A stretch of DNA of 64,000 nucleotides from Haliotis rufescens (Eukaryota). The DNA is taken from positions 62,001-126,000 of the forward strand of contig NW_025964359.1 of NCBI RefSeq assembly GCF_023055435.1, in the 5' to 3' direction. Positions 1 through 64,000 of this stretch are shown here, piece after piece; positions within the stretch are counted from its first letter, which is position 1; each line of letters starts with the position of its first letter. The notes below the pieces were generated by a model. That model had not been told where the DNA came from. It saw only the letters and a list, made by a program, of their open reading frames with translations, and made no database searches. Made by a program: the position numbers and the translations under genes.

Positions 1-260
1 TGGCCCAGTCGTCTGATGCGCCACAATTCGCTGAGCCGTTACTCGTGCCAGAAACGCATGATCGTTGTTTCGAATCCCGGTTCGCCCTGATTAGGTTAAT
101 AGCTTCGTCAACACCATACCCATGTTCGTGGGGTGTCACCAAACCCCACGGTAAACGTCTAAGACCTGCATTAAGTCTGGCTTGGCCTCTCACAAGTAGC
201 CGTCTCATCATGGTGTGACTGAACGTCCTCTAAAAGTGACGTTAAACCCAACTCACTCAC
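1..260 (+). mobile_element. tRNA-derived SINE copy (5' end cut by window), (ACTC)n tail
   Basis: B-box-like TTCGAATCCC at ~69-78 and tail GTTAAACCCAACTCACTCAC; same family as minus-strand copies at 3050, 14314 and 25757. Confidence 0.7.
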
Positions 261-2338
261 ATATTCGACCATGACGCTGTGATTATGAGCGAGAAAATGT
301 TGTTTCACACTTATTAACAGCGTTTCATTATGACGACACAGTAAATGTTCGTGTCTGGACCAGGCAAACAAGTGGTTGATAGCATGAGTAACTTTCCATA
401 CAGTAGAGGCAAGGTCACATCCTTCATTTCATTTTTAAAAAGTACAAGCCCCCGGTAAAAGAACATGAGTGTCAAGTTCAATATTAGATCAAATTGTTGA
501 CAATGTGCTTTCGAAACGGTTAGGTTTTTCATATAATGTATGGAAGGTGGCGTAAAAACAGATAAAGGGATCTAAGCACTCCCGGTATTAAGCGTTGTTC
601 TGGAGTAAGACGCATAAATATTTTCGTTATTTTAGTTAACGTTTGGTCTCCAAAACTGAACTGGCGAGTGCTACCGGTAGGGCAGGGAATGACTACCCTA
701 GCGAACACCTGGTGTCATCACTGATTTTCAGTTGTCCTTTCATATAAATTCCACAGCTATTTGCCCTTTACGCCAAGTGGAATCTTTTTCGGCAGATCTA
801 GGCTTGTAATTATCTTGCATTGACAATTCATGCTTAAGCATTCTAACTAAACTTCAACCGGAAACCATCGTAATACTAAGTTATTTTCTGTAGTGTATGA
901 TTATTAAAATATGGCACTTACCGCGATGTGTGAAGCACCAAACTTCAAGAACAGAGAATCGCTGCTACCCGCAGGACGTAAGTTTGCATTATTCTTCCCA
1001 AGCCTTCCCTGTGCTTCACGCTTCATGATATCATTGATTTTCTCCGTACATTAAAATGCTCTACCTTGTAACATAATAAATATCAGATCAAATACACTAT
1101 TATCGCACTAATGGTAAACCCTGCTCGCATTCTATCAACATACAAGTGTTTATAATTATCCAATGCACTTGAAAACCTTGATATTGATGAAGCAATAAAC
1201 AGGGTGGAGCAAATACTTTGACTTCAGTCAGGAAAGAAGTGACAAGATAATCAATCTTGTATACTAAAATTGATTATTTTCTTTGCTAGAATTTCAACAG
1301 ATTGAGATTGAATAATTTTTATAGGTAAGGTGTCATTTCGTTTCTTATTTTAGTGACCGTCCCTATTGGTTGCAAGGAAAGGGTTACAGTTCTTGTAGGG
1401 GGGGGTAGAGAAGTCCAAGTCGCCGTAATTCAATTCCTAGCCCACGATCGTGGTCGTGGGTTTCATCGTTACATTAGAGTGACACGCAGCCAGTTTACTT
1501 ACATTGTTCGCAAAACCATAAACACTAAAGGGGACCTCTACATGTTATTTTGCTGTTACCAATCACGTACTCAAATCAAAAGTAAATGTAACAGTGAAAA
1601 TATTTGGACTAAGGACAGTTAATAATGCAGATGATTATACATGCATTACTGTCGCTGTTTATAACAACAAACCACTTTCCCAAGACAGACCTGGGCACCG
1701 ATGACGTTTACTGCGCAAACAATTTTAAAATATAAACAGCCGTGAGAAAATGTTCAGTCTTATTGAACCCCTGTAAACATTAAATATTCAAAGGAAAGGA
1801 GAATGGTCTTGAGTGATAGGATAATTTAGATCAAGACCTGTTTCATTTGCCCCTGTACATAAATAGTTATTGATCGACGTATCTAAGAATGTCAATGCCC
1901 TTGGCCCCATGACAAGACATGGGGATCGTTTGCAAGATACAAATCAGTTGTAGACATTGATTACGCTTCATCATGTGAATGGATGTACTGAAACGAATCA
2001 ACACCTCTAGTAACTAGATCTTGGCATCGAAAATGTACCCCTTTCTAAACGAGGGTTGCGTTCCTCTGGCGCGCAAGGATTCGATGGTTATAAGGGTCGA
2101 ATACACGATTCACCACCATACGAACATTTTGGGTTTTCTTCACCATACCCGCGCTCTTAGGTTTCACCAATGTGGAAAACATCTGAAACATGCGCCATTG
2201 TGCGCCTATCTTTCCTGTAAGAATACCCTTGGAAATAGTGGACAAGCGAGACATAAACATCTTTTTGTGAGGAATGTTTAAGAAATTACTATGGTTATAG
2301 TTATAGCAATGTGCGCATGCGCAGTTGGTACAAGCACG

Positions 2339-2622
2339 CCGTATTTCCTCTATTAAACGCTTGGGCGTCTATTAATTTCGCGCAAGACGTTGAACGGCGT
2401 CTTTTATAGGCCGGCGTCTATTACAGTTCCGGCGTCTTGTCGGTTTAATGCCGGTACAGACACGGTGACCGCTCACTACCTTACCAAACACAAAAGGTAC
2501 ATTTGCACGAAACGGTCATTATTAATCTCCAACATATCACTGTGACAGTATTCTATTATCTGGACAGATCGTATGGCCCGGCGTCAATTAGAGGGCAGCC
2601 GTGTATTGGATGAAATACGGTA
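2339..2622. mobile_element. MITE-like non-autonomous DNA element
   Basis: Ends CCGTATTTC...GAAATACGG are inverted; internal GGCGTCTATTA-like repeats; similar element at ~45747-46083. Confidence 0.5.
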
Positions 2623-2747
2623 CATGTATACACACTATTATAAAATATGATGCAACATTTTCTCAAAATGTTATTCGTTTCTATTTCACTGGAACTGAAA
2701 AATAAGTACACAAATAAGTAGTTAATGACATGACACTCCTGGATCAG

Positions 2748-2850
2748 AGGGGTGGTCGGGTAGCCTAGTGGTTAAAGAGTTTGCTCGTCACGCCGAAGAC
2801 CCGGGTTCGATTCCCGACACGGGTACAATGTGTGAAGCCCATTTCTAGTA
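2748..2850 (+). mobile_element. SINE tRNA-like head (second family)
   Basis: A-box TAGCCTAGTGG and B-box GGTTCGATTCC; reverse-complement copies with (GAGT)n tails at 44780-44950 and 47070-47245. Confidence 0.7.
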
Positions 2851-3049
2851 GGATCAGTGAGTGAGTTGGGTGTAACGCCGCTTTGAACAGTATTTCCGTT
2901 ATATCAAAGAATGGCTGCTTAATGTTGAGGGGAGATACAGATCTTAGACGTTTACCAACACGAGTTGGTGCTGACAAACATAGAAACCTAATTAGATCAA
3001 CCTAATCATTGGATTCGAACACACTATCACAGGTTTCTGCCACGCCTTA

Positions 3050-3325
3050 AGTGAGTGAGTGAGTGAGTTGGGTTTAACGCCGCTTTTAACAGTAGTCCAG
3101 TTATATCACGGCGTGTCAGCTTAATGATGGAGGAAAGCCCGAAGTGATGCAGGTCTTAGAAGTTTACCACTTCGGTGAAAACCAAGGGTATGGTGCTGAC
3201 AAACCTAGAAACATAATCGGGGCGAACCGGGATTCGAACCCACAATCATAGGTTTCTTGCGTGTCCAAGGGACGCAACTCTGCAAAGAGAATCGCGGCGC
3301 CTTAGACGACTGGGCCACCCGTGCC
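3050..3325 (-). mobile_element. tRNA-derived SINE, near full length
   Basis: (GAGT)n tail at left and GGGATTCGAACCC (B-box, reverse); near-identical to 14314-14600 and 25757-26020. Confidence 0.8.
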
Positions 3326-3490
3326 ACCATCACGCCTTGCGCACGGCGACTTGCGGCGCCTAAGACGAATAGACAGACTATCCATGCGCCCGACTAAATT
3401 ATGAATGATGACATGGAATTCCATCCTCAGCTGAGATATCTTCGCATTCTTTTACAATAAATAAATAATGAACCATCCATACATGTTGAG

Positions 3491-4982
3491 GAAACTGTGC
3501 ACGGAGAAAATATATTCTGGATTGAAATACAACACAGCAAGAACAAAATGATGCAGACACTGTAGCAGCTGAATGATCGGACCATAAGAAAATGTCAACG
3601 GGACCTGAACAACATCTGTTACGATGACGTCAGAAGATCAAAATGGAGTAGGGGGTCAAACGACAAAGTCACAAAGTCAATAACGGGTATGACCACCCTG
3701 TGCGTGAATCACAGCAGTGCATCGGCGACGCATTGAATCCACCAAATGGGCATGGAAGGCCTGGGGAATGGCCTGCCATATCCTCCTCAAATCCTGTGCC
3801 AAGTCACGGACGTTATCTGGAGGATGTGGAAGACGACGCAGACTGCGCTCCATTTCACCCCACACATGCTCTATTGTGGAGAGATCTGGAGAAATTGCAG
3901 GCCATGGCAGTAACATGACATTGTTATGGTGAAGGAAATCCATTGCGACCCTAGCCGTGTGAGGACGAGCGTTGTCCTGTTGAAATGTCAATCCCGGGCC
4001 ATGAAGTTGCAGGAAAGGAATGACCACAGGCCTCAGAATCTGATCTCTGTAGCCAACACCGGTGAGATTGCCCTGAACAACCACCAAAGGGGTTCGGTGC
4101 CGTGCTGTTATCACACAGCCACCTCCAAAACGATTCCTCTCCTAAATACAGTTGCGTGCATAACGTACTCCCAAACGCCGGTAGACACGTTGGCGCCCGT
4201 CACTGTGGGAAATGTTGAACCTCGATTCATCCGTAAAGACAACATTTATCCACCATATTCGAGGTTAGCGAACATGATTTCGACCCCATCTTAGACGGTT
4301 GACTCGATGACGGTGTGTCAGGATGGGACGTATGGCAGGGCGTCGTGGTCGAATCCCGTACTGACGTAAACGATTCCTGACAGTGTTGGGATGGATACGG
4401 CGCAGTCCAGGAATTGTCTGGGACGTCGTTACTGCCGTTTGGAACCTGTGTCGGAGATGTGTAACTCGAATCCATCTGTCCTGTCTTGGCGTCGTTACTC
4501 GGGGACGTCCTGAACGTGGGTTGCCGGCAACGTCATTTGTGTTCTGATAACGCCTCACCAATGCCGATATCGTGTTACGATGGCATTGGAAATGTGTTGC
4601 CACCAGTTGTTGCCTCATTCCCGCTCGGATCATTCCAATGGCTTCATGACGCTGTGCAGCTGTCAATCTTGGCACGATTTGCTTGTGATATGCTAGTGTC
4701 TGCGCCTGAGAAGTTTTGAATTTTTGAATGACCACAGATCATGCTTTCCAAAGTGACAGCGAATTTTGAGTTGCACATGCTGTGTACAGCTGCACAGGAT
4801 GCACGTGCAGTAACACATTGCACGTCCATAGGCCCCCATCAATGACGTCATATCGCATGACACCTGCATGAGCGTTTGAATGTCTCCAATAATTGCTGTG
4901 TTCAAACCTATCTTTCATATATGGACGGTGTGCCCTTATATCTATATTTTCTCCGTGCACAGTTTCTTTATGTGGCAAGTAT
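3491..4982 (-). mobile_element. Tc1-like (DD34E) transposon, transposase disrupted
   Basis: HTH ORF 4265-4735 (GRPRVTT), FTDESRF, and QQDNARPH and SPDLSTIEHVW in ORF 3677-4114; inverted ends GAAACTGTGCACGGAGAAAATATA (3491) and its complement (~4943-4966). Confidence 0.9.
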
Positions 4983-5369
4983 ACTATATTGAATCTGACT
5001 AGCCATACAATTTCATTCCACCTAACGATTAAGGTATGTATTTCTAAAATTTCATTTTTTTAACAATTGACTTACCTTTGCGTGTGTTTGTAACGGGTGC
5101 CAACGGTGGGGCAGAACATGTTCATCCTTTCGCGAACACCTGGTATGAACAGTGAACACTTTTTGACAGGGATTTATAAACACATGCTCATGAAGAAGTC
5201 GGAATCGTACAATAACCAAAAAAATACCCGGGAAGATATAGTACAAGTCAAGAAAGGGAATTGCATCCTACGTCGTTTTTGAAACATGCGTCAAATTTGG
5301 AAATGTTCTCCACATAAAACGTTTTGAACGCTTTGCTGAGGTCACATATGTTGATACATTGTGTGTAGT

Positions 5370-5560
5370 TAAGAGGCGACTTACGGGATCAGGTGGTTGG
5401 GTGCGCTGACTTGGTTAAAGAATGTCATCGATTCCAATTGCGTGGATCGATGCTCATGATATCAATCACTGGATTGTCTGGTCCAGACTCGATTATTTAC
5501 AGACCGCCGTCATATAGCTGGAATATTGCTGAGTACGGAGTTAATCAACAAATAAACAAA
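5370..5560 (+). mobile_element. Dispersed SINE-like repeat (AGAGGCGACT...ACAGACCGCCGTCATATAGCTGG family)
   Basis: The same sequence recurs at 12490-12740(-), 13664-13925, 25045-25205(-), 29668-30120 and 45277-45540. Confidence 0.7.
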
Positions 5561-5689
5561 CAAACATAACACACTTACTGAAACAACAAACCAACTAACC
5601 AACATCGCCCAAACGCATCGTTTTGTACTTTTTTCACATTTAAAACGGATATTTCGAAATTGTCACGAATTAAGGGTCGAATAAAATCT

Positions 5690-6120
5690 GCATGCACTAC
5701 TTCGCACGTGGTTTTCTGGGAAATGACGTGTAGTTGTGTTGGGTATAAAAGGATGGTATTCTTTCGGTAAACTGTCTACTGTTGCTTGCCAACGATATGG
5801 ATCTGCAAGTGATCGCCCACGATCTGGCAGACCAGGGATCACAAGTGCAGCTCAGGACAGGCTCATCCGGGTCTTCCATCTACGTCATCGGAATGTTACA
5901 GCGACTAACTGGTCTGCGTAGGGTGTCGTTGGGTGTCGGCGCAATATGTAATCGTCTTCGTGAGCTTGGACTTCGAGCCCGAAGTAGTATTGCGGTGCTA
6001 TCCGACATCAGCAACGGACAACTAGTTATATATAATAAATATACGTAAAAACCTAAAGTGAAATTAAAACAAATATATACAAAAACTACATCGGCCACAG
6101 TAGTGTCATGGTTTGTGTGT

Positions 6121-6194
<74 letters not shown>

Positions 6195-6520
6195 TAAATT
6201 CCTTTCAATCATTGACCACCAGAGGGAGCTGTTTCAACAGGACAACGCTCGACCGCACACAGCTCGTGTCACGGTGGACTACCTTCATAGTGCCAACATC
6301 AATCCCTGCCCTGTCCCCTCGAGATCTCCAGATCTCAACCCAAGCGAACACCTCTGGTATGAACTCGATCGACGTGTACGTCAACGTCAGAACCTGCCGC
6401 AGGCACTCCAACAACTTGCCAACGCGTTACAAGCAGAATGGCGCAGAATTCCGCAGGACAGAATTCGTACACTTATCCAGTCAGTGCCGAGGAAATGCAG
6501 AGCCGTGATACTGAATTAAG
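5690..6520 (+). mobile_element. Degenerate Tc1-like transposase remnant interrupted by (GT)n
   Basis: DRPRSGRP, QQDNARPH and SPDLNPSEHLW motifs in fragmented ORFs. Confidence 0.8.
6113..6190. repeat. (GT)n microsatellite
   Basis: Seen directly. Confidence 0.95.
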
Positions 6521-6750
6521 CGCAACCTTGTGGCTTTATGTGACATGACAATGAACAGTTTTCAATGCCTTTTTACGACAACAAATGACTATCGAGCTCG
6601 AAAATTTCCTGTTTGTATCTATGATATCAAAATAAATATATCGATTTTATTAGGTACAATAAATTTGATGAGAGATGATGGTTGATGATGAAGACGATTC
6701 ATGACGATGATGATGATGATGATGATGATTGACGATGGTAATGATGATGA

Positions 6751-7460
6751 AACAATGGCCACAGGTATGGTGTCAATAGTTACAATCACTATTGCAATAT
6801 AGGCATAACTCTGATTTGTCATTGCGTTCGTTTCATACATACATTTGTCGTCATACAGTGTGGAAAACCTTGCTTCTTTCGACATAATTGCAAAAGTAGA
6901 GTTCTTGTGTGGAATATTTTACCCCGAATGCCACATCATGGCCCATTTGAAAGCTAAAGATGTCTAATTTATCATAAACCCACGTAGACATTACTTTGAA
7001 AAAATACGACACACTTTCAAAATCCTAAACTATACACGTTCTGCAAAAGGAGAAAGAAACTATATTACATGCTGATTATAAGTTATTAAAATGAAGAATT
7101 GTAAGCAAAAGCGACAAAACCCTTCCCATTTTTATAAAACAGTCTCTGTCGAAAACAGATTCCGACTATATCATGAGCATGGTGTTACCAGTTGTTCGAG
7201 AAAAGGTGAGCGTAACCAATCTCTGTCGAAAACAGAGTCGATTGTACGATTCCGACTATATCATGAGCATGGTTTTACCATTTGTTCGAGAAAAGGTGAG
7301 CGTATCCTGCCATACCGGTGGCTCCCGTCATAAACATACGCAAACGCAAGTCAAAACCTTTAGAAAAAACACGGGAACACATGGGACAAATCAAAACAGG
7401 CAATTGCTTTGGACATCATTTTTGTCACTAATGATTTATATTTGGTGATGTCCTCTACCA
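6751..7460 (+). repeat. Local duplicate of 7981-8590 (3' end of lectin-gene exon 1 plus intron start), bracketed by (GAT)n tracts
   Basis: AACAATGGCCAyAGGTATGGTGTCAATAG...GGTGATGTCCTCTACCAT is shared by both copies. Confidence 0.85.
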
Positions 7461-8584
7461 TGATGATTGATGATGAAAACGATTCATGATCTGATGATGA
7501 TGATGATGATTGATGATGATGTCGATGATGATTGATAATGACGATGATAATGATGATGATGGTTATATAATTGACGATGATGATATGCGACCTTGGCTGC
7601 AGCTAAGCCATTCCCGTTATCCTGAAATAGTGTCATTAATATGTAAACGTTTCCTTTGAAACTGAGGTGAATGTGACATTCTCCAGTTTTCATGTGTAGC
7701 ATGATGTCTCCCTATATTCTGTTAAGCCTGATTCTCATATCATGGACCCTTGCATTCAAAGACTGTCCGTGGAACCTGAGACAATTGTATTCTACTGATA
7801 GCCATCTGAATTCCTTCTACAAAGCTGCAAACGTTCCAAGTTTAATGCACTGTGCACATATATGCCTCTCAACAAACCATTGTGATGGAGTGGTCTTCGG
7901 AAGGTCAAATTGTGAAATGTTCACAAGCTTGATACCTGCACCCCTCGGTAGACGCTGTGACGTATTCCATGTTAGAAGGAAACAATGGCCATAGGTATGG
8001 TGTCAATAGTTACAATCACTATTGCATTTTAGGCATAACTATTAATTTGTCATCGCGTTCGTTTCATCCGTACATTTGTCGTCACACAGTGTTGAAGTCC
8101 TTGCTTCTTTCGACATGATTGCAATAGCAGAGTTCTTATGTGGAATATTTTACCCCGAATGCCACATCATGGCTCATTTGAAAGCTAAAGATGTCTTATT
8201 TAATATAGGCCCACGTAGACATTACTTTAAAAAATACGACACACTTTCAAAATCCTAAACTATACACGTTCTACAAAAGGAGAAAGAAACTATATTTCAT
8301 GCTGAGTTATCAAAATGAAGAATTGTAAACAATTTGTATTAACCAATCTCTGTCGAAAACAGAGTCGATTGTACGAATCCGACTATATCATGTGCATGGT
8401 GCTACCAGTTGTTCGAGAAAAGGTGAGCGTATCCTGCCTTACCGGTGGCTCCCGTCATTAACATACACAAACGCAAGTCAATTGTTCACCTGACATAACA
8501 CGGGGACATATAGTACAAGTCAAACAGGCAATTGCTTCGGACATCATTTTTGTCACGAATGATTTAAATTTGGTGATGTCCTCT

Positions 8585-9330
8585 ACCATAAAACCTTTGA
8601 AAGTTTACTGAGGCCTTGAATGTTGTAGCCTTGATCAAACAGCTTCTGAGTCATATGACGCTCTTTGAAATCTTGGTAGAAAGAGCATGGTCGATTGTAT
8701 CTCAAACGTTGTGAAATGTAGACACCAAAGGCTGGAGCTGCTGGAATATTGCTTGACATGAAGGGAAATTTGACTATTAGAAGAAGAATCATCCCTCTTG
8801 TCTTACAGTCTTGTGGAAAGTGTCACTCTGAATCTTTATGCTCTGATCGAAATATGATGAGGCGGTTCAGGTGGGTCAATCAGTGGAAGAAAATTGGCTA
8901 CATTGAATGATATCAGATCATCGATATACCTGAAGCTTAAGGTAAACCTCTCGGGCAAATTACCTTGCTTTGACTTTGTCAATCCGAGCAGAAATTCTTA
9001 ATCATATTCATAAAGAAACGGATCAGAAAGAAAAAAATGCCCATCGGGATGTCTACTTCTTGCCTGAATGTCTTACCCTAAAGTGTCCCGTAGATGTTAT
9101 CAATGAGACAAGCATTTCACATATTATTTTCTCAGTAAATCTCAGATGGCATTTGCTTTCATTTTTTAAAAACTTGACCTGAACCTCTCCTCATCTATGT
9201 TTACGACGTTTTACAGCAAAATCCCCATGGATCAAAAAATGAAGTTTTTCATGTGGGATAGTGGTGTACAAAGTTGAAAAATCAAACGTATTGACATAAT
9301 TTAACCTGGTTCTCTTCTGTAAAAAGTCAA
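8585..9330 (-). mobile_element. Penelope-like reverse transcriptase remnant in intron
   Basis: Minus-strand IPMG (~9045), FRYIDDLISFN (~8903-8935) and FPFMSSNIPAAPAFGVYISQ (ORF 8583-8792). Confidence 0.75.
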
Positions 9331-10099
9331 GCAAATCCTTAATATATCGTCTCTTGCAATGTGAAGTCTTTTAGATCATGAATTTTTGCTTTGTTTCAGC
9401 GATTTATCATGCACCACATACAACTTAAGATGAAACAAAATTCCAATCTGAAAAACAAATGGAGGATACTTGATTATAATTGCAAGGGAACGATAGCTGG
9501 TCAGGCATCATTCCTAAATGCGTCTCTGCCTAACAATAAGTGGAAGACAAGTCTTCAAACGACGATAATCTAAATTACAAGAATAAAATAGCCTCTACGT
9601 TGTCTACGGATGATAATATCAATAACAAGAGAAAGATGCATAAAAAGAATGATGTGCCCTCCCCAAATAGAAGTTTGAATAATAAACAGATAGAGGTAGT
9701 TAGTCTGGTGTCCTCTTCATATGGTATTCATCACACCACCAATAAGAAGAACCCTGATCAGAAGTTCACCTTGCAAGACAACAGGCACAACCACAAGAGC
9801 CCGTTTGTCGATCAGGTCTCTTCAAATAGAGATATGAATAATGGCTATATAAAGGTAGATGATCTGCTGTTCTTAGAAAATGACAAAAGATGCAACACAA
9901 CAAAAGATGCTGATCACAAATCGTCTACCACTAACACCTATAATTACAAAACAAAGACAACTTATCAAGCATCTTCATCAAATGACAATTTGCAGAAGAA
10001 CCAGAAAGAGGTATCTGATGACGTGTCATCCCGTAATGATTACCTGAATAAAAAAAGAATGGTAGCTAAAACTTTAAGGTCACAAAAAAACAAATTAAA

Positions 10100-10570
10100 A
10101 GACAACCGGAGAAAGAAAGTTGAAAATATATCCTCTTCAAATGACAATCTAAACAATGACCAGAGAAAGGAATCTGAAAATATATCCTCTTTACGTGATA
10201 ATCATAAAAACAACAAAAGAAAAGAAGGGGAAAATGTGTCTTCTTCTGATGATAATCTGAAAAACAAGAGAAAGGCTAACGACCATATGTCTTCTTCAAA
10301 TGATAATCTGAATATCAAGAGGAAGGCTACTGGCCATGTGTCTTACTCAAATGATAATCTGAAAAAACAAGAGAAAGGCTAATGACCATGTGTCTTCTTC
10401 AAATGATAATCTGAAAAACAAGAGAAAGGCTAATGACCATGTGTCTTACTCAAATGATAATCTGAAAAAACAAGAGAAAGGCTAATGACCATGTGTCCTC
10501 TTCAAATGATAATCTGAAAAACAAGAGAAAGGCTAATGACTATGTGTCTTCTTTAAATGATAAAATGAAA
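10100..10570 (+). repeat. Coding tandem repeat, ~51-54 bp unit (DHVSSSNDNLKNKRKAN)
   Basis: Repeated GACCATGTGTCTTCTTCAAATGATAATCTGAAAAACAAGAGAAAGGCTAAT; some units have an extra A that shifts the frame. Confidence 0.9.
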
Positions 10571-12489
10571 AACTACCAGAGAACGGTAGCTGACAATGAC
10601 AACTTTAATGACAACCATAACATGTTAAAGATGGTTTATGACCAAACAAAGGCAATTGAACATGTGACATCTTCAAACGAAAGGCTCAACAACAGGGTGA
10701 AAACTGTTAATGAAGCGTCCTCCCAAAATTTAATTAATTTAATAACACAAAAAAGGTAGTTAATGAAGTGTCTTCTTCAAATGGTAACTCGAATACCAAC
10801 AGGACGAAAACAGTTGATCAGCGGTTATCCCAGCAAGACAATAAGATAAAGATGGTGGATAAAAAAGTATCTTCAGGTACCAACCTGAGAAACGATGAGA
10901 AATCCATAGATGACCACGTGTCCTCAACATATGATACCCTTCATAACACAAAGACGACGACAGCTGATCAGAGGTCGTTTCGAAATGCCAACCTTAATGA
11001 CAAAAGTAAGTCAGCTGGCCATAAGTCTTCTTCAAGTGACCACATTGATACAGATGAGAAAAACTTGTCTCCTCCGGGGTCTGCTTTTAATGACAAAATC
11101 ACAGCAAATAATATTTTGTCTCCCGATACCAGTCAAAAAAGACAGATAGAAAGGCTCGGACATGGTCGACATCACAAACTAGAAAACACAATGGTTATGC
11201 AGGTTGTTAATGAATCCATCTCCACTGCTCACATTTCTAAATCGATGTTCATCTCAAAGTCAGTAGTAGTCATGGCTACTAATGACATAACAGTATCTAC
11301 AAAGGCACATTGCCCGCTGATGCCACATAACAAAATACGCCCACAGCCCACACACAAGATGACAAAAGGTAAGGAAAAACAGATTGAAACAACGTCACTG
11401 AATAATACATACAATATAAATAAAGTTGTTTTGTTATAATTTGATTTTTTTTAAAACAACTTCAAGTGAACTTCATTAGTCATAAGTGTTCTTAAAATTA
11501 CGTTTGTTAAGCTCAGATGGTTTTCCCTTTGTGAACGTGTACAACTGATGCACATGTATAACTGTTTTCTCTCGTTATAAAAACAACGTGCAAATGGTTT
11601 TCTTTTAATAATGGTAGGCATATATCTTTTCCCAGAGCTATGTTCTCAGCATGATGGATATACCTCGTCACCCTGGAAGCGTCTTCCGCGTAGGGTAGAT
11701 TTCATTTGCCGGAACAGGAAATAGTCACTGGGGGATAAGTCTGGGTTCGAACAGTGACATCACCCACCCTACAGCCCAGACTTAGCCCCCAGGTGAAAAT
11801 CCCCAAGTGGCGTCTACAGCTTTGGTGCAACCTTGGTTCCTTTAAACCAAGGAAACTAGAAACCAGAGTCACGTTAAGGGGATCTTGGTACAGCCAACTT
11901 GGCGTAGCGTATTTCCAAAATTTCATGTTTCTATGAGGAACCCGTGGCGATGAGATCGTCCACAATTAGGTGAGCTTTGACCAATCCAATAAAGATGGCT
12001 GTGTTTCATTTACTTTAGCATCTGCTGGCCAAGATTATAATGCATACAAGAAAGATGGAACTCATTGGACACTGCGGACATTTGATTGTCATACAATTCA
12101 GTTTCAATATCTCTAACGCAAATAGCTATGAAAACTTAATTAAATAGCTATTATCGAAACTTGTGATAATGTCTGTTGTTTAATAAGCATGTCTCGTGTT
12201 GATCATTTACAGGCAAAATAACCACCTTTGCCTTCCTGATGAAGCGATTCTGGATTGGTCTTCAGGCACTGAAGTGTGGAAGCAAATGGGTAGATGGTAG
12301 CGACATGGTTCTAAACTGGTTTCCTAAACACGCGATAAAGGATGCGTGTATATGCGCACGAGCTGATCCTTTCGTTGGAAGGAGATCTTGCAAGAAAACT
12401 GCAGATGCTTTCATGTGCGAGATTGTGTGAAGATCGTGTACATCGATCTTACGAGGAAAACACGTTTCTGTTTGTATCTAAGCTTTGTT

Positions 12490-12740
12490 TGTTTGCGTTT
12501 AACGCCGTATTCCAGCTATATGACGGCGGTCTGTAAATAATCGAGTCTGGCCCAAATAATCCAGTGATTGATATCATGAACATCGATCTACGCAACTGGG
12601 ATACAATGACATCCATCAACCAAGTCAGCGAGCCTGACCACCCGATCCCCTTAGTCGCCTCTTACGACAAGCACAGTCACCTCTTTGGGCAAGAATGGGT
12701 TGCTGAAGACCTATTCTCCACCCGGATCTTCATGGGTCTA
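12490..12740 (-). mobile_element. SINE-like repeat (same family as 5370-5560)
   Basis: Reverse complement of 13664-13925. Confidence 0.7.
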
Positions 12741-13663
12741 AGTAGTGACCTAAACCACATTCTCTAACCCCTTTATTAGTAAATGGTCTGTCCCTTAAGA
12801 AAAACAATGGTGTGATAGTTGTGTATACGTTTCTAAGAATGTGTATTACACATTATACATTTGAGACATTTAACTTTAGTGTCCGCACATGATTTTTATT
12901 ATTGTTGTATCATGCATACATGTACACTACATATACACATGTATATACTAAAATAACTTCATAGCAATTTAAAGGTCACTGTGATCGGTGAGGTCATTAC
13001 TAATGCGAGTCATGGTTAATCTTTCACGATATAATATTTAGTCTGTATGTATTTATGACATATATTGCCAAACAGTTTTAATTTATTGTTTGCGACGTAT
13101 TTGAGTCATTATTTAAACAGGTGAAATAAATGAGAGCACATGCATACATGTTCTATGTTATTTTAACGTATTTGAAAGACAGCATGTATATTTTCTTCTT
13201 ACTACAAGTACAGAAAGATACCGATGGCAAAGTTGTGTCTTAGGTGTACTTGCGGCATATTTTGATAGTCGTTTCGAATCCAAGATGGTCCCTTGGTTCG
13301 TCAGCTCTATAAAGCTCCATAGTAGTAAACGTCTCTATCCCACGTCCCTTGCCCCACTTTACCCCCACGTAGACTTGATACGCCATGACATAACTTAAAT
13401 ACTGTTCAACCCTGACTCAATCTCCGACAAGGGTTAAACTTTGATCAGTTGACTGTGTTAATCATTGTATCGGTTCACAATTCATAGTTGGTTTTTGCTT
13501 TATATTTATTTGATTATGTGTTGTCCACAAACAATCTAGCAAAAGGCCAACTAAATAACTGACGTCCATTCCTGGACTTTGTTGGTGATTCAGGATGGTC
13601 AATACATAAACTGACAACCTTTAGACATATACCTTGTGCAAAAACGACTCCTGTAAGCTGGAT

Positions 13664-13925
13664 ACCCGTGGAATTCCGGGGTAGAATAGGTCTTCAGCAA
13701 CCTATGCTTGCCATTAAAGGCGACTAAGCTTGTCGTAAAAGGCGACTAACGGGATCGGGTGGTCAGGCTCGCTGACTTACAATTACAATTACAATTGCGT
13801 ATATCGATGCTCATGATATCAATCACTGGATTGTCTGGTCCAGGCTCGATTATTTACAGACCGCCGTCATATAGCTGGAATATTGCTGAGTGTGGTGTTA
13901 AACAACAAACAAACCAACCAACCAA
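13664..13925 (+). mobile_element. SINE-like repeat with (AAAC/AACC)n tail
   Basis: Multi-copy family; flanked by a duplicated ACTGACAACCTTTAGACA...GACTCCTGT segment. Confidence 0.7.
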
Positions 13926-13980
13926 TATATACACTGACAACCTTTAGACAGATACCTTCTGCAAAAACGACTCCTGTGAC

Positions 13981-14093
13981 CAGGGCCCACTTGCACAAAG
14001 CGACCTTAGCGCTAAGACTTTTGTAAGCCTATGTTAAAGTATGGGAGTTACGATCATCTTAGCGCTAAGATCGCTTTGTGCAAGTGGGCCCTG
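13981..14093. mobile_element. Palindromic MITE
   Basis: CAGGGCCCACTTGCACAAAGCGA...TCGCTTTGTGCAAGTGGGCCCTG inverted ends. Confidence 0.75.
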
Positions 14094-14313
14094 GAGATAT
14101 TTCTTGCTACATACATGTTGTTGCAAGCACATTTTTTTAATAAACGTATATTCATCCTCGTTTTTATTATCTACTTTGACAAGTTCCAAAAGGTGTAGCA
14201 CTAGCTATGCTTCGTATATGTACAGACAATTTCCATTTAAAGAGCCTACTAATATGAATTGTTAAAATGTAGTTCAAAAGATGTCTTGTCGAAACTGTAT
14301 AGTTTGCCTGAAT

Positions 14314-14600
14314 AGTGAGTGAGTGAGTTGGGTTTAACGCCACTGTTAACATTATTCCAGTAAATAAATAAATCACGGAGTGTGAGCTTGATGTGGGAGG
14401 AAAGCCCGATGTGATGCAGGTCTCGGACGTTTACCACTTCGGTGAAACCCAAGAGCACTGGTATGGTGCTGACAAACCTAGAAACATAATCGGGGCGAAC
14501 CGGGATTCGAACCCACAATCATAGGTTCCTGGCGTGCCCAAGGGACGCAACTCTGCACAGTGAATCGCGGCTCCTTAGACGACTGGGCCACCCGTGCCCC
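14314..14600 (-). mobile_element. tRNA-derived SINE with TSD
   Basis: Same family as 3050-3325; GTTTGCCTGAATA occurs on both sides. Confidence 0.85.
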
Positions 14601-14994
14601 GTTTGCCTGAATAAAGCATGTGGATATGTAAATATCCCACAATATAACTTCTGCATTGTATTTATCTTCATTACAAGGTACATTGTGCTTACATTATTGA
14701 TTCCTAAACGCGAAGGTTAACACAGAAATCGGTACATAAAGAACTAAATTGTGAAATAAAAAATAACTACACAAGATCAATGAACAATCAACAAATCAAA
14801 TTGAAATACACAGGGTTAGGTTTACAATCATAAAGATACAACACAACAGATGACTCTGCTAAATGAGACACGTGCTCCGTTCTTGACTCCAGGAATTGGT
14901 GTTAAAAACAGGCAGACAAGTCGGTGTTTTCTGATAGGTATCACCTACATACTGGGTAAGTAGATATTACACAAGTCGTGAAGAAGGCCTCGAA

Positions 14995-15678
14995 TCGCCA
15001 CTGGAGACGGTCCCGGCGATGTCGTGGTGTCAGAATTGGCCCTCGGTGTGGCCTGTGACAGTGGAGGTTTCTGCTCGTCAATGTTCGACACACGATGTCC
15101 GCTCTAATGTGTCGCTGGTGAGTCCCCATGGTCTGTCGAGCAGTAACACAGCGAACTTGAAGATGCTGTCGCACAATCTGACGATCCTGACGTCGGGTGG
15201 TGACCCTTGATCTTCCACTACGTGGTCGGTCATCTGTAGTGTAGCCTGTATATGGTCCTTACGTAGGCTTTTGAAATGCATTGGCTACTTGCCGGGCGGT
15301 TTGTCCAGCTTGCAATCGTCCAAGGGCTTGGTGTAGCTGATTTCTTGTCAATCTTGGCATGTGGTAGCAATTCAGTAACTAATGAATGTTATCCGACCTG
15401 GGTGGATTTTTATAGGGCAAGAAATGGGGGAACGCATGTGAATTTCAATTTGCACGGAACTCACGTGCATCGGGTTACCATGGCCGTTGCCGTGATGCGT
15501 TTGGGCGATCGGTTTTAATGTCATCTGCTTTGTTTTTTTCCGGACAAATTTCAAATTTCATTTTTCCGGACAAGGTAATGTTAAATTTTAGAAACCTTGT
15601 CAAAAGTTATCCAGATATTTGAATGTAAACTCTTCATGCAATGTTACTTGGGGTGACGTTTCTTTTACGGTTCAGTAT
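14995..15678 (-). mobile_element. 5' fragment of the Tc1 family seen intact-length at 57510-59017
   Basis: TIR GGTGACGTTTCTTTTACGGTTCAGTA and HTH-coding sequence match the 57510 element. Confidence 0.85.
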
Positions 15679-18600
15679 ATTTCCCAGATGGATAAATTAC
15701 TGAAAGGTTATTGGCAGAATTGGGGATAATTAGAGTTAAAATACGATTAAATTGTTTGATAATTGTTCATGTAAGGATGTGCTCCTTGAGAGTCTTCGGA
15801 GAATCATGTGTTGGAATCACTCGATGGAGAAAATTCCAGAATATTAAATAACAAGGAAACCTATGTAGCGCAGTAATTGACATTGTCAGTCTCATTTGAA
15901 AGGATATACGTCGCGAAGAATAGTATTACACATGCTATATAATGTACAGATTACTCGGGGACTCCGCAATAGATAACGTACTGATTGCGGCGAGTGTAAT
16001 TCAAATAATGAATAATAAATAAAGCGACGAAACCCTTTCCATATCCAATAGAAATCTCTGTATAAAGCAGAGTCGGATGTTCAAAGTGTGTCTTAAGAGT
16101 GAAAATTATCTCAATTCAGAATTGAAAATAGACGTCGCTGTTGAAAGGGTGGTGTAAAATGGATTCAATGTGAAGAGGCGAGATGATGTTTAGTATATTA
16201 TTGATGTTCTCATCTTTCATAACGCTGTCAACGTGCATATCGACGCGGGAATTAGTTCAGATTGAAGACGAAGAATAAGATGAGTCCAAACGTCTTAAGT
16301 CGGTTATGAAAAAAACAAATGCGATTACTTATAGAAATCATTTGGTGATTCCTACTCTACTACAAGTCAAGTCCAGCAAGCAGGAACAGCCTTCGGAACA
16401 CCAGACTGTCATACCATACTGATCCAGACTGTCAAGCAAAACTGAATTCGTCACCACTCGCCCCTTTCCATCACCTGCAAGAAGACTCGTCCCCCTAACG
16501 ATGAATGTTATGTGCGAAAATACGACAAACCAATCAGAATGATTTCAAGTTCTTCGTCAAAGAATCTCTCAAAAATAATTTTTGATTTTACATATGTCTT
16601 GCATCTAAAAATATACCAAAGACACAGTTAAATGTGTTCAATCATACTGTATAATTCAGCACGTCCCGGTGTGCTTTAAATTGCATCTGAAATATATATA
16701 ATATATGGGGAAAATGTGTGAACCATTACGCAACGAGTTGAAAATTGTTTTAGGTATGCCCGTTTGAGCTAAGACGGAACCCGGTCGCAAAAATGGCCAC
16801 GAGAGGGGCACGAGTCGCTATTCGACTTGTCCCGGAATAACACGATTTGGTCACGAATGGCAAAACTGGTGCGTGCGTCAGTTTGAGCCAATCAGAAGGC
16901 AGGGTGCCCTTTGCGGATTTGTCAGACTTACTTCCGGGTTCAATGGATGAGTCTAAAGCGATATGCCTACAGTTTGTGCTGTTATCACTCGCAATATTCA
17001 TTACGTATTTCTAGGATCAGCTGTATACCTTTACAAAACCCATACGGTCGGGAGAAAAGTGGAAAAGGCGGATGAAGGGCTCACGATCAGTTCATCACCA
17101 TCTTCTACTACACCTACAAAGAGAATACTACACTCGTTCTAGTAAGATACCATTTTTACGAAACGAGTGGACTTTCTATGGTATCTGACCGAGCGAACTG
17201 AAACCGGTTTCAAAATCTGGTTGCGCATGAATATTGATATATGCCCAAATATGGGCATTGTTGATATTTCTATGCATATGAATTAACAACATGCGCCTGC
17301 AGTTGTGTTTGCAAACATAACAGCACCGACACTCAGGATCCTTCTTTGAAGAATTTCTGCAACTTATGGCAATTCAAGCGCCATGTTGTTAGTACGCTGG
17401 ACACCTATAAGAAACTTTGAAAATCACATTAGCGCCGCGCTTTGAATATGGGACCAACAGTCGGTCGCTCGCACGGACGGGGTCCCGGCTGGTTTCCTTG
17501 ATCTATCAGCTGAATTTATATCATGGCCGTGTCATATTTGAAGAGGGAAATCAGAATGTTCGCCAAAGACGTCCATGTTAACTGTACGACCCTATATTGA
17601 AGACGTGAAAATCAACAAACTCAAGTCTGCTTGCCTGTCAGTGACAGCTTCGAACGAAGGGCAAGGTCACCACCGGCATAAGAAAAGACAACTGTGATCT
17701 ACTCAAAGCGTTTTACGCTGGAGATAGGGAATGTTATCATTCACATTTGGGATAAATTTGGGCCACATAATCAGAAGTCAGGCACACTTCTAAGGAGTTT
17801 TCGAATAATTTGTATCGGAAATGTTCCCTTTGAGTGATCTGGTCGTGCAGTCGTGAACAAATAACTCCCGAAACAGCAAACAGTGCCATAAAATACGCTT
17901 CCAAGGGCCGGACACTGATGGCAGAATCGGATCATCCCAAGTAAGTCTAGATATCTGTCCAGATAGTTTAAACTGACTTTATTTCACCACGCTTATCCTT
18001 TTACGTTAAATCAAATTGAAAGTTGCGAAAGTGGTCGGGTGCGTCACGCTCATGGGGACCCTTGATCTATTGATCGGTAGGCTAGTCGTACATTGTAAAT
18101 GGATATACGAGCTATCCTATTTGGTTTAATAAAGTGTTTGTAAACACCTCTCGCTTTCATGAGATTGCTTCAGTTCTGACTTGTAGTTGCAAAATGAATG
18201 ATGTCTCGCAATTTGTTATGAATGAAAAAAGTAGTCCCGGTGTGACAGAGGTCACGGTTATCCAATCAAAACGAATAAAACTAGGTCAACCCTGTACGAC
18301 ACACGTGTGACGTACGGATTTAGTATCCTACCACCTGTATCTTCACCACGTGGGTAATACATGTACGTCTGCTCTTAGGTAAGAATTTTTCGACTTTTCG
18401 CACTTTTACGCAAATGTATATTCAATACGAGAAAATCACAAGTAGCAGATTTAGGATTTTGCACATGTTATAAACAAGGATAATGCTTGTAACAACAAAA
18501 TCATTTGCAAATATCGGTCATTGAGTTAGCACGCCATATAGCTGAAACGGGACACGCGTGACAGTCGTGACCTACTGTAACGAAATATGACAGTGATTTC

Positions 18601-19429
18601 GGTCAGTGCAGATCAATATCGTTCCATTATTTAAATAAAAGTGCAATCAGGTGTCCGCTCTCTTATATATTATTATTTTTGACACAGCTGTTTAGATATG
18701 GTTGGGTTTTTTCAAAATCACAAAAAAATAAAGCTATCTACTATTGTAAATTACTCGAGCACTGATATATTTTAAACATTTAAATATGGTCATTGTCAGT
18801 GGTTTTCGTTCATGCTAAAGCTTTTTAATTTAATTCACATAATGTGTCATTAAACTGTATTTCAGCTTTTCTGTAAATGAAAGGAAGCATCCCTTTCAAG
18901 GTTAGAATGAAGAGGAAAATTATGTGAGAAGAATAGTGATTTGCTGGAATATTTTAACAGAATAAAATTAAAATATATTTCTTTGTTTTGAGATAATTAT
19001 TTGTTACGAATGTTATTCATAAAAGCTATTCACTGGCAGTAGATATTTATTTATATACATTTTAATGAAATAATGCAACTGTTTAAACAACTGTATTACT
19101 CATTATAATTAAGTTTCTGGCTGTTATTCTTTAAGTAAACATGGTTAAGTGATGATATAAATTATAATCTAATCACGTAATCTTTAATTATTATTGCAGT
19201 CAATTATTCAATAGATGCGATATCAAAGTCAGATTAATATTATTTAACTTTAGGACTGGGTAAAGAAATGGTGGTATATTCACCAGGTGAGGAATACATG
19301 AGGAGACTCAAAGTGAAATATGTGATACTCTTTTAACCATAAACTCTAAATTGCAATATACATATTTTATCATCCCATTAGGTTTCTTCAACAGACACCG
19401 ATCCAGCATAATTTTTGCATCATGCCATT

Positions 19430-19560
19430 ATTGATGGTGGCTGTTTGTGTGCTACTCCGGGTGTTTCTAATATCGCTTGTCAGTGTACTTTGAGATTTCC
19501 TTGGAGGAAAAGTCACTGTAGTCATCAGAACCGGTGCTTGATACAAATCTATTTTGTTGA
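19430..19560 (+). pseudogene. Degenerate duplicate of the paralog B signal-peptide exon
   Basis: GATGGTGGCTGTTTGTGTGCTACTCCGGGTGTTTCTAATATC parallels 19719 onward; in-frame TGA. Confidence 0.7.
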
Positions 19561-19718
19561 GTACCATGTAATAATAATACGTTATCCATATAAAGTGTCA
19601 TTTAGTCACTCTGTGACAATACCTTGCTGCTTGCGTTACTACAATACAAGGTTGAAAGACGGTACTATACTCGATTTTGATGAATTGCCCAAACTCAAGG
19701 ACGTCATAAATTCCATTA

Positions 19719-20004
19719 ATGATGGTTTCTGTCTGTGTGCTACTGAGGGTGTTTCTAATATCACTTACCAGTGTCCTTGGAGACTGTCCTTGGAGGATAA
19801 AATCACTGCATTCGTCTTTTCGCAGAACAGGTGCTTTCTTCAAATCTATCAACGTTCGTAGTTCGATGATCTGTGTCAACATCTGCCTTTCAACACCGAG
19901 TTGCAATGTGCACTTTGTAAACACCAGTTGCAGGAAGTTTGAAGGTTGCAGCACTCAAGGGATCCTTTGCAATATTCCATGTGCGAAAGACAGTATGGTC
20001 ACAG
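19719..20004 (+). CDS. Paralog B exon 1: signal peptide + PAN/apple-like Cys module
   Basis: MMVSVCVLLRVFLISLTSVLG leader; CVNIC..PSC..C pattern; donor ACAG|GTAGGT, phase 1. Confidence 0.75.
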
Positions 20005-20715
20005 GTAGGTATGTTAGATAAATAATAATAATACTAATGATAATAATAATGATAAAAAAATAATAATAATAATAATAATAATAAAAACAATAATAATGTA
20101 AAATGTGTGTAATAAAAGCGACAAACCCTAACCATATTCATAACAAAACTCTGCCAAAAGCAGAATCCACTGTACGATTTCGACTATATCATAAGCATGT
20201 GTTTATGAATTTCTATCAAATAGTGATGGCACCAGGTGTTCGCGAAAAGGTATCCGACCATATCATAATGTGGTGTGGTACATCAGGCACATTTTATCCA
20301 TGTCGGGAATCGAATCAAATCTTTCAGCGTGAGGAGCCAACGCATTATCCACTGTGTATAGAAATTATTAAAACGTCCTCAATGAAGTTTGAATGAAGGG
20401 AACAAATGGTTCAAAATTTTGAGTACGAGTGGGTTTTAACGTCAGGTCATTGTGTTTTCACATTCTAAATGTCTTTTTATATCTTAAGTATTTCAATTTA
20501 ACATGACTTAAGAACCTGATTATTATGTCGTGGGTATACTACATTACAATGGACATTCATGAAGTGAGTTGATGTTAATATCTTGTTTCTGTTTAAGCAA
20601 TTTGTATCACAAAAGATCAAACATGAAAGTCATGATACCAAACATGCCGAAGGGAAAGAAACTGTATTCCAATTTCCATTATCTTTACATATGATTAATA
20701 CTATTAATATTCCAG

Positions 20716-21957
20716 GTAATTCAGTACCTGACGGACAACTCAAGATTGAGAGTGTCGACAAAGCAGCATTCACAGCTGGATTTAACACGAACCTTTCTAA
20801 TGGCGACCATGATATTGATACAACCCAACCATTTAAGAACCCAGACTTGCGAAAGCTCAAAGATGATTCCATAACATCAAAGCTCGACCTAACAAATTCA
20901 ATCAAGGCGTTTGGAGAGGCAGAAAAACCAGCTAAACACATAAGTGATGAGAAGACAACCAATAACATTTCCTTTCATGATGGTCGTACGTCCTCTCCAA
21001 ATGGCAACCGAGATACGGCCACAGGGAAAGATGCTGATCAAACATCTTCTCCAAATGGTACACAAGATCGGGACACAGAAAAGAAAACTGATCACATGTC
21101 CTCTCCAAAAGGCAAACTAGAGGGGGACACGGGAAAAGAAGCTGATAACAGGTCCTCGGCAACTGACAAACCAGACAGTGACAAGGGAAAAGAAGCTGAT
21201 AACAGGTCCTCGCCCACTGACAAACCAGATAGTGACAAGAGAAAAGAAGCTGATAACAGGTACCCGCCCACTGACAAACCAGATAGTGACAAGAGTAAAG
21301 AAGCCGATAACAGGTCCCCGCCCACTGACAAACCAGATAGTGAAAAGGGAAAAGAATCTGATAACAGGTCCCCGCCCACTGACAAATCAGATAGTGAAAA
21401 GGGAAAAGAAGCTGACAACAGGTCCTCGTCCACTGACAAACCAGATAGTGACACAGGAAAGGAAGCTGATTACAAATTTTCTGCAATCGACAAACTAGAT
21501 AGGGACACGGGAAAGGAAGCTGATAACAGGTCCTCTCCAACTGACAAACCATATGGGGACGCCGGAAAGGGGGCTGATAACACATCCTCCTCAACTGACA
21601 AACTAAATAGGGACACAGGAAATAGAGCTGATCACACATCCTCTCCATCTGATCATCTCAAGCAACACCCAGGAACCAAAGATGATTTCATAAACCACAT
21701 GGGAAGGGTTGCTGATCAGATGACTTCAACAAATGGCAATGTCCAGGAAATACGTGGAAATACACCATCAATCATAAGAGCTAAAGATGAAGAATCGACA
21801 CAGAGAGGAGGTGTGCTATACATTCACGATGAGCCAACACAAGCTATGACTAAAAATAACAAACTAGTTTCGACTTTGAAGCCTGACATCAATGTGTCAT
21901 GCCCCCTGTGGCCACAAGAGGTCTTACGTAAACAGACTACGAGAGTGATGACTAAAG
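20716..21957 (+). CDS. Paralog B exon 2: Asp/Lys/Ser-rich tandem-repeat stalk
   Basis: Lies within open ORF 20583-21968; phase-1 acceptor TTCCAG|G at 20715 and donor AAAG|GTATAA; the end is homologous to paralog A. Confidence 0.75.
20990..21650 (+). repeat. Coding tandem repeat, 54-bp/18-aa unit (ADNRSSPTDKPDSDKGKE)
   Basis: About a dozen imperfect units visible in DNA and translation. Confidence 0.9.
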
Positions 21958-22392
21958 GTATAAACTAATGATTTACAAGAAGCTTAAGAGATTTTGCAGT
22001 TTACATCTGTACGTTCCATTGCAACAGTCAAAGTTGGTTCAAATCCCCTGATATTCAGCCAATAAGGTCACACATATTGATATTTTAAAAGTAATAAACT
22101 AAAAAGAATAATTGCGATTTTGTTGCGAATATCAGTTCTCCTACATACCTTTAGTGAATATCCGAGAGAGAGAAATTCGTAGTGTTGTTGCTTTAAGTGT
22201 TTGACAGGTCACCTTCTGTCTTAGCAATTTCGGCTGACCTGTCCCTCTTTGGGACTAATATGTCTGAGTAGGGTTCACATATCTATTGTGAGTTTGGTAT
22301 TCACATAATTTCTGTTTTTGCATTGATATGATTTCTATTTTCGTATATTGATATAATTTCATATTTATCTTTGGCTGCTCTGTTTATATACG

Positions 22393-23200
22393 TTAGAGTA
22401 GCTGTCCATCTCTCAGGAATAGAGTTAGTTTGGCCTTCGCTATTGCATCTCTTGGCTTTAGGGGATCTATGACAGATAGCGTGTCTAACTGTAATTCTTG
22501 TTTTAACCGAGCCCGGCCTGGGGCGTGGTCTTGACATTCCAGTGACAAGTGAGCACTGGATTCAGGTTGATTGCAAGATGGACAAACGTTGTCATAGTGC
22601 TTTTTGTGACCGAGTCTGTGGCGTGAGATCGCAATTTCAACTTTCATTTCATTTGAGTATGAGTTTGGCTTTTGGTGGATCTTGGGTTGAATTTTGTATA
22701 GCCATCTGAGGATCTCCTGGCATTGGAGTTTAAGTACACTTAGCGAGTCTGATAGGACGACTGCCTTTGCTTCCGGTAGTTCCGGTATGAGTTTGAGTGC
22801 ATGCTGAATTGCCTCCAATCCAGCAGTGAATACTGACTGACCATCAGGCAGGCGAACCGAATGTGCTTAGGGTTTGGAGCTGTGGATATGGATCCCGTAA
22901 CCAGCACTGTTGTCGATAGGATTCTTGGATCCATCAATGTATATATGGGCCCAGCTGTCCCAGGTAGTTTGAATTTTAGTGATAGCTACTGGTCGTAGTA
23001 GGGTTGGGTTGTCTTTTTTAGTGACTTCTGATGTTAAAGCAGTGTCAACTTTGGGTGTTTTTAAAGTCCGGGGAGGGTGTAACCCTTTGTACTGACTTTC
23101 TGGAGGCTGAATGTCATCACAATTGTGACTTGGGATGAGTTCTCTTACTAATATCCCAGATGGCTTTAGTGAGGGATTTTCGTAATATTCGTTAAAAGTA
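22393..23200 (-). mobile_element. RNase H-bearing LINE remnant (I/Nimb-like) in intron
   Basis: IYIDGSK, EAIQHAL and VVLSDSLS RNase H motifs, plus CPSC..ESSAHL..C zinc finger. Confidence 0.75.
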
Positions 23201-23599
23201 TTTAAATGTCCAAATGAAAGTGCTGAAATCGCAAGCTCCGTAATCGGCTTCCAAAACAAACATATTCGGGGGCGTGGCCTGAAGGTACACGTGCAGTGGT
23301 GCGTGACAAAAGTTTTCATTGGCTGATATGGATAAACTTATACATTTACGGTTTCTGCTATTTCAGTTAATCCCACAAAGTAACAACATTGCGAACATTG
23401 TTGAATGTGTCAAGCGTCACATTTGCTTATGATATTGTGAATAATTAAAACAACAATTAACAATCTGTAACTAGCATTATATATCTAACATCAGGTTTGG
23501 GTATAATAGACCACTGGCCGTGAAAAATAATCCCCATCGTGTTTGTTTAAGCAGTAACACATATATAACGATTTGCGACGCAAAAATGCACAAAATAAA

Positions 23600-24172
23600 A
23601 AAAAATGGACAGAGTAATCACTAAACTCCAAACAGGACACACCAACCTAAATAACCACCTAAAAAAATTAAAAAAACACACTACAGGTAACTGCCCACAC
23701 TGCAAACATCTAGAAACCCCAGAACACGCACTCATCCACTGCACACACAACCTAACACATCGAACCGCATTACAAACCACCCTCAATCTAAACAAGGCTC
23801 TCACTCTAGAAGCAATACTAAACCCACAAAATAAACTAGAAAACTTCAAGGCCTTAGGCGTATTCTTAATCAAAACGGAACTAATAAAACGCATATACTA
23901 TAAACACTATAATCTACCAAATCAAAATCACATAAACAAACAAACATCCACCATACCCAGCTCCCTTAGTTCAACTCCCCAACCCCATCGGCATCTATTC
24001 CAAATCTCAAAATTCCCAAATTCTATATAAGCAACCCCTAAAGCCCCCTCTTGGGTTGCACAGACCACTTTCGCCCCTTTCGGAAACACATTAAATGGCC
24101 TGGCCGGGCCCGTGTGCGAAATACGCATCAGTCGGAAAGCGCACGTTAAATCTCCAAAGTAAGTAAGTAAGT
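23600..24172 (+). mobile_element. 3' end of a LINE with (AAGT)n tail
   Basis: ITKLQTGH..LN.HL...CPHC..ETPEHALIHC C-terminal zinc finger; AAGT-repeat tail. Confidence 0.75.
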
Positions 24173-24776
24173 AAAAATACACAATAGGTAGGTTTTTCCT
24201 TCACATGTCCAGTTAACATGATTAATAGTCAAACTAAATGGGAGACAGCTTCGGGTGATCGTTCACGGGTTTCTGTTTGGCAAGACGTTGTCTCTTCTCC
24301 CACCCCTTTTCCTTCTCCCTCTCCCTCTCCCTCTTCCTCTCAAGGGCATGGTGTAGGTTTCAACACTTCCTTCTTCTTCTGGGGTGACATCAAAAACTGC
24401 TTCCACTGTGATCGCAGTACTATCTTGCACAACCTGCAAGATCTCAGTATACAGATTTGGATGCCATCCCTCGAGATGTTGGCGTCGATGCGCTGCTGAT
24501 CTTCATTGGTTTGGGGACGTACATTTTTTTTGCATATTTCAGCTATCGGGCAACAGTGGGGTCAAAATTGACAATTTAAATTAGATAGAGTTATTGAAAA
24601 TCATGTAAATATATCCGTTTGAAAGTTATGCAAAATGAAAATATGAATCGCTTCTGCCTCTTCTGGGTAAATCGATACATACTAAATGGTGACACCCCAT
24701 ATTTAGAATTATCTGATTTTTTGGTAAATTTATATTTGGAACAAAGCTGATGTTCACTAAATTGTTTTTCTTTTAG

Positions 24777-24959
24777 AATCGTGCTCTCGGCATGAAGGGT
24801 ATACATACCTCCAAGACACAAAGATATGCATTAAGTATATAAAGGAGCGCTATACCTGGTTTCAAGCACGCAAGCAGTGCTGGAAGGAAGATGCTGATCT
24901 GGTAAAGTGGGATACAATAAAGAAAAAAAGAAGCTGCCACAAATTCTTAAGAGAAATAG
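24777..24959 (+). CDS. Paralog B exon 3: N-terminal half of the C-type lectin domain (absent from the ORF track)
   Basis: TTTTAG| ESCSRHEGYTYLQDTKICIKYIKERYTWFQARKQCWKEDADLVKWDT...REI G|GTACGT; phase 1 at both ends. Confidence 0.85.
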
Positions 24960-25756
24960 GTACGTATGAGTTGGACATAAAAGCGCTAAAATGCTTTTGA
25001 TATTCGTTTATCTGTGAGGAAGTAGAGTTTAGTAAGTGTGTTATGTTTGTTTGTTTATTTGTTGATTAACTCCGCACTCAGCAATATTCCAGCTGTATGA
25101 CGGCGGTCTGTAAATAATCGAGTCCACACAATTGGGATACGATGATATGCTTTCAACCAAGTCAGCGACCCAGACCACCCGATCCCGTTAGTCGCCTCTT
25201 ACGATCAGCAAAGTGTGTTAAAGAAATGAGGAAGAATCTGAAGAGTATGGGAAAAGATAGAGAGCGTCAAGTTGACAAAAGAAAAAGGATATGCGAAAGG
25301 ATCACAATGAGTTTAGTTGAACTACGAACTAGTCAGTGGGAAGTGTTCCTGCCAAAGGAGGGGGGGGGGGGGGGGGGGGATCTTGAAAGGAAAACACCAA
25401 ACGTTCGGTGTAGGGAGGAGGGAAAGTAGAGTATGAGAGTGGAATCGTTCATGGTAAAGGATGGAGGCATAGGTATCCGCGATAGGTATGCAGAGTAGCG
25501 AGGTAGGATACAGCATTTGGGTTATTGCCAAGGAATTGTACATGGTAAACCTCGTTCGTGAGTGAGTGAGTGAGTTGGGTGAGAGGGAATTATATTTTAA
25601 ATGATTACCTATACTAGAATAGTATTTCAACGAAATTATAAACTAAATCCACTTTTTGTCTTCCTATGAATTTAACGTATATTCCGATTTCAATAATATG
25701 TTGTCCCATTGGATTTCTTTTAAAAAATATTTGAAGATATAGGTACGTATGTGAAT

Positions 25757-26020
25757 AAGTGAGTGAGTGAGTTATGTTTAACGCCGCTTTAAACAGTATT
25801 ACAGTTATATCGCGGCGTGTCATCTTAATATCGGAGGAAAGTCCGAAATGATGCAGGTCTCAGACGTTTACCACTTCAGTGAATGGTGCTGACAAACCTA
25901 GAAATATAATCTGGGCGAACCGGGATTCGAACCCACAATCATAGGTTTCTGGCATGCCAAAGGGACGCAACTCTGCACAGCGAATCGCGGCGTCTTGGAC
26001 GACTGGGCCACCCGCGGCCC
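25757..26020 (-). mobile_element. tRNA-derived SINE
   Basis: Same family as 3050-3325. Confidence 0.8.
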
Positions 26021-26776
26021 CACGCCTCAGTAAGTAATATTGGAGTAACATCGACGCGGCCTATCGATAATTGGGATGGGTCGAATGAATCATGGGTAGA
26101 TATGATGGGTAACGTCTTCATCAATGATATGCAATCAACCAAGTAACCGAGTCTGACCATCTGATCAAATTAGCCCCCTTTCAAAACAGACCAAAGCGTG
26201 CTGGGGACCTCTTGTAGCTCTTGTAGAAAAGTAAAGGACAAGGTAACACAGAGTATGGAGTAGAATTGGGTTTATGTTTTCAAAAAATGCCTCCTGTTTT
26301 TTTTACAACAAAACATTGTTCGCTTGACATGGTGGGTATAAGAATATTGAAATATCAGCTCCTGTTTCCATTTCATTTGTTCAAGGACAGTCAAACACGT
26401 ATGTGTCGAAGTTGAAGGGACCTACGGAAATACTTCGAGTTATCCTAGGTTGATAAATAAAGAAGGAAGGCTTTTGTTTCGATAAACCCGGAAGTTCGAC
26501 AAATCAAAGTTCGACACAATGGTGTTTGACTGTATATATATCATAGTTATTATATAAATATATGAATATATAAAGGGGATCGAAAAAATATCCTGTCACA
26601 CAAGCACGCACGTACACACGCATTATTATTTAATGGTCGGTCGCTGAGGTGGAAAACTGTGGAGGAGGACAAAAGGCATCGCTCTGATTTGGATTGTAAC
26701 TATTACCACTGGTTGATTCAGTTTACAGATATGCTTCTCATAGGGCGTGGCATAAACTTTATTTCCGTCTGTTTAG

Positions 26777-27003
26777 ACGAGATCCGTACCTTCGCAATCC
26801 CAAAGGTCTACTGGATCGGTCTGCAGTTACAGCCGTGCGGGAACAGGTGGGTAGATGGCAGTCCTTTAGAAACTGATATTTTACCAAAGTACAGCAAGAG
26901 AATAGCATGTGCAGGTGCCCTAACTGACATTTTCCAATGCGTTGCTAGGAGATCCTGCAAGATACGGGTTCATGCGTTCATGTGTGAGATAGTGAGTGAG
27001 TGA
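26777..27003 (+). CDS. Paralog B exon 4: C-terminal half of the C-type lectin domain (joined CDS 1938 nt, 645 aa)
   Basis: TTTAG| (D)EIRTF..YWIGL..RWVDGS..C..C..C..FMCE; all four exons join in frame. Confidence 0.85.
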
Positions 27004-29667
27004 GTTGGATTTACCGCCGCTTTGAACGGTAATCCAGTTTATCATGGCGTGTCAGCTTGATGTGGGAGCGAGCTAATGTCATGAGCATTAATGTACATTA
27101 CATTACAAACTCATTATGAAAAAGAATAATTAATAACTGGTAAATTGTTGCTGTTTTCTTGTTGTTGATGTTGTTATTATTATGCACAGATTAAACTATA
27201 AAATGCAGCAAAGAGGGTTTGGGTGATCCTGGCACAGTCAGGCTGGTTAGGCTCATCATCAGCTCAGGGCCCTTGACCCCTCTACACGCAGCCCAGACAG
27301 CGAATGGGACTTCTCCCAGGAAACGCTGCCTAAAGTACTCATGGAAATGGAAAAAAACCTGTTTTGCTGGATTTAATAATCGACACAAAGCATTACGTAG
27401 ATGTAAATACGAAATAACAAAACAACTGGAAAAGTACTAGTCTGGATTTGCTAGTTTTATCTTAGTGCTCAATACAAAATGTACTTTACAGGAGGTAATT
27501 TGTAGGCACTTTCAACATTCAAAAATGAAACTAAGTCCAAATTGACATGGCAGAAACAGGCTATAGGCATTATGCAAATTAGCCTGGAAAAAAATTATCT
27601 AAACAACAATAAAAATAACAGCTATGTTTATGTACATAATAATAATGACATGTAAGTTGTTGTTTGAGAAGGGAATATGTTACTTTTACGTTCTTATATT
27701 TTGACGATGATTCACTATCCCACAATGCCACTCACAAATCACTAACCACTGACAAATCACATGCTAATGGGTTTCAAGCACCTGTTTTCACCTGTCGTCA
27801 AGGTGTCATAGGTCATGGACATTCACCTTGATCTACTAACACCTGGTTATGCTCAGTTTCACAATAATCTGTTTTGTTCATATTTTTACACACTTTTACG
27901 TGTAAAAAGACATAAAAACCTTTGATACGCTGTATTTGTGCCAAGGCCCAATTAGTACTAATTGAGTTGTTTGAATATTTATATATTTTGTATATCAACT
28001 GCATTTATTTAAAATCTGAGATCGAAAAAACAGGGGTTTTTTTCATTTCCGTGAGTACTTCAGTCAACCCAACCAGAACTTTTCGGCGAATGTGAAGACT
28101 CCCCAACCTCTGCATTGCCCAGATTGTCAGAAGGGCTCTATTCCTGGCAGCAAACCCGGGTACTCTCCCAATGTCAGTCTTTTGTCTTTTGTCGTTTTGA
28201 CATTGATTGTCCTGACGAACATAATGTCAAGCAAAGTTCTATACAGGATATTGCTTTCCTTGTTTCATTTAGTTTAAGTTGGAACCGGTTTTTCTTTTCA
28301 TGATTTTGTTTATTACCCTTTTGTGGTTCATTGTCTTTGGAAGCTGTATGAAGTTCCTCCAATGTTCGAGCAGCACCATACACGCAACATTTAATGACAT
28401 GCAAAGAACAGTCCGCATTAGGAGTGACAGAAATAACGTCATTTAAGCTATCAAGTTGATACTGTGGAAATGATTGGTTAAATTGTTTAATTGGCCTCCG
28501 TTTCTCAATCGGTAAATCACAGATTTGATTATAGAATACCATAAACAAAATATACAATGGGTCATCAGAAAGATCGTTGACAGAGAAGGGTCGGATTCGG
28601 GCGAAAACTCAAAATCTTCGAGGCCGACATCAAGGATTTCATTTGTGAGCCCATGTGTGTGTAATCAGTGACTGCATCAGGTAATTTGTGGAGAATAATT
28701 CGGACGTTCATTTGCAATATCGGGTCTGTTACTGTTTGAACTGAGGGTTCATGCAAGGGTGCCTGACGAGTGTTGGCAGCTAGCTCACCAGGTTCACGTC
28801 GCAAATATAATTTAGGTCGCCGGAGCTTGTCACGGATGTTTTGTTCAGATATGCATACATTGGCATGGCTTTGTCCTCATGCTGCTGCAACAATTTGCCA
28901 TTTACTCGTAGTATTTCAGGTCACCTGTGGACTTCGGTTTTTGCGTCCAGAATGTTCTTGGACGCGTTCTGTGCCTCCACTTGGGACAAGTCCCATCTCT
29001 AGTTTGGTTGGTTTGTACACCGGAAGGAGGTTGACTGTGCGGCGGAGTTATAACATGAATTTCTTCACTTTCTCTAGTTTTGAACCAGTTTCAGGGGGTT
29101 AGCCCTAACTGGGTGATGTTCGTTTAGTTCAGGGGACTAAATACTCCCTATCTAGGCCCACCACCTTATAGTTGTTGTTGTTGTTGTTGTTGTTGTTATT
29201 GACCAATGCAGCCTTAAGCTGTGTACCGATGTCTATTTGCTGGAACTATTCCGAAACAAATTTAACTAGCATAACAGCCATATTGAAAATCCCATTTTAT
29301 GCAAGCCTCCAATGACAGTTGGCTTTTCGTGTTTATACATTTGGTGTTATCTCAATATCCTTTTTTCATTAACTGATCTTTGATTTAATCGGGCAAATAT
29401 GGCAGCTGATTTGAAAGTGGCCTTTTTGCGTACTACTCCGCAGTTCATTCCTGTATGCATCTGTATTCAGTCCTCGCCCATGTTTGTGTTTAAAGTGTAC
29501 CTGAAATGATCTAACATAGGATATCAGGCTTTCTTCGAAATACGGAGCGATATTTGACAATGTACAAAGACTGGGTAAAATGTTTTCTCAGAGTAAGTAG
29601 CTTTATACATAATTATATAAACACATGATCTATTTCAAATGTTTAGTGTCAGCTTCGTATACAGAAT

Positions 29668-30120
29668 GAGACCCGTGAAGATCCAGGGTAGAATAGGTCT
29701 TCAGCAACCCATGCTTGCCGTAAAAGGCGACTATGCTTGTCGTCAGCGGCAACTGAGGGGATCGGGTGGTCAGGCTCGCTGACTTGGTTGATGCATGTCA
29801 TCGATCCCAATAGCGTGGATCGAAGCTCATGATATCAATCACCCGATTGTCTGGTTCAGACCCTATTAGACCTGTGAAGATCCGGGTTAGAATAGGGCTT
29901 CAGCAACACACGCTTGCTGTAAAAGGCGACTATACTTGTCGTAAAAGGCGACTAACGGGATCGGGTGGTCAGGCTCGCTGATTTGGTTGATGCATGTCAT
30001 CGATCTCAATTGCGTGGATCGATGCTCTTGATGTCAATCACTGGATTGTCTGGTCCAGACCCGATTATTTACAGACCGCCGTCACATAGCTGGAATATTG
30101 CTGAGTGCAACCAACCAACC
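29668..30120 (+). mobile_element. Two tandem copies of the SINE-like repeat
   Basis: GACCyGTGAAGATCC starts at ~29670 and ~29869. Confidence 0.75.
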
Positions 30121-30323
30121 AGGATGACCATCTGTTGACTTGATGTTGTGTCTATCTCAAATGCTATGCTTGTCAAAATAACGTCAGCTATGTTCCTTTG
30201 TGTGTAATTGTGGCTTACTTTTCTGAATAAAGCATGGCAGCACAACAACCCTTTGAAAGGCATTCAGAAGTGCTACACATAAGGCAGAGAATTAATGGAT
30301 GGCGACTTCTTTATTATGAGGAA

Positions 30324-30363
30324 CACAACGTTTCGGAGTTTATGCATACTCCTTCATCAGGTG
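30324..30363 (-). ncRNA. Minimal type I hammerhead ribozyme (Penelope-type)
   Basis: Minus strand reads CAC-CTGATGA-A-GGAGT-ATGCATAA-ACTCC-GAAACGTT-GTG: conserved core, 5-bp stem II, palindromic AACGTT stem III, CAC/GTG stem I; AATAAA just downstream. Confidence 0.7.
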
Positions 30364-31562
30364 AATGAATGCTATGAGGCAGAGAGCATATGATATGTGT
30401 ACATGTAAGAACAACAAAAGTAATAAGATAACAAAAGTCGGACACTTAACAAGGGCAGCGAACTGATAATTGGCGCTGATTGGTTATTAGCAATAGACAA
30501 TGGAAGCCAACACTTTACAGTAATTGACGCTGATAGCAATGGACTGTTGGAAGCCAGGATTAAATTATCACTGATTGGTAATTGGCAATGGACAATGGGC
30601 AAACGGGAGGCCGGGGGTAAATAGCACTGGCATGTCATTTTGGCATATTAGAGTGACATGTGATGTGCAATAACCAGTTCATGGTTCAAATATGTAATAC
30701 GCCACGAGTATGTTATAAGCATTAAGTGCACTCCTGGTTATGTTAAAAAGTTCTAACGTGAACTAGTCAGCTCGTACATAGACTCACAAAATGGCTTAGG
30801 ACCCATTTGAACCATCCTCGACTTTCTGTGTATGTCTATATATTCTATTATAATAAATAACATGGACCCATTTGCAACCAAAGCTTCGTTTCTATTTCAC
30901 CTATGTCTAACGTAGCACGGGATTTCTCTCCGTCATGAGTGTAATTTAACTTGACGTCATGTAATTTGAATCTGACTCAAAACGAAGCTGATTTAGCGAA
31001 TGGTCCAGGGTATTTATCACAACAGAATGCAGATATAAAAAACATTTCCAATTGATAATCGATGATGCATTTGCACATGTCCGCATTTATTTTGCTCGTA
31101 TACGTATACTTAAAAACGTAAAAGTAAAATTCTCTTTTATGAAAATATATGCAAGAGCCTCAACACCTTTTCGTCGTATAGTACTATTTCTATACGAGAC
31201 TCGCGTCTTATTATTTCGATCTTTTTATTGACGTGGATGGTCCTGCTGGTGGAATATCCCCTGCGGAGGCGTCAGGTTGCAAAGCAAGTTTAATTTCCTT
31301 GAGCACACGGCAAAACACATGTTGAAGCCAATGAAGAATGAAATTATGAAAACAAATGTAGCTGTTTCACCCTCAGGATTCATACTACATTGACAACAGT
31401 CAAACCAAACCGCCTGAGCAGTTTTTGGAGTGGATGGTTAGTGAAAATGAAAACAAAAGTTTCTCTTCATCAATCAGAGTCCAAGATGGACTTAGTGAAC
31501 GCCATCTTGCACGTAGCAGGAGATATATACTGAGTCAAATTAAAAACTTCACATTTTTAAAA

Positions 31563-31568
31563 GTAATC
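31563..31568 (+). repeat. Left 6-bp target-site duplication GTAATC
   Basis: Identical to 43475-43480. Confidence 0.95.
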
Positions 31569-32113
31569 AGTAGTAACGTACATCGGTAATGGACCACTCA
31601 GATTTCTGGGACCGCTCAGATTTCTGGGACCAAGATGGCGGCACATCCGTTTCCGGTCACGTGACCTGCGCAGTGCATGATGGGTACCTGCGCGCGCATG
31701 CAAGATGGCGTCGCATCCGTTTCCGGTGGCGCGCATGCAAGATGGCGTCGCATCCGTGTCCGGTGGCGCGCGCATGCAAGATGGCGTCGCATCCGTTTCC
31801 GGTGGCGTGCGCATGGAAAGAGGGCGTCGCTTCCGTTTCCGGGGAGGAGGAGGAGGGATAGGGGGAAAACCCGGAGGAGCGCCCGTACGAGGGGGAACAA
31901 GATCGACAGGGTTGTTGTTCTTGTGTTGTTCTAAAAATAGAAATAGACGTGGGGTGGTGGTGGGGGTGGTGAAGGGAGGGAGGGAGGGGAGGGAGGGAGG
32001 GGAGGGGAGGAGGGGTGGGTTCACGGTGTGGTGGGGGTGGGTGGGAGGGTCGTCAAAGCAAAGGAGGAAAAGCTGTCTTTCGGGAAAGATGGGTGGCCCT
32101 GAAAAGGGCCGTT
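31569..32113 (+). repeat. Left terminal inverted repeat (545 bp)
   Basis: Reverse complement of 42921-43474 apart from a few substitutions and ~9 nt of indels in the G-tract. Confidence 0.95.
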
Positions 32114-32115
32114 GG
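32090..32115 (-). terminator. Histone-type 3' stem-loop #1 (CCAAC GGCCCT TTTC AGGGCC ACCCA), followed by GAAAGACAG
   Basis: 6-bp stem, TTTC loop and ACCCA tail; ~110 nt downstream of the zinc-knuckle stop, same strand. Confidence 0.9.
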
Positions 32116-32224
32116 AAAACAAACTGGAAACTGGAAACTGGAAACGGCAGGAACACTGGAACACTGGAAAAACTGCAAACGATGGGAAACGGGTAAAAAC
32201 AGTGGGGGCAGCATGACCCATGCG

Positions 32225-32851
32225 TTAGTCACTTTGTTCAGAGGATCTCACTTCTCCATCCTCTACTTCCATCTCATCCTCGGACGGAAGGTGTCGTCGG
32301 CGCTTTGAAACGTGTTTTCGTGAGGGGGACCTGTTCCGTTTTCTTTTCTCTAGACGAGGTGTGATGCCTACCCGGAGTTGTGTGAGACATTCTTTTAGGT
32401 CGAGGACATCGGAATGCATGTCTTCGATGAGATGAAGCACTTGTGCCACGGGTGTCACGGGTGTCACGGGGGCCACGGGGGTCACGGTTGCCACGGATGC
32501 CACGGGTGTCGACGTGGACGGTGTTGCTAACGTTTTCTTTCGACTGGGTTCTGGACAATCTGCAGCGAAATGACCCAGGGCTCCACAGTTGTAACAGCGG
32601 TCCAGGCGATGGGGAGTCTTCTTTCGACGGGGTTCTGGGCAATCTGCAGCGAAATGACCCAGGGCTTCACAGTTGTAACAGGGGCCCTGGTACTGCTTCT
32701 CCTGCTTCTCCTGCTTCTCTTGACTGTTCAGCTTCGGACAGACATAGTGACGGTGACCTTGAGTGTGGCACTCGGTACATGTCACTTCAGGGCAGTACAG
32801 GTAACTGTGACTGTCGGTCTGGCACATCCTACAACTGTATCGAGCTGACAT
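32225..32851 (-). CDS. Four-CCHC zinc-knuckle protein (208 aa) with basic NLS and C-terminal EDGEV motif
   Basis: Four Cx2Cx4Hx4C motifs; start placed at CCATC-ATG-TCA (32851), downstream of the TATA box at 32901-32910 (alternative ATG 32863). The ORF-track extension to 33208 runs through promoter DNA. Confidence 0.85.
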   Translation of the reverse strand: MSARYSCRMCQTDSHSYLYCPEVTCTECHTQGHRHYVCPKLNSQEKQEKQEKQYQGPCYNCEALGHFAADCPEPRRKKTPHRLDRCYNCGALGHFAADCPEPSRKKTLATPSTSTPVASVATVTPVAPVTPVTPVAQVLHLIEDMHSDVLDLKECLTQLRVGITPRLEKRKRNRSPSRKHVSKRRRHLPSEDEMEVEDGEVRSSEQSD

Positions 32852-32900
32852 GATGGGTTTCATAGAATGCAGTGTGTGTGAGTGGCTTCGCTCTTGTTTT

Positions 32901-33165
32901 GTTTTTATAGGAGAGGCACTGACACCCTGCTTCCTGATTGGTTCCCCAGGCAGCGCCCCCGATTGGTTCGTTCCGGGGCCTGGCCCGCACCTCGGTTTTC
33001 CAAAACGGACCGACCCCTGTGTTTCTTTTCCATAGGAAATGGATTTTACCATGGGAGAGAAAGCACAACCCCGGTTCGGCCAATCAGAGCCCCGCCCGGT
33101 CCGAGCGCCGCTTCTGATTGGTCGACCACCCAGGCTTCGGATTGGTCCGATTTCGATCCGGTTTT
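32901..33165 (-). promoter_or_regulatory. Repeated multi-CCAAT + TATA promoter, copy A
   Basis: Several CCAAT/ATTGG boxes and CTATAAAA; homologous to copies B-D. Confidence 0.8.
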
Positions 33166-33400
33166 TATCGGGGTGTGCATTTCGATCCTGTTTTGTTTTT
33201 TTCTTCATCCTACAGACAACATAACACGACTATGCGTTTTTAACAAAAAATTTAATCCCCCTGATCACATGAACCAACACCACAAAACAAAAGTCACAGG
33301 ATGAGGGGGGACATCCCTGTGATTTTTGTGAACACGAGGGAGGGGTGACCGCGAGGGTAGGAACGTCTGACCACTTTGAAAAAAAAACAAAAAAACGTTG

Positions 33401-33931
33401 TCACTTGGGGTGAACAAGACACTCGACTCTTCGTTTCCGTGCTTCTTGGGACACCAAACGTCTGTATTTTTCGTTCACTTCTCCATCAGGACAAAACACA
33501 CACAAGTATTCGCAGGGGACTTTGGCATGCTTCAGATGTTCTTTCCAGGGTTGGTCTGTGGCTTCCCATTGGCGGAGTGCCACACCGCAGCAATAACAGG
33601 TCACACAGTCCCCTCGTCCTGGATAGAAATAGCCAGCCATGGCCATGTCATAAGGGGTCTGGGTCATCTGTTGAGGCCACGTTTTAAAAGACCTCAGACG
33701 TTCTTGAAATGAATCATAGTGGGGATGAGAAGGTTGACACAAGGTGTAAGAAGGAAAAGGTCTCTCCAGAACGTCACCGAGTCGACACCTGTCGTCCATC
33801 AAGAGTGTGTCGTCCATCAAGAGTGAACGTTTTCTCGCTTCTTGTTCTCTCGCCTTTTCAGACACCCACTCGGAATCGGTGACGACATCTCGGGAGGATG
33901 ACATGGCATTCATAGAACGTCTTTGCTCCAT
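33401..33931 (-). CDS. Single-BIR inhibitor-of-apoptosis-like protein 1 (176 aa)
   Basis: ERLRSFKTWP...AMAGYFY...VTCYCCG..LRQWE..DQPWKEH...PCEYL BIR signature; no RING; upstream duplicated CATAAAAG boxes (~33975, ~34027). Confidence 0.92.
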   Translation of the reverse strand: MEQRRSMNAMSSSRDVVTDSEWVSEKAREQEARKRSLLMDDTLLMDDRCRLGDVLERPFPSYTLCQPSHPHYDSFQERLRSFKTWPQQMTQTPYDMAMAGYFYPGRGDCVTCYCCGVALRQWEATDQPWKEHLKHAKVPCEYLCVFCPDGEVNEKYRRLVSQEARKRRVECLVHPK

Positions 33932-34771
33932 GATGACGGTGACTTCACTGAAAGAAGGTCTGAGGGTTCGCCTGCTTTTATGAAACTCTCCACCCTACAC
34001 CCTTCAACGGAAGGTCATGACTTTAGCTTTTATGAAACTCTCCACCTCCTCCATCTCCTCACGTGACGTCATCCTGTGTTTGGGTTGACGGACACACGGC
34101 ATGATCCATGACATGATCCATGACATGGATATGACATGGCACACGGGGAGGGGTGTGGGGATGGATGCGTCCTGGAATGACTGACACCAGGCAGCTGATC
34201 TTTCAAGCATGGCCTTTCTCTTTTATCTATTTTTATTTTAATGTTACACTTTGGTGTGCACTGACATGACAGAGGCACAGACAGACAGACGGACAAACAA
34301 CATCGACGACATCTCAACTCAACCTCTACCCTCGGTTCGGCACTCTATTGGAGTTGAGATCAATCAAGACACAAAGAGTCAGTTCAATCAATCACTGTTT
34401 AATCATGAAAAAACCAATCACAACCGGATACAATGGAAATACGAAAAGTCATTGGAGGAGGGAGTGCTTTGCATGTCCCTACAACCACCACAACAACAAC
34501 AACAACAATAACGCGACAACGTTTTCCTCTTCCATCTTCAAGCTCTTCCATCTTCAAGTCCCTAAGAGGTGGTCCTCCCTCAAACCTGTGAGAGGCCCAA
34601 CCGTTCAACACGTACAGTCTATGGCCTCCCTGAAACAGACATGACACATCACTTGATCACGGTTGCAGCTGGCGTGTTGACAAAGTTCTTCGAGTGAAGA
34701 GGAGGATCACCATAAGATGTGATCCTCAGATGCGATAGGCATGTCATCATGTGTCACTATGCTGTCATAGG

Positions 34772-35816
34772 TCAACATACTATGAGCTCCAGCTCACAGG
34801 CATGACACATCACTTGCCCGCTGTTGCAACTGATGTATCTTAACATGTTGTTGTGTCGGCAAACACGACATTCGCGTTGTAGGGGAGTGAGTTGAGCTTC
34901 TCCATAAGGATCCAGGTCAACGTTGTCATCATCATCATCGTCGCAAACCATGGGCGTACCTGTGGAGTAGACATGAACCTCTTCCGGGGATGCTGGTGAC
35001 CAAGAAGCCTCGAGCAGGGGAAGCGTGTCCAGATCCATGGAAGGGAGAGTGGCCACCTTGAGCGCTTCATGATCATCGAGGTCACCCGTCGCCATCGTCA
35101 CAGGGGCATTCGGTGAATAGATGGGCTCCCGAGGGGTTTGTTCCCACCACTGTTCTAGCACGGACTGGGCTGAACTGACATCAGGGGTCCTGTCAATCAT
35201 AAGGACAGAGTCCATTTAGGATAGGCATAGGTCATGCATATGAATCACATCAAGAATGACTGAGACAAAGAAGAGCAGGGTACTTACAGTTGTTCTTGAG
35301 GAGAGATCTTCAGAGATAATTTCTTCCGTGATCGTCTTTTTGCAGGCGTTGCAGGTGTGGCAGGTTTCAAAAAGGATGTCCCCCTCGTGTCGATGTCTGT
35401 TGTCGCCGCAGTCGTGGTTGCTGTGGCTGCTGTGGTGGTGGTGGTGGTGGGGACTGGCGCTGTGGGGGTGGGGGTGGGGTGGGGGTGGGGGGTGTTGCCG
35501 TTGCTGTGGGGGTCACCACGGCTGTGGGTTTGCGTGTCTTTTTCTTCTGGATCTTCTTGATCGTCTTCTTCGATGTGCCTTTCTCGGGTTCAGTCAGCTT
35601 CCTCATCTTTGAACGTATCTGGTCGCACATCAGGTTGTCGCCCTTCGCACGTAACTTGGCGTACGCGTCGTCGGTCTTCATCTTTAAACACAGCAAGTCG
35701 TACACTTCACCCCACAGTTCAGCAGTCATGTTACCGTTCCCCTCTCCACTGCTTCCTTGGCCACTCATGTCGCTTCGTGTCTTGTCATTCAACCGTTTCG
35801 ACATGTTGTTCGACAT
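34772..35816 (-). CDS. Predicted two-exon protein (~315 aa): basic/Thr-rich N-part, acidic MVCDDDDDD, C-terminal Cys4 zinc finger; one frameshift
   Basis: Intron 35287-35190 (GTAAGT...GACAG, 98 nt) joins KKLSLKISPQEQL to TPDVSSAQ in frame; one missing base in the G-run at ~35476-35479 links this frame to ORF 35367-35816. Confidence 0.65.
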
Positions 35817-36029
35817 GATGTTGTCCGGATGTTCTGTTCGTTGTTGTTGTTGTTGTTGTTTCTTTCCAAGTCTTCACGGAGGTACGTCAACACTTGATGG
35901 TACTCTCTCCAAACACGCGTTTCTTCCAGATAAAACGCCAACAACCAACACAACGTGAGGAACATCAATCAGAGGGGACGATGTTGTTGCTTGGTCCGTT
36001 CAGTGAAAAGTGATGACCGGAGAGCGTCG

Positions 36030-36265
36030 GTCGTATTAAAAGCCACGGAGGTCCTGCTTTCTGATTGGCCCGTTCCGATGTCTGACTTTCACCTTGGTTT
36101 TCCAAACTGGACCGACCCTTGTGTTTCTTTTCCATAGGGTTAGGCTTGTAGCGTGAGAGAGAAAGCACAACCTCGGTTCGACCAATCAGAGGCCACCCTC
36201 GCCCGAGCGCGGCCTCTGATTGGTCGATCATCCAGGCTTCGGATTGGTCCGATTTCGATCCGTTT
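36030..36265 (-). promoter_or_regulatory. Repeated multi-CCAAT promoter, copy B (more diverged, TTTTAATA box)
   Basis: Homologous to copies A, C and D; upstream of ATG 35816. Confidence 0.75.
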
Positions 36266-36318
36266 TTTTCTGTAGGGATCCATGTCGATTCAGTTTCGAT
36301 CCGCTGTCATGAAAAATT

Positions 36319-39300
36319 TTAGTGAAAGTCGTCTCTGTACCCAAAGGGGAGCGTGTCTACAGGTAGCCCTGTGATGTCGTCGTAGACGAGACGTCGCTTG
36401 TCGTACACGGTACGATAGTCTTTTCGGGTGGGTCGGGTCACGAGTGCGTTTTCGTGCCGAGGGCCTTTTCGAATGATCTGATGAGGGTAATCCAAACTGA
36501 TTTTCTCCTCCTCTTTCCCAGGCCGTTGTCCCAGTATCAGTCCTTTCATGGTGTCAAAGTTGAGATGGCGTTGGTTTCGGTAATTCAAAGTGAACCCTCG
36601 CACTTTGCAGGTCGTGCGCGTTCCATCGGGTCTGGGGTTCATTAACTCGTAGCCATAGTTTTTGGGGCCTCCCGACACAAACGTCTTGATGGTGTTTCCG
36701 TCCAGTTCATCCGTAAACTCACCCAACGAATGACCCAGCTCTGGATTCGCGTCGTGGGGTCGATGAATGTAAATGACGCTGTCCGTGTCAAAGTACAACA
36801 CCCTGTGGTCCACCAGGGCAAGGGTCTCGTACAGCTTGAGACGTGCTTGGGCGGTGACCCAAGCAGCGATGGCGACGTTGAAATGAGAATGAGGGGTTTG
36901 GAATTCTTTCTGCTTGGTATAGGTCACTTCCACCATGTGTTCGTTGACAACGACCACATCCTCGATGGTATTGCGTTCATCCCTCCACAAGGCAAAGTAC
37001 TGTACAGTATCGTTCATATACACGTTCTGACTGTAGTCTACCCGTTGCCCAAACTTGCCCCAGAGCGAATTCAGTTGCATCTTGGCAATCGTGCGACGTC
37101 CTGGATTTTTTTCGATGCGGTCCTTGTCCAACCCAATGCCTTCTTTGTCGTAGATCTCCTGGATGTACGCGTTGTGATCCGTACATCCTTCGGGGTATCC
37201 GCTGGCTTCGAGCTTCTCCTTGAAATGTCGATCGATGTAAGTGTCAAAGAGTCCCACTTGCTGGGTGTCGGGGTCATGCTGTGCAAAGGTGTCAAAATGC
37301 CAAACGTCGTAGATCTGAAGCACCCGGTAGTCATACTTCTTCACGGCTTCCTGGAGTTCTACGGTGGCGTACGTCCCCACCCATGACCTCTCTTCGTCCG
37401 TGTGCTCGCAGGGGGAGTCTGACCGGGTATCGGCACACGTGCGGCACAAAGGACAGAGCAGTTTGCCACCCGATCTGTAAGGCAGTAGCGGATGGTAAAG
37501 TCGTTTCGGGGGTAGGACACGGCATTGGATCAGGCCTTTCAGTTCAAACAACGTGTCCACAGGGGGTTGATGGAGAAGGGTCGGGTGTCCCGTGGGAAAC
37601 GCTCCGGTCTTACAAATGTAGGGATAAAGGGAACAAATATCGATGTACTTGATGGTTTCACCTTCTTGGGCTTCGTAGCATAATCGCGTCGCATTGGTGC
37701 GTCCTCCATAGAAGGCATCGCGAGGGTTGAGCGGCCCGGGGACGTGGATACAGCGGGGTCCCTGCAAGAAAGCATGCAGTGCGGAGTCCTCCCGTTGCAT
37801 TTTCGTAAACTCGTGCTCCCACAGGGTGACGATCCGTTTCACCTCAGGGTGTTGACTCAAGAGACTCAAGCGGTAGTGGGTGTCGGTGTAACGGGCTCCC
37901 AACGACGAGCCCAGGACGGGATGCGGTTCTCCACGTCGGGTCTTGTGACAGACCTGGCACCCATGCCAGAAACAGCCCAGGAATTCGTAGACGGTGCCTG
38001 TCGCTGGATCGTAGCCATCCACGGTGTACCGATGTTGACCCCCTCCACACGTGAACTCTTTTTCACCGCCATTCCTAGCGTGCTGGAGGTGCAGATGGGG
38101 GTGCGTTTCCATCAGATAGTGGAGCCAGTGCATACAGGCCTGGGAATAGTTTCTCTTGGGTTGGTAGCCTTGAGATGGGAGAATGGCGATGGTATTGGGT
38201 TTCAGGTCGTGTTTTCGGAAGGATTTGATGGTGAACGCTGCAGCTGTCATCACTTCCACAAAGGGATCCATGCCCACCGAGTGGATGGCGTTCTGTCGGA
38301 AGTCGGCGCATCCCCGTCTCAAAATGTCCACATCGCTTTGGCAGTAGGTTAAAAGTTCTCCTTGTAAGTCGAACAAGGCTCCTTCTTGCACTTTTTGGGT
38401 ATGCCACTGGAGGAAGGCTGTGCGTTCCGCGGGAGACATGCCATCGGGATCGTACGTGACGGCTGGTGGATAGGGACCTCTGTAGGTTTGGTTGACTCTC
38501 GTATTAAAAAAGTGTGGAAAGTACCCTTTCTTCATTTCTTTCAGCCCAAAGCTCTTGGGAAAGGCTTTCAGGGGGTAAGGGATGAAATTTAAGCTGTCTT
38601 CGAAACATAACCGTCCCAGGGTCATTTGCAAAATTTGTTGGTCATGGCGAATCTTGGTGGGGAGTGTCACCAGGAGGGGGGACAGACCCTTCAGGACTAA
38701 GTGTAAATCATAGGATCGTGCATTATGGGCCATCACATAAATGCGATCCTCCTTCGTGACTGTATGGCAGGAGGTGTTCTTGTTCTTTGGCTTCTTTGTT
38801 TTCTCCACTTCCATGACCTCTTCCCCCTCTTCCCCCTCTTCCATCTCCTCCCCCTCTTCCCCCAACTCCTCCCCCTCCTGCTGGGGTGATGCCTGTCGTT
38901 TGGAAGTGTGCTTTCTTGAGGGGGTGTCATCCCGTTTTCTTTTTTTCCCCAGGTGAGCTGTCGTCCCCTTGCGTGTGCTGCCCTCCTCTTCCTCTGGGTG
39001 GGGCTTCTTCTTGGGTATTTCAGACAACGTGGTCAACCACACACACACATCATGTCGCGTGGTGGGGCCTCGAAACACGATCTCACGGCTGGGACCATAC
39101 CCTTCTTCTCTCCATGGACAGTGTTCGCACAAGTTCTTGCTCACTTCACTGATGCATCGTCCACATCCTAGTTGCACCACGCACAAATTTGGAATGTGTT
39201 CCCCCGTGTCTTGCATGCATTCAAAATCGTAGAAGGCGTATTGAACATGGTCTCGTAGGGGATGTTGTTCCTCTTCCCCCTCCTCCTCCTTCTCCGCTTC

Positions 39301-39795
39301 CTCCCCCTCCTCCCCCTCCTCCCCTTCCTCCTCCTCGTTTTCTTCACGGAGAGGCGTCATGTAACAGCGATGATCTGGGGTCATGGGTTCTCGGCACACA
39401 AAGCAGGGATGTTCTTCATCGAAGCACGCGTGGTGAGCCATGGGGGTCTCCAAGACGCGGACCAACTGAAAACAGTTCGGGCACCTGTGAATCGATTGAC
39501 AGGCGCTGGGTTTTCCCTCTGACGGTGACTGGAGATGCCGGGTGTAACACATTGGATTGGGGAACCAACCTTGACATGTCAAGCAAGGGATCCCGTGCTC
39601 TTCCTGGGGTCCGCAATAACTAGAGTAGAAGCAGCGGTAACAGCGGTATTCCTTGGTGCAGGGATGTTTTTCGGGATGGTCGTAACGTTTGTCACAGCGT
39701 TTGCAGTAATGGTTAGAGCCATAAAAAGCGGGCATGGAAGTGATGATCATGATGGTAGAGATGCAGCACGGTGGCGTGGGGTGGAGTCTCATCAC
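36319..39795 (-). CDS. polB: Protein-primed family B DNA polymerase, main part (Cys-rich region, exonuclease, Vsr-like insertion, polymerase)
   Basis: ExoI FYDFEC, ExoII AHNARSYD, ExoIII YCQSDV, YGGRT, motif A DICSLYP, motif B KMQLNSLWGKF, motif C YFDTDS, GPKNY; VDGYD..VYEFLGCFWHGC insertion. Confidence 0.95.
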   Translation of the reverse strand: MMRLHPTPPCCISTIMIITSMPAFYGSNHYCKRCDKRYDHPEKHPCTKEYRCYRCFYSSYCGPQEEHGIPCLTCQGWFPNPMCYTRHLQSPSEGKPSACQSIHRCPNCFQLVRVLETPMAHHACFDEEHPCFVCREPMTPDHRCYMTPLREENEEEEGEEGEEGEEAEKEEEGEEEQHPLRDHVQYAFYDFECMQDTGEHIPNLCVVQLGCGRCISEVSKNLCEHCPWREEGYGPSREIVFRGPTTRHDVCVWLTTLSEIPKKKPHPEEEEGSTRKGTTAHLGKKRKRDDTPSRKHTSKRQASPQQEGEELGEEGEEMEEGEEGEEVMEVEKTKKPKNKNTSCHTVTKEDRIYVMAHNARSYDLHLVLKGLSPLLVTLPTKIRHDQQILQMTLGRLCFEDSLNFIPYPLKAFPKSFGLKEMKKGYFPHFFNTRVNQTYRGPYPPAVTYDPDGMSPAERTAFLQWHTQKVQEGALFDLQGELLTYCQSDVDILRRGCADFRQNAIHSVGMDPFVEVMTAAAFTIKSFRKHDLKPNTIAILPSQGYQPKRNYSQACMHWLHYLMETHPHLHLQHARNGGEKEFTCGGGQHRYTVDGYDPATGTVYEFLGCFWHGCQVCHKTRRGEPHPVLGSSLGARYTDTHYRLSLLSQHPEVKRIVTLWEHEFTKMQREDSALHAFLQGPRCIHVPGPLNPRDAFYGGRTNATRLCYEAQEGETIKYIDICSLYPYICKTGAFPTGHPTLLHQPPVDTLFELKGLIQCRVLPPKRLYHPLLPYRSGGKLLCPLCRTCADTRSDSPCEHTDEERSWVGTYATVELQEAVKKYDYRVLQIYDVWHFDTFAQHDPDTQQVGLFDTYIDRHFKEKLEASGYPEGCTDHNAYIQEIYDKEGIGLDKDRIEKNPGRRTIAKMQLNSLWGKFGQRVDYSQNVYMNDTVQYFALWRDERNTIEDVVVVNEHMVEVTYTKQKEFQTPHSHFNVAIAAWVTAQARLKLYETLALVDHRVLYFDTDSVIYIHRPHDANPELGHSLGEFTDELDGNTIKTFVSGGPKNYGYELMNPRPDGTRTTCKVRGFTLNYRNQRHLNFDTMKGLILGQRPGKEEEKISLDYPHQIIRKGPRHENALVTRPTRKDYRTVYDKRRLVYDDITGLPVDTLPFGYRDDFH

Positions 39796-40573
39796 ACTTG
39801 TACAACAGTCTCTGACCCACCTCTTGACTGTAGACTTTCAGTTGATAATGCAGACGGGTCAAGGCTCGTCCCACGCGTGCGAGGTCGTCCAGACCCCGAC
39901 AGGGGCCTTCGGGCAGGCCAAGGCTTCGAAACAAGGCCCGTGCCCGTATGCCTTGAACGTCGACGCGATCCGTTCTCGTCAGTCTCTTTCGCTGGGCGGT
40001 CCATGCTGGGGTCAGAGGGTGAGGCTTGTGGGCATAATGCTGTGCCACCACCAGGGCCCGTCCCAAACAGGATTGATCTTCGTTCTTGATCCGTACGATG
40101 CACTTTTTGCGTGTTAAAAAAGCTTCGAGTCCAATCACGTTTTTCAGCCGGGGAGCACCACTGCCCGATCCTACCCTGTCGGGATCTGCGACGTGTACTA
40201 AGGTCACATCCATGGTGGCATCGATGTTCAGGTCTTTGTTGGACTGTTGGACTTTTTCCACGGCTTGCAAAATAGTTAGCCCATGGAGATCTTCAAAACG
40301 TCGAAAGGGTATCCGTATGGGTGTGTTCAAAGCGGGATGATCGATACCTAGACCAATACGATCTCCCTTCTGACCTGATATCTGTTCATAAAAGTCATCG
40401 ATCACCCTGTCAAATAAAGCTGGCAGTTCCATGGGGACGCGTTCCGGTGGTACGGTGTTCAAGTAGTCTGGGTTGAAAGTCAAACAATAGGTATGATTAG
40501 CAGTTCTTAACCGTCTGGAGCGGGTGATATCTTTCCTCTCCAAACGATAGGGCGTACTTTGGTTGCTCGTCAT
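39713..40573 (-). CDS. N-terminal part of pPolB (terminal-protein-like region + OTU-like protease), frameshifted from the main ORF
   Basis: IKNEDQSCLGRALVVA (Cys) and LHLYHHDHHF (His) resemble the vOTU catalytic motifs of Polinton pPolB; overlaps the downstream ORF at the expected junction. Confidence 0.8.
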   Translation of the reverse strand: MTSNQSTPYRLERKDITRSRRLRTANHTYCLTFNPDYLNTVPPERVPMELPALFDRVIDDFYEQISGQKGDRIGLGIDHPALNTPIRIPFRRFEDLHGLTILQAVEKVQQSNKDLNIDATMDVTLVHVADPDRVGSGSGAPRLKNVIGLEAFLTRKKCIVRIKNEDQSCLGRALVVAQHYAHKPHPLTPAWTAQRKRLTRTDRVDVQGIRARALFRSLGLPEGPCRGLDDLARVGRALTRLHYQLKVYSQEVGQRLLYKCDETPPHATVLHLYHHDHHFHARFLWL

Positions 40574-40654
40574 GATAACGATGTGTATCTGATGAACGTC
40601 TGTACTCTAAGAGGTGCTGAACGTCTGAGGGATGGACAACCCTTCCCCAAAACA

Positions 40655-40940
40655 GGATCGAAATCGGACCAATCCGAAGCCTGGATGGCCGACCAATCAG
40701 AAGACAGCACCGACCAATCAGAAGACAGCACCCGAACCGAGTTGTGCTTTCTCTCCCATGGTAAAATCCATTTCCTATGGAAAAGAAACACAAGGGTCGG
40801 GTCGTTTTAGAAAACCGAGGTGCGGACCAGGCCCCGGAACGAACCAATCGGTGCGCTGCGTTTTGGACCAACCAGGAAGCAGTGAGTTTCGATCCGGTTC
40901 TTCCCCTATAAAACAAGCGTGGATTCGAGTGGGTCAGTGT
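40655..40940 (+). promoter_or_regulatory. Repeated multi-CCAAT + TATA + Inr promoter, copy C (between divergent pPolB and BIR2)
   Basis: Four CCAAT boxes, TATAAAA at 40907-40913, TCAGT initiator at 40934-40938. Confidence 0.85.
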
Positions 40941-40962
40941 ATGTTACATAAAATCATCTAGA

Positions 40963-41421
40963 ATGGCTGAAACAAAGAAGAGTGGTACGACGACGACAAC
41001 GCGTGGCGAAGATGCGGTGATGGATAGTGCAGAACCTCGTGAATGCTGGAGTAAGAGTCATGCCGAGGAGGCGGTGTCACTGCTCAGTCAAACACCATCG
41101 CACTATTATCTACGCTTTGAAAGAAGGCTCGCTTCGTTTGAGACGTGGCCCACGCAAATGTATCAGACTGCTGAAGAGATGGCCCATGCGGGCTTTGTCT
41201 ACACTCAGGGTGCCGATGGGGTGTGCTGTTTCCAATGTGGGGTGCGGCTGAGACAATGGGCACCCCACGACGATCCTTGGGCGGCACATCACAAGTGGTC
41301 CCCAGACTGCGACTACCTCAAGCTAACCGGGTTGGTGAAACACCAGAAGAAGCTACAACTGCACTATCTCTGCGAAGAGAAACAGAGGTACACGAATGAC
41401 GTAGCACGGCCGGCTGCCTAG
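40963..41421 (+). CDS. Single-BIR inhibitor-of-apoptosis-like protein 2 (152 aa)
   Basis: RRLASFETWP...MAHAGFVY...CFQC-x16-H-x6-C canonical BIR; no RING. Confidence 0.93.
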   Translation: MAETKKSGTTTTTRGEDAVMDSAEPRECWSKSHAEEAVSLLSQTPSHYYLRFERRLASFETWPTQMYQTAEEMAHAGFVYTQGADGVCCFQCGVRLRQWAPHDDPWAAHHKWSPDCDYLKLTGLVKHQKKLQLHYLCEEKQRYTNDVARPAA

Positions 41422-41534
41422 GTTTCCCGTGTCCTGCGTACCCGTTCAAGTTCCCGTTCAAGTTCCTGTTCAAATGTTTTTCTTTTCTTGGTTGGACCCA
41501 CAAGTGGACAGCAGCAGAAAAGTTTTTCTTCCCC

Positions 41535-41560
41535 AAAACGGCCCTTTTCAGGGCCACCCA
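41535..41560 (+). terminator. Histone-type 3' stem-loop #2 (AAAAC GGCCCT TTTC AGGGCC ACCCA), followed by AAAAGACAA
   Basis: Perfect 16-nt hairpin at 41540-41555, ~118 nt after the BIR2 stop; outside the TIRs. Confidence 0.92.
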
Positions 41561-42235
41561 TCTCACCCAAAAGACAACTTTCTTCCTTTGCTTTGCTAAA
41601 CCCTCTGCCCCTCCAAAACAAAGAACCCACATCCTCCCCCTAGACCTCTTGGAGGCACACGTCTAAAAATACAATACATAGATATAAATAGATATTAATA
41701 GAGTTAGATCCATAGATCCATAGAGACACGTAGTACACCGCGTCAAACATCACGTGTGCATGAACACACGCGTCACAGTACGCCTGTCGACCTACACGAG
41801 TGTCAACACCTCGGTATCCTTAAATAATAATAATAATTTGAAAACACACACGTACAGGGTACGACGTTTGCATGGCAACACACAGTACAACCATGACGTT
41901 CACATCGCGACACGAAGTGCATGACGCGTGCAAACGTCACGCAGGTGTATCGATTTTTCTCTATTCATCTCACTACGACACGACTCGATACACACACACA
42001 CAGGACACCACGTTTTGACTGACCACACGTTATTCTATGCATCAACGTCAACGTCTGTTTGAAGACATACACACACACACACGCACACATGACATTCCGA
42101 TTGGCATGGGAGTGACACCACGTACATCGCGTAGGCATTCCCACGTTCATGTCTACCTATGAAGGTCCACCTTCCTTTAGCATTCAGACGACCGTCTACC
42201 TCAAAAAATATCAAGGCTACCCAAGAAGAAAAAAA

Positions 42236-42520
42236 ACGGATCGAAATCGGACCAATCCGAAGCCTGGATGGTCGACCAATCAGAAGCGGCGCTCGGACCA
42301 GACGGGGCTCTGATTGGTCGAACCGGGGTTGTGCTTTCTCTCCCATGGTAAAATCCATTTCCTCTGGAAAAGAAACACAGGGGTCGGTCCGTTTTGGAAA
42401 ACCGAGGTGCAGGCCAGGCCCCGGAACGAACCAATCGGAGCTGCGGGCTGGCGAACCAACCGGGAGGCAGGGTGTCAGTGTCTCTCCTATAAAACAAGCG
42501 TGGATTCGAGTGGGTCAGTG
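42236..42520 (+). promoter_or_regulatory. Repeated multi-CCAAT + TATA + Inr promoter, copy D
   Basis: Four CCAAT/ATTGG boxes, TATAAAA at 42488-42494, TCAGT at 42515-42519. Confidence 0.85.
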
Positions 42521-42553
42521 TCACTTGTAAAAATTGATTGAAAAGAAAGCATC

Positions 42554-42913
42554 ATGATGAGTATCAACAACAACAGCAACAACAACAACAGCACCAGCAA
42601 CAACTACCCCCTGAAAGAAAACTGGGATTTAGAGATTGCTACAGTGGCACAACCTTTGCCCGGGTGTAAAGAAACATTACCATCACCACCACCACCATGG
42701 TCTCCAGCGTGGCAATGTGCCCGGTGCCATGGGGGCCTGCCCGTCTATGCCCTTGGTACAAGGGTACGGGATGGGACTTTCGAGTGCGTCTACTGTAAGA
42801 CCATCCTCAAGGACACCTACGTGCGTCGGTTAACGCACACCAGTAGGTGTCCTGTGAGGAGACAGATGAAAGTCCACCCGTGCCTTTGTACCATGGGATG
42901 CACAACCATGTGA
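42554..42913 (+). CDS. Small Cys-rich zinc-ribbon-like protein (119 aa), function unknown
   Basis: CARC-x19-CVYC; sits exactly between promoter copy D and stem-loop #3; GCATC-ATG start context. Confidence 0.75.
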   Translation: MMSINNNSNNNNSTSNNYPLKENWDLEIATVAQPLPGCKETLPSPPPPWSPAWQCARCHGGLPVYALGTRVRDGTFECVYCKTILKDTYVRRLTHTSRCPVRRQMKVHPCLCTMGCTTM

Positions 42914-42918
42914 GCATC

Positions 42919-42944
42919 AAAACGGCCCTTTTCAGGGCCACCCA
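42919..42944 (+). terminator. Histone-type 3' stem-loop #3 (AAAAC GGCCCT TTTC AGGGCC ACCCA), followed by GAAAGACAG
   Basis: Hairpin at 42924-42939, 10 nt after the stop at 42913; forms the inner edge of the right TIR. Confidence 0.9.
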
Positions 42945-43474
42945 TCTCTCCCGAAAGACAGCTTTTCCTCCTTTGCTTTGACGAGCCTCCCACCCCCACC
43001 CCCCACCACACCGTGAACCCACCCCTCCTCCCCTCCCCTCCCCCTCCCTCCCTCCCCTCCCTCCCTCCCTTCACCACCCCCACCACCACCCCACGTCTAT
43101 TTCTATTTTTAGAACAACACAAGAACAACAACCCTGTCGATCTTGTTCCCCCTCGTACGGGCGCTTCTCCGGGTTTTCCCCCTATCCCTCCTCCTCCTCC
43201 CCGGAAACGGAAGCGACGCCCTCTTTCCATGCGCACGCCACCGGACACGGATGCGACGCCATCTTGCATGCGCGCGCCACCGGACACGGATGCGACGCCA
43301 TCTTGCATGCGCGCCACCGGAAACGGATGCGACGCCATCTTGCATGCGCGCGCAGGTACCCATCATGCACTGCGCAGGTCACGTGACCGGAAACGGATGT
43401 GCCGCCATCTTGGTCCCAGAAATCTGAGCGGTCCCAGAAATCTGAGTGGTCCATTACCGATGTACGTTACTACT
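42921..43474 (-). repeat. Right terminal inverted repeat (554 bp)
   Basis: Reverse complement of 31569-32113; ends ...TTACTACT. Confidence 0.95.
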
Positions 43475-43480
43475 GTAATC
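43475..43480 (+). repeat. Right 6-bp target-site duplication GTAATC
   Basis: Identical to 31563-31568. Confidence 0.95.
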
Positions 43481-43639
43481 CTATATATGATATACAACGG
43501 ACAAATGTATCAGAGAAGGTAATTTTTAATCATTAATGTCCAAAGAAGGCTTTTAATTAACGGTGGTAACCATAATTTGTTCCAAGCACCTACGGTATTC
43601 GGTAATAACATCAACAGTTTAAATCCCAAGCACGAGAAT

Positions 43640-44640
43640 CTGATGGCACACAAGTTCAGTAGCGTGTATGGCCACCATGTGCGTTGACAACTGCCACACA
43701 ACGCCTCCGCATGGACCTTGTGATGCTTGTGAACACATGATTGGGAAGACGACGCCATTGTTGCTGCAAAATGGTGCCAAGAACTTGCAAATTCTGTGGT
43801 TGGTTCTGGAGAGTGCGCAGACTTCTGCCAAGAGCATCCCAGACGTGTTCGATGGGATTGAGGCCGGGAGACCTTGACGGCCAGTCCATGACGTTGACTC
43901 CCGCTTTCTGAAGGAAATTCCTTTGCAAAATTGCTGTGTGGGGTCTGGCATTGTCGTGTTGGAAGATCAAACCGGGTCCATGTGCTGCCATAAAAGGCAG
44001 AAGTTCTTGTGCCAGTGAGTGAGTGAGTGAGTTATTATTTAACGTCACATGGGCAATATTTCAGCCATATCGTGACGAGTCTTGTGCCAGTACCTGGTCG
44101 CGGTAAGCAGCAGCGTTGAGGTTGCCACGGATGACAAGAAGCCTGGAACGTGCATTGCCACAAAAAGCACCCCAACCCATGACACTTCCGCCTCGAAATC
44201 TGTCAACTTCCTGTACACAACACTGGGTGTAACGTTCATGACGGCGCCTCCACACCCTCGCCCTACCATCAGCAAATCGAAGATTAAATCGGGATTCATC
44301 ACTGAAGACGACTTGATTCCAATTCCTCTGAGTCCATCGTAAATGTCGCTGTGCCCACAATTGACGTTGACGTCTGTGTAATTGAATCAGAATTGAATCA
44401 GTATGGCTGAAAACACGTGCGGTATTATGGCCACGTGACCAGTTGCACGTGAAAAAACACTTTTGCCACTAAAGTGCTGTGCACATGATTTTGATCGATT
44501 CACCTGCACAAAAAAGGGTGTTATCTGAAGACAATACGTGTCCATTACTGTTTAAATACACAATAAGGGCCCACAATGATAACTGGTCAAAATGTTAAAA
44601 TTTTAGGATTGTGAAGTTTTTAATTTGGTTCGGTATATAT
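43640..44640 (-). mobile_element. Internally deleted Tc1-like element with a nested SINE tail
   Basis: FSDESRF, QHDNARPH and SPGLNPIEHVW; (GAGT)n insert at ~44016-44079 flanked by duplicated TCTTGTGCCAGT. Confidence 0.85.
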
Positions 44641-44779
44641 TACGGAATAAGTAGCTGGCAGGTGAAAACATAAATACTGCTGCTTTTCATAGACAGAAAT
44701 GTAAATGTAAATGTAAATATGGATTCTAGTCACGGATGCGGAAACAAATACGGATATGGGAAAGGGACAATGGTTCATG

Positions 44780-44950
44780 TGAGTGAGTGGGTGAATATGG
44801 TTTCACGCCGCTTTTAGCAATATTCCAGCAATATCACGGCGGTGGACACCAGAAATGGGTGTCACACATTGTACCCATGTCGGGAATCGAACCCGGGTCT
44901 TCGGCGTGACGAGCAAACGCTTTAACCACTAGGCTACCCGACCGCCCCAA
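44780..44950 (-). mobile_element. tRNA-derived SINE (2748 family)
   Basis: Reverse complement of the 2748 head plus a (GAGT)n tail. Confidence 0.8.
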
Positions 44951-45276
44951 ATGGTACATGTGTAAATGTAAATGTAAATATGGAATCTAGTCACGGATGC
45001 GGAAACAAATACGGATATGGGAGAGGGACAATGGTACATGTGTAAATGTAAATATTGAATCTTGTCACGGATCCGGAAACAAATATGAGGGCGGAATGAA
45101 GGCAGCTGTGATTCAAGCTTTACTCGTCAACAACAGATGGCTTAAGCCGGGATCACATCCATCCCCGTATCCGTATCCGTGACACACATCCGTATTTACG
45201 TCTACACTTATTTCCACACGTATCTTTGGCTTATTGCTTGCTTGTCGTGCGATGAAGGGAATTACACGGGGTTTTA

Positions 45277-45540
45277 GACCCGTGAAGATCCGGGATAGAA
45301 TAGGTCTTCAACAACCAATACTTGCTGTAAAAGGCGACTATGCTGTCGTGAGAGGCGATTAACGGGATCGGGTGGTCAGGCTCGCTGACTTGGTTGATGC
45401 ATGTCATCGCATCCTAATTGCGTGGATCGATGTCATTGATGTCAGTCAATGGCTGTCTGGCCCAGGCTCGATTATTTACAGACCGCCGTCTTATAGCTGA
45501 AATATTGCTAAAAGTGACGTAAAACCATGCTCACTCACTC
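45277..45540 (+). mobile_element. SINE-like repeat with (ACTC)n tail
   Basis: Same family as 29668-30120. Confidence 0.75.
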
Positions 45541-46219
45541 AATGTTCTGTTGCTGATACGGACATGTTTAGATGCCTCAGTGTAATTTCTACAAAGGCGA
45601 TTTTTGCTCAGACGAATGTGGGTTGAAACTGATTAGTGCAAATGGCCCATTACCTGTTCACACGCCTCGCAGTCGGCACTCACGAAACATATGTAATCCA
45701 GTAGCATGTACACAAGATGGCTCAACCGCTCACTGACTCATAAACCACGGTAATCGACGTAATTAGCGCCCCGCTCTAATAAGCGCCCACGGCGATATTT
45801 GCTAATATATTGGCTAGTGAAGAATCCTAATAAGCACCCCTTCCGTTTGATCAATGTACACAATACTTATTTATTCGCCTATAATACGCACTCTTGTGTT
45901 ACATGCGCCCTTATTAATGGGCAATTAAATATATCTGTCGTATGTAAACATTTCAGACTGTCAGCATTAAGCCACGAAATTTACGATCTTTCAACTCTTT
46001 TTTCACCAAAATAATATTCCAATAAGAGCCCCCTATTTCTAAATTTGAGAGCGCCCTGAGCGCTTATTACGTCGAATACGGTACATGTTTTCGTTGGCTG
46101 CCCTGCACACATGCTATACTTATCAATTTACTTAATCGCACACCACTGGATCACCACGTCAAATACACAAGTCATGTAATTTATGTTGAGATGTTTGAAT
46201 TAAAATCATCTCATTGTAA

Positions 46220-46726
46220 AACAAGTATTTGTCACAAAGTGACGAAATGTCCCCCGCCTGTATATACACCATAGTACCAAATATGAAGACAATCCAGCGA
46301 TTAGTTCTTGAGATATTGCGGCAACACCGTTTTCCAACTCCAAAAACAGATTTGCCTGCTGTGACCTTGAAAATGGGGTCAAGGTCACCCAAACCGACTG
46401 GTGTCTACGGAGTCTGTATATACACCATAGTTCCAAATATGAAAACAATCCAGTGTTTAGTTCTTGAGATATCGCTGCAACACCGTTTTCCAACTCCAAA
46501 AGCAGATTTGCCTGCTATGACCTTGAAAATAGGGTCAAGGTCACCAAAACCGACTGGTGTCTGCGGAGTCTGTATATACACCATAGTTCCAAATATGAAG
46601 ACAATCAAGTGTTTAGTTCTTGAGATATCGCGGCAACAAACAGGTGGGACGTACGGACGGACGTACGGACGGACGGTCGTGAATACTATATCCCCCGCTT
46701 CGCGCTTTCGCGCGGCGGGGGACAAT
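46220..46726 (+). mobile_element. HINE/pearl-like non-autonomous element with 156-bp internal tandem repeats
   Basis: AACAAG start, ~2.4 units of 156 bp (46259, 46415, 46571), (GGAC)-type microsatellite and terminal CCCCCGC...GCGGGGG hairpin. Confidence 0.7.
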
Positions 46727-47069
46727 GACAGACATGGGGACTTTGAGGTTAGCTCTTTCCGAGACAGAGGGTAGTTTCCAACCTTGAAGTGACTGACGTC
46801 TTAAGTGAATAGTTCAGCATCTGCGGCGCACACGCGAATGTATGAAATTATATAAAAACGACAAACGGAAGCGTCAATAAAGTATTGTACACTTCAAAGC
46901 CACGGCCATTTCGCCGCATGCGCCTGAAACCTCGAGGCGAAGCCAACCTATCGTCCGATACAGCCCTAGAAGAACAAGTATGTACAAAAGGGAAAGTGTC
47001 CCTTTAACACGAGATGATAAGCTACACGGCTTCCATGCCCCAAATTGACGAAGGTACTTAATCTGTTTG

Positions 47070-47245
47070 GAGTGAGTGAGTGAGTGAGTGAGTATGGCTT
47101 TCCGCCGCTTTTAGCAATATTCAAGCAATATCACGGCGGGGGACACCAGAAATAGGCTTCACACATTGTACCCATGTCGGGAATCGAACCCGGGTCTTCG
47201 GCGTGACGAGCTAACGCTTTAACAACTAGGCTATACGACCGCCCC
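47070..47245 (-). mobile_element. tRNA-derived SINE (2748 family)
   Basis: As 44780-44950. Confidence 0.8.
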
Positions 47246-47944
47246 TAATGTGTTTGTAACTATCATCACGATTTGCAGTCATAGTGGTTTTTTTGCGATT
47301 TGCAGTCATTTTTCGTTGGACCAGCAGTTGGCTCCCAATTTCCCTGTCTTTGGATAATAACACTCAGACGTCTACTCAAGTTTAAACATGTTTTATTTAC
47401 AAACGCGTGAAATTGATCGGAAACACATTATCACACCCAAGGAAAACCCTTTCCAAAACACATTTACGAACAAAATAGTCACAACAATAAATAAGCAAGT
47501 AAATAAACATAGATAAGAATAGAAGAATTATTTACAACATTGGCGTAATCAAATCTTTTAGTTCTTGATACATATTCATTAACATGTTTAAAGGTATATC
47601 AGCACCATACCCGTGAACGTGGGTTTCACAGTGGTAAACTCACTCACTCACTTATCACGGAACAATATTGAATACAAGTTCCTTTTCTTTATTATTAACA
47701 GTGCATTGCCATCAAACAACCGATATAAATCAACGTTCACTTTTTCATCAGCAGTTTGTTTAAGTGCTTGCATGAGGTTAATTCTATATACAAAAAGTAA
47801 TGTGCATGTCATTAAATAATGAAACACATGTTTCCACAACTCACACATTTACATTTGGGATCATTGCTAAAACCATATCTGAATAGGTCATAATTCAAAA
47901 CCTAACACATACCTCAATATAGTGTGATTATTGATATTCTTCTG

Positions 47945-48019
47945 GTGAGGTGAGGTGAGGTGAAATGGGTTTAACGTCGCGTCCAAGATTATTGCACTTA
48001 TATAGCGACTTGCATGTAC

Positions 48020-48050
<31 letters not shown>

Positions 48051-48310
48051 TGTTTGTGTGGCTGCTTGTACTAGTCCGGACTGATGCCGATTTATAGTGC
48101 TAGCTCACGGAGATACCATGCCACAGTTTAACATGAATACCCCACTCAGACACAGTATACTGACTCCGAGCTGACCAGTCCTTGTTTTAACCCCTTAATG
48201 CCGAGCGCCAGACAGGGTAACAACAAGTACCATCTTCACGCGGCCGGGGATGGAACCCCGAACCTTCCGCTCTCCGGGCGGACGCTCTACCACTAGGCCA
48301 CGGAGGCGGT
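47945..48310 (-). mobile_element. tRNA-derived SINE with (GTGAG)n tail and internal (GT)n
   Basis: A/B-box-like head at the right; GATATTCTTCTGGT duplicated on both sides. Confidence 0.75.
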
Positions 48311-49116
48311 CGATATTCTTCTGGTTTCATACAATGGTACCAACTGCATCAGTAAGCATGTCCTTAAGATATGAAGGTGTAAGATTATGACAACAGATTA
48401 GGATAAGAAAGACGCAATTACAGCGTTAGAAACTAACAGTTTTAAACCACTAGTCCTTATAATGATAACATATAGCAAAACCCTTAAAAATGGCAAATTT
48501 CTACTAGTCCTTATGATACCCTAACTATTGGGCAGTTTGGCAAGGACTATAGGACTAGTGCCAATTTCTAACCCTGCAATTAACGGTTATCTCTTCTCTC
48601 TGCCAATGACTGCCACCCAATTTCATAATAGAAATTCTTAAAGGGGATATATTTTGGAAGACCTGTAACTATTCTATCAGCTTTCAGTAGAATGTTGTGT
48701 TATTCACATTGCTGCTGTGTACACCACCCAATACCTCGAAGGAAAATGTTCTATGTATCGTGCTCTCATCCACCTTCCTACTGTAGGGTCATATATTTGT
48801 GCCTTTGCCCATTATGATACAATGAAACTAAAGATACATGATATTTACACTGCGAAATACATTCATTATAACCAAATTGGAATGTTAAAAAGCAAGTCCA
48901 TGCCAAGCATCTACCAATTTTAGACAGAAAAAGAAGTAATTATAGTAACTAGATTCTATGTACATGCTTACATTTGTGCGAACATTGCACATTCAGCCGT
49001 TTTGCAGTGTTGCCTCCATGAGACGAACATTGTACAAGGAATGGGCTCTATTCACATCCTTGGTTTGGGCCGACGTGTTTATTACTGAAAAATTGCTACA
49101 GGATCGCACGAGTCAA

Positions 49117-50541
49117 GATCAGTTTGCACCGCGAAACCGCATTATCGGTGGTTCGAGAAGGGAGCTAACTCCGTTTGCTTAATCGAAAGTTTGAGGTGGG
49201 CGCACATTCGAAACTAAACGCACTTGTTGTTGAGAATATGTACTACGTAAACAAACCCGCATTACGAACTGCTATTTTGTCTAGTTTAAATACAAATTAG
49301 GACTTATAATTGGATTAGAATGTACAAATGCGAAGACGCTACAGCAGAACTCACTTCCATGAACATCGCAAAACTAGGTTGTGGGGTAATTAATATTCAT
49401 GAGTTATTCCTTTCATGGAACAAGTTTTCGGAAAAGTTTGAGGTGATAGGCTTTTATCAAGTCCCGAGTTCAATTCAAGTGTAGACATATTTCCAGGCTT
49501 ATATCGCCACCAACACTTATGTTTAGATTGATGTGTTATACTGGAAAAAGTAGAATGAGTGGTATTGCCTATGTAAATTTAATTTGAAGTAGATCTAAGT
49601 TTCTTGCTTTGCAACTATTTTTGCAAAACTATTATGGAACGAGTTTGATCAGCTATGATGACGTTATTCAAACTTCAAAGACTTCGCGTGCCTTTCGTGG
49701 AATTAACGTCACACTAAATAATTTACAAAGACATTTCCCATCAATATTACAAAATGAGAATAATATATAATGCTACATACCCATGCAAAACAATTACAAA
49801 TGTGAGCCCAATAAATTACTCAATGAAGCCCAGCGATTTACAAATGTGGGCCCACCTGTTTCGATCACTATATGACGGAAGAAGCGGGCCCACATTTTAG
49901 AGATGGTTATAAGTAAGCCAAGCTAATGAAGCTTAGAGATTTATAAATGTGGTCCCTCCTGTTACAATCACTATGACGGAAGAATGTCTGCCAGGTAGGC
50001 GATATACAAATGTGGGCCAGCTTGTTTCGATCACCATATATGACGGGAACAATGTGGGCCCACATTTTAGAAAATGGTTATCAATAATTAAGTGGAATTT
50101 CGTGATTAATAAATGTGCTCCCTCCTGTTGCAATCAATATGACGGAAGAACGTCTGCCCGCATTTAGGAATTGATTATCAGAACTAATTAAACAACCTTA
50201 CGATGCTAGGCGATATACAAATGTGGGCCCACTTGTTTCGCTCACCATATATGACGGGAACAATGTGGGCCCACATTTTAGAAAATGGTTTAGTGCTGAT
50301 AACCAATCTAAGAAGATGTACGGATGGAAAGATAAAAATATAATGCATTCAAACATATAATTAAGAATACGTTTTACCTTAGGGATAAGCTGGGCATTTA
50401 ATAGCTGGACCAAAAACAACGTACAGCGTGGGTGACGCCATTTCTCGCAAATACGAAAACAACGGAGATAGCTCCCGTTTGAAATTCGAGTGACCTCCCT
50501 TTCCCAATATGAACCACTGATAATGCGGTTTCGCTGTTTGC
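49117..50541. mobile_element. Fold-back-like element with internal TGTGGGCCCA tandem array (~49790-50290)
   Basis: GCGAAACCGCATTATCGGTGGTTC (~49130) is inverted against GAACCACTGATAATGCGGTTTCGC (~50511). Confidence 0.5.
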
Positions 50542-51000
50542 ACATACATATACACACAAGGACATCTGTATATGTAAAAAAGCAAGTCTATCAATCATTA
50601 ATGAAAATAAGGCAGATACTTCCTTAGCGGGAATTAGTTATTTGTGGGTCGCTTCTTTAGTCTTCACTGCAGGATACATACTCTTAAACGTTGCAGCTAA
50701 TATTCATTGGATGTGCAATCAAATAGTGTTTGACCATATCAACATAGTTTGCTTTGTATATAAGGTTTTATAATAAACAGATGAATAACTAGGTACCTAC
50801 CGGCACTTGCAAAAATAGAAGCAAACCCATTTCCCCATTCCATCAAAGCATCTAAGTCTTAAACTACGACCATTTATGAATACACAATGCCATAGCTTTC
50901 ATAGCTTACGGCCATGGGAGCCGTGCCAATTTACATTTGGCAGAGGGATACTCAAAGTGCGTGATCTAGACTACCAGTTGTCGGACTTTCATTTTTGTGG

Positions 51001-51150
51001 AAGCCTCGATGGCTGATTGGGTTAGATCGCTGACTTTATGTGCTGGCGATTAGGTGCCTCACTCGTCGGTTCGAATCCCGGCCGGGACTCAACCCAAAAA
51101 TGTACGAGAATCTGTACTTTACTAAGAAAGTGTTATCCCAAATAAAAAAA
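51001..51150 (+). mobile_element. tRNA-like SINE head
   Basis: GATGGCTGATTGG and GGTTCGAATCCC boxes; no clean cloverleaf. Confidence 0.55.
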
Positions 51151-51992
51151 TTGTTACATTCGACCATTTACTTTCAGTTCAAATATATCATTTCCTGATT
51201 TCGACCACATTCAACACAACTTCCTGAGATCCAACATTTACCAAGATTCAGGATTAAACAAGTAAAAGTGCAAGAGTAACTGGCAATGAATGATACAACC
51301 ATTTCTCGTAATAACCTCACAGATGACTTTGATATTAGATAGACATGAGATTTTAAATATTTTCAATGGCTGACAGATTTGGAGAATCGTAAGTTTAGGC
51401 AAACCACTTTTCATTATTTCAAAACGTCATTGGAGATTTATTTTGCAACAATAGCGACAAAAGTAGATACAAGATGTTGAAATTCGAAACTAAGCTTCTA
51501 TAAACTGACAACCTGCATCACTTCGGGCTTTCCTCCCACATTAAGCTGACACGCCGCGATATGACTGGAATAGTGTTAAAAGCGGCGTTAAACCAAACTC
51601 ACTCACTCACTCTATATACTGACCTATATGATCTTTATTCATGACGAATGTAGGCCTCCCGCGCATGTTGCTTTATACTGACAATATTGTTTCTTTTCTC
51701 TTACTGTCACAGTACCACATATACTACTCTCACACACAACTGGATAACTTAGCATTTGACTAATACAGATTGGGATTTGATGTCGCCATTCTTAGTTTCA
51801 AACAACCTACGACTCATGCACAGTAACCCGACTTAGTTAATACAGATTTCAACATTAACAGTAATGGTAATACAATATTTATGTTAATGCAAATCAAAAC
51901 TCTATCTTTTCTCCTTTCAAAAGCTAAGACAGTCCGACCCTTTCATGTGAGGGTCTGGCATCATCTGTAATCATACATTGATTCAGTAATGT

Positions 51993-54900
51993 TTACAGTA
52001 ACTCGTGCTTTTCCACCACAGCTCCACATGAACACTGAACAGTTTCTTTATCCATCTGTATCTCTGTTTTCTTTAAGCAAACCAAGCATTGGTGTTTCGT
52101 TAGTTCCTGAACATTATAAGCTTCATTACCATGAAACGAGAACGCAAGGTAAAATTGAACACGTTGTCCAGCAAATCTAGTTCCAACCAAACCAGCTCTA
52201 ATTGGAATGAAAAATACCTTAACTGGCACGGAATTCTGTCCGAGGTCTAGGTCTATGTATCCAGACAACCGGTTGCTGTTGGGGTGAGCAATCGTTCCCT
52301 TGCAGACCAAAAGGCTGTGTGGAGTACTCTGTATGTTCCTTCCTTCAATCTGAGCAGATAAACGGCTTCGGGGTATTAGACGCTTAATGCCAGAGTTGTT
52401 CTTTCCAAGCCATTCCTGGGGATATCTTGGTTTTGAAACAGATTTGATGAATTTGTCCATATCGTCCTTTAGCATTTGGGCTTGAACGAGACTCTCACTA
52501 TTTCCTTTGCACTCTGCTGATCCAAAGCCAACAAGGCTCAACACGACAAAGAGGTAGAATGTTGATGTTGGGCTGTGAAGTGTTTCATACCAGTATCTGA
52601 TCTTGCTGAGAACATCTTGTTCTGAATACGTGCTGGGAAAGTGTGGGTGTCGTATGGCAACAAGCCATTCTTTAAAGTCTGACTCAAGCTGCCTCTTGCT
52701 GAAGTCCCCCATCACTGATGCGTCTTTGAAGTTCTCTTCATAGAGATTGATGAACTCAATTATATCTGCTTCTGGAATATTACTGATCTCAAACACACTG
52801 TGGTGACCTTTTCTGGTGTATTTGAGTTTGTTTGCAGCTATCAGCAGTCTCCTTGATGTCACTGACATATTGTCAAGTCTGTGAATGTCAAACATATTTC
52901 TTTCAAACAGCTGATCGTACCAAAGGACGGCTGAATGAAATGTTTGATCAAGATTTCCAGGGTCAATGAGACTGTAACATTCAAGAATCATATCTTCGAT
53001 ATCAGTAATGCTGTCCATGATAAACTCTGCTACTGGTTCGCCATGACGACCATGTTTGGTTAGGAAGCCTGATACTCCACCGTTAGTGTAGTTTCTGTTG
53101 ACAAAATCACATACTTGCAGGCGAACGCGGATTTCACTGGAATATCCATAACACTCTTCATAACCTGAAGGTGCATTTTGCCTGCAATGTGTAAAATAGC
53201 TACAAGCTGTATCTGCATCTCTCACGAGTTCTTCAATTCGAAGGTTAAATTCTCCTTCAGTTGTCTCAGTTTCTGGTTTGCTACCTTGGCTTCTTCCCGT
53301 GTACTTTCCAACACGACGTTGATATATGGTACCATACATGTGGTATATGTGCATCAATGTCAGCTTCCTCCATTCCTCTGTTACAGAGGTAAGTGGACCA
53401 TCGTTCCATTTCTTGCACAGATCAAGGGCATCTTCAAAACATCTCTCTGCCTTGTCCTCTTCTTCTTGTCGGCAGTGTGCATAGAAACGTCCAAGATGAG
53501 CAAGGAAATTTGGATCATCGGGAAAAGAAGATGATAGTCTCCTAAGAACTTCTAGTCTTCCTGTGAATGGTGAATTCATGTCAATGTCACATATCAGTTG
53601 TGAAAAAAGAGGTCTTTTCTTAATTTGAACTTCATTTTCTCCAACATCTTTGTTATCTCTGTAAATGAATGTCCTCGTAAGAATTTTGATTATATTGTGA
53701 GCTGTCAAAGATGACCTGGTCCTCCTTGAACTAAACATGGAAATAAACTCAAGGCAAAACTCCTTTAGATTGTGTTTAGCCTTCTTGCTTAGGGTTTGAA
53801 GCCTTGTGTCTTGTTTGGTGCTTGACCGATTCAAAACTTGTTCCAAAATTTCCTTTGCAAGGTAGTAATTGCTGATCCGTATGTTCTTTTCCCGACCATC
53901 GGATGCATCTTCAACAACAAACTCCATGATTGGGTATGGAAAGTCATCTATACATACATCAAAGTTTGACTGTTTTCCCAAAAGTCGAGCAAACACTTGA
54001 CATGGCATGGACGTCTGACCATAGAAATATACAAGTGACAGGTAACCGAGGATCTTCTGCCATGACAAAAGGTGCCTTGTGGGGTTTTCCTCCAACCGAA
54101 GATACCCTTTCACATATGTTTCTATTCCTCTGAACTCGTGATGATACACTGCCATACCGAATTCATACATCACATGATGCCTCTTTTTCTGTTGAACATC
54201 TTTGCACATTTTGGATAGTACCTTTTTCCTATTATCTTCTTGACATCTTTCAAGGAATTTGAAAGAAAGGATTTTGGCTTCGTCTTCTGTTACTTCTCCT
54301 CTTAACCAAAATTTGTTGTCTTTTGGACGTTGAAGTGGCTCTTTTATTGCATAAGGATAACGTTTTGCATAGATGACAATGATGCATCCTGATTTCAATT
54401 TCTTCATAATTTGCTTCACACGAGGTTCATCTTCCCCGTCAATCAAAAGAACAACTGGGAGGCCAGAAACATCGTACAGATATTGTATTTTTGCCAAAAC
54501 TTCCTCAATCAATATGCCAGGCCTCTGTTTAAGTTGACAACATGGACATATCTTTCTCAATTCCCACAATATTCGTTGCGCTAGTGTTGTTCCTCCAGCA
54601 CCGGGGGCATGAAATATTGTGACAGTAGCACTTCTAAATTCCTTAATGAGTTTCTGCTCTACATGTTCAATGATATATTTCATGATGTCTCTTTCAACAT
54701 CAACGTGTGTTGTTCCAAAGGCGTATCTGGCACACCAGTGAAGTGACCCCCCCTTGAAGAAACAATCCACTTCTTTTGTCAGTTCTTCAACATCAGCTTC
54801 CCCTTTAGTGTACGGACTGGACAAGTACAGAACCACTAAGTCCTCACGTAGCCAAGCTGCATCTTTGTCTGTTACATCAGCATGCATATGACTTTCTTGC

Positions 54901-56776
54901 TTTGGAAGAGAGTAATCCATTTCTCTTTGTTTCGAAATCTCTTTCAGCATGTTCCCCACAGATAAACAAAGACTTTCCAAATCAATCTTCAGCTGAACTA
55001 AGTTGGTATTGTAGTCAGATTCAAGAAGCTGTAAAACTGACTTTCCAACGCTTGAATTTAGTTCTTGTAATAAGCAAACAATAATCTTTGGTTGAACATG
55101 GAAGTGGTCATTTAACTTGCACAGGAATTTGTAGACGCACTGGGCTTGTATTTCATTATCTGGCCATAGTACAATTAATCTAAGCACTGTATAATCTTCT
55201 GAAAATCTTGCCAGGTTAAGACAAGTGCTGTTCAGATTTCCTTTGACAAGCTGCAACCATCCATTTGGGTTGTGTGAAGTTTGGGTGTCTGGTATTTCAC
55301 AAAGTCCACGAAGACATATCCATTGGGTGCCACTTTCTGTAATACCCTGTGGGGAATCTTTCCATGTCGACACATGTAGGTACCTTTTCCTCTTTATAAC
55401 ATCCTCCAAACATGAAAGCAAACCTGAGTGTCTACTAGACTCCTCAAAGTCGTACACAGCTAGCCATGACACGAGTGCCAAATTATCCACATGTCTTACT
55501 GATTCTGGTAAACTGCCTGTAATCAATACAAAATGTCCCTTTTTGAAGTAATCTACTGCAGAACAAAAATCAGCTGTTGTCACTCCTCTCTTGATTGTTG
55601 CTGAGTATTCTTCATCAGGATACTCAAAATCCCCTTTATCTATTACTTGTCTGGTTGTTTCTGTATTTTCCTCCACAGACATCTGACCAGTTCCACCAAA
55701 CCACTGATAAATCTGGCCTGTCAGAAAATCCTGTGGCAGACTGAGTCGATTATGTCTCCCAGACCTGACCCACAACTGACCTGCTGTAAGAGTCAGCTGG
55801 TTACTATCTGTGAAGTCTTTAGTAACAACTGAAGGCACGCCTTGGCCATAGCTGCTTTGAACATCAATAATACCAATTACTTTGTCTTGGTAAACTACTT
55901 CTTTGTACTTGAAATTAGGCATCATCGAAAAATGATCTTTGTTAAAATAAGCCTGATAAAAATCATCACTTGATCGAACCCGAACTCCTACCACAGAATG
56001 TGGTTTTGTCTGATTCAAGCACACTCCAATCACAACAGATGATGTGTGTCTTGAGGGGGTATTCCATAGAGATACTATATCCTGCATAAAGATTGCTTGT
56101 CCATCCATGTATATTGATTCATCTGGGTAAAACAGAAGTACATCACTTTCATCCTTCCTCAACAAATCTCGAACCATAAACCTCTCTGAATTGTATATTT
56201 CCTCTGTGCCAGAAGATGTTGACTCCTCTTTAGAAATAGATTGAGAAGTTTCTACACTGTGGACTTTCAGAACCGATTTTTTTTCACTGCGTTTTGATTT
56301 TTGTTGCTGCCATGGCTCCGAGTTCAAGTTTTCTTCATCATCGTCATTTTCTGTTGCATATCCAGAAGCTTCACCAAGTTTCTGAACCTCAACTTTCTCT
56401 TCTGTGCACTCATTTCTTGCTTCTTTTAATGGCAAGGTCGATTTCGGATCTGAATGAACACTTGCTGTACATGTCACACTTTTTCTTACTTCCTTTGAGT
56501 CCTCAGATTTCTTCCTGTCTCTCCATTTCAACCTGATTGTTTGTTTTCCTTTTGTAGAGTACATGTCATAATATTCACTATTAGTTTCAATAAACTTTCG
56601 AAGAGGTGCTCCATATGCATCTTTAAATGACTTGACAGTGGAACAATGTCTTCTATATTGCTTTGTGAAACGCTCTTCAACAATTTTCATAGACATCTCT
56701 ATCGCTTTTTCGGAACATGTTGGGTTTATTATGCTATTTACCATACCAACAAACACGTCATTCTTGCTTATTCCTC
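51993..56776 (-). CDS. SAMD9/SAMD9L-like STAND NTPase, main exon (AlbA/Schlafen-like, SIR2-like, P-loop, TPR, OB fold, C-terminal Cys motif)
   Basis: IFHAPGAGGTTLAQRILWELR (SAMD9-type Walker A), PVVLLIDGED (Walker B), WLAVYDFE..S..SGL, NFLAHLGRFY and RVQFYLAFSFHG.EAYNV; acceptor TTTTCAG| at 56777. Confidence 0.9.
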
Positions 56777-57217
56777 CTGAAAAGAAAAGTAATGATGATT
56801 GGTTTCTTTGTAAAATATCGTTTCGTGCATCATACTTTTAAACATGTTAAAACTAGATAAATATTCAAACAATTTACATTAGAAGATATATTATCACCAT
56901 CTATTGTCATTTCTATGTCATGTGGGATACCGCGATAGGTATATGCTTGTCATTAGAGGCAACTAAATGGATCGGGTTTGGTGCCTTGGTCCATTGCCTG
57001 ACATCGTATCTCAACGCCTTGGTACATTGCTCATAATACCAATAACTGATTTCTTAGGTATACACTTGAATATTCACAGGCCGGCATGATGAACCTGGAA
57101 TATTGCTGTCTGCAGCGTAAAACCACAGACAAACACACATCATTTCTAAGCTGAAGTATGTGATACTGTAATGATTATCTGTGTACATACGTTTAAATAA
57201 TACAAATATTCTCTTAC

Positions 57218-57334
57218 CTTGTGTATCGTCCAGTAACGATTTTCCTTCTTTGAAAACTACATTTCCACTTCCGACTTGGACAATACCAGGGTTCTTCAAC
57301 GTGATGTAGTTATTGATAGTTTCACCTCTTTGCT
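57218..57334 (-). CDS. SAMD9-like gene, exon 2 (39 codons) encoding a RHIM-like motif
   Basis: TTACAG|...CAAG|GTAAGA, phase 1-1; translates QRGETINNYITLKNPGIVQVGSGNVVFKEGKSLLDDTQG in frame with the main exon. Confidence 0.8.
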
Positions 57335-57509
57335 CTGTAATACACAACACAAAGAGAAAACTACTTGAAGAAACGTTTACAAGCTTTGCAAGTATTTAGA
57401 TCAGTAAAATAATTTATGTGGAATACTTGTCACTTCATGATCATTTCTATAAAACACATATATCAGACAGCGACAGGACAATATATATTTTCTAGTGTTT
57501 GTTGAAATA

Positions 57510-59017
57510 TACTGAACCGCAAAAGAAACGTCACCCCAAGTAACATTGCCTGAAAAGTTGTCATTTAAATATCTGGGTAATCTTTGTCAAAGTTTCCAAA
57601 ATTTAACATTCCCTTGTCTGGAACGTGAAATTTGATGATAAAAAAACAAAGTAGATGACAATAAAACCGATCACCCAAAGGCATCACGGCAATGGACATG
57701 GTAACCCGATGTACGTGAGTTCCGTGCAAATTTAAATGAACATGCGATCCCCCTTTTCTTACCCTATAAAAATCCACCCAGATCGGATAACATTCATTTG
57801 TTATTGAATTGCTACCACATGCCCGGATTGACAAGAAATCAGCGACACCAAGCCCTTGGACGATTGCAAGCTGGACATACCGCCCGGCAAGTAGCCAATG
57901 GATTTCTAATCCACGTAAGGACATTATACAGGCTCCAGCAACGGTGCCAGACCACCAACACTACAGATGACCGACCACGTAGTGGTAGACCAAGGGTCAC
58001 CACCCAACGTCAGGACCGTCAGATTGTGCGACAGCATCCTCAAGATCGCTTTGTTACTGCTGTGGAAACTGCTCGACAAACCATGGGGACACACCAGCGA
58101 CACATTAGTGCAGACATCGTGCGTCGACAATTGACGAGCAGACACCTCCACTGTCACAGGCCACAACGAGGACCAATTCTGACACCACATCATCGCCGGG
58201 ACCGTCTTCAGTGGGCACTGGCGCCACCAGCAGTGGAGAAGAGTCCTCTTCTCAGACGAGAGCCGTTACTGTATCTCAACAGCAGATGGCAGAGAGAGTG
58301 TCTGGCGACGCCGCGGGGAACGTTATTCGGATGCTTGTGTTGTTGAGAGAGACTCGTGGGGTGGTCCGAGCATCATGGTGTGGTGTGGAATTGGTCTTGC
58401 ACAGAGGGGCGGCCCTGTGGTCTTCCAGAACATCGGTCTAGGGAGAGGCAATGGTGTCACAGCAGCTCGGTACATGATTAAGCCTTGAGACCACACACCA
58501 TACCTCATTTGGCACTTTCAGCATGATAACGCCAGTGCCCACACTGCGAGAGCAACAAGAGACTTCCTCCAGCAGAATGGCATCAGAACCATGCAGTGGC
58601 CTGGCCTCAGTCCCGATTTAAATCCCATTGAGCACCTGTGGGACGAGATTCAGAGACGGCTGAATGACGTCCGACCAAGGTCGACAACTGCAGCTGAACT
58701 GCGTCAGGCGTTCCTCAGAGTGTGGGCTCAAATGCCTATGGCCACCATCAACCGCCTCATCCATTCCATGTATCGACGTTGCACGGCAGTCATCAATGCA
58801 CATGGCGGACACAAGAGATACTGACTTGTGATGCCATTTCCTCAGAGACTAGTGTTGTGTTTCACTTTAAGAACATATGACACTTTAATTTCAACCTTGA
58901 TGATCAGTTTTGTCAAGTTTCATCTTTTTAATATGTCTCAAAGTATGTTTACAGTGTTTGGACAAATAAGGTTTCTCATATATCTATCCATGGTGACGTT
59001 TCTTTTGCAGTTCAGTA
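57510..59017 (+). mobile_element. Full-length Tc1-like transposon in intron, transposase frameshifted
   Basis: ~26-bp TIRs TACTGAACCGCAAAAGAAACGTCACC / GGTGACGTTTCTTTTGCAGTTCAGTA with TA flanks; GRPRVTT, FSDESR, QHDNA and SPDLNPIEHLW. Confidence 0.92.
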
Positions 59018-60232
59018 TACATATTGCATACCTGCACTGTTGTCTGCTGGGTAGACAGTTCATGTTCACATGAAAAGTTTATTCTGACAGCTTATGTTTA
59101 GCCCCCTTTTAATATTGAATGATTTCGCGTGCTACCTTTCTTGAATTGGTTTACAAATGTCTTCAAAATGTATTTAGTCTCAATATATTTGTATAGGCCA
59201 AATCGTTTCGTCGACAAACAAAACTGATATTGATTGTATTAAAATCTGTTAGATGAAACAAACGTGTTAATATGTTAACAAATGAGTGGACAACCAGAAA
59301 AGTGTTTACACTCATTTTGCATGTCAGTCCATCTCTACTTTTCATGAATGCCTTAAACGTTCAATGATTCCCTAAACAGATCCCACCAGAAACGTATGCT
59401 ATTTGTACAGCTGACCTCAGCAGCATTCATATTCAAATATGATCCCTTTGGTTCACACTCAATGCATTAGATGTGAAATTCAGCAAATCAAATACGTAAG
59501 TTTTCAGGAAACACTTGTATGTAATAATACAATTTGAAACAAAAACGTCAAATGCCTCTAATTACCAAAATAACGGTGTAATATGCACATCCAGTCCGGT
59601 GAGTAACTTTAAAACAGACAGGCCCATGACTCAGAACACAATCATGGGTGACAAAGTCTCTATAAACTGTCAGTTAATCATTGAAAATCGTTCTTATCAA
59701 TGTATGAATGACCTTGATATTCGAGATGACATTGACATTGTGAGACTGTTTTCAAAGAATATCAAGCATAGAAAAATGTTTAGTTTGCTCATGAATTAAA
59801 ACCAAGTTTTTTTTCTGAATTTTGAATGTATTGGAATTTTTCATCTCTAATGACCTTGACCTCTGAATGTCATACAAATTCCAAATCTATTTCTGTTTCA
59901 CACCCTCATCTCTGGTAATATTGACCTTATACAGAGGTCACGCAAAATCAACTCAGACCCCACTCTAAAGATCAGTGTGCATTAAGTGGCACTATACCAA
60001 ATGTAAGAAAAGATCCCCAACAGGGATACTATACAGGTGGGATGAAAAAATTTGCTGTAAATTCTTGATACAGAGAAACAAAACTGCAGACGCTGCTTTG
60101 TTAGGTCCAATACATCTTGATTTGTGGATAAAACCATATTTCAAAAAAGTCCTCAAAATACTTTGATACTGGATGGTTACCATCAAGATTACTTTATGGA
60201 GAAGATCTTCGCTTGTATTATAGTGCACGTAC

Positions 60233-60293
60233 CTATTTTTGTATCACTTTCTTTTTGACGTGGAGATTTTTTCTTCGTACGACTCTCGGCCAT
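60233..60293 (-). CDS. Probable first coding exon of the SAMD9-like gene (MAESRTKKKSPRQKESDTKI)
   Basis: AAC-ATG-G start and phase-1 donor ATAG|GTACGT; joining the three exons gives 4962 nt (1653 aa). Confidence 0.6.
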
Positions 60294-60869
60294 GTTCGTT
60301 TTATCTGGAATAAAAAGCAGAGGCTAGTTTGAGCTGAAGTGCTAGCTAGTAAATGCATTATTATACCCCGTCCGTGCAAGATGTCGTTTCCAGAGCAGAT
60401 CTATTTTATTGGATACACGTTTATTATCGAGTATTAGTAACCAGGGGCGGACCCCCTGAATCCCGCCTATGATTCCACCACCGACAATTATTTCAGTCAT
60501 TTTATGGCTCAATCTGGGATAGGTTATTGTTTGACCAAAAATCGTTTTAAGTTAGATGAGGAGCACATTTTAAGAGAAATTATTTTTAGTGTGATATTGT
60601 CAGTTTAAGTTCATTTATTTGTTGTTAAATAACTATATTTCATTCTTCGTTTGTCGTTCTGTAATATATGACATTCCATGGTATAATGATGGATGGTTTT
60701 CTTTTCAAAAGAAGGGCATGTAACAAGCTAATGCCTGCCTCTAAACTCCCTCTATTGATCAATGAAGTACATATTATTATAACTGTTTACACGGCAGTAT
60801 TAACTGAACCAACCAGCACTAGACAGTACAATTTTAATACATAACATTCATTGGTATAGAAAAGAAATT

Positions 60870-62940
60870 TATCTTTAAAAATAATGTTTTGACAATGCTA
60901 AGCGTCAATCTACACCTGGCACATTTTACACAAGAATAACTGTATAACGAATTGGTTTTTATTGATAAACATCCATTTTATTTAGATTTACATTACTTGT
61001 ATACCCAAGGGAAACAAAGACAGAAGATTTCTAAAAAACTGGCGTCCAATATCATTGCTGAATGCACTTTACAATAATAGAATGAAAATGACTTTAAACT
61101 AAAATCTAATTCATGATAATCAAACCGGCTTTATTCCTGGAAGATGTATTAGCGAAAACACAAGACTTTTGTATGACATTATGTTTGAATGTAAAAGACT
61201 AAATAGACCAGGAATGTTGTTTCTGATTGATTTTGAGAAAGCGTTTGATATCAAGACAGTATATTTCCAAGGCATTAGAAAAGTATGGTTTGGGGCCTTA
61301 AAATGGATAAACCTACTAACTAATAATGCATCCTCCTATGTAATACAAAACGGTCATATGTTTTCTTCATTAATGAAAGAGGATGCAGACAAGGAGACCC
61401 AATATCGCCATATCTTTTTCTTTTTGCTGTAGAAATCTTAGGCTGTATGATAAGAGACAATAAAAATATTAAAGGAATTGTATTGAATGATAAAGAGTAT
61501 AAATTAGGTCAGTACGAAGATGACACACAATTATTCTTAAACGGAGAGGCAGAAAGCCTGTATGCAGCAATAAATATACTTGATTGTTTCTCCAAAATGT
61601 CTGGACTTAAAATAGAAATTGATAAAACAAAAGCCATATGGATCGGGTCGAAAGCAGGTAGCTCAACAAATATTTGTGAAGATTTAAAAGTAGGCTGGCA
61701 TGTAGGCAATTTTGAAGTGTTAGGAATTATTCTCAACCCCAATTTGCAAGATCTATGGGTTATCAATACCCGAAAAAGACTTGAAACAATAAATAGGCTA
61801 TTTGCAAATTGGAGAAGAAGAAACTTGACTCTTATAGGTAAAATTACTGTTATCAAGTCATTGGCTCTCTGAACTCTTGTCCATATTTTTATGGCACTGC
61901 CAAACCCCCCCCCCCCCCCCCCAAAAAGATTTTATTACAAACTTAAATAAAATTGTGTTTAGATTTTTATGGAATGATAAACAGGATAAAATTAAAAGTC
62001 AAAATCTGAAAAAAAATTATGCTGATGGTGGGCTTCCAATTTTGGACATTAAAATATTTATAGAATCACTAAAATTATCTACATTAAGAAGATATTTAAA
62101 AAAGAGTACATATGATAATCCTTCAGTTTTTTCTTTCACTGATATGATTAATTTAGGAGTTTATGCTGATAAATATTTATGTGTGAAAAACCCTTTTTGG
62201 AGAGATGTTTTAAATGTTTGGTGAAATTATGGCAGAAAATTTACAACAGATTCAGAAAGATTTCCGAAATTCTATAACAGCCACTATAGCTAAATCACCA
62301 ATTTAATCATGAAAACTACATAATTAAAATTGGTTTGAAAAGGGTATAATGACAATTAAGCACTCATGTAATGAGAATGGATTTCTGCCATTTGAAATAT
62401 TAAAAGTACGTTATGTTATAAAGGGTACAATACTAGGTTATAATAAGGTTAAACTTAGTATACCTAAAGAATGGAGAGACACTGTCAATCATTATATCCA
62501 AATACCAATATATGACTTAAATCTTAGTCCACAATTGAGGGATATATTTATACCCGTTCAAGGATCGAGGTACTTTTATGATAGACTAATTACAATAACA
62601 AAACCACCCTTAGTAAATGGAAAATGGCAGTCTCTTTTTGACGATGATATTCCATGGAAGGAAGTTTATTCAAACTTCAGAAAATGTACTAAAGATACTA
62701 AATTGATTGACTTTCAGTTTAAGTTTATCCATAGAATAATTTACACCAAAAAGGAATTATTAAAAATGGAACTATTTGATAATGATATTTGCTCCTTTTG
62801 TGATTTAAATGGTGAAAACCTTATACATGTATATTGGGAATGTGAATATGTTAAACACTTTTGGAGCAAACTGGAAACCTTTTAAAACCTTGATATCAAT
62901 ACTAGGATCTCACTTACCAAATACTCAGTTTATCATATAA
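60870..62940 (+). mobile_element. 5'-truncated, degenerate L1/Tx1-clade LINE ORF2
   Basis: KNWRPISLLN, DFEKAFD, RQGDPISP, QYEDDT and C-terminal CSFC..E...HVYWEC; many stops and frameshifts. Confidence 0.9.
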
Positions 62941-63649
62941 TGTGTAGGTATCTCGGCAGGATAAAGCCAACGGATAAAAACGATATCCGTTGGGGTCATA
63001 TGCGGATAGAGATGCAAATATCAAAGGTCAAGTGGGGACTACTTTCACTGTTTATAAACAAACATGGCGTCGCCCTCGTCATTCGGCGATCAAGTCAGAA
63101 TTAACCATCGGGAATCTGGATAAACTACAGGAATATTTGCTATCATTATCAAAAGAACAGTCTAATATACTGAAAATCCGTGTCTAACTGTGACGTAGCT
63201 AAGGCATTTTATAAGTTTTGGCAACTTTGGAGATATATAGAGGATATTTAATGTGTTTTCTCAAATACAAATATTTGAGAAAACACATTGAATTTTCTAT
63301 TTATTATATACATGTTTTATTTTTATTACTTGCAATTTATATATTTTTTCGAAAACAGTGTCTGATAAATTACCAAGTTCTGCCTGTCGCCCCTTTACCA
63401 CCGCCGTAAAAAGGGTTTTGCGAAAAGAATACAGTTCGTGAATAAAACTAGCCCTGTTAATATATGTTATGCGAAATATATTATTTCATATCGAGTATTA
63501 AGTTCCGTGGACATTTTTGTTTGTCATAATTAAACATTCCTGTTTAAAATGGATAACTCTTTAATGTTTTGATTCAGGAGAAAGTAGTTCCGGCACCTTG
63601 TTTATATCAGTCACTAGTGACTGATAACTTGATCTATCGTCACTGATAA

Positions 63650-63805
63650 ATAGAGGATATTCAATGTTTTTTCACAAATACCACTTTTATCTCATCGAGT
63701 GAAGTGGGGAGAGTCTAATATTTTCACGAGGGAAAATATCAGACTCTCCCCACTTCACGAGATGAGATAAAAGTGGTATTTGTGAAAACACATTGAATTT
63801 TCTAT
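63650..63805. repeat. Long imperfect palindrome within a locally repeated MITE-like array (63240-64000)
   Basis: CACAAATACCACTTTTATCTCATC..GTGAAGTGGGGAGAGTCT is mirrored by AGACTCTCCCCACTTCAC..GATGAGATAAAAGTGGTATTTGTG; the right arm is repeated again at ~63900. Confidence 0.8.
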
Positions 63806-64000
63806 TTATTATATACGTTTTATTTTTATTACTTGCAATTTATATATTTTTTCGAAAACAGTGTCTGATAAATTACTAAGTCCTCCCTGTCACGAGTGAA
63901 AATATAAGACTCTCCCCACTTCACGAGATGAGATAAAAGTGGTATTTGTGAAAACACATTGAATTTTCTATTTATTATATACATGTTTTATTTTTATTAC

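Follow-up and report, generated by a model that had tools for sequence, protein, structure and literature searches.

What lets a DNA element that has no integrase insert between perfect target-site duplications (TSDs)? The question is raised by an element of 11,906 bp at positions 31569–43474 of the window, by which we mean the whole 64,000-nucleotide stretch of Haliotis rufescens contig NW_025964359.1 analysed here. Its termini read AGTAGT...ACTACT, its terminal inverted repeats (TIRs) are 97.7% identical, and GTAATC flanks it on either side. An earlier sequence-only reading had described intact termini, near-identical TIRs and a 6-bp TSD, and all three were borne out. Three of the four sequencing runs examined (X3, X15 and X16, from three studies and under two organism codes) contain the empty site, where contigs depart from the window at 31568 and continue as the sequence 3' of the right GTAATC (29/30 letters). 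Because that empty site holds one GTAATC, the duplication is genuine. Two presumed-RNA contig sets cover the flank and the element equally, and the small-RNA run amounts to 11 reads.

Long TIRs, AGTAGT ends and a 6-bp TSD are hallmarks of Polintons/Mavericks, whose defining features are set out in the available text of PMC8097293, PMC4028283 and PMC11071308. The window element differs from the Polinton norm, in which the protein-primed polymerase (pPolB) and integrase share one element of 15–20 kb: it is 11.9 kb long and lacks an integrase.

Genes and scars of the window element

A Pfam scan of eight ORFs in the element recovered pPolB (PF03175), two BIR proteins and one zinc knuckle (Table 1); no integrase, ATPase, protease or capsid was found by Pfam among those eight. 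The sequence-only reading had counted pPolB plus five small genes. The polymerase is indeed there, but it is broken by a frameshift in this copy, and the small ORFs conserved among copies number six. Several sister copies carry pPolB as a single ORF of 1,350–1,417 aa, and this uninterrupted frame rules out a programmed frameshift. Going by the domain order in the available text of PMC11071308, the N-terminal part may be a putative terminal-protein/vOTU region.

Transcription diverges at 40.6–40.9 kb, in agreement with the outward switch point read at 40.6 kb. One promoter per gene, as had been proposed, is only roughly true, because four promoter-like blocks of ~210–290 bp serve seven genes. 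The first of these holds what we take to be CCAAT boxes and a TATA-like motif, and the longer frame of the zinc-knuckle ORF reads across the block.

The integrase/virion block had been said to have left no remnant. That is correct for coding sequence, but non-coding scars persist: two stretches that adjoin the ATPase gene in the partner family B described below, and a block after BIR1 that we read as the right-hand boundary left where the virion block was lost. When partner DNA was compared with 32114–42920 by blastn, only promoter and flank matches appeared, and the longest coding overlap was a few start codons. BIR1 occupies the place where B's second ORF begins, and the start context is common to both.

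Table 1. Features of the window element (window coordinates).
Feature	Position	Strand	Remarks
Left target-site duplication, GTAATC	31563..31568	+	Single copy in empty allele
Left TIR, ~545 bp, begins AGTAGT, ~39-bp repeats inside	31569..32113	+	Same family as segment B TIRs
Zinc-knuckle ORF, 2x zf-CCHC	32225..33208	-	Pfam; probable start near 32851-32863, judged from sequence
Promoter-like block 1	32899..33169	-	Part also upstream of ATPase in B
Non-coding block after BIR1	33183..33334	-	After candidate protease gene in B and one unsplit fossil
BIR1, single-BIR (IAP-like), 176 aa	33401..33931	-	Pfam
Scar, sequence just downstream of ATPase gene in B and old copies	33918..33990	-	
Scar, sequence just upstream of ATPase gene in B	34178..34234	-	
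Acidic Cys-tailed ORF, 147 aa (sisters 173-174 aa)	34772..35215	-	No Pfam family
Basic Thr/Pro-rich ORF, 149 aa (sisters 175-180 aa)	35367..35816	-	No Pfam family above cut-off
Promoter-like block 2	36060..36269	-	
pPolB exonuclease and polymerase part	36319..39792	-	PF03175, E 8e-35; 96% identity to unbroken sister
pPolB N-terminal part	39713..40573	-	Split off by frameshift near 39.74 kb
Promoter-like block 3, between divergent pPolB and BIR2	40649..40940	+	
BIR2, single-BIR, 152 aa	40963..41421	+	Pfam
Promoter-like block 4	42228..42521	+	
Cys-rich ORF, 119 aa	42554..42913	+	No Pfam family; shared variants constrained (0.24)
Right TIR, terminus ACTACT	42921..43474	-	
Right target-site duplication, GTAATC	43475..43480	+	

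Two families with complementary genes

The sequence-only reading had suggested a check, to catalogue what lies between copies of the TIR. This turned up another class of element, which shares the TIRs and carries integrase, ATPase and major capsid genes and a candidate protease gene, but no pPolB. Both families were catalogued in one genome. Family A (~11.8 kb, at least 55 loci) holds pPolB and six small genes, without integrase or virion genes. Family B (~10.3 kb, at least 63 loci) holds genes for an ATPase, an integrase and a double-jelly-roll capsid, with candidate penton and protease genes, and lacks a polymerase; its TIRs belong to A's family and its TSDs are its own. By tblastn, B genes alone were present at 22/22 B loci examined, and A genes alone at the A loci examined. 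Complementary essential genes thus sit on separate segments, which have their cis-acting ends and one promoter piece in common. Where both ends could be called, TSDs were perfect for 14/15 A-type and 11/12 B copies, and copies of either family are up to 98–99% identical. The B-specific TIR-to-ATPase junction was nearly full length, at 90–100% identity, in about 24 of the 42 matches listed. Perfect TSDs also flank a third class, which has these TIRs but is non-coding.

The integrase, found on B only, has rve and chromo domains (Pfam), and the ATPase matches Pox_A32 (E 3e-6); A keeps only the flanks of that gene. The major capsid protein (MCP), also confined to B, is modelled as a double jelly roll (pLDDT 91.4; atlas DJR-like score 0.98), and the top Foldseek matches of the model are Sputnik (E 1e-17), PBCV-1 and iridovirus capsids. 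The penton candidate is a 348-aa ORF upstream of the MCP gene with no Pfam match; it falls in atlas viral clusters at 0.97–0.98, one of them named Sputnik minor capsid V18/19, with recognition below the tool's threshold. The protease candidate has sub-threshold matches to Peptidase_C5 (E 0.08) and ASFV S273R (E 0.6), is 33–36% identical to the ORF in the same place in canonical relatives, and shows a His/Asp/Cys motif by eye. PDB sequence searches with the MCP and the protease gave nothing significant.

Ten near-full-length A copies (~12 kb) are colinear and have ten different perfect TSDs, which rules out a random deletion and marks A as the stable family that the sequence-only reading had said such copies would support. 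That reading had also offered a satellite or linear-plasmid-like element. Canonical Polintons of 16–17.5 kb with open integrase frames do occur in this genome, and A might borrow their integrase or be a chance deletion. However, their TIRs have no blastn match to A's TIR, which B's TIR shares, and the stability of family A tells against it too. The option is also weakened because the partner, having no polymerase, needs one and so depends on A in turn; we regard it as extremely improbable.

TIR variants are common to A and B and intermixed. The nearest TIR lies on an A copy for 9/19 B ends, the TIR tree requires 10–12 changes of A/B label, and neither A nor B forms one group in any bootstrap tree. 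The B label is nonetheless clustered on the tree, with a value as low in 2/500 shuffles.

We consider it probable that A and B are the halves of a Polinton that has split, each half depending on the other and inserting on its own. The existence of class B supports the earlier suggestion that the window element is the replication part of a two-segment Polinton and that the other segment shares its TIRs. Integration in trans, also suggested then, is supported because A lacks an integrase. In such a system, A's protein-primed polymerase would replicate the two linear molecules, starting at the AGTAGT ends that they have in common, and B's integrase would insert either segment. B's ATPase, capsids and protease would package both, probably with one segment per particle, and A's BIR proteins may hold off apoptosis.

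Fossil copies, selection and the alternatives

In this genome, pPolB and integrase occur together in old fossils and in other families, whereas young copies are split. pPolB adjoins B-type genes at ~14 loci, of which seven were read and 7/7 are decayed. L134 and L135 are unsplit fossils with the gene order pPolB-cargo-ATPase-...-MCP-PRO and related TIRs, and four further old A-like copies (L132, L133, L138, L139) retain the ATPase. The unsplit copies read are decayed and diverged (pPolB 71–72%, ATPase 86–87%). The canonical relatives of 16–17.5 kb have B's gene order beside pPolB, so the unsplit form is the ancestral state. Recombination between A and B at the shared ATPase could explain some of the unsplit fossils. 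The sequence-only reading would have been refuted by longer elements containing both modules from which the window copy derived by a single deletion. Such elements do exist, but only as old decayed copies, and no single deletion of them yields the window copy.

One route to the present state would begin with a lineage in which a BIR gene replaced the block after the ATPase, giving old A, with the ATPase lost later. Another lineage would have dropped the pPolB side to become B, after which spread of the unsplit form would have ceased. With dozens of germline copies of each half, every cell would contain both, which would lower the usual cost of co-infection.

The chief alternative is that A and B are two defective derivatives spread by an intact unsplit helper that is now lost, unassembled or found only as a virus outside the genome. 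Fossils with related TIRs exist, and the perfect TSDs of the non-coding class show that the system readily mobilises dependents. The genome searches scored only part of the candidates (pPolB 61/561, 144/300 and 150/296; ATPase 150/523; MCP 108/293; integrase 99/2141) and may have missed a young unsplit copy. Among the scored matches, however, no young copy carries both modules. Every unsplit copy that was read has decayed and diverged further than the A and B copies. The window insertion is young, its empty site being common. No pPolB lay within 40 kb of any of the 37 ATPase matches of at least 90% identity (0/37, compared by eye). What each family has lost is exactly what the other retains, and constraint is seen in both. 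We judge such a helper unlikely.

Two loci had appeared to link the modules. Of 58 A-type pPolB matches, one (C290) has a B gene less than 30 kb away; it is an A copy with its own TIRs and TSD, nested in an older decayed cluster. At C446, pPolB (92%) and MCP (70%) lie 15–18 kb apart, but the MCP is outside the element because TIR motifs stand directly upstream of pPolB.

Our selection test compared the ratio in variants shared among copies with that in singleton variants. Purifying selection acted on the capsid (0.18 shared vs. 0.79 singleton, p 8e-8) and on pPolB (0.30 vs. 0.52, p 8e-5), and the pooled B genes differ likewise (p 6e-11). Shared-variant ratios were 0.34 for the penton candidate (p 0.03) and 0.13 for a small core-like ORF (p 0.001); selection was not significant for the ATPase (p 0.32) or the protease (p 1.0, 10 shared variants). 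All these ratios are far above that of cyprinid Mavericks, reportedly ~0.001.

These results bear on whether A and B complement each other inside the cell only, as a two-part transposon that carries capsid genes along and makes no particles. The protease and ATPase are without significant constraint, and both halves are germline-resident and can therefore meet without particles. Against this, the major capsid, penton and small core-like ORF are constrained in shared variants, and A, A2, B and the non-coding class are all ~10–13 kb, a common size that suggests a packaging window. We find a particle-free system decidedly unlikely. On balance we lean towards a multipartite animal dsDNA polintovirus whose segments are separately packaged and integrating, with the whole transition (unsplit ancestor, ATPase intermediate, halves and non-coding parasites) fossilised, and with germline integration having made the split affordable.

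Comparison with known systems

A literature search (outside Repbase, subscription journals and bioRxiv supplements) found no bipartite Polinton; in PMC12220804 and PMC8502044 the word "bipartite" is used of networks and bidnaviruses. A metagenome scan with pPolB gave a single 27% match, and a scan of viral contigs with the MCP gave none. According to its methods, one published screen (10.1101/2023.08.22.554363) required each locus to have the five core proteins inside a 20-kb span, a filter that neither A nor B would pass. Elsewhere, many Polintons classed as "defective" may be segments. The main model for multipartite origin, in which defective deletion genomes complement one another, draws its support from theory and from laboratory passage in the available text of PMC5680193 and PMC10159356, and Table 1 of the former, a 2017 review, has no multipartite dsDNA family. 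Here a single genome preserves the ancestor, an intermediate and both products, and the junctions can be placed to within tens of bases, which makes the order and timing of the split testable.

Polydnaviruses are likewise segmented dsDNA resident in the animal germline. They make domesticated, replication-deficient particles and have nudivirus-like ancestors, and their individual segments are not known to transpose with TIRs and a TSD of their own. The Kluyveromyces lactis plasmids pGKL1 and pGKL2 are cytoplasmic, each with its own polymerase and its own TIRs; we know of no capsid or integration in either. The latter are paired linear DNAs with a TP-fused, Polinton-derived pPolB (PMC11071308, available text), and Table 2 of PMC5680193 has polydnaviruses as its sole segmented dsDNA family.

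Bidnaviridae (BmBDV VD1/VD2) are also bipartite and linear with a common terminal structure, and one Polinton-derived pPolB serves both segments, which travel in separate capsids according to the available text of PMC4061559 and PMC3036147; A and B would probably be packaged singly as well. Bidnaviruses have ssDNA, a parvovirus-type capsid, segments of 6–6.5 kb and no described integrase, whereas A and B have a double jelly roll and an integrase. VD2 is thought to come from gene replacement, not from Polinton fission.

Short non-autonomous Polintons exist; like Tlr elements and transpovirons, they lack part of the core and receive functions in trans. In A and B, by contrast, the dependence is mutual. 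In the available texts, transpovirons keep their own replicase and transposase (10.64898/2026.10.13.758929), and Tlr elements have their own helicase, integrase and capsids (PMC4028283). The nine reduced Polintons described in PMC4028283 kept pPolB and integrase and lost virion genes; here the integrase goes with the capsid genes. Stand-alone replication modules have already been proposed (10.64898/2026.10.13.758929), and A and B give a tangible example of the independence that has been suggested for the replication and morphogenesis modules of these viruses. With the Polintons/Mavericks themselves (Polintoviricetes, mollusc pPolB2-like lineage), A and B together share all core genes (penton and protease as candidates), AGTAGT ends, long TIRs and the 6-bp TSD, and B's gene order is that of canonical relatives in the same genome. 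Polintons are normally one DNA, whereas the genes of A and B lie on two that integrate separately.

The window element and family A

The TIRs and 6-bp TSD proposed in the sequence-only reading were confirmed. In three of the four public runs mapped to the region, the left flank passes through a single GTAATC into the right flank; because this is the empty site, the GTAATC repeat is a true TSD and the window's insertion is young. The gene content needed revision. Pfam recognized pPolB, two single-BIR proteins (BIR1 and BIR2) and a zinc-knuckle protein, and gave no family for the three other small ORFs, where five small genes had been read. The pPolB is broken by a frameshift near 39.74 kb in the window copy and forms one ORF of 1,350–1,417 aa in several sister copies. 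Haliotis supplies the nearest named homologs both of this pPolB and of the capsid of the partner family (78–98% identity), which makes an abalone the most probable host; a nematode preprint also lists a Haliotis pPolB.

The window TIR has at least 49 matches in its own genome (40 of 351 candidates scored), and a pPolB search gave 58 family-type matches at 55 loci, a lower bound. We call this pPolB-bearing family A. The interiors of sister copies align colinearly with that of the window element (96–99% identity), and a perfect 6-bp TSD flanks 14 of the 15 A-type loci with both ends called. Among these 14, ten are near full length (11.1–12.0 kb) with ten different TSDs, which agrees with the suggested stable family of about 12 kb; three carry internal deletions or duplications, and one (11.4 kb) is a variant, A2, with pPolB and an Ala-rich ORF in place of the BIR cargo. 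Canonical Polintons of the same genome (16.3–17.5 kb; pPolB 39–53% and MCP 49–52% identical) have unrelated TIRs. That comparison and the family structure both argue against A being a satellite of canonical families or a chance deletion, which we regard as very improbable.

At window 31575-31595 and in all termini examined, the roughly 15–20 bases just inside AGTAGT varied widely among copies but nearly always agreed between both ends of a given copy, as if one end serves as template for the other during replication or integration. Labels such as PZ, core-like ORF, CCAAT and TATA are putative.

Coordinates of features (C, contigs and L, loci of the window's own genome; W, window)
Feature	Location	Size	Details
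Element under study	W 31569-43474	11,906 bp	About 52% GC inside, about 40% in surroundings; TIRs 545/554 bp, 97.7% identical, AGTAGT at start; GTAATC adjoining on both sides
Scars	W 34178-34234; 33918-33990		Sequences on either side of ATPase in B
Scar after BIR1	W 33183-33334		Block found after protease in B
TIR piece, 3' of BIR2	W 41534-41595	62 bp	Copy of inner TIR end; perhaps where a once shorter right arm stopped
Tc1/mariner remnant (DDE_3)	W 43656-43991		Transposase, beside element
Tc1/mariner remnants	L029:1063-1596; L134:5334-6142		Around C1 B copy; inside unsplit fossil
A-rich tandem arrays	W 9945-10892; 20936-21706	51-54-bp units	Related; probably coding repeats of host gene
A2 copies	C179:7185695-7197068 (L125, L126); C68:~30918500-30928706 (L121, L122)		pPolB, one Ala/Thr-rich ORF (recurs in L134 and old A copy L133), long inverted repeats in the interior, BIR genes absent
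B copy	C1:46151509-46161860	10,352 bp	TSD TTGGCC
Non-coding element, TIRs as A/B	C179:251860-263940 (L005, L032, L006)	12.1 kb	TSD CACATT
Non-coding element, TIRs as A/B	C46:18906793-18920159 (L013, L040, L041)	13.4 kb	TSD CACATC
Distant family (MCP ~31%)	C68:6002959-6008165 (L108-L110); C423:615-5838 (L107)		Integrase-MCP-protease-ATPase-BIR
Short inverted pairs	C1:34856285-34862385; C13:17947369-17953762; C113:5641497-5648535		Integrase (38%) and ~520-aa ATPase frame; possibly palindromic integrase-ATPase elements
Canonical Polinton	C605:10375737-10391999 (L094-L096)	16.3 kb	TIRs ~1.6 kb; BIR gene in each arm

A partner family with the same ends

On C1, a TIR pair surrounds DNA unlike the window interior. 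In this copy of the partner family, B, all genes share a strand: ATPase (Pox_A32), three conserved ORFs, integrase (rve + chromo), a small hydrophobic ORF, a probable penton, a small Gly/basic ORF, the major capsid and a probable protease. A structural model of the major capsid (pLDDT 91.4) has matches to the capsids of Sputnik, PBCV-1 and iridovirus (E 1e-17 to 1e-14); the evidence for penton and protease is weaker. Integrase and MCP searches gave at least 63 B loci. All 22 examined hold B genes only, and no B gene lay inside the TIRs of any A locus examined, as the anticipated partner class would have it. Both ends were called in 12 B copies: the TSD is perfect in 11 and matches at 5 of 6 bases in the other; two copies on C379 share one site, probably through duplication. 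Undeleted copies measure 10.1–10.5 kb. About 24 of the 42 matches listed for the junction from TIR to ATPase promoter cover almost all of it, and this recurrence indicates a single origin of B, which afterwards spread in that form.

The two families evolve together. Several TIR variants exist, the same ones on both families, and part of the promoter block is also common to them. The nearest TIR belongs to the opposite class for 9 of the 19 B ends and for 4 of the 23 A ends. A tree of 44 ends requires 10–12 label changes, and none of 200 bootstrap trees unites either family, many forks being weak and the A copies initially chosen by likeness to the window TIR. B still clusters beyond random expectation (2 of 500 shuffles).

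Selection was assessed by a crude count, with no codon model, of nonsynonymous/synonymous ratios in 18–22 copies per gene, setting variants in at least two copies (arisen during replication) against singletons (mostly decay). Shared ratios were lower for MCP (0.18 vs 0.79, p 8e-8), pPolB (0.30 vs 0.52, p 8e-5), integrase (0.37 vs 0.85, p 0.03) and penton (0.34 vs 0.79, p 0.03); pooled A cargo gave p 0.007, and no significant difference was seen for ATPase (p 0.32) or protease (p 1.0). A two-part transposon that forms no particles is improbable; in its favor, the virion side is represented here by genes.

Unsplit copies and older forms of A

Of 58 A-type pPolB matches in the initial lists, one lay less than 30 kb from a B gene; it is a nested insertion with its own TSD. 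Deeper searches, compared by eye, gave about 14 loci with family-type pPolB within about 6 kb of B-type ATPase, integrase or MCP. The linked loci are diverged, with pPolB pieces mostly 57–77% identical (one 84%) and frequent stops, and none of 37 ATPase rows at ≥90% identity had pPolB within 40 kb. Among the seven linked loci read, two are unsplit: L134 has a related TIR, the pPolB 3' part, an Ala-rich ORF and ATPase, then penton, core-like ORF and MCP, and L135 has the pPolB 3' part, integrase, penton, MCP and protease, then a promoter and BIR gene. A third appears to be represented by the decayed cluster on C290. Longer elements with both modules, one half of what the sequence-only reading named as evidence against itself, do exist, but among diverged loci; as to the other half, the window copy is not a single deletion of them. 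An unseen unsplit helper behind A and B is unlikely; it gains some room from the scope covered, which was part of the candidates and 7 of the roughly 14 linked loci, in one genome.

An older A form (L132, L133, L138, L139) carries pPolB, cargo, ATPase and BIR1, and integrase-capsid block genes were absent from the stretch read. The missing block had been thought to leave no remnant, yet the window retains non-coding scars of it (table), and BIR1 starts where B's second ORF starts. Because canonical Polintons of this genome show B's gene order adjoining pPolB, plus BIR genes, the unsplit state is ancestral.

A probable bipartite Polinton among known systems

A and B have complementary genes and the same type of ends, they integrate separately, both are under constraint, and fossils preserve an ancestor and an intermediate. 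The reading of A and B as a bipartite Polinton is supported. From established Polinton biology, A's pPolB would start the copying of both DNAs by priming at their AGTAGT ends, B's integrase would create the 6-bp TSD of each, B's ATPase, capsids and protease would build particles, and the BIR proteins would block apoptosis. A third, non-coding and largely palindromic class, composed of B's left end and tandem repeats, has perfect TSDs, which supports the view that the ends suffice for mobilization in trans. Its members look like defective parasites of the pair, and about 12 partial matches of the TIR-ATPase junction search may be more of them. All four types (A, A2, B, non-coding) are near 10–13 kb, against about 17 kb for canonical elements (PMC8097293), a hint that each particle may take up a single segment. 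Since each half has dozens of copies in the germline, both would be present in every cell, which could lower the co-infection cost of a split genome.

The distant MCP family had no pPolB match in 29 kb examined on C68; it has either a very different polymerase or is a second polymerase-less family.

No bipartite Polinton was found in the literature searched, with Repbase, subscription journals and supplements outside its scope, and PMC5680193 (Tables 1-2) names no multipartite family with dsDNA and gives Polydnaviridae as the only segmented one. Capsid-less Polintons retain integrase (PMC4028283), whereas A has none. A and B together would work like a Polinton, but A alone fails the definition, which asks for pPolB and integrase within a single element. 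Among bipartite systems Bidnaviridae come nearest, differing in their ssDNA and parvovirus capsid (PMC4061559).

Follow-up and report, generated by a model that had tools for sequence, protein, structure and literature searches.

Animal Polintons have probably co-opted a histone-type mRNA 3'-end signal, a stem-loop and, behind it, a purine-rich downstream element (HDE), as a working signal for their small accessory genes, a reading to which we assign from sequence comparison a probability of about 0.7. It is based on an 11.9-kb Polinton-derived element with TIRs, a 6-bp target-site duplication and a protein-primed DNA polymerase B (pPolB), which lies in a 64-kb stretch of abalone DNA (the window). 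By their sequence, its hairpin genes are all built alike: a CCAAT/TATA promoter and a short leader precede an intronless ORF that is no histone, and hairpin and HDE come after it. This is the layout of a replication-dependent histone gene holding another ORF.

If the established histone pathway acts on these transcripts, SLBP would bind the hairpin, U7 snRNA would pair with the HDE, and CPSF73 would cut about 5 nt past the stem, leaving an mRNA without poly(A). With about even odds and by weaker reasoning, the signal may also confine expression of IAP, zinc-finger and kinase genes to S-phase cells, oocytes or embryos, which is where a DNA element would be able to replicate and be inherited.

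Hairpins and downstream elements of the abalone element

The exact sequence GGCCCTTTTCAGGGCC was found in the window at the three stem positions of Table 1. By chance a mean of 0.04 copies is expected, and three copies were reached in 0 of 100 shuffles. All three hairpins exceeded the gathering score of 34 in a scan with the Rfam model RF00032 (Histone3). The minimum-energy fold contained the hairpin in each of the three 101-nt contexts examined, and these contexts were no more stable than shuffled ones (z -0.3 to -1.3). From stop codon to stem the distance is 114 nt for the zinc-knuckle ORF, 118 nt for BIR2 and 10 nt for the 119-aa ORF, and at every hairpin the motif (G/A)AAAGACA follows 8 nt after ACCCA. 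Neither AATAAA nor ATTAAA occurs within 300 nt downstream of the stops of the three genes. The original prediction, which had been made from the window alone and claimed three perfect histone-type hairpins, a purine-rich downstream element and 3' untranslated regions free of AATAAA, was accurate in all these respects. It had further described the intronless ORFs as zinc knuckle, BIR2 and zinc ribbon; the first two agree with the Pfam families zf-CCHC and BIR, whereas the supposed zinc ribbon ORF belongs to no Pfam or Atlas family.

The TIRs (540 identical positions over 545 and 554 nt) reach inward to the AAC on the 5' side of the hairpin, a point absent from the original prediction. Hairpins 1 and 3 are therefore a single sequence that was doubled as part of the TIR, although they stand behind two different genes. 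Such a location would provide both outward-facing terminal genes with an automatic 3' end, and it raises termination at the ends of the element as a second purpose of the signal.

Table 1. Positions of features in the 64-kb window
Feature	Position	Strand	Remarks
Left target-site duplication, 6 bp, GTAATC	31563..31568	.	
Left TIR, begins AGTAGT, inner edge at hairpin 5' flank	31569..32113	.	
HDE (purine-rich) of hairpin 1	32070..32081	-	compared with host histone genes
Stem-loop 1, histone-type, AAC and ACCCA flanks	32090..32113 (stem 32095-32110)	-	RF00032 38.2 bits; predicted cut after 32090
Zinc-knuckle ORF, intronless, 213 aa from TATA-proximal ATG	32225..32866	-	Pfam PF00098, E 1.3e-13
Promoter-like module M1, five CCAAT, TATA	32903..33169	-	12-mer in common with host H1 upstream region
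BIR1 ORF, without hairpin	33401..33931	-	Pfam PF00653; ATTAAA 144 nt past stop
147-aa ORF, acidic tract, paired CxxC, without hairpin	34772..35215	-	'Oncoid'-like by eye only
149-aa ORF, basic, proline-rich, without hairpin	35367..35816	-	
Promoter-like module M2, CCAAT boxes, no TATA	36060..36269	-	
pPolB, without hairpin	36319..40573	-	Pfam PF03175, E 7.7e-35
Promoter-like module M3, TATA	40649..40917	+	upstream of BIR2, divergent from pPolB
BIR2 (IAP-like) ORF, intronless, 152 aa	40963..41421	+	Pfam PF00653, E 7.1e-23; clusters with Haliotis proteins
Stem-loop 2, histone-type, sole copy outside TIRs	41537..41560 (stem 41540-41555)	+	Rfam 36.8 bits; predicted cut after 41560
HDE of hairpin 2	41569..41580	+	
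Promoter-like module M4, TATA	42228..42494	+	
119-aa ORF, intronless, paired CxxC	42554..42913	+	no known family (Pfam/Atlas); 148 genome matches
Stem-loop 3, histone-type, right TIR inner edge	42921..42944 (stem 42924-42939)	+	Rfam 35.3 bits; predicted cut after 42944
Right TIR, ends ACTACT	42921..43474	.	
HDE of hairpin 3	42953..42964	+	
Right target-site duplication, 6 bp, GTAATC	43475..43480	.	

Genes, promoter-like modules and the sister element

The hairpin genes are single ORFs and all have TATA-bearing modules, with the TATA 43-66 nt before the ATG and 4-5 CCAAT per module as read from the letters; the fourth module (M2) has no TATA. These motifs are what we take to be CCAAT and TATA boxes. 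The 12-mer of M1 and host H1 was seen in 0 of 300 shuffles, making this the sole one of 12 comparisons between promoter modules and the upstream regions of host histone genes that beat shuffles, and the apparent likeness serves as a lead only.

CCAAT-rich modules together with an HDE are reminiscent of human HERV1/LTR12. That mobile element likewise combines CCAAT boxes with motifs complementary to U7, and U7 is reported to repress it by way of HDE-like motifs close to the CCAAT sites of NF-Y (10.1101/2023.08.25.554787). As far as described there, LTR12 differs in being a retroelement, in having no SLBP hairpin and in the effect being transcriptional repression. That the abalone RNA is a decoy titrating SLBP/U7 from host histone mRNAs, or that U7 represses the element via the HDE, is highly improbable, as hairpin and HDE keep histone spacing 3' of ORFs and away from the CCAAT boxes, and an element is not expected to retain a pure repression site.

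The pPolB, which in this copy is split over two overlapping frames (36319-39792 and 39713-40573), has its nearest relatives in Haliotis, and a coral adintovirus PolB matches at 42%. PMC8502044 (section 3.2) reports IAP-like accessory genes in Polintons/adintoviruses and describes the 'Oncoid' gene class. Two suspected homologies, of the window's 119-aa ORF to locus L186 and of L113 to L192, were not supported, and for a SET ORF no relative was found at E 0.001.

Integrase, ATPase, protease, and major and minor capsid gave no tblastn match within the element. All five were matched by tblastn in a sister element (L036/L199), which has related TIRs and no polymerase. The original prediction noted neither the missing integrase and capsid nor the sister element. 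The complementary gene content and related TIRs suggest a split Polinton, the polymerase in one half and capsid and integrase in the other, as far as integrated copies can tell, and the element without integrase and capsid probably relies on the sister element.

Spread in the abalone genome

The signal marks a multi-copy family. An exact 19-mer lies within 10.5 kb of pPolB in 19 of 25 pPolB loci (contigs C1-C90), and in 31 of 35 element copies AAAG(A/G) has a distance of 14 nt from the stem. In C68, a full Polinton, a variant hairpin stands 36 nt behind the stop of the BIR gene; three of its stem pairs are changed on both sides, and it has a host-like HDE and an AATAAA 48 nt after the stem. 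This type occurs in 25 copies genome-wide, against 0 for the control, several of them as outward-facing pairs. Its C-G top pair and UUAY loop are departures from the canonical SLBP site. In C323, another full Polinton, of which 20 kb was read, the zinc-knuckle and BIR genes have no hairpin, and the signal is therefore dispensable. Of 37 sites in the family, 3 have a genomic A-tract within 140 nt.

Within the family the HDE was kept no better than the upstream untranslated region (identity to the window copy 0.77-0.82 vs 0.68-0.93), and the test for its excess conservation was not positive. At paralogous sites likeness begins abruptly at AAC and runs for about 70 nt, like a duplicated block. 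Both findings would fit a vestigial hitchhiker, a captured fragment of a host histone 3' end that was spread by TIR duplication and gene conversion with the pathway unused, and a recent capture would also give host matching. This explanation is nevertheless very unlikely. The abalone module does not reproduce any of the host histone 3' ends that were read, no histone ORF was seen in any of these elements, the stem is compensated in the 25-copy family, and both the position behind stop codons and the recurrence in separate polymerase groups described below speak against it.

Related elements

Of 86 related pPolB loci taken from public contigs, 8 carry the signal according to model R1, with 11 sites between them, and three of these loci (L118, L122, and L138) are outside its training set; the 78 loci without a match are mostly short contigs. 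Two sites in locus L133 pass with Rfam alone, as do the three of the window. The hairpin genes of the related loci differ from those of the window and encode a Mos-like kinase and orphans. Among 13 distinct hairpins, 11 follow an ORF of 100 aa or more on the sense strand at a distance of 10-118 nt, compared with 6.8% of positions by chance, the sites not being independent of each other. Stem cells are paired in 98.9%, with three pairs changed on both sides and G-U pairs tolerated, counts which come from few lineages. In a quick tree, which is the only basis of the grouping, the hairpin recurs in two separate pPolB groups. The original prediction would have been refuted by failure of related elements to keep the hairpin, and the hairpin is indeed kept in other Polinton lineages.

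The related elements of coral type probably come from corals. Most of their sites have an AATAAA overlapping the HDE, several have a second one near +25, and a coral-type H2A gene has the same overlap. In a viral collection, the single-protein scan yielded no relative and the coral-type hairpin pattern 0 matches; a different hairpin pattern gave one phage-like match without HDE or ORF context, which was rejected as chance.

Poly(A) hexamers behind the C68 and several coral-type hairpins would be expected if the signal served mainly for compact termination or insulation, or as one end of two that can be chosen, as in bimorphic H2A.X (PMC3188798), and not as a cell-cycle timer. It would then keep outward transcription from running on into the TIR and host flank, and limit double-stranded RNA from the inverted repeats. 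Two of the three hairpins define the inner TIR edge, and in full Polintons variant hairpins point outward at either end. We hold this to be unlikely, because the hairpin of BIR2 is internal, four hairpins of L133 lie inside an internal accessory cluster, and the promoters look histone-like too.

Match to host histone signals

The host H3, H4, H2A, and H1 genes have the same hairpin type as the element and a similar HDE at 13-14 nt. When modules were scored against six histone sets, the abalone set was best for all four abalone modules, once in a tie, and the coral-type set for 8 of 9 coral-type modules. At this level of comparison hairpin and HDE are seen to track the host's own histone variant. 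That the palindrome acts as DNA (a cruciform, or a replication or integration signal in the TIR) with incidental histone likeness is a barely credible alternative. Two copies do lie within TIRs, but others are internal, the strand follows the upstream ORF and G-U pairs are tolerated; the match of the unpaired flanks and HDE to host histone genes largely refutes it.

An SLBP domain (PF15247) is encoded by the host, with two exon matches over the cut-off. A U7 gene was not found, the best Rfam hit (27.5 bits) being under the cut-off and the motif search giving 11 matches against 11 in the control. The comparison with RNA data covered four of 24 runs: three contig sets, which also covered intergenic DNA, and one small-RNA run, which gave 12 reads. 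Among the assembled contigs, which are unable to show transcript ends, one breaks off 2 nt beyond the predicted cut at 42944 and one has an A-run at its end, past 42989; in view also of the genomic A-tracts of the family, neither was counted as evidence. The proposal of a histone-type stem-loop with HDE in a Polinton is supported by other Polinton lineages, the match to host variants, compensatory stem changes and the host SLBP domain.

Comparison with known systems

With metazoan replication-dependent histone genes (RF00032 and HDE; SLBP, U7 snRNP, and CPSF73) the element shares the 6-bp stem, 4-nt loop, AAC and ACCCA flanks, the histone-spaced purine element, intronless ORFs, CCAAT/TATA promoters and the lack of a poly(A) hexamer in its three 3' regions. 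Unlike them its ORFs are non-histone (zinc knuckle, BIR, and orphan; elsewhere a Mos-like kinase), and the genes are carried by a mobile element, away from histone clusters. The hairpin end is described as specific for histone mRNA in 10.1101/2025.02.23.639735.

AGT termini, TIRs, the 6-bp target-site duplication and pPolB are shared with animal Polintons/Mavericks (adintoviruses), the definition of which includes TIRs and a target-site duplication of 5-8 bp (10.1101/2023.08.22.554363); the lack of the genes carried by the sister element is the difference. We found no published description of histone-type 3' signals or hairpins in Polintons.

Judged by the accessible portions of the reports, human cytomegalovirus (HCMV) needs SLBP (PMC9169081), the SARS-CoV-2 frameshift RNA binds SLBP (PMC12166091), and influenza uses ERI1 (PMC7544206). 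These viruses likewise exploit parts of the histone mRNA machinery, in trans, but none is described there as encoding a canonical hairpin and HDE 3' of its own genes. Segmented pPolB viruses (bidnaviruses; 10.1101/2024.03.25.586562) also have polymerase and virion genes on separate DNAs; they differ from the putative abalone pair, seen in integrated copies only, by a parvovirus-type capsid and replicase and no Polinton integrase.

Implications for Polinton biology

In its widest form, to which we give slightly less than an even chance, the proposal would be that in two animal phyla or more the host U7 pathway serves Polintons, with host-matched hairpin and HDE, to make mRNAs that are bound by SLBP, not polyadenylated and not for histones, that IAP and, in coral-type elements, a Mos-like kinase are thereby timed to S phase or germ line, that these are the first natural non-histone clients, and that the abalone element is split into polymerase and capsid/integrase halves sharing TIRs.

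The expression of Polinton genes has, to our knowledge, hardly been described. The signal offers predicted transcript ends for these genes, dependence on a host factor and a likely window in the cell cycle, and predicts that poly(A) RNA-seq misses their transcripts. Host-matched variants could aid host assignment of metagenomic Polinton contigs. Should these genes prove to be natural clients of the pathway, a standing question would become testable: hairpin and HDE may be sufficient away from histone clusters, or they may need a histone-like promoter and the histone locus body as well. Natural non-histone clients, if true, would break the histone-only rule of the SLBP/U7 pathway.

Hairpins of the window element and of the host histone genes

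The 16-mer GGCCCTTTTCAGGGCC occurs in the window in the three predicted copies (mean in shuffled sequence 0.04), and in a scan with the Rfam Histone3 model, which had been proposed as a check, all three exceeded the cut-off. The original prediction that each copy follows a non-histone reading frame on its coding strand also held: the hairpin lies 114 nt after the stop of the zinc-knuckle gene, 118 nt after that of the BIR gene and 10 nt after that of a 119-aa orphan. The purine-rich word of the downstream element (HDE) is present as described, 8 nt past ACCCA. AATAAA, reported to be missing, was found nowhere within 300 nt of any of the three stops, and neither was ATTAAA. As the terminal inverted repeats (TIRs) extend inward exactly to the 5' AAC of the hairpin, the outer two hairpins are duplicates of one sequence. 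In the abalone itself the H1 genes terminate in GGCCCTTTTCAGGGCC and the H3, H4 and H2A genes in GGTCCTTTTCAGGACC; a similar HDE follows in every case. An SLBP RNA-binding domain is encoded in the abalone genome; a search of this genome for a U7 gene found none.

The window element carries a protein-primed DNA polymerase B (pPolB), two BIR genes, one zinc knuckle and three orphans. Its pPolB is split over two frames in the window copy and forms a single frame of more than 1400 codons in some other copies. Haliotis rufescens and H. cracherodii have the proteins closest to its pPolB and BIR. When integrase, ATPase, protease and capsid sequences of full Polintons were used as queries, nothing in the element matched. 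A CCAAT-rich, promoter-like module is present four times; a TATA box stands 43-66 nt before the ATG in the three modules preceding hairpin genes, and the fourth module is without TATA.

Coordinates of elements, hairpins and further features (TSD, target-site duplication; G000, abalone genome; C, its contigs; L, excised loci)
Feature	Location	Description
Window element	window:31569-43474	Termini AGTAGT...ACTACT; 6-bp TSD
Hairpin stem	window:32095-32110(-)	
Hairpin stem	window:41540-41555(+)	
Hairpin stem	window:42924-42939(+)	
12-mer in promoter module M1	window:32921-32932	Common to host H1 upstream region (0/300 shuffles; 1/12 comparisons)
CpG-rich tandem units inside TIRs	window:31630-31830 and 43210-43415	Contain words resembling YY1, NRF1 and ETS sites
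Intronless 1583-aa ORF outside element	window:51993-56744(-)	Weak matches to Schlafen AlbA_2 and to TPR
Two related regions of 51-54 nt tandem repeats	window:9636-11439 and 20691-21968	Encode low-complexity proteins; duplicated host locus
Weak tRNA match	window:48245-48300(-)	Probably head of a tRNA-derived repeat
Sister element (L036, L199)	G000:C1, about 46151500-46161900	10.35 kb; 6-bp TSD; TIRs 75-78% identical to those of window element
Rearranged copy	L048:1501-1540	Hairpin continues straight into promoter-module sequence; HDE lost
Host H1 genes	L004-L030, G000:C445:49.27-49.67 Mb; L065-L070	Separate 3 kb tandem array, apart from 4.1 kb core-histone repeats; includes apparent 5S rRNA gene, judged by eye
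Polinton-borne Mos-like kinase	L133:2998-3705(-)	Hairpin 20 nt past stop
Intronless SET-domain ORF (Pfam PF00856)	L064:7039-7941(+)	CCAAT and TATA; histone hairpin at 7956, 14 nt past stop
Tandem array of 12 hairpin-bearing units	L158, G000:C46:12174400-12206600	Broken relatives of L064 SET ORF in 4 kb examined
178-aa ORF with histone-type hairpin	L175:7439-8045	Adjoins reverse transcriptase (RVT_1)
Animal-like contig in Thiodiazotropha assembly	L186:102-1801	Three histone-type hairpins, two behind non-histone ORFs
99-aa orphan ORF with hairpin	L192:88-451	HDE same as in histone genes of its assembly (L176, L185)

Copies of the family and the sister element

The 19-mer comprising hairpin and ACC has 294 copies in the abalone genome (control 0). 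The first 30 loci listed all have at least 115 nt in common with the window element, and no histone was among the upstream reading frames examined there. On contigs C1-C90, the range spanned by the first 100 listed hairpins, the exact 19-mer lies within 10.5 kb of pPolB in 19 of 25 pPolB loci, or in 19 out of the 23 whose identity is at least 78%. An AAAG(A/G) word stands 14 nt past the stem in 31 of 35 distinct sites, the distance in host histone genes being 13-14 nt. As these 35 sites were chosen by the hairpin, invariance of the hairpin itself is no evidence. A fairer comparison by region (17 sites assigned, 13 unassigned) showed no stronger conservation of the HDE than of the upstream UTR. 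In one listed copy a change on both sides turns the stem into the host core-histone form.

The sister element matches ATPase, integrase (divided between two frames in the copy examined), protease and both capsid proteins, minor and major, and no pPolB was found in it. A canonical hairpin stands at its left end behind a different, 86-aa reading frame; the hairpin at its right end has lost part of its sequence in the same copy. The canonical 19-mer lies within 12 kb of 10 of 22 capsid matches (44-55% identity, C1-C90), with no pPolB match within 15 kb of those ten. A capsid match near pPolB was seen in one of 21 pPolB loci checked, that of the full C68 element; these proximity searches scored 78 of 489 and 96 of 305 candidates, and one partner copy was examined. 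The simplest reading is that window and sister elements are two halves with common ends which would complement each other, a possible split (bipartite) Polinton.

Hairpins in full Polintons and beyond the abalone

The full Polinton on abalone contig C68 has integrase, PC4, capsid-like and BIR genes. Its hairpin GGTTCC-TTAC-GGAACC, 36 nt past the BIR stop and followed by ACCAA and a host-like HDE, differs from the window hairpin by three stem pairs changed on both sides. Loop and top pair are non-canonical, the Rfam score of 26 bits (E 0.003) is under the cut-off, and an AATAAA lies 48 nt past the stem. With one mismatch allowed, 25 copies were found (control 0), the fourth loop base being the sole variable position; several make outward-facing pairs flanking capsid genes. 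Another full Polinton, on C323 (20 kb examined), has zinc-knuckle and BIR genes and no hairpin.

An alignment-based scan for related pPolB yielded 6 viral loci together with the best 80 of 491 metagenome loci. Conservation in related elements, a point on which the original prediction could fail, was found in the C68 Polinton and in 8 of these 86 loci, where a covariance model built from 14 hairpins matched 11 sites at E <0.001. Five of the 11 belong to the training set; L118, L122, L138 and L133:4918 lie outside it, as do L114 and L116, which are however near-copies of L113. Rfam alone accepted two L133 sites at its cut-off and gave two more under it, and the L122 hairpin is also under it. Absence from short contigs carries little weight; among the 15 metagenome loci that extend 5 kb or more upstream of the polymerase core, 7 have a hairpin. 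Loci with a hairpin form two separate groups in a quickly built pPolB tree (73 rows). With L113, L114 and L116 taken as one, the hairpin follows a sense-strand reading frame of at least 100 aa at a distance of 10-118 nt in 11 of 13 cases, a placement expected at 6.8% of random positions (binomial 9e-12, the sites not being independent).

Locus L133 is a full Polinton with ATPase-like, protease-like and capsid-like reading frames, and the closest named relatives of its kinase are coral Mos proteins. Dozens of relatives of this kinase have 230-260 aa, and the accessory region of L133 contains three tRNA genes.

Matching of the signal to the host

A scan of prokaryotic assemblies yielded contaminating animal contigs with histone clusters. 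Histone hairpins on two of them, L184 and L190, read GGCTCT-TTTA-GGAGCC or GGCTCC-TTTA-GGAGCC, with downstream words identical to those of the metagenome Polintons. The L190 H1 groups with a Porites lobata protein, and the L184 H2A with Nematostella, Xenia and Oculina proteins plus one sea-urchin protein. When the 30 nt past the stem were scored against six histone sets, the proposed comparison with host histone 3' ends gave abalone histones as best match for all four abalone element modules (one tie), and L184/L190 for 8 of 9 coral-type modules. We infer that the metagenome Polintons come from corals. Of the stem cells in the 15 element hairpins that are distinct, 98.9% are paired, with changes on both sides at three of six pairs (few lineages). 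Because a histone gene has it too, the AATAAA within the coral-type HDE does not on its own amount to a poly(A) signal; some coral-type sites have a second one.

Histone-type hairpins were also seen in other contexts. Around the L064 SET frame no Polinton genes were found in the 10 kb examined, and no relative of it was found. The L175 frame adjoins a reverse transcriptase, so the signal may occur in a retroelement as well. The L186 contig, possibly a third host lineage, also has a four-knuckle zf-CCHC gene, and no polymerase was found within 5.4 kb.

Implications for Polinton gene expression

As established in PMC10730174, the cut in histone pre-mRNA falls 4-5 nt past the stem-loop, with the SLBP site on one side of it and the U7-paired HDE on the other. 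The complete cis-signal, correctly placed and oriented and matched to the host, is present in several Polinton lineages behind unrelated genes; the feature is real and recurrent. That it is used is argued from host matching and placement, and the hairpin and HDE probably serve 3'-end formation in Polinton genes (roughly 0.7, judged from sequence). The TIR placement of hairpins suggests termination at element ends as an additional or alternative use.

In the literature searched, largely outside subscription journals, no mention of a histone stem-loop or SLBP signal in Polintons or Mavericks was found; a mention may exist in supplementary Polinton maps or in Repbase notes. The accessible text on adintoviruses reports IAP and 'Oncoid' genes and does not contain 'stem-loop' (PMC8502044). 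In large viral genomes no SLBP or processing factors were found, according to the accessible portion of 10.64898/2026.10.14.759114, which is silent on Polintons, transposons and non-histone genes. A poly(A) end is ascribed to all cellular mRNAs apart from those for histones in the available part of 10.1101/2025.02.23.639735. On the sequences compared, the signal itself is a known one and the class of gene that bears it in Polintons is new; the timing of accessory proteins to S phase, to oocytes or to embryos may be one of its roles.

Follow-up and report, generated by a model that had tools for sequence, protein, structure and literature searches.

Histone-type 3′ end signals and a late-arising ARS2-motif-like peptide in a probable Polinton derivative of Haliotis rufescens

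A multicopy element of 11.9 kb in the genome of Haliotis rufescens carries histone-type 3′ signals behind non-histone genes, and the presence of these signals on its apoptosis-inhibitor and RNA-binding genes is well supported by sequence comparison, whatever the role of a short ARS2-recruitment-like peptide, EDGEV, in the zinc-knuckle protein encoded by its left-terminal gene. The element occupies positions 31569-43474 of the window, by which we mean the whole 64-kb stretch of DNA that was analysed (Table 1). The first-pass annotation had proposed that EDGEV makes the knuckle protein an adaptor that recruits or decoys ARS2, in keeping with the histone-type 3′ ends. Judged from the copies of the gene compared here, the peptide is a late gain in the lineage of the newest insertion burst, and ARS2 binding is, on the same evidence, not the core function of the knuckle-protein family; most likely, EDGEV rose by drift or hitch-hiking.

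Table 1. Features of the element and of its knuckle gene, by position in the window.
Feature	Position	Strand	Basis or remark
Left terminal inverted repeat, AGTAGT end	31569..32113	+	Repeat comparison
Histone 3′ stem-loop, ACCCA, AAAGA at +15, 114 nt past knuckle-gene stop	32070..32115	-	RF00032, 38.2 bits
CCHC zinc-knuckle gene, 208 aa	32225..32851	-	Translation, Pfam; alternative ATG 32863
EDGEV, ARS2-recruitment-motif-like 5-mer, residues 197-201	32249..32263	-	Translation
Basic NLS-like stretch, residues 169-186	32294..32347	-	Paralogous to insert in the element's polymerase
Knuckles 3-4, internal duplication, 90.7% nt identity	32555..32680	-	Repeat and Pfam comparison
Knuckles 1-2, closely spaced (linker of 4 residues), alignable with the knuckles of yeast Air2	32738..32833	-	2lli, E=1.2e-5
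Promoter module, CCAAT boxes and TATAAA	32903..33169	-	Fourfold in element
BIR (IAP-domain) gene 1, 176 aa	33401..33931	-	Without stem-loop; ATTAAA downstream at 33256
ORF, 147 aa, acidic, C-terminal cysteines	34772..35215	-	No family match
ORF, 149 aa, behind promoter-module copy 36060-36296	35367..35816	-	No family match
Protein-primed DNA polymerase B	36319..40573	-	PF03175, E=7.7e-35
BIR gene 2, 152 aa; preceded by promoter module 40649-40940	40963..41421	+	Pfam
Histone 3′ stem-loop after BIR gene 2	41535..41580	+	RF00032, 36.8 bits
Cys-rich ORF, 119 aa; preceded by promoter module 42228-42494	42554..42913	+	No family match
Histone 3′ stem-loop within right inverted repeat, after Cys-rich ORF	42919..42964	+	RF00032, 35.3 bits
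Right terminal inverted repeat	42921..43474	-	Repeat comparison

The element is best read as an integrase-less derivative of the Polinton/Maverick (pPolB) family, in which the knuckle gene is an accessory gene. Its terminal inverted repeats, 440 nt at 99% identity or 553 nt at 97.5% when the stem-loop is included, are flanked by a 6-bp target duplication, GTAATC (31563-31568 and 43475-43480), and AGTAGT ends together with a 6-bp target duplication are Polinton hallmarks. The polymerase is read in two overlapping frames in the window copy (39713-40573 and 36319-39792), whereas several others have it as one frame, about 1,420-1,460 aa long; many dispersed copies exist in the genome, with end-to-end copies measuring about 11.5-12.4 kb. 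The Atlas cluster nearest to this pPolB is mainly from Mollusca, and a comparison of the polymerase with IMG/VR returned no relative. Among the element ORFs scanned, no rve match indicated a retroviral-like integrase, and neither Pfam nor PHROGs, the latter without any match to the element's proteins, identified a capsid, packaging ATPase or protease. In the window element and nine loci of other copies, tblastn found neither the integrase nor the capsid-like ORF of the Polintons resident in the same genome, and pPolB1 had no match there either. Since no integrase was found, we class the element as a Polinton derivative and not as a full member. The co-resident Polintons have an integrase, a capsid-like ORF and an ATPase (149 ATPase matches among 150 candidates scored); the five ATPase-bearing regions examined share the AGTAGTA ends of the element and contain no histone stem-loop and no similarity to its polymerase. 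We infer that the element is integrated in trans by these integrase-bearing Polintons.

Several further features of the element were recorded. The inverted repeats contain, at 31590-31860 and 43180-43450, four repeats of 37-39 nt with CGCCATCTTG and CCGGAA words, which we take to resemble YY1 and ETS/GABP sites. Their outer 25 nt vary between young copies, yet both ends within a copy agree, which suggests that the ends are homogenised at replication. A single CCAAT module lies between the divergent N-terminal frame of the polymerase and BIR gene 2, so placed that 40574-40960 looks like a bidirectional promoter. The polymerase also contains two E/G-rich tracts of 9-nt repeats (38780-38960 and 39250-39350), one of which follows the NLS common to the knuckle protein and varies among copies.

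The histone-type 3′ ends mentioned in the first-pass annotation were recovered at three sites, all above the Rfam RF00032 gathering score of 34 bits and within the 34-39 bits that host histone genes reach. All three are 16-nt stem-loops with conserved flanks that lie on the sense strand shortly after stop codons, and each of the genes concerned (knuckle gene, BIR gene 2 and Cys-rich ORF) stands behind a copy of the CCAAT/TATA promoter module. Relative to the host stem, one T-A pair is exchanged for C-G, while the 5′ flank and the ACC(C/A)A sequence agree, and the downstream AAAGA lies at +15 as against +14 in host histone genes. The element's 22-nt signal has 278 exact copies in the genome, compared with 0 for a reversed control. 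Behind the knuckle gene, where the corresponding region was found in 70 of 73 copies, the stem-loop is exact in 47/70 and canonical in 53/70, and it is kept across old and young copies. No AATAAA or ATTAAA occurs within 400 nt after the three stem-loops. Two of the signals belong to the extended inverted repeat, so that both terminal genes are read outward and stop there.

The terminal stem-loops could instead be viewed as DNA structures of the inverted repeats and not as mRNA signals, with the knuckle protein acting mainly as a nucleocapsid-like DNA or nucleic-acid chaperone for element replication or packaging. Such a reading would draw on the two stem-loops inside the extended inverted repeat, on the retroviral nucleocapsids found among the best PDB sequence matches of the knuckle protein, and on the NLS module common to this protein and the polymerase. 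However, one of the three stem-loops lies in the interior of the element, behind a BIR gene; every one of them comes after a stop codon on the sense strand; and the 5′ flank, ACC(C/A)A and the AAAGA spacing (+15 vs +14) match host histone genes, apart from a T-A to C-G pair exchange in the stem. We consider this reading very unlikely. We favour the interpretation as mRNA signals, under which the knuckle-gene transcript would be cut by the host SLBP/U7 snRNP machinery, leaving no poly(A). U7 snRNA acts in such cleavage by pairing with a purine-rich element downstream, and the best Rfam match for a host U7 snRNA reached 27.5 bits, below the cut-off of 34. The stretch is also matched by 9 small-RNA reads and by contigs of three runs presumed to be RNA, from which neither transcription, strand and ends nor the motif state of the organisms concerned can be read.

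The host core-histone repeat (L154, G000:C251:22000-27000) is a 4.1-kb quartet of H3, H4, H2A and H2B, tandem on many small contigs, and the stretch read contains no H1. Mimicry of histone promoters was considered and is kept as no more than a lead: out of 105 promoter 9-mers of the element, the histone spacers share 3, a number that does not stand out from those of 48 control stretches. The word GGATCGAAA occurs 7 times in the element (33151-33188, 36253-36302, 40655-40895 and 42238-42246), 8 times in the 64-kb window and once in the host H2A-H2B spacer (L154:2847-2855), an occurrence also found in 7/200 shuffles.

Translation and Pfam agree with the first-pass description of the knuckle gene as a frame with four CCHC knuckles, a Thr/Pro linker, an NLS and a terminal EDGEV. 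The knuckles are of the CX2CX4HX4C form (C7-C20, C25-C38, C58-C71 and C86-C99; zf-CCHC, E=1.2e-13), their number differs from copy to copy of the element, and a T/P/V linker lies C-terminal to them. The protein ends in DEMEVEDGEVRSSEQSD, and the final letters of the acidic tail after the NLS are EDGEVRSSEQSD. The frame is open farther upstream, giving 327 aa if counted from 33208; because a TATAAA lies 58 nt ahead of 32851, this position or the ATG at 32863 is the likely start. The NLS-like stretch is 59% identical to the polymerase insert over 27 aa (E=1e-4), and at the DNA level the pair scores 109 against a maximum of 84 in 500 shuffles; on this comparison, NLS and acidic tail are a module common to the knuckle protein and the polymerase. 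An AlphaFold model built from a six-sequence alignment has a mean pLDDT of 48 and a pTM of 0.17, with residues 174-208 below 50. The short amphipathic helix postulated in the first-pass annotation reappears in this model at H134-173, though at low confidence (pLDDT 65-77 across 131-160), and is thus weakly indicated.

Outside the knuckles, the protein is known from Haliotis only. All named homologues are from this genus, as are all those extending beyond the knuckles; among 1.84 billion representatives, the C-terminal half found only two proteins, both from Haliotis, besides a pair of weak matches confined to the T/P linker, and the Atlas search for distant relatives gave scores no higher than 0.76-0.77. 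Sequence matches in the PDB align residues 7-101 with Air2 (E=1.2e-5) and residues 55-102 with nucleocapsids. These last matches, together with a protein-level constraint that does not reach statistical significance, are what would favour regarding the gene as a retrotransposon Gag fragment or another passive passenger. We regard this as extremely improbable, given that no capsid, protease or RT frame adjoins, that the gene has its own copy of the element promoter module and its own 3′ signal, that its place at the terminus is unchanged over copies whose identity ranges from 99% to about 82%, and that its frame is open in 40 of the 73 copies examined. None of the 1.84 billion representatives is a Gag sharing the C-terminal half. 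The first-pass proposal that the protein is element-encoded was upheld, and the Gag alternative that it had itself named was discarded. The retained cysteines and histidines and the open frames suggest a protein-wide constraint; a test for purifying selection was not significant (27N/16S between groups vs 245N/99S private, p=0.29).

EDGEV is the sole [ED][ED]GE[ILV] match in the six frames of the window and lies in the acidic, predicted disordered tail beside the NLS. As the first-pass annotation had stated, it agrees with the published ARS2-recruitment consensus, (E/D)(D/E)GE(L/I/V) (10.1101/2023.07.25.550453, PMC9402713), a class curated as ELM LIG_ARS2_EDGEI_1 (PMC10767929). Such motifs bind the ARS2 zinc finger, with partners binding in a mutually exclusive manner (PMC9402713), and their affinities of 0.16-9 uM depend on context, tandem motifs binding tighter among the degradative factors (10.1101/2023.07.25.550453). 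In FLASH, the corresponding FARB is DELEEGEIRSDSE, and an equally acidic scrambled peptide is reported not to bind (PMC5923425). The tail scores 35 (BLOSUM) against the FARB, compared with 21 for an acidic-tail homologue, and exceeds 99.95% of its own shuffles, as only 25 of 50,000 score as high. Abalone ARS2 has a conserved zinc finger that keeps the lysines (AKDKW...KKFKG), and it has the basic binding patch. Abalone ARS2 (P0014) itself has a DDGEI in an acidic loop, at residues about 337-341. Given the published tolerance of the ARS2 site, we think it fairly probable that the natural GEV tail peptide would bind ARS2 in vitro, and its affinity in the test tube may well be micromolar. By chance, the 5-mer appears in 0.12% of whole-protein shuffles, 0.56% of shuffles of the last 20 residues and 0.5% of local shuffles, the chance that some ORF of the element holds it is 7.4%, and 12 of 120 acidic ARS2 homologues, scattered across taxa, contain one.

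The distribution of the motif was read from 73 loci, including the window copy and possibly a few assembly duplicates, of which 70 come from the 178 matches, many of them partial, of a genome search with the knuckle protein (the 30 best and 40 lower-ranked ones reaching the C-terminus) and 3 from a DNA search. The tail reads EDGEV in 16 copies, EDGED in two (L016 and L047), ENGEV in one (the related copy L015), and is acidic without G-E in 54. Conservation in homologues, by which the first-pass proposal could be judged, was largely lacking, as the motif is absent from 57/73 copies and from 24 of the 40 with an open frame; nor is it tied to the histone-type 3′ ends, because copies without it still carry the stem-loop. 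EDGEV is present in 12/12 copies of the youngest clade, which have different flanks and are hence separate insertions, and in 4/61 of the others. Identity within this clade is 99.2%, as against 95.2, 93.1 and 89.9% within older groups. In midpoint-rooted trees of 67 copies, with six short ones left out, the GEV copies are nested deep within a series of successively branching acidic-tail copies, and they remain so when the motif is masked in 59/67 rows; 15 of them make up a single group, beneath which the other two join an unresolved node. The motif is missing from the polymerase insert paralogous to the tail in each of the four copies of the polymerase that were read (window, L103, L105 and L108), and under the midpoint root the branch lengths and this paralogue concur on the direction of change. 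The nesting, the motif-free paralogue and the stem-loops behind motif-free genes together identify the motif as a late gain, and indicate that the stem-loop system predates the motif and is independent of it. From the poor conservation of the motif and the motif-free paralogous insert we further conclude that ARS2 binding would not be what the family as a whole is for.

Whether this gain was selected is the principal alternative to be weighed. In the youngest clade alone, the newest subfamily may have evolved a FLASH-like ARS2 motif in two steps, with element RNA on the knuckles and the tail in the ARS2 zinc-finger site; the cap-binding complex would then be channelled into U7-dependent processing, or ZFC3H1, ZC3H18 and ZC3H4 would be kept off and element transcripts spared exosome-coupled termination. 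Between mid-age and young copies the tail underwent three changes, two of which are exactly those completing the motif (chance near 0.1-0.3% by a hand estimate). Together with the EDGED intermediates, the FARB-like flanks and a pathway in common with the cis signals, since EDGEV points to the same pathway as the histone stem-loops, this argues for selection, as do the presence of the motif in all of the independently inserted young copies, the conserved host surface and the competition of motif-bearing effectors for one ARS2 site (PMC9402713, 10.1101/2023.07.25.550453). On the other hand, the 12 young copies are near-identical and so represent one event, not twelve; older subfamilies with stem-loops and without the motif spread widely, the related copy L015 has ENGEV, and no tandem motifs occur in the tail. 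Selected mimicry is thus possible but, in our judgement, rather unlikely. Drift or hitch-hiking remains the preferred account because the tail has no excess of amino-acid change (3/19 codons vs 17/160, p=0.45), some ORF of this acid-rich element would hold the 5-mer by chance in 7.4% of cases, 12 of 120 ARS2 homologues have one, and the young copies count once. The last coding exon of host ARS2 is followed, at a distance of about 4 kb, by an older, shortened copy of the element without a knuckle gene (exons to 10615028; copy from L107:8460 to L108:5286, G000:C1, about 10618960-10625800), a proximity that is probably due to chance.

Taken together, these observations lead us to hold, with moderate confidence, that the knuckle protein is a small nuclear binder of single-stranded nucleic acid. 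Besides its knuckles, it combines an NLS with an acidic tail and with an amphipathic helix through which it may oligomerise. It would be produced in S phase from a histone-like, non-polyadenylated mRNA, the histone-type 3′ end tying element expression to that phase, and its knuckles would bind single-stranded RNA or DNA, including element or host RNA, in the service of element RNA handling or replication. The EDGEV sequence would have arisen late within the acidic tract, and in the youngest lineage the tail may also contact ARS2. A broader proposal, that the element mimics the host replication-dependent histone programme in cis through its 3′ ends and, in its newest lineage, in trans through the ARS2 motif, appears unlikely to us.

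It is generally accepted that only replication-dependent histone mRNAs undergo histone-type 3′ processing. Among the papers listed by the literature searches, in a collection with few subscription papers and no Repbase, no title or opening of an abstract gave a description of Polinton/Maverick, viral or transposon genes with a histone stem-loop, nor of the combination of a Polinton derivative, knuckles, an ARS2 motif and a histone signal. Each component is of a known kind, be it the Polinton derivative, the CCHC knuckles, the curated motif or the curated RNA signal; what appears to be new, and is sturdier than the ARS2 motif, is a self-replicating element with predicted histone-type 3′ signals on non-histone genes. 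Such signals could time expression to S phase and bring SLBP-driven export and translation, and poly(A)-linked surveillance might be evaded. A functional motif would represent a short host-interaction motif born in an acidic tract through two point changes, with intermediates kept in the genome, and natural alleles would suffice to test for selection on it. A motif without function would serve as a caution that this 5-mer arises readily in acidic tails. Should mimicry both in cis and in trans hold, a mobile-element mimic of the ARS2 motif would have been caught arising, with before and after alleles in one genome.

Elsewhere in the window, a 1,583-aa single-exon host ORF at 51993-56744 (-) gave a weak Schlafen/AlbA_2 hint (E=0.018), and host ORFs of 51- and 54-nt tandem repeats (9636-11439 and 20691-21968, +) had no Pfam match. 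Tc1/mariner transposase remnants lie at 43656-43991 (-), 57565-58346 and 14998-15683, and the Polinton derivative is inserted beside or into one of them.

Among known systems, the element is like Polintons/Mavericks in its AGTAGT ends and 6-bp target duplication, and it contains an insert that we take, judging by eye from its motif, to be VSR-like. It differs from them in that no integrase, capsid, ATPase or protease was found in it, and in having two BIR genes, a knuckle gene and three histone 3′ signals. With the mollusc pPolB2 Polintons of Jeong et al., whose alignment includes a Haliotis rufescens pPolB2, it shares a pPolB (PF03175) and long inverted repeats, and at 11.9 kb it is shorter than the 13-25 kb given there for Polintons (10.1101/2023.08.22.554363). 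Its knuckle protein has CX2CX4HX4C arrays in common with Air1/Air2-ZCCHC7, CNBP/GLH-type proteins and retroviral nucleocapsids; this likeness to Air2, CNBP and nucleocapsids is limited to the knuckles, the C-terminal half having no relative outside Haliotis, and does not imply orthology. The tail matches the [ED][ED]GE[ILV] pattern and the acidic, disordered setting of the LIG_ARS2_EDGEI_1 class (FLASH FARB, ZFC3H1/Red1, ZC3H18, ZC3H4, NCBP3 and PHAX), and EVEDGEVRS of the element aligns to ELEEGEIRS of the FLASH FARB (PMC5923425). Unlike the members of that class, the candidate motif is a single copy at the extreme C-terminus, is not conserved in its own family and belongs to a mobile element. 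The element's stem-loops equal host histone 3′ ends in score (35-38 vs 34-39 bits), flanks and, nearly, spacing, and differ from them in standing on non-histone genes of a mobile element, in one stem pair and in an AAAGA that lies one base farther downstream.

Follow-up and report, generated by a model that had tools for sequence, protein, structure and literature searches.

A reused promoter-like block and histone-type 3' ends in an integrase-less Polinton derivative of the abalone Haliotis rufescens

The window analysed here, a stretch of 64,000 nt from Haliotis rufescens contig NW_025964359.1, contains a mobile element whose features are collected in Table 1. Its terminal inverted repeats, about 550 bp each and 97.5% identical between left and right over 555 columns, end in AGTAGT, which is (AGT)2, and are flanked by a 6-bp target duplication; Polintons are defined by terminal inverted repeats of 100-1500 bp, (AGT)2 or (AG)3 ends and a target duplication of 5-8 bp (PMC8097293, PMC10748475). 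Judged by its sequence, the element is a Polinton/Maverick-derived, integrase-less derivative.

Table 1. Features of the abalone element, in window coordinates
Feature	Position	Strand	Details
Target-site duplication GTAATC, left copy, 6 bp	31563..31568	+	
Polinton/Maverick-derived element	31569..43474	.	11,906 bp; AGTAGT...ACTACT termini
Left terminal inverted repeat	31569..32113	+	Inner end is the gene A stem-loop and downstream element
Stem-loop A (32110-32095) and purine-rich element	32070..32115	-	Rfam RF00032, 38.2 bits; 114 nt past ORF A stop
ORF A, 212 aa, CCHC zinc-knuckle, single ORF	32225..32863	-	Pfam PF00098, E 1e-13
Putative promoter block A	32903..33169	-	CCAAT at 33145, 33121, 33084 (inverted), 32966, 32941; TATAAAA 32909
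BIR gene 1, 176 aa, without block	33401..33931	-	Pfam PF00653, E 2e-20
Gene B	34237..35816	-	Exon 1 35816-35288, intron 35287-35190, exon 2 from 35189
Putative promoter block B	36030..36269 (start ~36030)	-	CCAAT at 36247, 36223, 36186 (inverted), 36068; TTTTAATA at 36041
Protein-primed DNA polymerase B	36319..40573	-	Pfam PF03175, E 8e-35; head-to-head with block C
Putative promoter block C	40649..40940	+	CCAAT at 40669, 40693, 40714, 40844; CCAAC 40868; TATAAAA 40907; initiator A 40936
ORF C, 152 aa, single-BIR (IAP-type) protein	40963..41421	+	Pfam PF00653, E 7e-23; PDB BIR domains
Stem-loop C (41540-41555) and purine-rich element	41535..41580	+	RF00032, 36.8 bits; 118 nt past ORF C stop
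Putative promoter block D	42228..42521	+	CCAAT at 42252, 42276, 42313 (inverted), 42431; CCAAC 42456; TATAAAA 42488; initiator A 42517
ORF D, 119 aa, small Cys/His-rich zinc-binding protein, unnamed family	42554..42913	+	Homolog Cys/His pattern
Stem-loop D (42924-42939) and purine-rich element	42919..42964	+	RF00032, 35.3 bits; 10 nt past ORF D stop
Right terminal inverted repeat	42921..43474	-	
Target-site duplication GTAATC, right copy, 6 bp	43475..43480	+	

Six genes and four promoter blocks are packed into the element, the largest intergenic gap being 628 bp. The polymerase is 93% identical to Haliotis proteins and 38-47% identical to many invertebrate and adintovirus polymerases, and falls in a gastropod clade of the polymerase tree; in the present copy it is split over two frames (break near 39750-39765). 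Exon 1 of gene B is likewise frameshifted, within a G/T-rich run, and with two genes so affected this copy may be silent. The splice junction of gene B is used in three of five Haliotis homolog models (one has an alternative acceptor, one is unspliced), and exon 2 has an acidic stretch, a Cys-rich end and a tandemly duplicated 3' end. ORF A has four Haliotis homologs, which start at or shortly after its ATG; a more distant H. rufescens homolog (P0124, 61-66%) reads on over the stem-loop DNA at 15/15 residues. ORF D has no Pfam family and no significant fold match; five relatives among its 8 matches have a common Cys/His pattern.

Pfam gave no integrase (rve) match in the eight element ORFs or in 42 of the other stop-to-stop frames, and the integrase of a distant Polinton, L001, found nothing in the window when used as a query. 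The capsid-like and protease-like ORFs of L001 gave no significant tblastn match; Pfam also misses the L001 capsid-like ORFs, and is thus a weak test for capsid genes. For a packaging ATPase there was no Pfam match among the element frames searched and no room left between genes. Complete Polintons span 13-25 kb and have intronless genes, unlike the abalone element with its 11.9 kb, its one spliced gene and its integrase, capsid, protease and ATPase not found in these searches. In its protein-primed polymerase B, (AGT)2 termini, 6-bp target duplication and long terminal repeats it nonetheless resembles the Polintons/Mavericks (adintoviruses) of aquatic invertebrates, whose reported features, in the accessible portions of these sources, include neither a 200-300 bp promoter repeated four times nor histone-type 3' ends (PMC8097293, PMC10748475). 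For adintoviruses too, homologs of IAP and accessory genes with zinc motifs are reported to lie upstream of the polymerase (PMC8502044).

A first-pass annotation of this DNA had proposed four homologous promoter-like blocks, one per gene. A blastn search of the full window with each block recovered exactly four, and none further in the remaining ~63 kb, at 75-93% identity (A-D 93.3% over 267 nt, A-C 84.1% over 239, A-B 80.9% over 235, B-D 84.3% over 210, C-D 81.3% over 299, B-C 74.6% over 205; E from 1e-28 to 1e-113). The ratio of one block per gene did not survive, since two of the six genes are without: BIR gene 1, which has an unrelated upstream promoter (a tandem pair of CATAAAA units together with a site resembling CRE/E-box) and an ATTAAA at 33256, and the polymerase, which has no sense-strand block. 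Every block lies directly upstream of an ORF and is oriented toward the adjacent ATG, and block C is in addition separated by 75 bp from the ATG of the polymerase, which is encoded on the opposite strand. At another polymerase copy, the N-terminus of model P0003 reads as antisense block segments, of B-type sequence, ahead of the polymerase.

The four or so CCAAT boxes anticipated for each block are indeed there (five in A, four each in B, C and D), with CCAAC in C and D where A has its fifth box; A, B and D have their third box in inverted orientation, in place of which C has a forward tandem duplicate. Of the 139 CCAAT pentamers in the window 17 fall within the 1093 bp of the blocks, and RRCCAATC fits all 17 versus 11 of the 122 elsewhere, although the blocks are homologous and the 17 boxes therefore count as about five positions, not as 17 independent events. 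The extended NF-Y consensus is RRCCAAT-S, and RRCCAATSR fits 13 of the 17. Several boxes of the extended consensus stand upstream of a predicted start site, as in NF-Y multi-CCAAT promoters. NF-Y promoters of the cell-cycle (G2/M) type have boxes about 30-33 bp apart and are usually TATA-less; block A, with spacings of 24, 37, 118 and 25 nt and a TATA box, does not match this pattern. Conservation of the boxes above the block background is weak (p 0.28 over four copies and 0.11 over A, B and D for the 8-mers); a p of 0.02 is reached only with the pentamers of boxes 1, 2 and 4 and with 38 columns rearranged in C set aside.

Of the core sequences, GGTAAAATCCATTTCC is present in A, C and D only, GGAAAAGAAACAC in all four blocks and nowhere else in the window. 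As also noted earlier, canonical TATAAAA is found in the three blocks of the stem-loop genes, and B has TTTTAATA. The TCAGT initiators reported for C and D are well placed, their A 29 nt past the TATA box, and are to be joined by an initiator-like TCACTTT in B (A at 36011, 30 nt past the TATA variant); block A matches neither of the two initiator patterns tried. Palindromes in the block comprise an inverted CCAAT pair and, in A, C and D, TTTCC-NNN-GGAAA. Homologous NCBI models begin behind the block and not inside it (4/4 for ORF A, 5/5 for gene B). The extended CCAAT boxes, TATA box, initiator distance and models starting just behind support a predicted Pol II promoter anatomy, and the block is best read as a putative strong, reusable Pol II module.

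The stem-loops pointed out behind ORFs A, C and D are all Rfam Histone3 (RF00032) matches above the gathering threshold of 34 bits, although those of A and D lie inside the terminal inverted repeats, so that two of the three are not independent and C is the independent internal copy. Each of these ends has a perfect 6-bp stem, ACCCA, and AAAGA 15 nt past the stem. The purine-rich AAAGAC at +15, a candidate site for pairing with U7, agrees at 5/6 positions with AAAGAG, a core that pairs with human U7 (PMC11417402). A set of 300 shuffled versions of the window gave 3 occurrences of a matching stem-loop pattern, and the hairpin forms in all three folds with z from -0.9 to -2.6, by itself not strong. 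Stem-loop C is identical to A and D at 24/24 positions and the next 36 columns match at 30 and 31, with p of 0.04 and 0.07 for conservation relative to the flank, smaller with longer windows. Past hairpins A, C and D there is no AATAAA or ATTAAA in 526, 675 and 535 nt respectively; weak poly(A)-like hexamers lie 113-128 nt past hairpin C. Hairpins stand behind single-ORF genes only, never behind the spliced gene B, which has poly(A) signals (ATTAAA at 34403 and 34242, AATAAA at 34237) and no Histone3 match; that block B precedes an intron-containing gene lacking a stem-loop is thereby confirmed, homologous models backing the intron.

The order of promoter, single ORF and histone stem-loop with downstream element is therefore supported for A, C and D as a predicted arrangement. 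The more far-reaching view of it as a histone-gene-like cassette held for these parts and for the promoter anatomy; that the promoter itself resembles one of a histone or cell-cycle gene is not supported, given the box spacing, the spliced gene B and the differing promoter of L001. The window itself contains no host histone promoter. In the DNA, A, C and D resemble replication-dependent histone genes in their intronless ORFs, a hairpin of 16 nt with ACCCA, a purine-rich element some 15 nt beyond the stem and the lack of a canonical poly(A) signal, as well as in TATA and CCAAT boxes (PMC6314538, PMC5011920, PMC6210712). Unlike histone genes they encode no histone (zf-CCHC, BIR and an unnamed zinc-finger-like, zinc-binding protein) and sit in a mobile element, not a histone cluster; two of the hairpins are also more than 110 nt from the stop. 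In typical histone mRNAs the stem-loop is nearer to the stop than the 114-118 nt of A and C.

L001 was the only one of 19 distant polymerase-bearing contigs, most of them partial, with a histone stem-loop (18/19 were without), and neither a promoter block nor a CCAAT cluster was found in any of the 19. It carries integrase (rve) and TBP genes, and its polymerase (36% identity) falls outside the gastropod clade. Its stem-loop lies 28 nt past the stop of an 89-aa C2H2 ORF, with AAAGAG at +16 and AATAAA 70 nt past the hairpin; the loop sequence differs from that of the abalone element, the ORF is unrelated, and the promoter has one CCAAT box and three CRE-like palindromes. On this evidence L001 is a second Polinton lineage with apparently the same 3' design, although left-end-like sequence starts 82 nt past the hairpin and the element owning the C2H2 gene is thus not certain. 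Because L001 shares the stem-loop end and has a different promoter, it is the 3' end, and not the promoter, that is the supported histone-like feature.

It could be that the block is a generic strong promoter without special timing, multiplied by internal duplication (inverted duplication, ectopic recombination, a decaying element), and that the hairpin was acquired once from a histone 3' UTR and is at most a convenient terminator or stabiliser. This would suit the symmetric placing of A and D (93%) inside the two arms, the two of three hairpins within terminal repeats, box conservation hardly above background, spacing unlike the cell-cycle pattern, and use of the block by the spliced gene B, polyadenylated by its DNA signals; the replication-independent H3.3B promoter also has multiple CCAAT boxes and a TATA box (PMC6314538), and CCAAT boxes are abundant in LTR12 (PMC11417402). 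We nevertheless consider it rather unlikely: hairpin C is invariant beside diverged flanks, block C lost its inverted box yet gained a forward one, hairpins keep to single-ORF genes, and the L001 lineage has a hairpin with another loop sequence behind an unrelated ORF.

Arrays of host-factor binding sites are known as adenovirus terminal or packaging repeats, and a dispersed, well-conserved, palindrome-containing block might be such a DNA-level element for replication or packaging, standing before genes by chance. This is quite improbable, as the block always faces the neighbouring ATG and its TATA box and initiator are spaced as in a promoter, and as protein-primed replication origins sit at termini, which here have motif arrays of their own. 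Four dispersed copies in both orientations had also raised the alternative of a host MITE or other repeat inserted four times; checked within the window this failed, and is highly improbable, since 0 copies lie in the 52 kb outside the element, a region in which other host repeats are present as many as 8 times, the block edges have neither terminal inverted repeats nor target duplications, and the block-like sequence of P0003 again adjoins a polymerase. One stop-free sense frame does run through all four blocks, and a 327-aa ORF passes through block A into ORF A, as a shared N-terminal coding exon would require; this candidate is largely refuted and retains next to no credence, since the codons of A and D differ at 1 synonymous and 15 non-synonymous places, indels in B and C change the frame, and 0/4 ORF A homologs include the block translation.

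In our judgement the block is probably the element's own internally duplicated Pol II promoter, forming with the histone-type 3' end a reusable accessory-gene expression frame of an integrase-less abalone Polinton derivative. NF-Y would bind the CCAAT boxes, transcription would start about 30 nt past the TATA box, and SLBP and the U7 snRNP would cleave the A, C and D transcripts past the hairpin. The resulting mRNAs would lack poly(A) and might build up in oocytes or in cells that are replicating, where anti-apoptotic and zinc-finger proteins would be of use to a self-synthesising element. At A and D the cleavage would also keep transcription from passing the inner boundary of the terminal repeats. 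In the reverse direction block C probably fires too, into the polymerase gene, and gene B would use the same promoter and, being spliced, ordinary polyadenylation; the genes behind the blocks may be co-regulated. As the promoter and stem-loop arms are common and the intervening ORFs unrelated, copies could trade their cargo ORFs by recombining with one another, and the block may double as a homology arm for such swapping.

Among known cellular mRNAs, only the replication-dependent histone messages are described as lacking poly(A), and in human cells SLBP CLIP gave no real non-histone target (PMC4604434). The stem-loop ends hint that such elements borrow the host histone-message machinery, and no earlier report of Polinton cargo genes with histone-type ends was found in the literature searched. 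Tentatively, and with somewhat more doubt than belief, we propose that animal Polintons of at least two lineages use the SLBP/U7 pathway for non-histone accessory genes, expressing them as poly(A)-less, replication-coupled mRNAs, and that in abalone the CCAAT/TATA promoter and hairpin arm make up a standard frame, with unrelated ORFs swapped in by homologous recombination. If true, this would end the rule that histone messages alone use that 3'-end pathway, and the abalone frame would be an integron-like cassette system without a recombinase.

The NF-Y promoters of LTR12/HERV1 are likewise multi-CCAAT promoters of a mobile element, with a U7 snRNA link; LTR12 is however a retroelement with one promoter per LTR, in contrast to a block per cargo gene, if not for every gene, and its motifs complementary to U7 act in repressing transcription and not in cleaving a 3' end behind a hairpin (PMC11417402). 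Virophages and Polinton-like viruses, small viruses of pPolB type, also place one motif upstream of several genes, but there the motif is 8 bp long and is recognised by a giant helper virus (10.1101/2022.07.28.501842), whereas the abalone block is 200-300 bp of homologous sequence with host Pol II elements.

Block D is A-like up to the TATA box (46 C-only versus 3 A-only columns) and C-like past it (22 A-only versus 2 C-only), a switch explained equally by A alone having gained a new start region; the two-against-two informative columns among the four blocks number 6, too few for a conversion test. Adintovirus "Oncoid" proteins have LXCXE with a CK2 site after it, in the neighbourhood of paired CXXC (PMC8502044). 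LYCPE is found in 4/4 homologs of ORF A, but its Cys belongs to the zinc knuckle, and gene B has, in place of a canonical LXCXE, (L/M)VCDD ahead of its acidic run and Cys-rich end.

We note that all four copies of the CCAAT-rich promoter, blocks A to D, are located in a single 11,906-bp element whose AGTAGT ends, target duplication and terminal inverted repeats (about 550 bp, 97.5% identical) are described as Polinton/Maverick hallmarks in the available text of PMC8097293 and PMC10748475. Six genes were found in it: zinc-knuckle ORF A, BIR gene 1, the spliced gene B, a polymerase matching PF03175 (Pfam), BIR ORF C and zinc-binding ORF D, the lettered genes lying directly behind the blocks of the same letter. 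As integrase, capsid, protease and ATPase genes were not found in the element and its largest intergenic gap is 628 bp, it is a Polinton derivative, not a complete Polinton, and would presumably depend on a helper for integration. Proteins of Haliotis rufescens and H. cracherodii match the polymerase at 93% identity, which makes an abalone host very probable. The homolog clusters, whose member counts serve as our estimate of Haliotis copy number, contain 17 and 10 (polymerase) and 37 (gene B) members, which suggests a multicopy family. Compared with their homologs, two genes of this copy are frameshifted, gene B in a G/T-rich run and the polymerase near 39750-39765, which may reflect assembly error or decay.

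Positions of the element and its promoter blocks in the window
Feature	Coordinates	Strand	Basis
Polinton/Maverick-derived element	31569-43474 (11,906 bp)		AGTAGT ends, GTAATC target duplication
Block A	32903-33169	-	blastn vs whole window
Block B	about 36030-36269	-	blastn vs whole window
Block C	40649-40940	+	blastn vs whole window
Block D	42228-42521	+	blastn vs whole window

The terminal repeats (31630-31842, 43201-43411) are dense with AAGATGGCG, GCGCATGC, CCGGAA and GTCACGTGAC, which we take to be YY1-, NRF1-, ETS- and E-box-like; AAGATGGCG occurs four times per repeat, accounting for 8 of its 9 occurrences in the window. The element interrupts a Tc1/mariner-like remnant (flanks 31523-31568 and 43475-44640; DDE_3 at 43659-43991) whose two flanks share a 40-bp inverted match.

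A blastn search of the whole window recovered the four blocks where the first-pass annotation had placed them and no fifth, with pairwise identities of 75-93% over 205-299 nt. Its description of their anatomy was likewise accurate: about four CCAAT boxes each (5 in A and 4 in each of B, C and D), TATAAAA in A, C and D, and a well-placed initiator in C and D, where the initiator-like A follows the TATA by 29 nt. Block B has TTTTAATA as its TATA variant, with an initiator-like A 30 nt on; in A, neither of two initiator patterns gave a match. A, B and D carry their third box in inverted orientation, and in C a forward duplicate takes its place. All 17 block boxes fit RRCCAATC, while of the 122 CCAAT pentamers elsewhere in the window 11 do so. 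Because the blocks are homologous, and some positions themselves stem from internal duplication, the 17 amount to about five positions, and even so this enrichment is far from chance. The proposal of one block per gene does not hold, there being six genes and four blocks, with neither BIR gene 1 nor the polymerase having its own. No TATA stands upstream of the polymerase, which is arranged head-to-head with block C, 96 nt separating its start codon from the first box of the block. In BIR gene 1 there are a tandem pair of CATAAAA units, ATTAAA and an upstream site that is presumably CRE/E-box-like.

Other motifs recur in the blocks. GGAANNGAAA, presumably Ets-IRF composite-like, is invariant in all four (33031(-), 36133(-), 40779, 42366; 4 of 7 window occurrences), and in A, C and D it is overlapped by a TTTCC-NNN-GGAAA palindrome seen nowhere else in the window. 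GATCGAAA lies at the 5' edge of every block and also beside or inside three (33158, 33187, 36260, 36301, 40656, 40894, 42239), together 7 of its 13 window occurrences.

The blocks are very probably Pol II promoters, to judge by this anatomy. A coding reading might appeal to the open frame shared by A and D, and was rejected on account of 1 synonymous against 15 non-synonymous codon differences in that frame, frame-changing indels in B and C, and the start behind the TATA of all four Haliotis homologs of ORF A. The blocks might alternatively be a dispersed host MITE, the outcome that would have undone the first-pass annotation; within the window this too was rejected, as the block edges are without terminal repeats and target duplications and the 52 kb of host DNA contain no copy. 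Whether such promoters imitate those of histone genes is a separate matter, and here the proposed histone mimicry is supported for the 3' ends and conjectural for the promoter. Cell-cycle CCAAT promoters have a characteristic box spacing, which the observed 24, 37, 118 and 25 nt do not fit. Conservation of boxes over spacers is weak relative to background and mostly not significant, and the replication-independent H3.3B promoter also combines many CCAAT boxes with a TATA (PMC6314538, in the portion available).

As annotated at first pass, stem-loops stand behind ORFs A, C and D; these three are the only Histone3 matches above gathering in the 64 kb (Rfam), and gene B has poly(A) signals in place of a hairpin. 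The hairpins lie 114 nt (A), 118 nt (C) and 10 nt (D) behind the stop codons, and each is followed by ACCCA and by AAAGAC beginning 15 nt after the stem, the latter matching 5 of 6 positions of the core that pairs with human U7 (as given in the accessible part of PMC11417402). AATAAA and ATTAAA are absent over 526-675 nt behind the three hairpins; weak poly(A)-signal variants follow hairpin C. Hairpins A and D count as one, since both form inner ends of the terminal repeats, while hairpin C is independent of these and 24/24 identical to A/D, followed by 30-31/36 (p 0.04-0.07, depending on the length compared). A homolog of ORF A in H. rufescens (61-66%) reads 15/15 residues across the hairpin DNA, and the hairpin is thus kept in at least one other copy.

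Three of five homolog models splice out the gene B intron (35287-35190). The gene gave no Pfam family above cut-off and no Atlas match, and its ends resemble, we presume, a Myb/trihelix domain and a TFIIB-type zinc ribbon; its 3' end is tandemly duplicated (34560-34835, -), homologs terminating in either version. ORF D gave no Pfam family, the Atlas look-alikes of its homologue are unnamed small zinc-binding proteins, and its predicted model (pLDDT 73, 6 sequences) matched no fold in either of two libraries at E<=0.001. An upstream ORF of six codons (40941-40961, +) begins 5 nt past the predicted transcription start of C and stops just before the BIR ATG, and the gene B leader also has an upstream ATG. 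Between hairpin C and block D lies a 577-bp spacer (41651-42227) that contains CA repeats and TGACGT sites and lacks a long ORF; it may be what is left of a lost cassette.

A polymerase scan of a bacterial genome collection gave 19 contigs (103 kb, mostly partial), many of which are apparently eukaryotic Polintons binned into MAGs; a phage collection gave one weak and uninformative archaeal-virus polymerase match. One contig, L001 (36% polymerase identity), is the sole one of the 19 with a Histone3 match above gathering. It encodes integrase and TBP genes (Pfam) and candidate capsid- and protease-like ORFs, which we assign by position and matches to other loci and in part presume. An 89-aa C2H2 zinc-finger ORF (8042-8400), divergent from the TBP-like gene, is followed after 28 nt by the hairpin, with AAAGAG at +16 and AATAAA 70 nt on, and this gene thus possibly has two kinds of 3' end; L001 has no histone ORF. 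AGTAGT and left-end-like motifs begin 82 nt past the hairpin, so that the gene is assigned to the integrase-bearing element of this contig tentatively. Behind an AGTAGT, L001 8438-8570 holds the same motif set as the window's terminal repeats. In a polymerase tree that used 18 of 120 protein hits and left out 5 of the 19 loci (four were too short and one had no hit), L001 groups with two other such contigs, L002 and L008 (100/99), and lies outside the gastropod clade that contains the window (97/91). When all 19 were scanned with a looser hairpin pattern, L001 matched and the other 18 did not; for 7 of them an Rfam scan by E-value gave no further Histone3 match. None of the 19 matched the block or showed CCAAT clusters (at most 2 RRCCAATC per 300 bp). 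The L001 zinc-finger promoter differs from the block, with one CCAAT box and three TGACGTCA.

Most likely the blocks are copies of one strong Pol II promoter of host type, which the element placed ahead of four accessory genes. NF-Y would bind the boxes and transcription would start behind the TATA; SLBP and the U7 snRNP would cut the A, C and D transcripts after the hairpin, yielding poly(A)-less, replication-tied messages of the kind established for histones (available parts of PMC4604434, PMC6314538 and PMC5011920). We consider such processing of the ORF A, C and D messages reasonably likely, and S-phase co-regulation possible if somewhat doubtful. Replication-tied messages would suit a self-synthesising element, supplying IAP and zinc-finger proteins during its copying, and cleavage at hairpins A and D would end transcripts before the terminal repeats. 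Gene B would be polyadenylated, and the polymerase message, whose path meets its first poly(A) signal at 34403, probably relies on the same polyadenylation.

In A and D the two arms, the promoter block and hairpin region flanking a cargo ORF, are identical in kind and the ORFs between them unrelated. Block D switches from A-like to C-like at the TATA, in a comparison whose very small p value treats indel columns as independent and is not to be taken as a probability; the four blocks have six informative columns, and a gene-conversion test is therefore without power. P0003, a predicted protein model of another Haliotis polymerase copy, starts with antisense block pieces ahead of that polymerase, 86% identical to copy B over 28 residues, and further on matches block copy A at 9/9 residues. 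Together these point to recombination between copies with cargo exchange, as seen in one window and one predicted protein; swapping of whole cassettes we put at nearly an even prospect.

The feature is real, and the element is of a known kind with new features. Among cellular messages, replication-dependent histone mRNAs are regarded as the sole ones with a hairpin instead of poly(A) (PMC4604434, in the part available), and large DNA viruses have no reported histone 3' processing proteins according to the accessible text of a 2026 preprint on histone 3'-end evolution (10.64898/2026.10.14.759114), in which 'transpos', 'polinton' and 'non-histone' do not appear. The open-licence literature, in the portions available, held no prior report of Polinton genes with a histone stem-loop, although subscription papers, Repbase reports or supplementary genome maps could. 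Papers there naming polinton, histone and stem-loop do not concern such genes by title and abstract start; listed papers pairing two of polinton, maverick, CCAAT and histone mRNA show no third term; the available parts of PMC6210712, PMC6431247, PMC13525598, PMC5706932, 10.1101/2025.02.07.637071 and 10.1101/2022.07.28.501842 contain no prior account, and the accessible main text of the adintovirus paper (PMC8502044) contains neither 'promoter' nor 'stem-loop'. What matters most is that two Polinton lineages have non-histone genes bearing the complete set of histone-type 3' signals; the repeated promoter frame comes second. If our reading is correct, a mobile element or virus exploits the histone 3'-end pathway through non-histone genes in two distant Polinton lineages, there would be a way in which Polinton genes might be timed to S phase, and poly(A)-selected RNA-seq would miss such transcripts and make Polintons look more silent than they are. 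These genes would also be natural substrates for asking what U7 processing needs besides the hairpin (histone locus body, promoter identity), with gene B and BIR gene 1 as built-in polyadenylated controls, and the shared promoter and terminator arms suggest a route of accessory-gene turnover. If promoter duplication alone holds, it would be a modest structural curiosity.

Elsewhere in the window, a single 1583-aa ORF resembling SAMD9 (51993-56744, -; PDB match across residues 655-795 at E 7e-11, with weak matches to AlbA_2 and TPR) lies 8.5 kb from the element. A paralogous host gene pair (7692-11439 and 19719-21968, +) has PAN/MANEC-like starts and 51-54 nt tandem-repeat coding regions, and Tc1-like copies form an inverted pair (14998-15683 / 57504-58214). 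SINE-like repeats are many, a tRNA-like Rfam match at 48245-48300 is probably a SINE head, and LINE fragments lie at 61447-62885.

Follow-up and report, generated by a model that had tools for sequence, protein, structure and literature searches.

Histone-type mRNA 3'-end cassettes behind non-histone genes of an integrase-less Polinton-derived element in Haliotis rufescens

Why should hairpins of the kind that ends histone mRNAs lie at the inner edges of both TIRs of a mobile element, directly behind genes that do not encode histones? The locus that raises this question lies in a 64,000-nucleotide stretch of Haliotis rufescens DNA (contig NW_025964359.1), here called the window; the host genome assembly that we searched comprises 1.33 Gb. 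An earlier note on the window had read the arrangement as a plug-in design, in which terminal genes could be exchanged in front of a fixed cassette whose processing would also stop transcripts from running into the replication origins. Below we describe the element and its cassettes, their conservation, and the readings that could account for them.

The TIRs bound an 11,906-bp element (positions 31569 to 43474) with AGTAGT...ACTACT ends. Contigs of three other sequencing runs contain the empty site, a joint from 31562 to 43475 that skips 11,912 nt, and the element is flanked by the 6-bp target-site duplication (TSD) GTAATC (left copy 31563 to 31568, right copy 43475 to 43480, both plus strand); among other element pairs four of five have a perfect TSD. 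The left TIR measures 545 bp (31569 to 32113, minus strand) and the right TIR 554 bp (42921 to 43474, plus strand), and the inner edge of each is the AAC that precedes the hairpin stem. Polintons/Mavericks are recognized by TIRs of 100-1500 bp and (AGT)2 or (AG)3 ends, according to the available portions of PMC8097293 and of a nematode Polinton preprint, and the window element has TIRs of this length, AGTAGT ends, a 6-bp TSD and a protein-primed family B polymerase (36319 to 40573, minus strand; Pfam PF03175, E=7.7e-35). In the window the polymerase is broken into two frames near 39.75 kb (ORFs 36319-39792 and 39713-40573); it forms a single long frame in some other copies. Across the family its pN/pS of 0.34 indicates purifying selection. 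The other products, by Pfam, are a protein with a double zinc knuckle and a pair of BIR-only proteins, next to small orphans. Two Maverick integrases used as tblastn queries matched neither the window nor any of 18 family loci, their only matches being in the four control loci, and neither the packaging ATPase, the protease nor the major or minor capsid protein had a convincing tblastn match in the window and those 18 loci, the sole weak ATPase match being 34 aa long (locus L131, E=7e-5). The Polinton definition, as given in the accessible text of PMC5499653, requires an RVE integrase. Because the integrase, ATPase, protease and capsid genes are missing, we regard the element as an integrase-less derivative and not as a full Polinton. 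From the perfect TSDs it follows that integration took place in trans, probably by way of the full Mavericks, with which the window family has only the terminal AGTAGTA in common.

Elsewhere in the window, for a single ORF of 1,583 aa (51993-56744, minus strand), Pfam offered no more than faint hints (Schlafen AlbA_2, E=0.018), exon-like ORFs at 9636-11439 and 20691-21968 are made of 51-54-nt tandem repeats, and a tRNA-like segment at the Rfam cut-off (48245-48300, minus strand) is probably the head of a SINE.

Rfam model RF00032 (Histone3) scores above its gathering score at three sites in the window, 32070-32115 on the minus strand and 41535-41580 and 42919-42964 on the plus strand (35.3-38.2 bits), and the 16-nt hairpin, with a 6-bp stem and a 4-nt loop, is the same at each of them. 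Three matches in the window also came from a degenerate hairpin pattern that allowed one mismatch, a number reached in 0 of 100 shuffles. At the right end, the stem-loop (42924 to 42939, plus strand) is followed by ACCCA, a spacer and an HDE-like box (42940 to 42965, plus strand), with AAAGA 14 nt past the stem and a predicted mature end at about 42944, and then by a U-rich tail (42966 to 42990, plus strand) that is conserved like the cassette and has no role on record. The left cassette has its stem-loop at 32095 to 32110 and its ACCCA, spacer and HDE-like box at 32069 to 32094, both on the minus strand. The third, internal cassette (41535 to 41595, plus strand; stem 41540-41555) equals the right cassette for 30 nt, after which spacer, box and U-rich tail drift apart, just as the earlier note had described for a copy diverged around an unchanged hairpin. 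The predicted fold of the stem-loops agrees with the histone hairpin; folding z-scores of 72-nt pieces (-1.0 to -2.7, compared with -1.4 for host H3) are weak and count as evidence neither way.

All three cassettes are in sense orientation, 3' of the stop codon of an outward-reading ORF, and none of the three genes encodes a histone. The left cassette follows a zinc-knuckle ORF (two zf-CCHC, Pfam PF00098; 32225 to 32863, minus strand; pN/pS 0.54) of approximately 208-212 aa, as counted from the first ATGs past the TATA at 32909. The internal cassette follows a BIR-only ORF of 152 aa (Pfam PF00653; 40963 to 41421, plus strand; pN/pS 0.40). The right cassette follows a Cys-rich orphan ORF of 119 aa (42554 to 42913, plus strand; pN/pS 0.39), for which there was no Pfam match, no homologue of similar length and no atlas match of 0.9. 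The gaps from stop codon to cassette are 114 nt for the zinc knuckle, 118 nt for the BIR gene and 10 nt, measured to the right stem, for the orphan, and pN/pS of the terminal ORFs ranges from 0.39 to 0.60. Upstream of each of the three ORFs there is also a promoter module that recurs in the element and contains a pair of CCAAT boxes 24 nt apart and a TATA box: the module lies at 42228 to 42494 (plus strand) 5' of the orphan and at 32903 to 33169 (minus strand) 5' of the zinc-knuckle ORF, with further copies at 36060-36269 (minus strand) and 40741-40851 (plus strand). A short imperfect palindrome, GGATCGAAATCGGACC, is found at the start of the module at 36261 and 33159 (minus strand). No hairpin was found 3' of the polymerase or of three other ORFs of the element. 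The second BIR-only ORF (176 aa; 33401 to 33931, minus strand) is one without a hairpin and has an ATTAAA at 33251 (minus strand), and the only minus-strand AATAAA of the element, at 34232 with an ATTAAA at 34237 (34232 to 34242), lies 3' of two small ORFs (34772-35215 and 35367-35816). Judged by these motifs, mRNA ends of both kinds, histone-type and ordinary, seem to be present in the element.

In the host, the H1 hairpin is identical to that of the element letter for letter, and the core histones have a GGTCC version. The distance of AAAGA past the stem, 14 nt in the element, is 13-14 nt in host H1, H2A, H3 and H4. The box of the window subfamily, AAAGACAGCTT, differs from the host form AAAGAA(T/A)..CTT in the letters past AAAGA, and that of older subfamilies, AAAGAACGCTT, is near the host form; spacer and box of the window family taken together are unlike those of every host histone gene compared. 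The 24-nt spacing of the CCAAT pair also occurs in the host H3 promoter, a likeness that is suggestive only. The H1 genes of the host lie in a 3-kb tandem array of their own, separate from the 4.1-kb core-histone repeat (C445:49.27-49.67 Mb; C110, C170, C174 and others). A search for host U7 with Rfam RF00066 returned four matches, none above the cut-off, and a pattern combining the complement of the box with an Sm site matched 236 times compared with 242 times in the control; the five candidates inspected had no 3' hairpin.

We next consider whether the cassettes are maintained. An exact pattern of hairpin plus ACCCA, which does not match host H1 or core histones, has 260 matches in the genome and none in the reversed control. 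Thirty loci were picked by BLAST with the TIR, 25 with a cassette at the TIR edge (two being those of the window itself) and five belonging to a long-TIR subfamily. Across the 25 loci, 4 of 1,108 cells of the 45-nt cassette differ (0.36%) compared with 358 of 8,225 cells in the outer TIR (4.4%), approximately 12-fold less, although cells are not independent of one another; the exclusion of CpG alters these rates little. Counted as variant alleles per column, the figures are 4/45 for the cassette and 130/379 for the outer TIR (Fisher p=3e-4). Differences were counted against the majority and not against the window, whose private changes inflated reference-based rates. All 13 right ends retrieved with TIR BLAST have the hairpin unaltered, where the mean pS of 0.20 in the adjacent ORF leads one to expect about three changes per 16 nt, and single comparisons with pS up to 0.475 still show it intact. 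These rates bear out the suggestion of purifying selection on the hairpin, and the comparison of cassette with flank that the earlier note had called for comes out in its favor. The 25 nt past the box equal the cassette in conservation (3 of 611 cells differ), a fact that histone processing does not account for.

The hairpin was also said to be invariant, and this holds for the lineage, as seen in the three identical hairpins of the window, but not for every copy. When cassettes were picked by their flanks, the first 100 of 267 comprised 76 with the exact hairpin, 10 in which all pairs are kept by wobble or double change and 14 with a broken pair, so that 24 are changed; one copy (L123) has a double change in the stem with the pair kept. 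The pattern in these sequences fits selection during copying of the element followed by neutral decay after insertion.

One exchange of a gene body was observed. Of 76 hairpins from the compared stretches, 11 are followed by the TIR and preceded by a sequence that resembles none of the window's three, and 10 of these 11 have an 86-codon ORF or its remnant in that place; locus L030 also carries the 86-codon ORF. This ORF has the promoter, the TATA box and the first dozen codons in common with the zinc-knuckle gene, as well as the 25-30 nt directly before the stem, and it differs in the body. The plug-in design is partly supported, in that one gene body replaces another between the same promoter and cassette in a different subfamily, but the junctions are away from the TIR edge. 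No replacement by another identifiable gene was observed at the right end: copies have the 119-aa ORF or deleted remnants of it, one upstream sequence (L146) apart. The sequence comparison supports a reusable expression unit, with the junctions inside the unit. Several fold-back derivatives (L112-L113, L117-L118 and L159) have TIRs of several kb with the 86-codon ORF, the cassette and tandem repeats on both arms, and the polymerase ORF is absent from the one mapped (L112-L113).

The coincidence of the TIR edge with the hairpin is exact in the window. In an end-to-end alignment the near-identity of the two TIRs extends from the termini to the AAC, confirming that it stops 3 nt 5' of the stem (32113 and 42921), and beyond the edge there is only chance similarity (27% ungapped identity at 11-100 nt upstream of the stem). 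We compared 15 element pairs with both cassettes, a count that leaves out elements with one cassette and tandem or nested ones (L114/115, L125/126, L127/128, L131 and L142). Ten pairs share exactly 3 nt before the stem and two share none, so that the TIR match stops 0-3 nt short of the stem in 12 of the 15; the other three share 207-491 nt before the first mismatch and are fold-back derivatives. As a general design the boundary is not supported, with those three pairs running hundreds of nucleotides past the hairpin and two full Mavericks also departing from it, the cassette lying mid-TIR in one and approximately 130 nt outside the TIR in the other. On these alignments, the coincidence is stable in the window family and is not a rule. 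It is probably a by-product of homogenization between the ends. If both end genes need the cassette, it would be the innermost sequence common to both ends, and copying from end to end through a TIR panhandle during protein-primed replication might homogenize the TIRs and halt where the genes differ. TIR panhandles are described as origins in protein-primed elements in the accessible part of PMC4046053, and the homogenizing effect is our own supposition.

Two other Maverick families of the same genome carry histone-type cassettes. A 16.3-kb Maverick (L069:1737 to L070:7999) has PC4, ATPase, integrase-chromodomain, capsid-like and protease genes and TIRs of about 1.8 kb, each with a BIR gene followed by a palindromic GGTCCT-TATA-AGGACC hairpin and a host-type box; the polymerase of this Maverick has a frame break near its C-terminus. 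In a second family with a full gene set, including integrase, ATPase, protease and capsid-like genes (L066:2392 to L067:8891; L080-L081), the hairpin GGTTCC-TTAY-GGAACC and an H2A-like box lie 36 nt past a BIR gene. This hairpin has 16 matches in the genome, 15 with a perfect stem and 13 directly 3' of a listed BIR match; one copy of the family has other sequence where the cassette would be expected past the BIR gene. Its C-G top pair and UUAY loop depart from the canonical histone hairpin pattern. The AATAAA approximately 50 nt past this hairpin suggests a possible dual 3' end for the BIR gene. Thus three families have three hairpins, and all six pairs are kept in each: stem pairs 3, 4 and 6 change and stay Watson-Crick.

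Hairpin and box also lie behind other non-histone ORFs of the genome. An uninterrupted SET-domain ORF of 300 aa with a TATA box (PF00856; L075:7038-7990 = C135:4802038-4802990) is followed after 14 nt by a hairpin and box of histone type, with no Polinton genes seen in the 30 kb around it, and a lone 75-nt copy of its cassette lies in L250 at about 4180-4250. In addition, tandem units in L256 (2010-2375, 4079-4445 and 6748-7115) contain a 97-aa coiled-coil-like ORF followed after 36 nt by GGCTCT-TTTA-AGGGCC and a host-type box; this ORF is head-to-head with a 106-aa look-alike and matched no family. The SET-domain gene and the coiled-coil tandem gene would be host candidates for histone-type ends if Polintons are a source of such genes.

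Reads placed on the window element consist of contig coverage of the whole element (three contig sets of uncertain kind) and 12 small-RNA reads from one run, material that is unable to show transcript ends. Contig ends near 42946 were set aside as RNA ends since a repeat branch fits them equally. Outside the host, 19 (145,787 nt) of the 36 metagenomic Polinton loci with polymerase relatives, mostly fragments without ends, gave no Rfam match; a relaxed hairpin pattern run over 28 of the 36 loci matched once, to an unrelated hairpin. In viral_contigs, a collection with few end-bearing animal Mavericks, polymerase queries gave no match and two hairpin patterns gave 0 and 1 match, the single match having no downstream box and being taken as chance.

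What, then, do the cassettes do? Histone mRNAs are cut 4-5 nt past the stem. The outward genes of the element are built like replication-dependent histone genes, with a CCAAT/TATA promoter, a short uninterrupted ORF, a stem-loop and a downstream box, and we consider it probable that their cassettes are working histone-type 3'-end signals, with the ends made by host SLBP and U7. Under this explanation, the hairpin would be bound by host SLBP and the box paired with the host U7 snRNP, and the transcript would be cut just past ACCCA, at approximately 42944, 41560 and 32090. The resulting mRNAs, having no poly(A), would follow the histone cycle in their translation and decay, and production of the BIR, zinc-knuckle and orphan proteins would coincide with cellular DNA replication. 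In the accessible text of PMC3884669, a stem-loop and a loosely conserved HDE that flank the cut are what defines histone processing, and the layout of the element suggests a borrowed use of the pathway that handles histone messages in the host.

The position of the terminal cassettes and the exchange of a gene body might also be explained if the main role of a cassette at the TIR edge were to insulate, by cutting transcripts and so keeping RNA polymerase II off the terminal replication origins while cargo is swapped in front of it. This reading is compatible with the use of SLBP and U7 and differs from it on the reason for the boundary; besides the 12 of 15 pairs with a boundary at 0-3 nt and the swap itself, it can draw on the two other families, in both of which the cassette that ends outward BIR genes is at a distance of 460-630 nt from the terminus. 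However, the third cassette is equally conserved at 1.9 kb from the end, TIR edges are away from the hairpin in the remaining pairs and in both other families, and the swap junctions are away from the boundary. Moreover, at the opposite end of the C68 family the polymerase is followed by an AATAAA and by no hairpin, so ordinary signals seem sufficient there, and we think it rather unlikely that insulation is the main role. An inert origin is harder to credit. A histone gene tail might have been acquired once and look conserved because the copies are young or are homogenized between ends or with host histone arrays, and indeed the hairpin equals that of host H1, spacer and box of the third family match host H2A, many copies are 97-99% alike and chromosomal copies decay. 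Yet the same TIRs are about 12-fold more variable outside the cassette, spacer and box of the window family resemble no host gene compared, the three hairpins keep six pairs while two to three pairs change, and the hairpin is intact in old copies (pS 0.3-0.5), all of which makes this account improbable.

The signal might, alternatively, act against expression, with U7 binding or cleavage dampening the genes as self-restraint or as host silencing. There is a precedent in human LTR12, which, according to the available portion of PMC11417402, U7 represses via HDE-like motifs and NF-Y/CCAAT boxes, and the element promoters have several CCAAT boxes. The LTR12 case needs only an HDE-like motif, however, whereas here a full stem-loop and ACCCA occur at the right spacing behind ORFs under purifying selection, a layout that is the one yielding stable mRNA, and we give dampening little credence. 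Finally, the hairpin could act as DNA, folding in the displaced single strand to mark the edge of a panhandle or a recombination site. Its position at the TIR edge and the role of TIR panhandles as origins are in keeping with this, but the hairpin is always in mRNA sense past a stop codon, the box is always at the host spacing, an internal site exists as well and G-U-type variants recur, so that a role as DNA appears very improbable indeed.

Taking histone-type processing by SLBP and U7 as the preferred explanation, we can put forward a wider proposal, though with more doubt than conviction: polintoviruses of this animal group may routinely use host SLBP and U7 for accessory (anti-apoptotic) genes, carried as swappable promoter-body-cassette units coupled to S phase, and may seed the host with intronless non-histone genes that have histone-type ends. 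If true, a virus-like element would be exploiting a pathway held to serve histones only, breaking that exclusivity, and a DNA parasite would have a new means of timing its genes to host DNA synthesis; poly(A)-selected data would also register too few of such mRNAs. The three natural hairpin variants are in addition probes of what invertebrate SLBP and U7 accept. To our knowledge Polinton gene expression has been little studied. The literature within our search contained nothing that links Polintons with histone stem-loops, an earlier remark being possible in subscription papers, supplements or Repbase/Dfam, which lay outside its scope; the word 'histone' is absent from PMC8097293 and from the nematode Polinton preprint. 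In the accessible parts of the respective sources, replication-dependent histone mRNAs stand as the sole non-polyadenylated cellular mRNAs known and HeLa cells yielded no expressed non-histone SLBP target (PMC4604434), and a 2026 preprint on the processing machinery reports that large DNA viruses yielded no SLBP homologues, with no mention of transposons (10.64898/2026.10.14.759114).

Among known systems, the metazoan replication-dependent histone mRNA 3' end (RF00032 and HDE, with SLBP and the U7 snRNP) shares with the element the hairpin, the AAC before it and the ACCCA after it, and replication-dependent histone genes share the purine-rich box 14 nt downstream, the short uninterrupted ORFs and the CCAAT pair; in contrast to them, the element genes are non-histone and mobile and have a deviant box in the window subfamily, and their processing is a prediction. 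The U7-regulated LTR12/HERV elements are likewise mobile and have HDE-like motifs, CCAAT boxes and contact with U7, but there U7 represses transcription and the abstract of PMC11417402 describes no stem-loop or cleavage cassette, whereas the window element has the whole cassette 3' of its ORFs. Polintons/Mavericks with the mollusc-type pPolB2 and its VSR insert resemble the window element in their (AGT)2 ends, 6-bp TSD and TIRs of about 550 bp; the window polymerase is 54% identical to the polymerases of two full Mavericks in the same genome, and its GCFWHGC...WEHEF stretch was read by eye as a VSR-type insert of the kind described in the available text of 10.1101/2023.08.22.554363. Unlike them, the window element is only 11.9 kb long, is without integrase, ATPase, protease and capsid genes and has, among its genes, two for BIR proteins, one for a zinc knuckle and orphans. 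In being small and TIR-bearing with part of the core genes missing, it is similar to transpovirons, Tlr1 and other reduced Polinton relatives as outlined in the accessible text of PMC5499653, but those relatives have a helicase and an inactivated polymerase, whereas the window element, its integrase missing, has kept the polymerase.

Follow-up and report, generated by a model that had tools for sequence, protein, structure and literature searches.

A diverged RHIM-like motif on a separate N-terminal exon of a SAMD9-family protein of the abalone Haliotis rufescens

Results

The gene LOC124146127 of Haliotis rufescens, which lies on the minus strand of the window (the whole 64-kb stretch of DNA analyzed here), probably encodes a SAMD9-family STAND NTPase that carries an ancestral N-terminal RHIM as an output or assembly module. 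Comparisons of the protein with its relatives argue that the motif descends from a RHIM, of which it is a diverged copy. An earlier note on this DNA, made from the letters alone, had proposed a RHIM-like motif on a symmetric phase-1 exon, 57218-57334, lying in frame with a SAMD9-like exon, and the sequence and the NCBI model agree with it on the exon, its phases and its frame. The parts of the gene on which the argument depends are as follows.

Exon 1, coding part: 60233-60293, minus strand; ATG at 60293-60291, encoding MAESRTKKKSPRQKESDTKI plus one base (phase 1).
Intron 1: 57335-60232, minus strand; contains the remnant of a high-copy Tc1/mariner-like transposon at about 57500-59030.
Exon 2: 57218-57334, minus strand; 117 nt, phase 1/1, encoding QRGETINNYITLKNPGIVQVGSGNVVFKEGKSLLDDTQ (38 amino acids).
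Diverged RHIM: 57252-57317, minus strand; INNYITLKNPGIVQVGSGNVVF, from the alignment of 11 mollusc N-termini.
Exon 3: 51993-56776, minus strand; a 4.8-kb open reading frame of 1593 codons plus stop, encoding the SAMD9-like body.

The coding part of exon 1 is 61 nt long, with its donor after 60233, and its product is a basic, low-complexity leader that is also the N-terminus of the NCBI model. Exon 2, whose peptide includes NYITLKNPGIVQVGSGNVVF, is bounded by an acceptor at 57334 (ttacag/AGCAAAG; ttgtgtattacag/AG) and a donor at 57218 (ACACAAG/gtaaga), and both the AG and the GT sites were rated good. Two bases complete a codon at the start of the exon and one base begins a codon at its end, which gives phase 1 on both sides, and the joins of exon 1 to exon 2 and of exon 2 to exon 3 are both in frame. 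The NCBI model of LOC124146127 (1653 amino acids, beginning MAESRTKKKSPRQKESDTKIEQRGETINNYITLKNPGIVQVGSGNVVFKEGKSLLDDTQGGISKND) is exactly this three-exon join; in our searches the exons, rather than the joined model, served as separate queries.

Splicing was deduced from depth arithmetic, contig geometry and the NCBI model; noise from the transposon in intron 1 hid the joint rows. Three RNA-like runs (X1, X5 and X6, from three studies and with three organism labels) were set beside a DNA run (X15), which was flat at 26x. In all three RNA-like runs exon 3 was covered up to 56775, the interval 57340-57493 had zero depth, and exon 1 showed partial depth, amounting to 33 nt in the bin 60112-60265 and about 45 nt in the bin 60266-60400, which fits an exon extending from 60233 to about 60310. 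Zero depth was also found over 59034-60111 in X1 and X5, and X6 showed a trace at 59496-59803. The depth of the bin containing exon 2 corresponded to 117-118 nt at the depth of the exon-3 contig (14.8 against 19.3 in X1; 5.99 against 7.82 in X5). An X1 contig of 5503 nt reaches 337 nt 5' of 56775, and the sole X1 contig at 57294 and 57297 has the same depth as exon 3 (19.3), its aligned piece stopping 41 letters on, at 57334. Exon 2 is real and spliced to the main exon, as the earlier note had supposed, and is kept in transcripts at full depth.

Two other features of this region were observed. The transposon remnant, which includes an open reading frame on the plus strand at 57798-58346, reached a summed contig depth of 2e5 to 5e5 over 57494-59033 in the DNA run X15, compared with 26x for unique sequence, and fragments of it were also present in the RNA-like runs. 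At 57294 and 57297, X1 and X15 read AAT (Asn) instead of AAG (Lys) at the K of LKNPG, a residue that H. asinina shares with these two runs, and X1 also has a silent Leu change nearby; these changes are polymorphisms or species differences located just upstream of the RHIM core.

The assignment of the protein encoded by exon 3 to the SAMD9 family is secure from sequence comparison, in keeping with the earlier description of a SAMD9-like protein downstream of the motif. A phmmer search of PDB with exon 3 had human SAMD9 as its sole match, at the P-loop with E 7e-11, and a profile of 17 relatives matched SAMD9 chains only (E 7e-34). Positions 194-821 of the family profile are colinear with positions 71-737 of the SAMD9 chain, in the order AlbA_2, SIR2-like, P-loop. 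Three domains of exon 3 are referred to below.

LOTUS-like winged helix: 56529-56765, minus strand; residues ~4-82 of exon 3, from the AF2 model.
AlbA_2-type domain: 55746-56099, minus strand; residues 226-343, homologous to the SAMD9 tRNase module.
STAND P-loop NTPase: 54270-54779, minus strand; residues 666-835.

The first 85 residues of exon 3 were predicted by AF2, at a pLDDT of 85, to form a winged helix with the secondary structure H-H-H-H-E-E. The best Foldseek matches of this model were the LOTUS domains of TDRD7, MARF1, Oskar, TDRD5 and Tejas, at probabilities up to 0.99 and with weak E-values (0.07-0.7), and the domain had no Pfam match. It occupies the place that the SAM domain has in vertebrate SAMD9, and Pfam detected no SAM domain in the window's protein, the absence of which had already been remarked on from the sequence. 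The winged helix is found in only two genes of the genome, and both carry the RHIM exon. The AlbA_2-type region scored below the cut-off with Pfam SLFN_AlbA_2 (E 0.018) and falls within the profile alignment to SAMD9; the active-site acids of the human SAMD9 tRNase are E184, E196, E218 and D241 (PMC10246899). The Walker A motif is HAPGAGGTT, with GAGGTT at 54585-54602, and is aligned with HHPGCGGTT of SAMD9 within the P-loop stretch HAPGAGGTTLAQRILWELRK; residues G725, G727, G728, T729 and T730 are invariant among the 17 relatives. Toward the C-terminus, the TPR region gave only a short, weak match to TPR_12 (E 0.069), and about 20-35 residues of the OB tail could be aligned, with bit scores that were negative or near zero. 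A C-terminal cysteine cluster (CxxC...CxC; 51996-52088, residues 1563-1583 of exon 3) is near-invariant in the family; it is matched weakly by DUF7695 in the window's protein and by Zn_ribbon_RPAB4 in the relative P0009, and we know of no description of such a cluster for vertebrate SAMD9.

The core of the exon 2 motif, VQVG, was confirmed on the minus strand at 57281-57270 and has the form of the RHIM core tetrad, (I/V)-Q-(I/V)-G. Counted from the Gln residue, the flanking positions of the motif are I(-9), L(-7), N(-5), N(+5), V(+6) and V(+7), and these columns recur in the mollusc relatives and in the aligned RIPK3 chains. The Gln and Gly residues of the tetrad are invariant in the alignment of 11 mollusc N-termini. 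In the abalone motif Pro replaces Cys at -4, and Gly is located at -3 instead of -2; these two differences could impair the formation of fibrils.

Taken alone, the motif of exon 2 scores as a weak RHIM. The Pfam RHIM model (PF12721, cut-off 20 bits), which had been suggested as a check, gave no match on exon 2 at E-values up to 10. Custom RHIM profiles built without Haliotis sequences scored exon 2 at 6.2-10.1 bits, a score reached by 19-142 of 20,000 composition-preserving shuffles (p ~0.001-0.007), and a profile of seven unrelated abalone RHIMs gave it 7.3 bits. When Haliotis-free profiles were run untargeted over all six frames of the window, exon 2 was indistinguishable from noise. The tetrad [IVL]Q[IVLH]G occurs elsewhere in these proteins and is by itself unremarkable; what goes beyond chance, as judged from the alignments, is the extended motif at a homologous N-terminal position across the family. 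The identification as a RHIM rests on this positional homology and on a chain of intermediate sequences.

The first link in the chain is the sole abalone paralogue of the subfamily, which is located at C35:6.865 Mb and is 41% identical. Some 600 nt 5' of its large exon it has a 123-nt exon, again in phase 1/1, and the encoded peptide YLNDCSGVQIGNQNQ (PKYTNVQNYYLNDCSGVQIGNQNQQF...) passes the Pfam RHIM model with 20.2 bits against a cut-off of 20. BLASTP of exon 2 against this exon gave no alignment, the peptides being short and diverged. Pfam RHIM matches were obtained at the same N-terminal position in Sinanodonta (18.2 bits; motif NCQGLQLGNYN), Solemya (18.1 bits; ININNCTGIQIGDHN) and Mercenaria (12.9 bits; INIKNCHTVQIGQTN), and the motif occupies this place in two further relatives known as transcripts. 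The H. asinina motif is IVQVGSGN, and the stretch IVQVGSGNV is identical to that of H. rufescens; between the two Haliotis species exon 2 is 82% identical, compared with 83% for the main exon. The Gigantopelta orthologue, which is 47% identical overall, has the motif NVGVVQIGGNN and no Pfam RHIM match. When exon 2 was compared by BLASTP with the whole 1705-residue Gigantopelta protein, the best match was its N-terminal motif (E 0.002). Among these mollusc relatives the motif was found at the same N-terminal place in gastropods and bivalves.

A profile of the 11 mollusc N-termini (A1) was then run against 177,635 PDB sequences. RIPK3 fibril-core chains were matches 1-4 (E 3.6e-4 to 1.1e-3), RIPK1 accounted for matches 5-9, and a viral M45-type RHIM was match 10. 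The earlier description of the motif as RHIM-like therefore stands by homology, through the paralogue at 20.2 bits and the profile that leads to RIPK3, RIPK1 and M45, with the reservation that the abalone exon holds a diverged copy. Two forms of the motif can be distinguished, N-x-G-[IV]-VQ[IV]G-x-x-N in Haliotis and Gigantopelta and N-C-x-[GT]-[IV]QIG-x-x-N in the bivalves and the paralogue; the former has Pro or Val in place of Cys at -4, and its Gly has moved by one place. In a quick tree, RHIM-bearing members fell in a gastropod clade, in a bivalve clade and in the deep-branching paralogue, which argues that the ancestor of the mollusc subfamily already had the motif. Two relatives carry another domain in the N-terminal slot, with no clear RHIM: P0024, from Babylonia areolata, has a CARD (PF00619), after which there is a possibly degenerate stretch YNMEYVNKVVFVNQVVPG, and P0032, known as a transcript, has HEPN_DZIP3 (PF18738).

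The symmetric phase 1/1 of exon 2 fits the exon shuffling that had been suggested as its origin. A tblastn-type search of the genome with the 38 residues of exon 2 found no close copies elsewhere, and this self-only match gives no support for recent shuffling. A survey of splice phases in the other abalone RHIM exons uncovered no common phase-1/1 module; the phase-1/1 RHIM exon is common to only the two SAMD9-like paralogues. Given that the motif appears ancestral to the mollusc subfamily, any acquisition would be old and not visible here.

Four SAMD9 paralogues of more distant kinship are present elsewhere in the abalone genome (on C583, C22 and C179), each consisting of one long open reading frame with a SAM-like start, and no RHIM was found upstream of these four SAM-type genes. 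Their positions within the extracted loci are listed here.

Distant paralogue L014: 6975-9998.
Distant paralogue L015: 6756-9998.
Distant paralogue L016: 7417-9999; passes Pfam SAM_2 N-terminally at 23.1 bits.
Distant paralogue L017: 2267-7141.

Mekhedov et al. (2017; PMC5445408) state that within this family SAM is restricted to vertebrates. A 4-kb tandem repeat (L013, 555-4574) was noted just upstream of the C35 paralogue; it contains several open frames, in one of which TTTATACI is repeated.

Canonical RHIMs, with Pfam scores of 23.7-27.8 bits, are encoded in other parts of the abalone genome, and two RHIM loci have a Death domain detected by Pfam (36.3 and 38.7 bits) downstream of the motif and on its strand. 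At the first (L002/L018, C35:4326499-4328613, minus strand), a split Death domain (36.3 bits) lies about 1.4-2 kb downstream of the RHIM PLINIVNSQNVQIGNYNRMY (27.8 bits), and a near-copy of this RHIM locus (L004) is located about 39 kb away. An assignment of the C35 locus to RIPK1 was considered and set aside, no kinase being evident upstream among the open reading frames; from its sequence the locus looks like an IMD-like or RIPK1-tail-like adaptor. The second (L007, L008, L012 and L025, C101:13.596-13.662 Mb) has three tandem exon copies encoding QDCSGIQIGDGN (17-19 bits), with the Death domain (38.7 bits) about 7 kb downstream of one of them. These RHIM-Death loci, which are predicted gene models, are candidate partners of the SAMD9-like RHIM. 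The tblastn-type search of the genome, in which the 38-residue exon matched only itself, yielded no partner that carries this diverged variant, and the six-frame scan revealed no second RHIM-like match in the 64-kb window. With no second motif in the window and the RHIM-Death loci on other contigs, an adjacent partner in the style of NWD2/HET-S was dropped from consideration. Two further RHIM loci were seen. At L003/L020 (C35:19.241-19.2455 Mb), an open reading frame with a transmembrane-like hydrophobic stretch, GIVAAVVAVLVVLAISWVVYKVV, precedes the RHIM CSGVQIGPNNSMTN (25.5 bits) by about 3.5 kb, and the locus may encode a membrane receptor with a cytoplasmic RHIM. At L010/L027 (C594:939.1-939.4 kb), an open reading frame beginning MAESPSS contains two adjacent RHIM-like stretches, FQNCEEIQVGDNN, followed by FNNCIININNYYNQ.

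Discussion

The protein described here would consist, from its N-terminus, of a basic leader, the RHIM, a short linker, the LOTUS-like winged helix, a charged spacer, an AlbA_2 domain of the tRNase type, a SIR2-like domain, the P-loop NTPase, a helical/TPR region and a C-terminal OB domain with a Cys4 cluster. In the SAMD9 family the N-terminus is a variable slot for homotypic interaction modules, occupied by SAM in vertebrates and elsewhere by CARD, Death, Pyrin or FIIND; members without SAM have been listed previously, and an apoptosome-like hub was predicted from the Death-fold variants (Mekhedov et al. 2017; PMC5445408). We propose that the RHIM fills this slot. NTP-dependent oligomerization of the STAND core, triggered by a ligand or by stress, would gather the N-terminal RHIMs, which, once clustered, would nucleate a RHIM assembly of cross-beta structure. 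Such an assembly could stabilize the oligomer, or it could recruit and template RHIM-bearing adaptors of the RHIM-Death kind, and the sensor would thereby be coupled to Death-fold signaling beside any direct tRNase action. We infer this mechanism from the behavior of the RHIMs of RIPK1/RIPK3, ZBP1 and M45, from the analogy with NWD2/HET-S, and from the logic of the slot. Fibril formation, partners and outcome are predictions on the same footing, and the antiviral role that the earlier note had given to the protein is suggested by vertebrate SAMD9. In its strongest form the proposal would define an ancient receptor class, kept in molluscs, in which an oligomerized SAMD9-type STAND NTPase, through its N-terminal RHIM, templates RHIM-Death adaptors into an amyloid signalosome; we advance this form tentatively and regard it as open to considerable doubt.

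It is conceivable that a short Gly/Asn/Val-rich peptide simply happens to contain VQVG, since the tetrad is common and the exon alone scores weakly. We consider this most improbable, because the same motif is present at the same N-terminal position in gastropod and bivalve relatives and in an exon of the same phase in the paralogue, the top ten PDB matches of the family profile are all RHIMs, and few shuffled peptides attain the score of exon 2. A motif that is a RHIM by descent might nevertheless have drifted in Haliotis and now serve as a flexible N-terminal linker that has no assembly function. The lack of a Pfam match on the exon and on the Gigantopelta orthologue, the score of 6-10 bits, the noise-level result of the untargeted scan, and an identity between Haliotis species that is no higher for the exon than for the rest of the protein are what a relic would be expected to show. 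All of the motif-defining positions are kept, however, with IVQVGSGNV identical in H. asinina, and Gigantopelta keeps N-x-G-V-VQIG-x-N-N despite its overall divergence. The Pro-Gly of the abalone motif aligns with C-S/T-G of the bivalves and the RIPK3 chains and need not break the motif, and the exon is retained in transcripts at undiminished depth. A relic is, in our judgment, unlikely.

The RHIM may be functional and yet have a narrower role, in which it replaces a polymerizing SAM domain and templates no downstream partner. The slot is indeed occupied by SAM in the other paralogues and in vertebrates, and we found neither a partner with the same diverged variant nor an adjacent effector gene with the motif. 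In other invertebrate SAMD9 proteins, however, the slot holds CARD, Death or Pyrin domains, which are partner-recruiting adaptors, and several RHIM loci with Death domains alongside are present in the abalone genome. Furthermore, known RHIMs make hetero-assemblies, as is established for those of RIPK1/RIPK3, ZBP1 and M45. That the protein merely assembles with itself therefore seems to us quite unlikely, and an ancestral RHIM that acts as an output or assembly module of a SAMD9-family STAND NTPase is the reading that we favor.

The combination of a RHIM with a SAMD9-type protein, which from the sequences is common to gastropods and bivalves, appears to be new. The literature search found no RHIM-SAMD9 architecture, full-text co-mentions of RHIM and SAMD9 being incidental, and the RHIM is absent from both Mekhedov et al. 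(2017; PMC5445408) and a 2025 cross-kingdom survey of SAMD9. To this extent the claim that no such architecture had been described holds; it does not extend to animal STAND proteins as a whole, for which there is a precedent in amphioxus. In immunity proteins of invertebrates, RHIMs have been reported in the place of adaptors, among others in the amphioxus RHIM-NACHT-repeat protein BF82280, for which an amyloid relay like that of fungal NWD2/HET-s was proposed (Kajava, Klopffleisch, Chen and Hofmann 2014; PMC4262963). Like the abalone protein, the amphioxus protein has a short RHIM in the unstructured N-terminus of a STAND NTPase, at the usual position of a CARD-like adaptor. Unlike it, the abalone protein has an NTPase of the SAMD9 type (AlbA_2, SIR2-like, P-loop, TPR and OB), a LOTUS-like winged helix between the RHIM and the core, a diverged RHIM, and a mollusc host.

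With SAMD9 and SAMD9L (PMC5445408; cryo-EM structures 9zjr and 37id) the abalone protein shares a colinear core, a GxGGTT Walker A motif and a variable N-terminal homotypic module, but that module is a RHIM with a LOTUS-like winged helix and not SAM, CARD, Death, Pyrin or FIIND. ZBP1/DAI is likewise a single innate sensor with both winged-helix nucleic-acid-binding domains and RHIMs, and it recruits partners that bear RHIMs; its Z-alpha domains, however, are N-terminal with the RHIMs after them, it has no NTPase, and its sequence is unrelated outside the RHIM. The amyloid motifs of fungal and bacterial NLR proteins (NWD2/HET-S, PP, sigma and BASS) resemble that of the abalone in being N-terminal, some 20 residues long and part of a STAND receptor, with templating by oligomerization expected, but their matching effector adjoins the receptor gene, whereas none was found in the abalone 64-kb window. 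In Drosophila, IMD and the cRHIMs of PGRP-LC/LE provide another case of an invertebrate RHIM-type motif tied to a Death-domain adaptor, and the abalone RHIM and Death loci resemble IMD or the C-terminus of RIPK1; unlike the motif studied here, these "cryptic" RHIMs are on peptidoglycan receptors, without a STAND NTPase.

The presence of a RHIM in the slot bears on how SAMD9-family proteins pass on their signal and on what the N-terminal module does. It would be a third kind of homotypic module in this position, and one with a known mechanism, the cross-beta templating of the RIPK1-RIPK3 necrosome, so that the idea of a hub becomes directly testable. It also adds to the few animal STAND receptors with amyloid-type motifs, hitherto the amphioxus NACHT proteins, and the mollusc RHIM repertoire, including the RHIM and Death loci, is relevant to how necroptosis-type and IMD-type signaling arose. 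Abalone are affected by herpesvirus and by withering disease, which gives an expressed sensor of antiviral type an applied interest. If the amyloid signalosome were borne out, animals would have an equivalent of the fungal NWD2/HET-S relay, and the SAMD9 antiviral system would for the first time be tied directly to RHIM or necroptosis-type signaling; the SAM domain of vertebrates would then have taken the place of an older output of the amyloid or Death-fold type.
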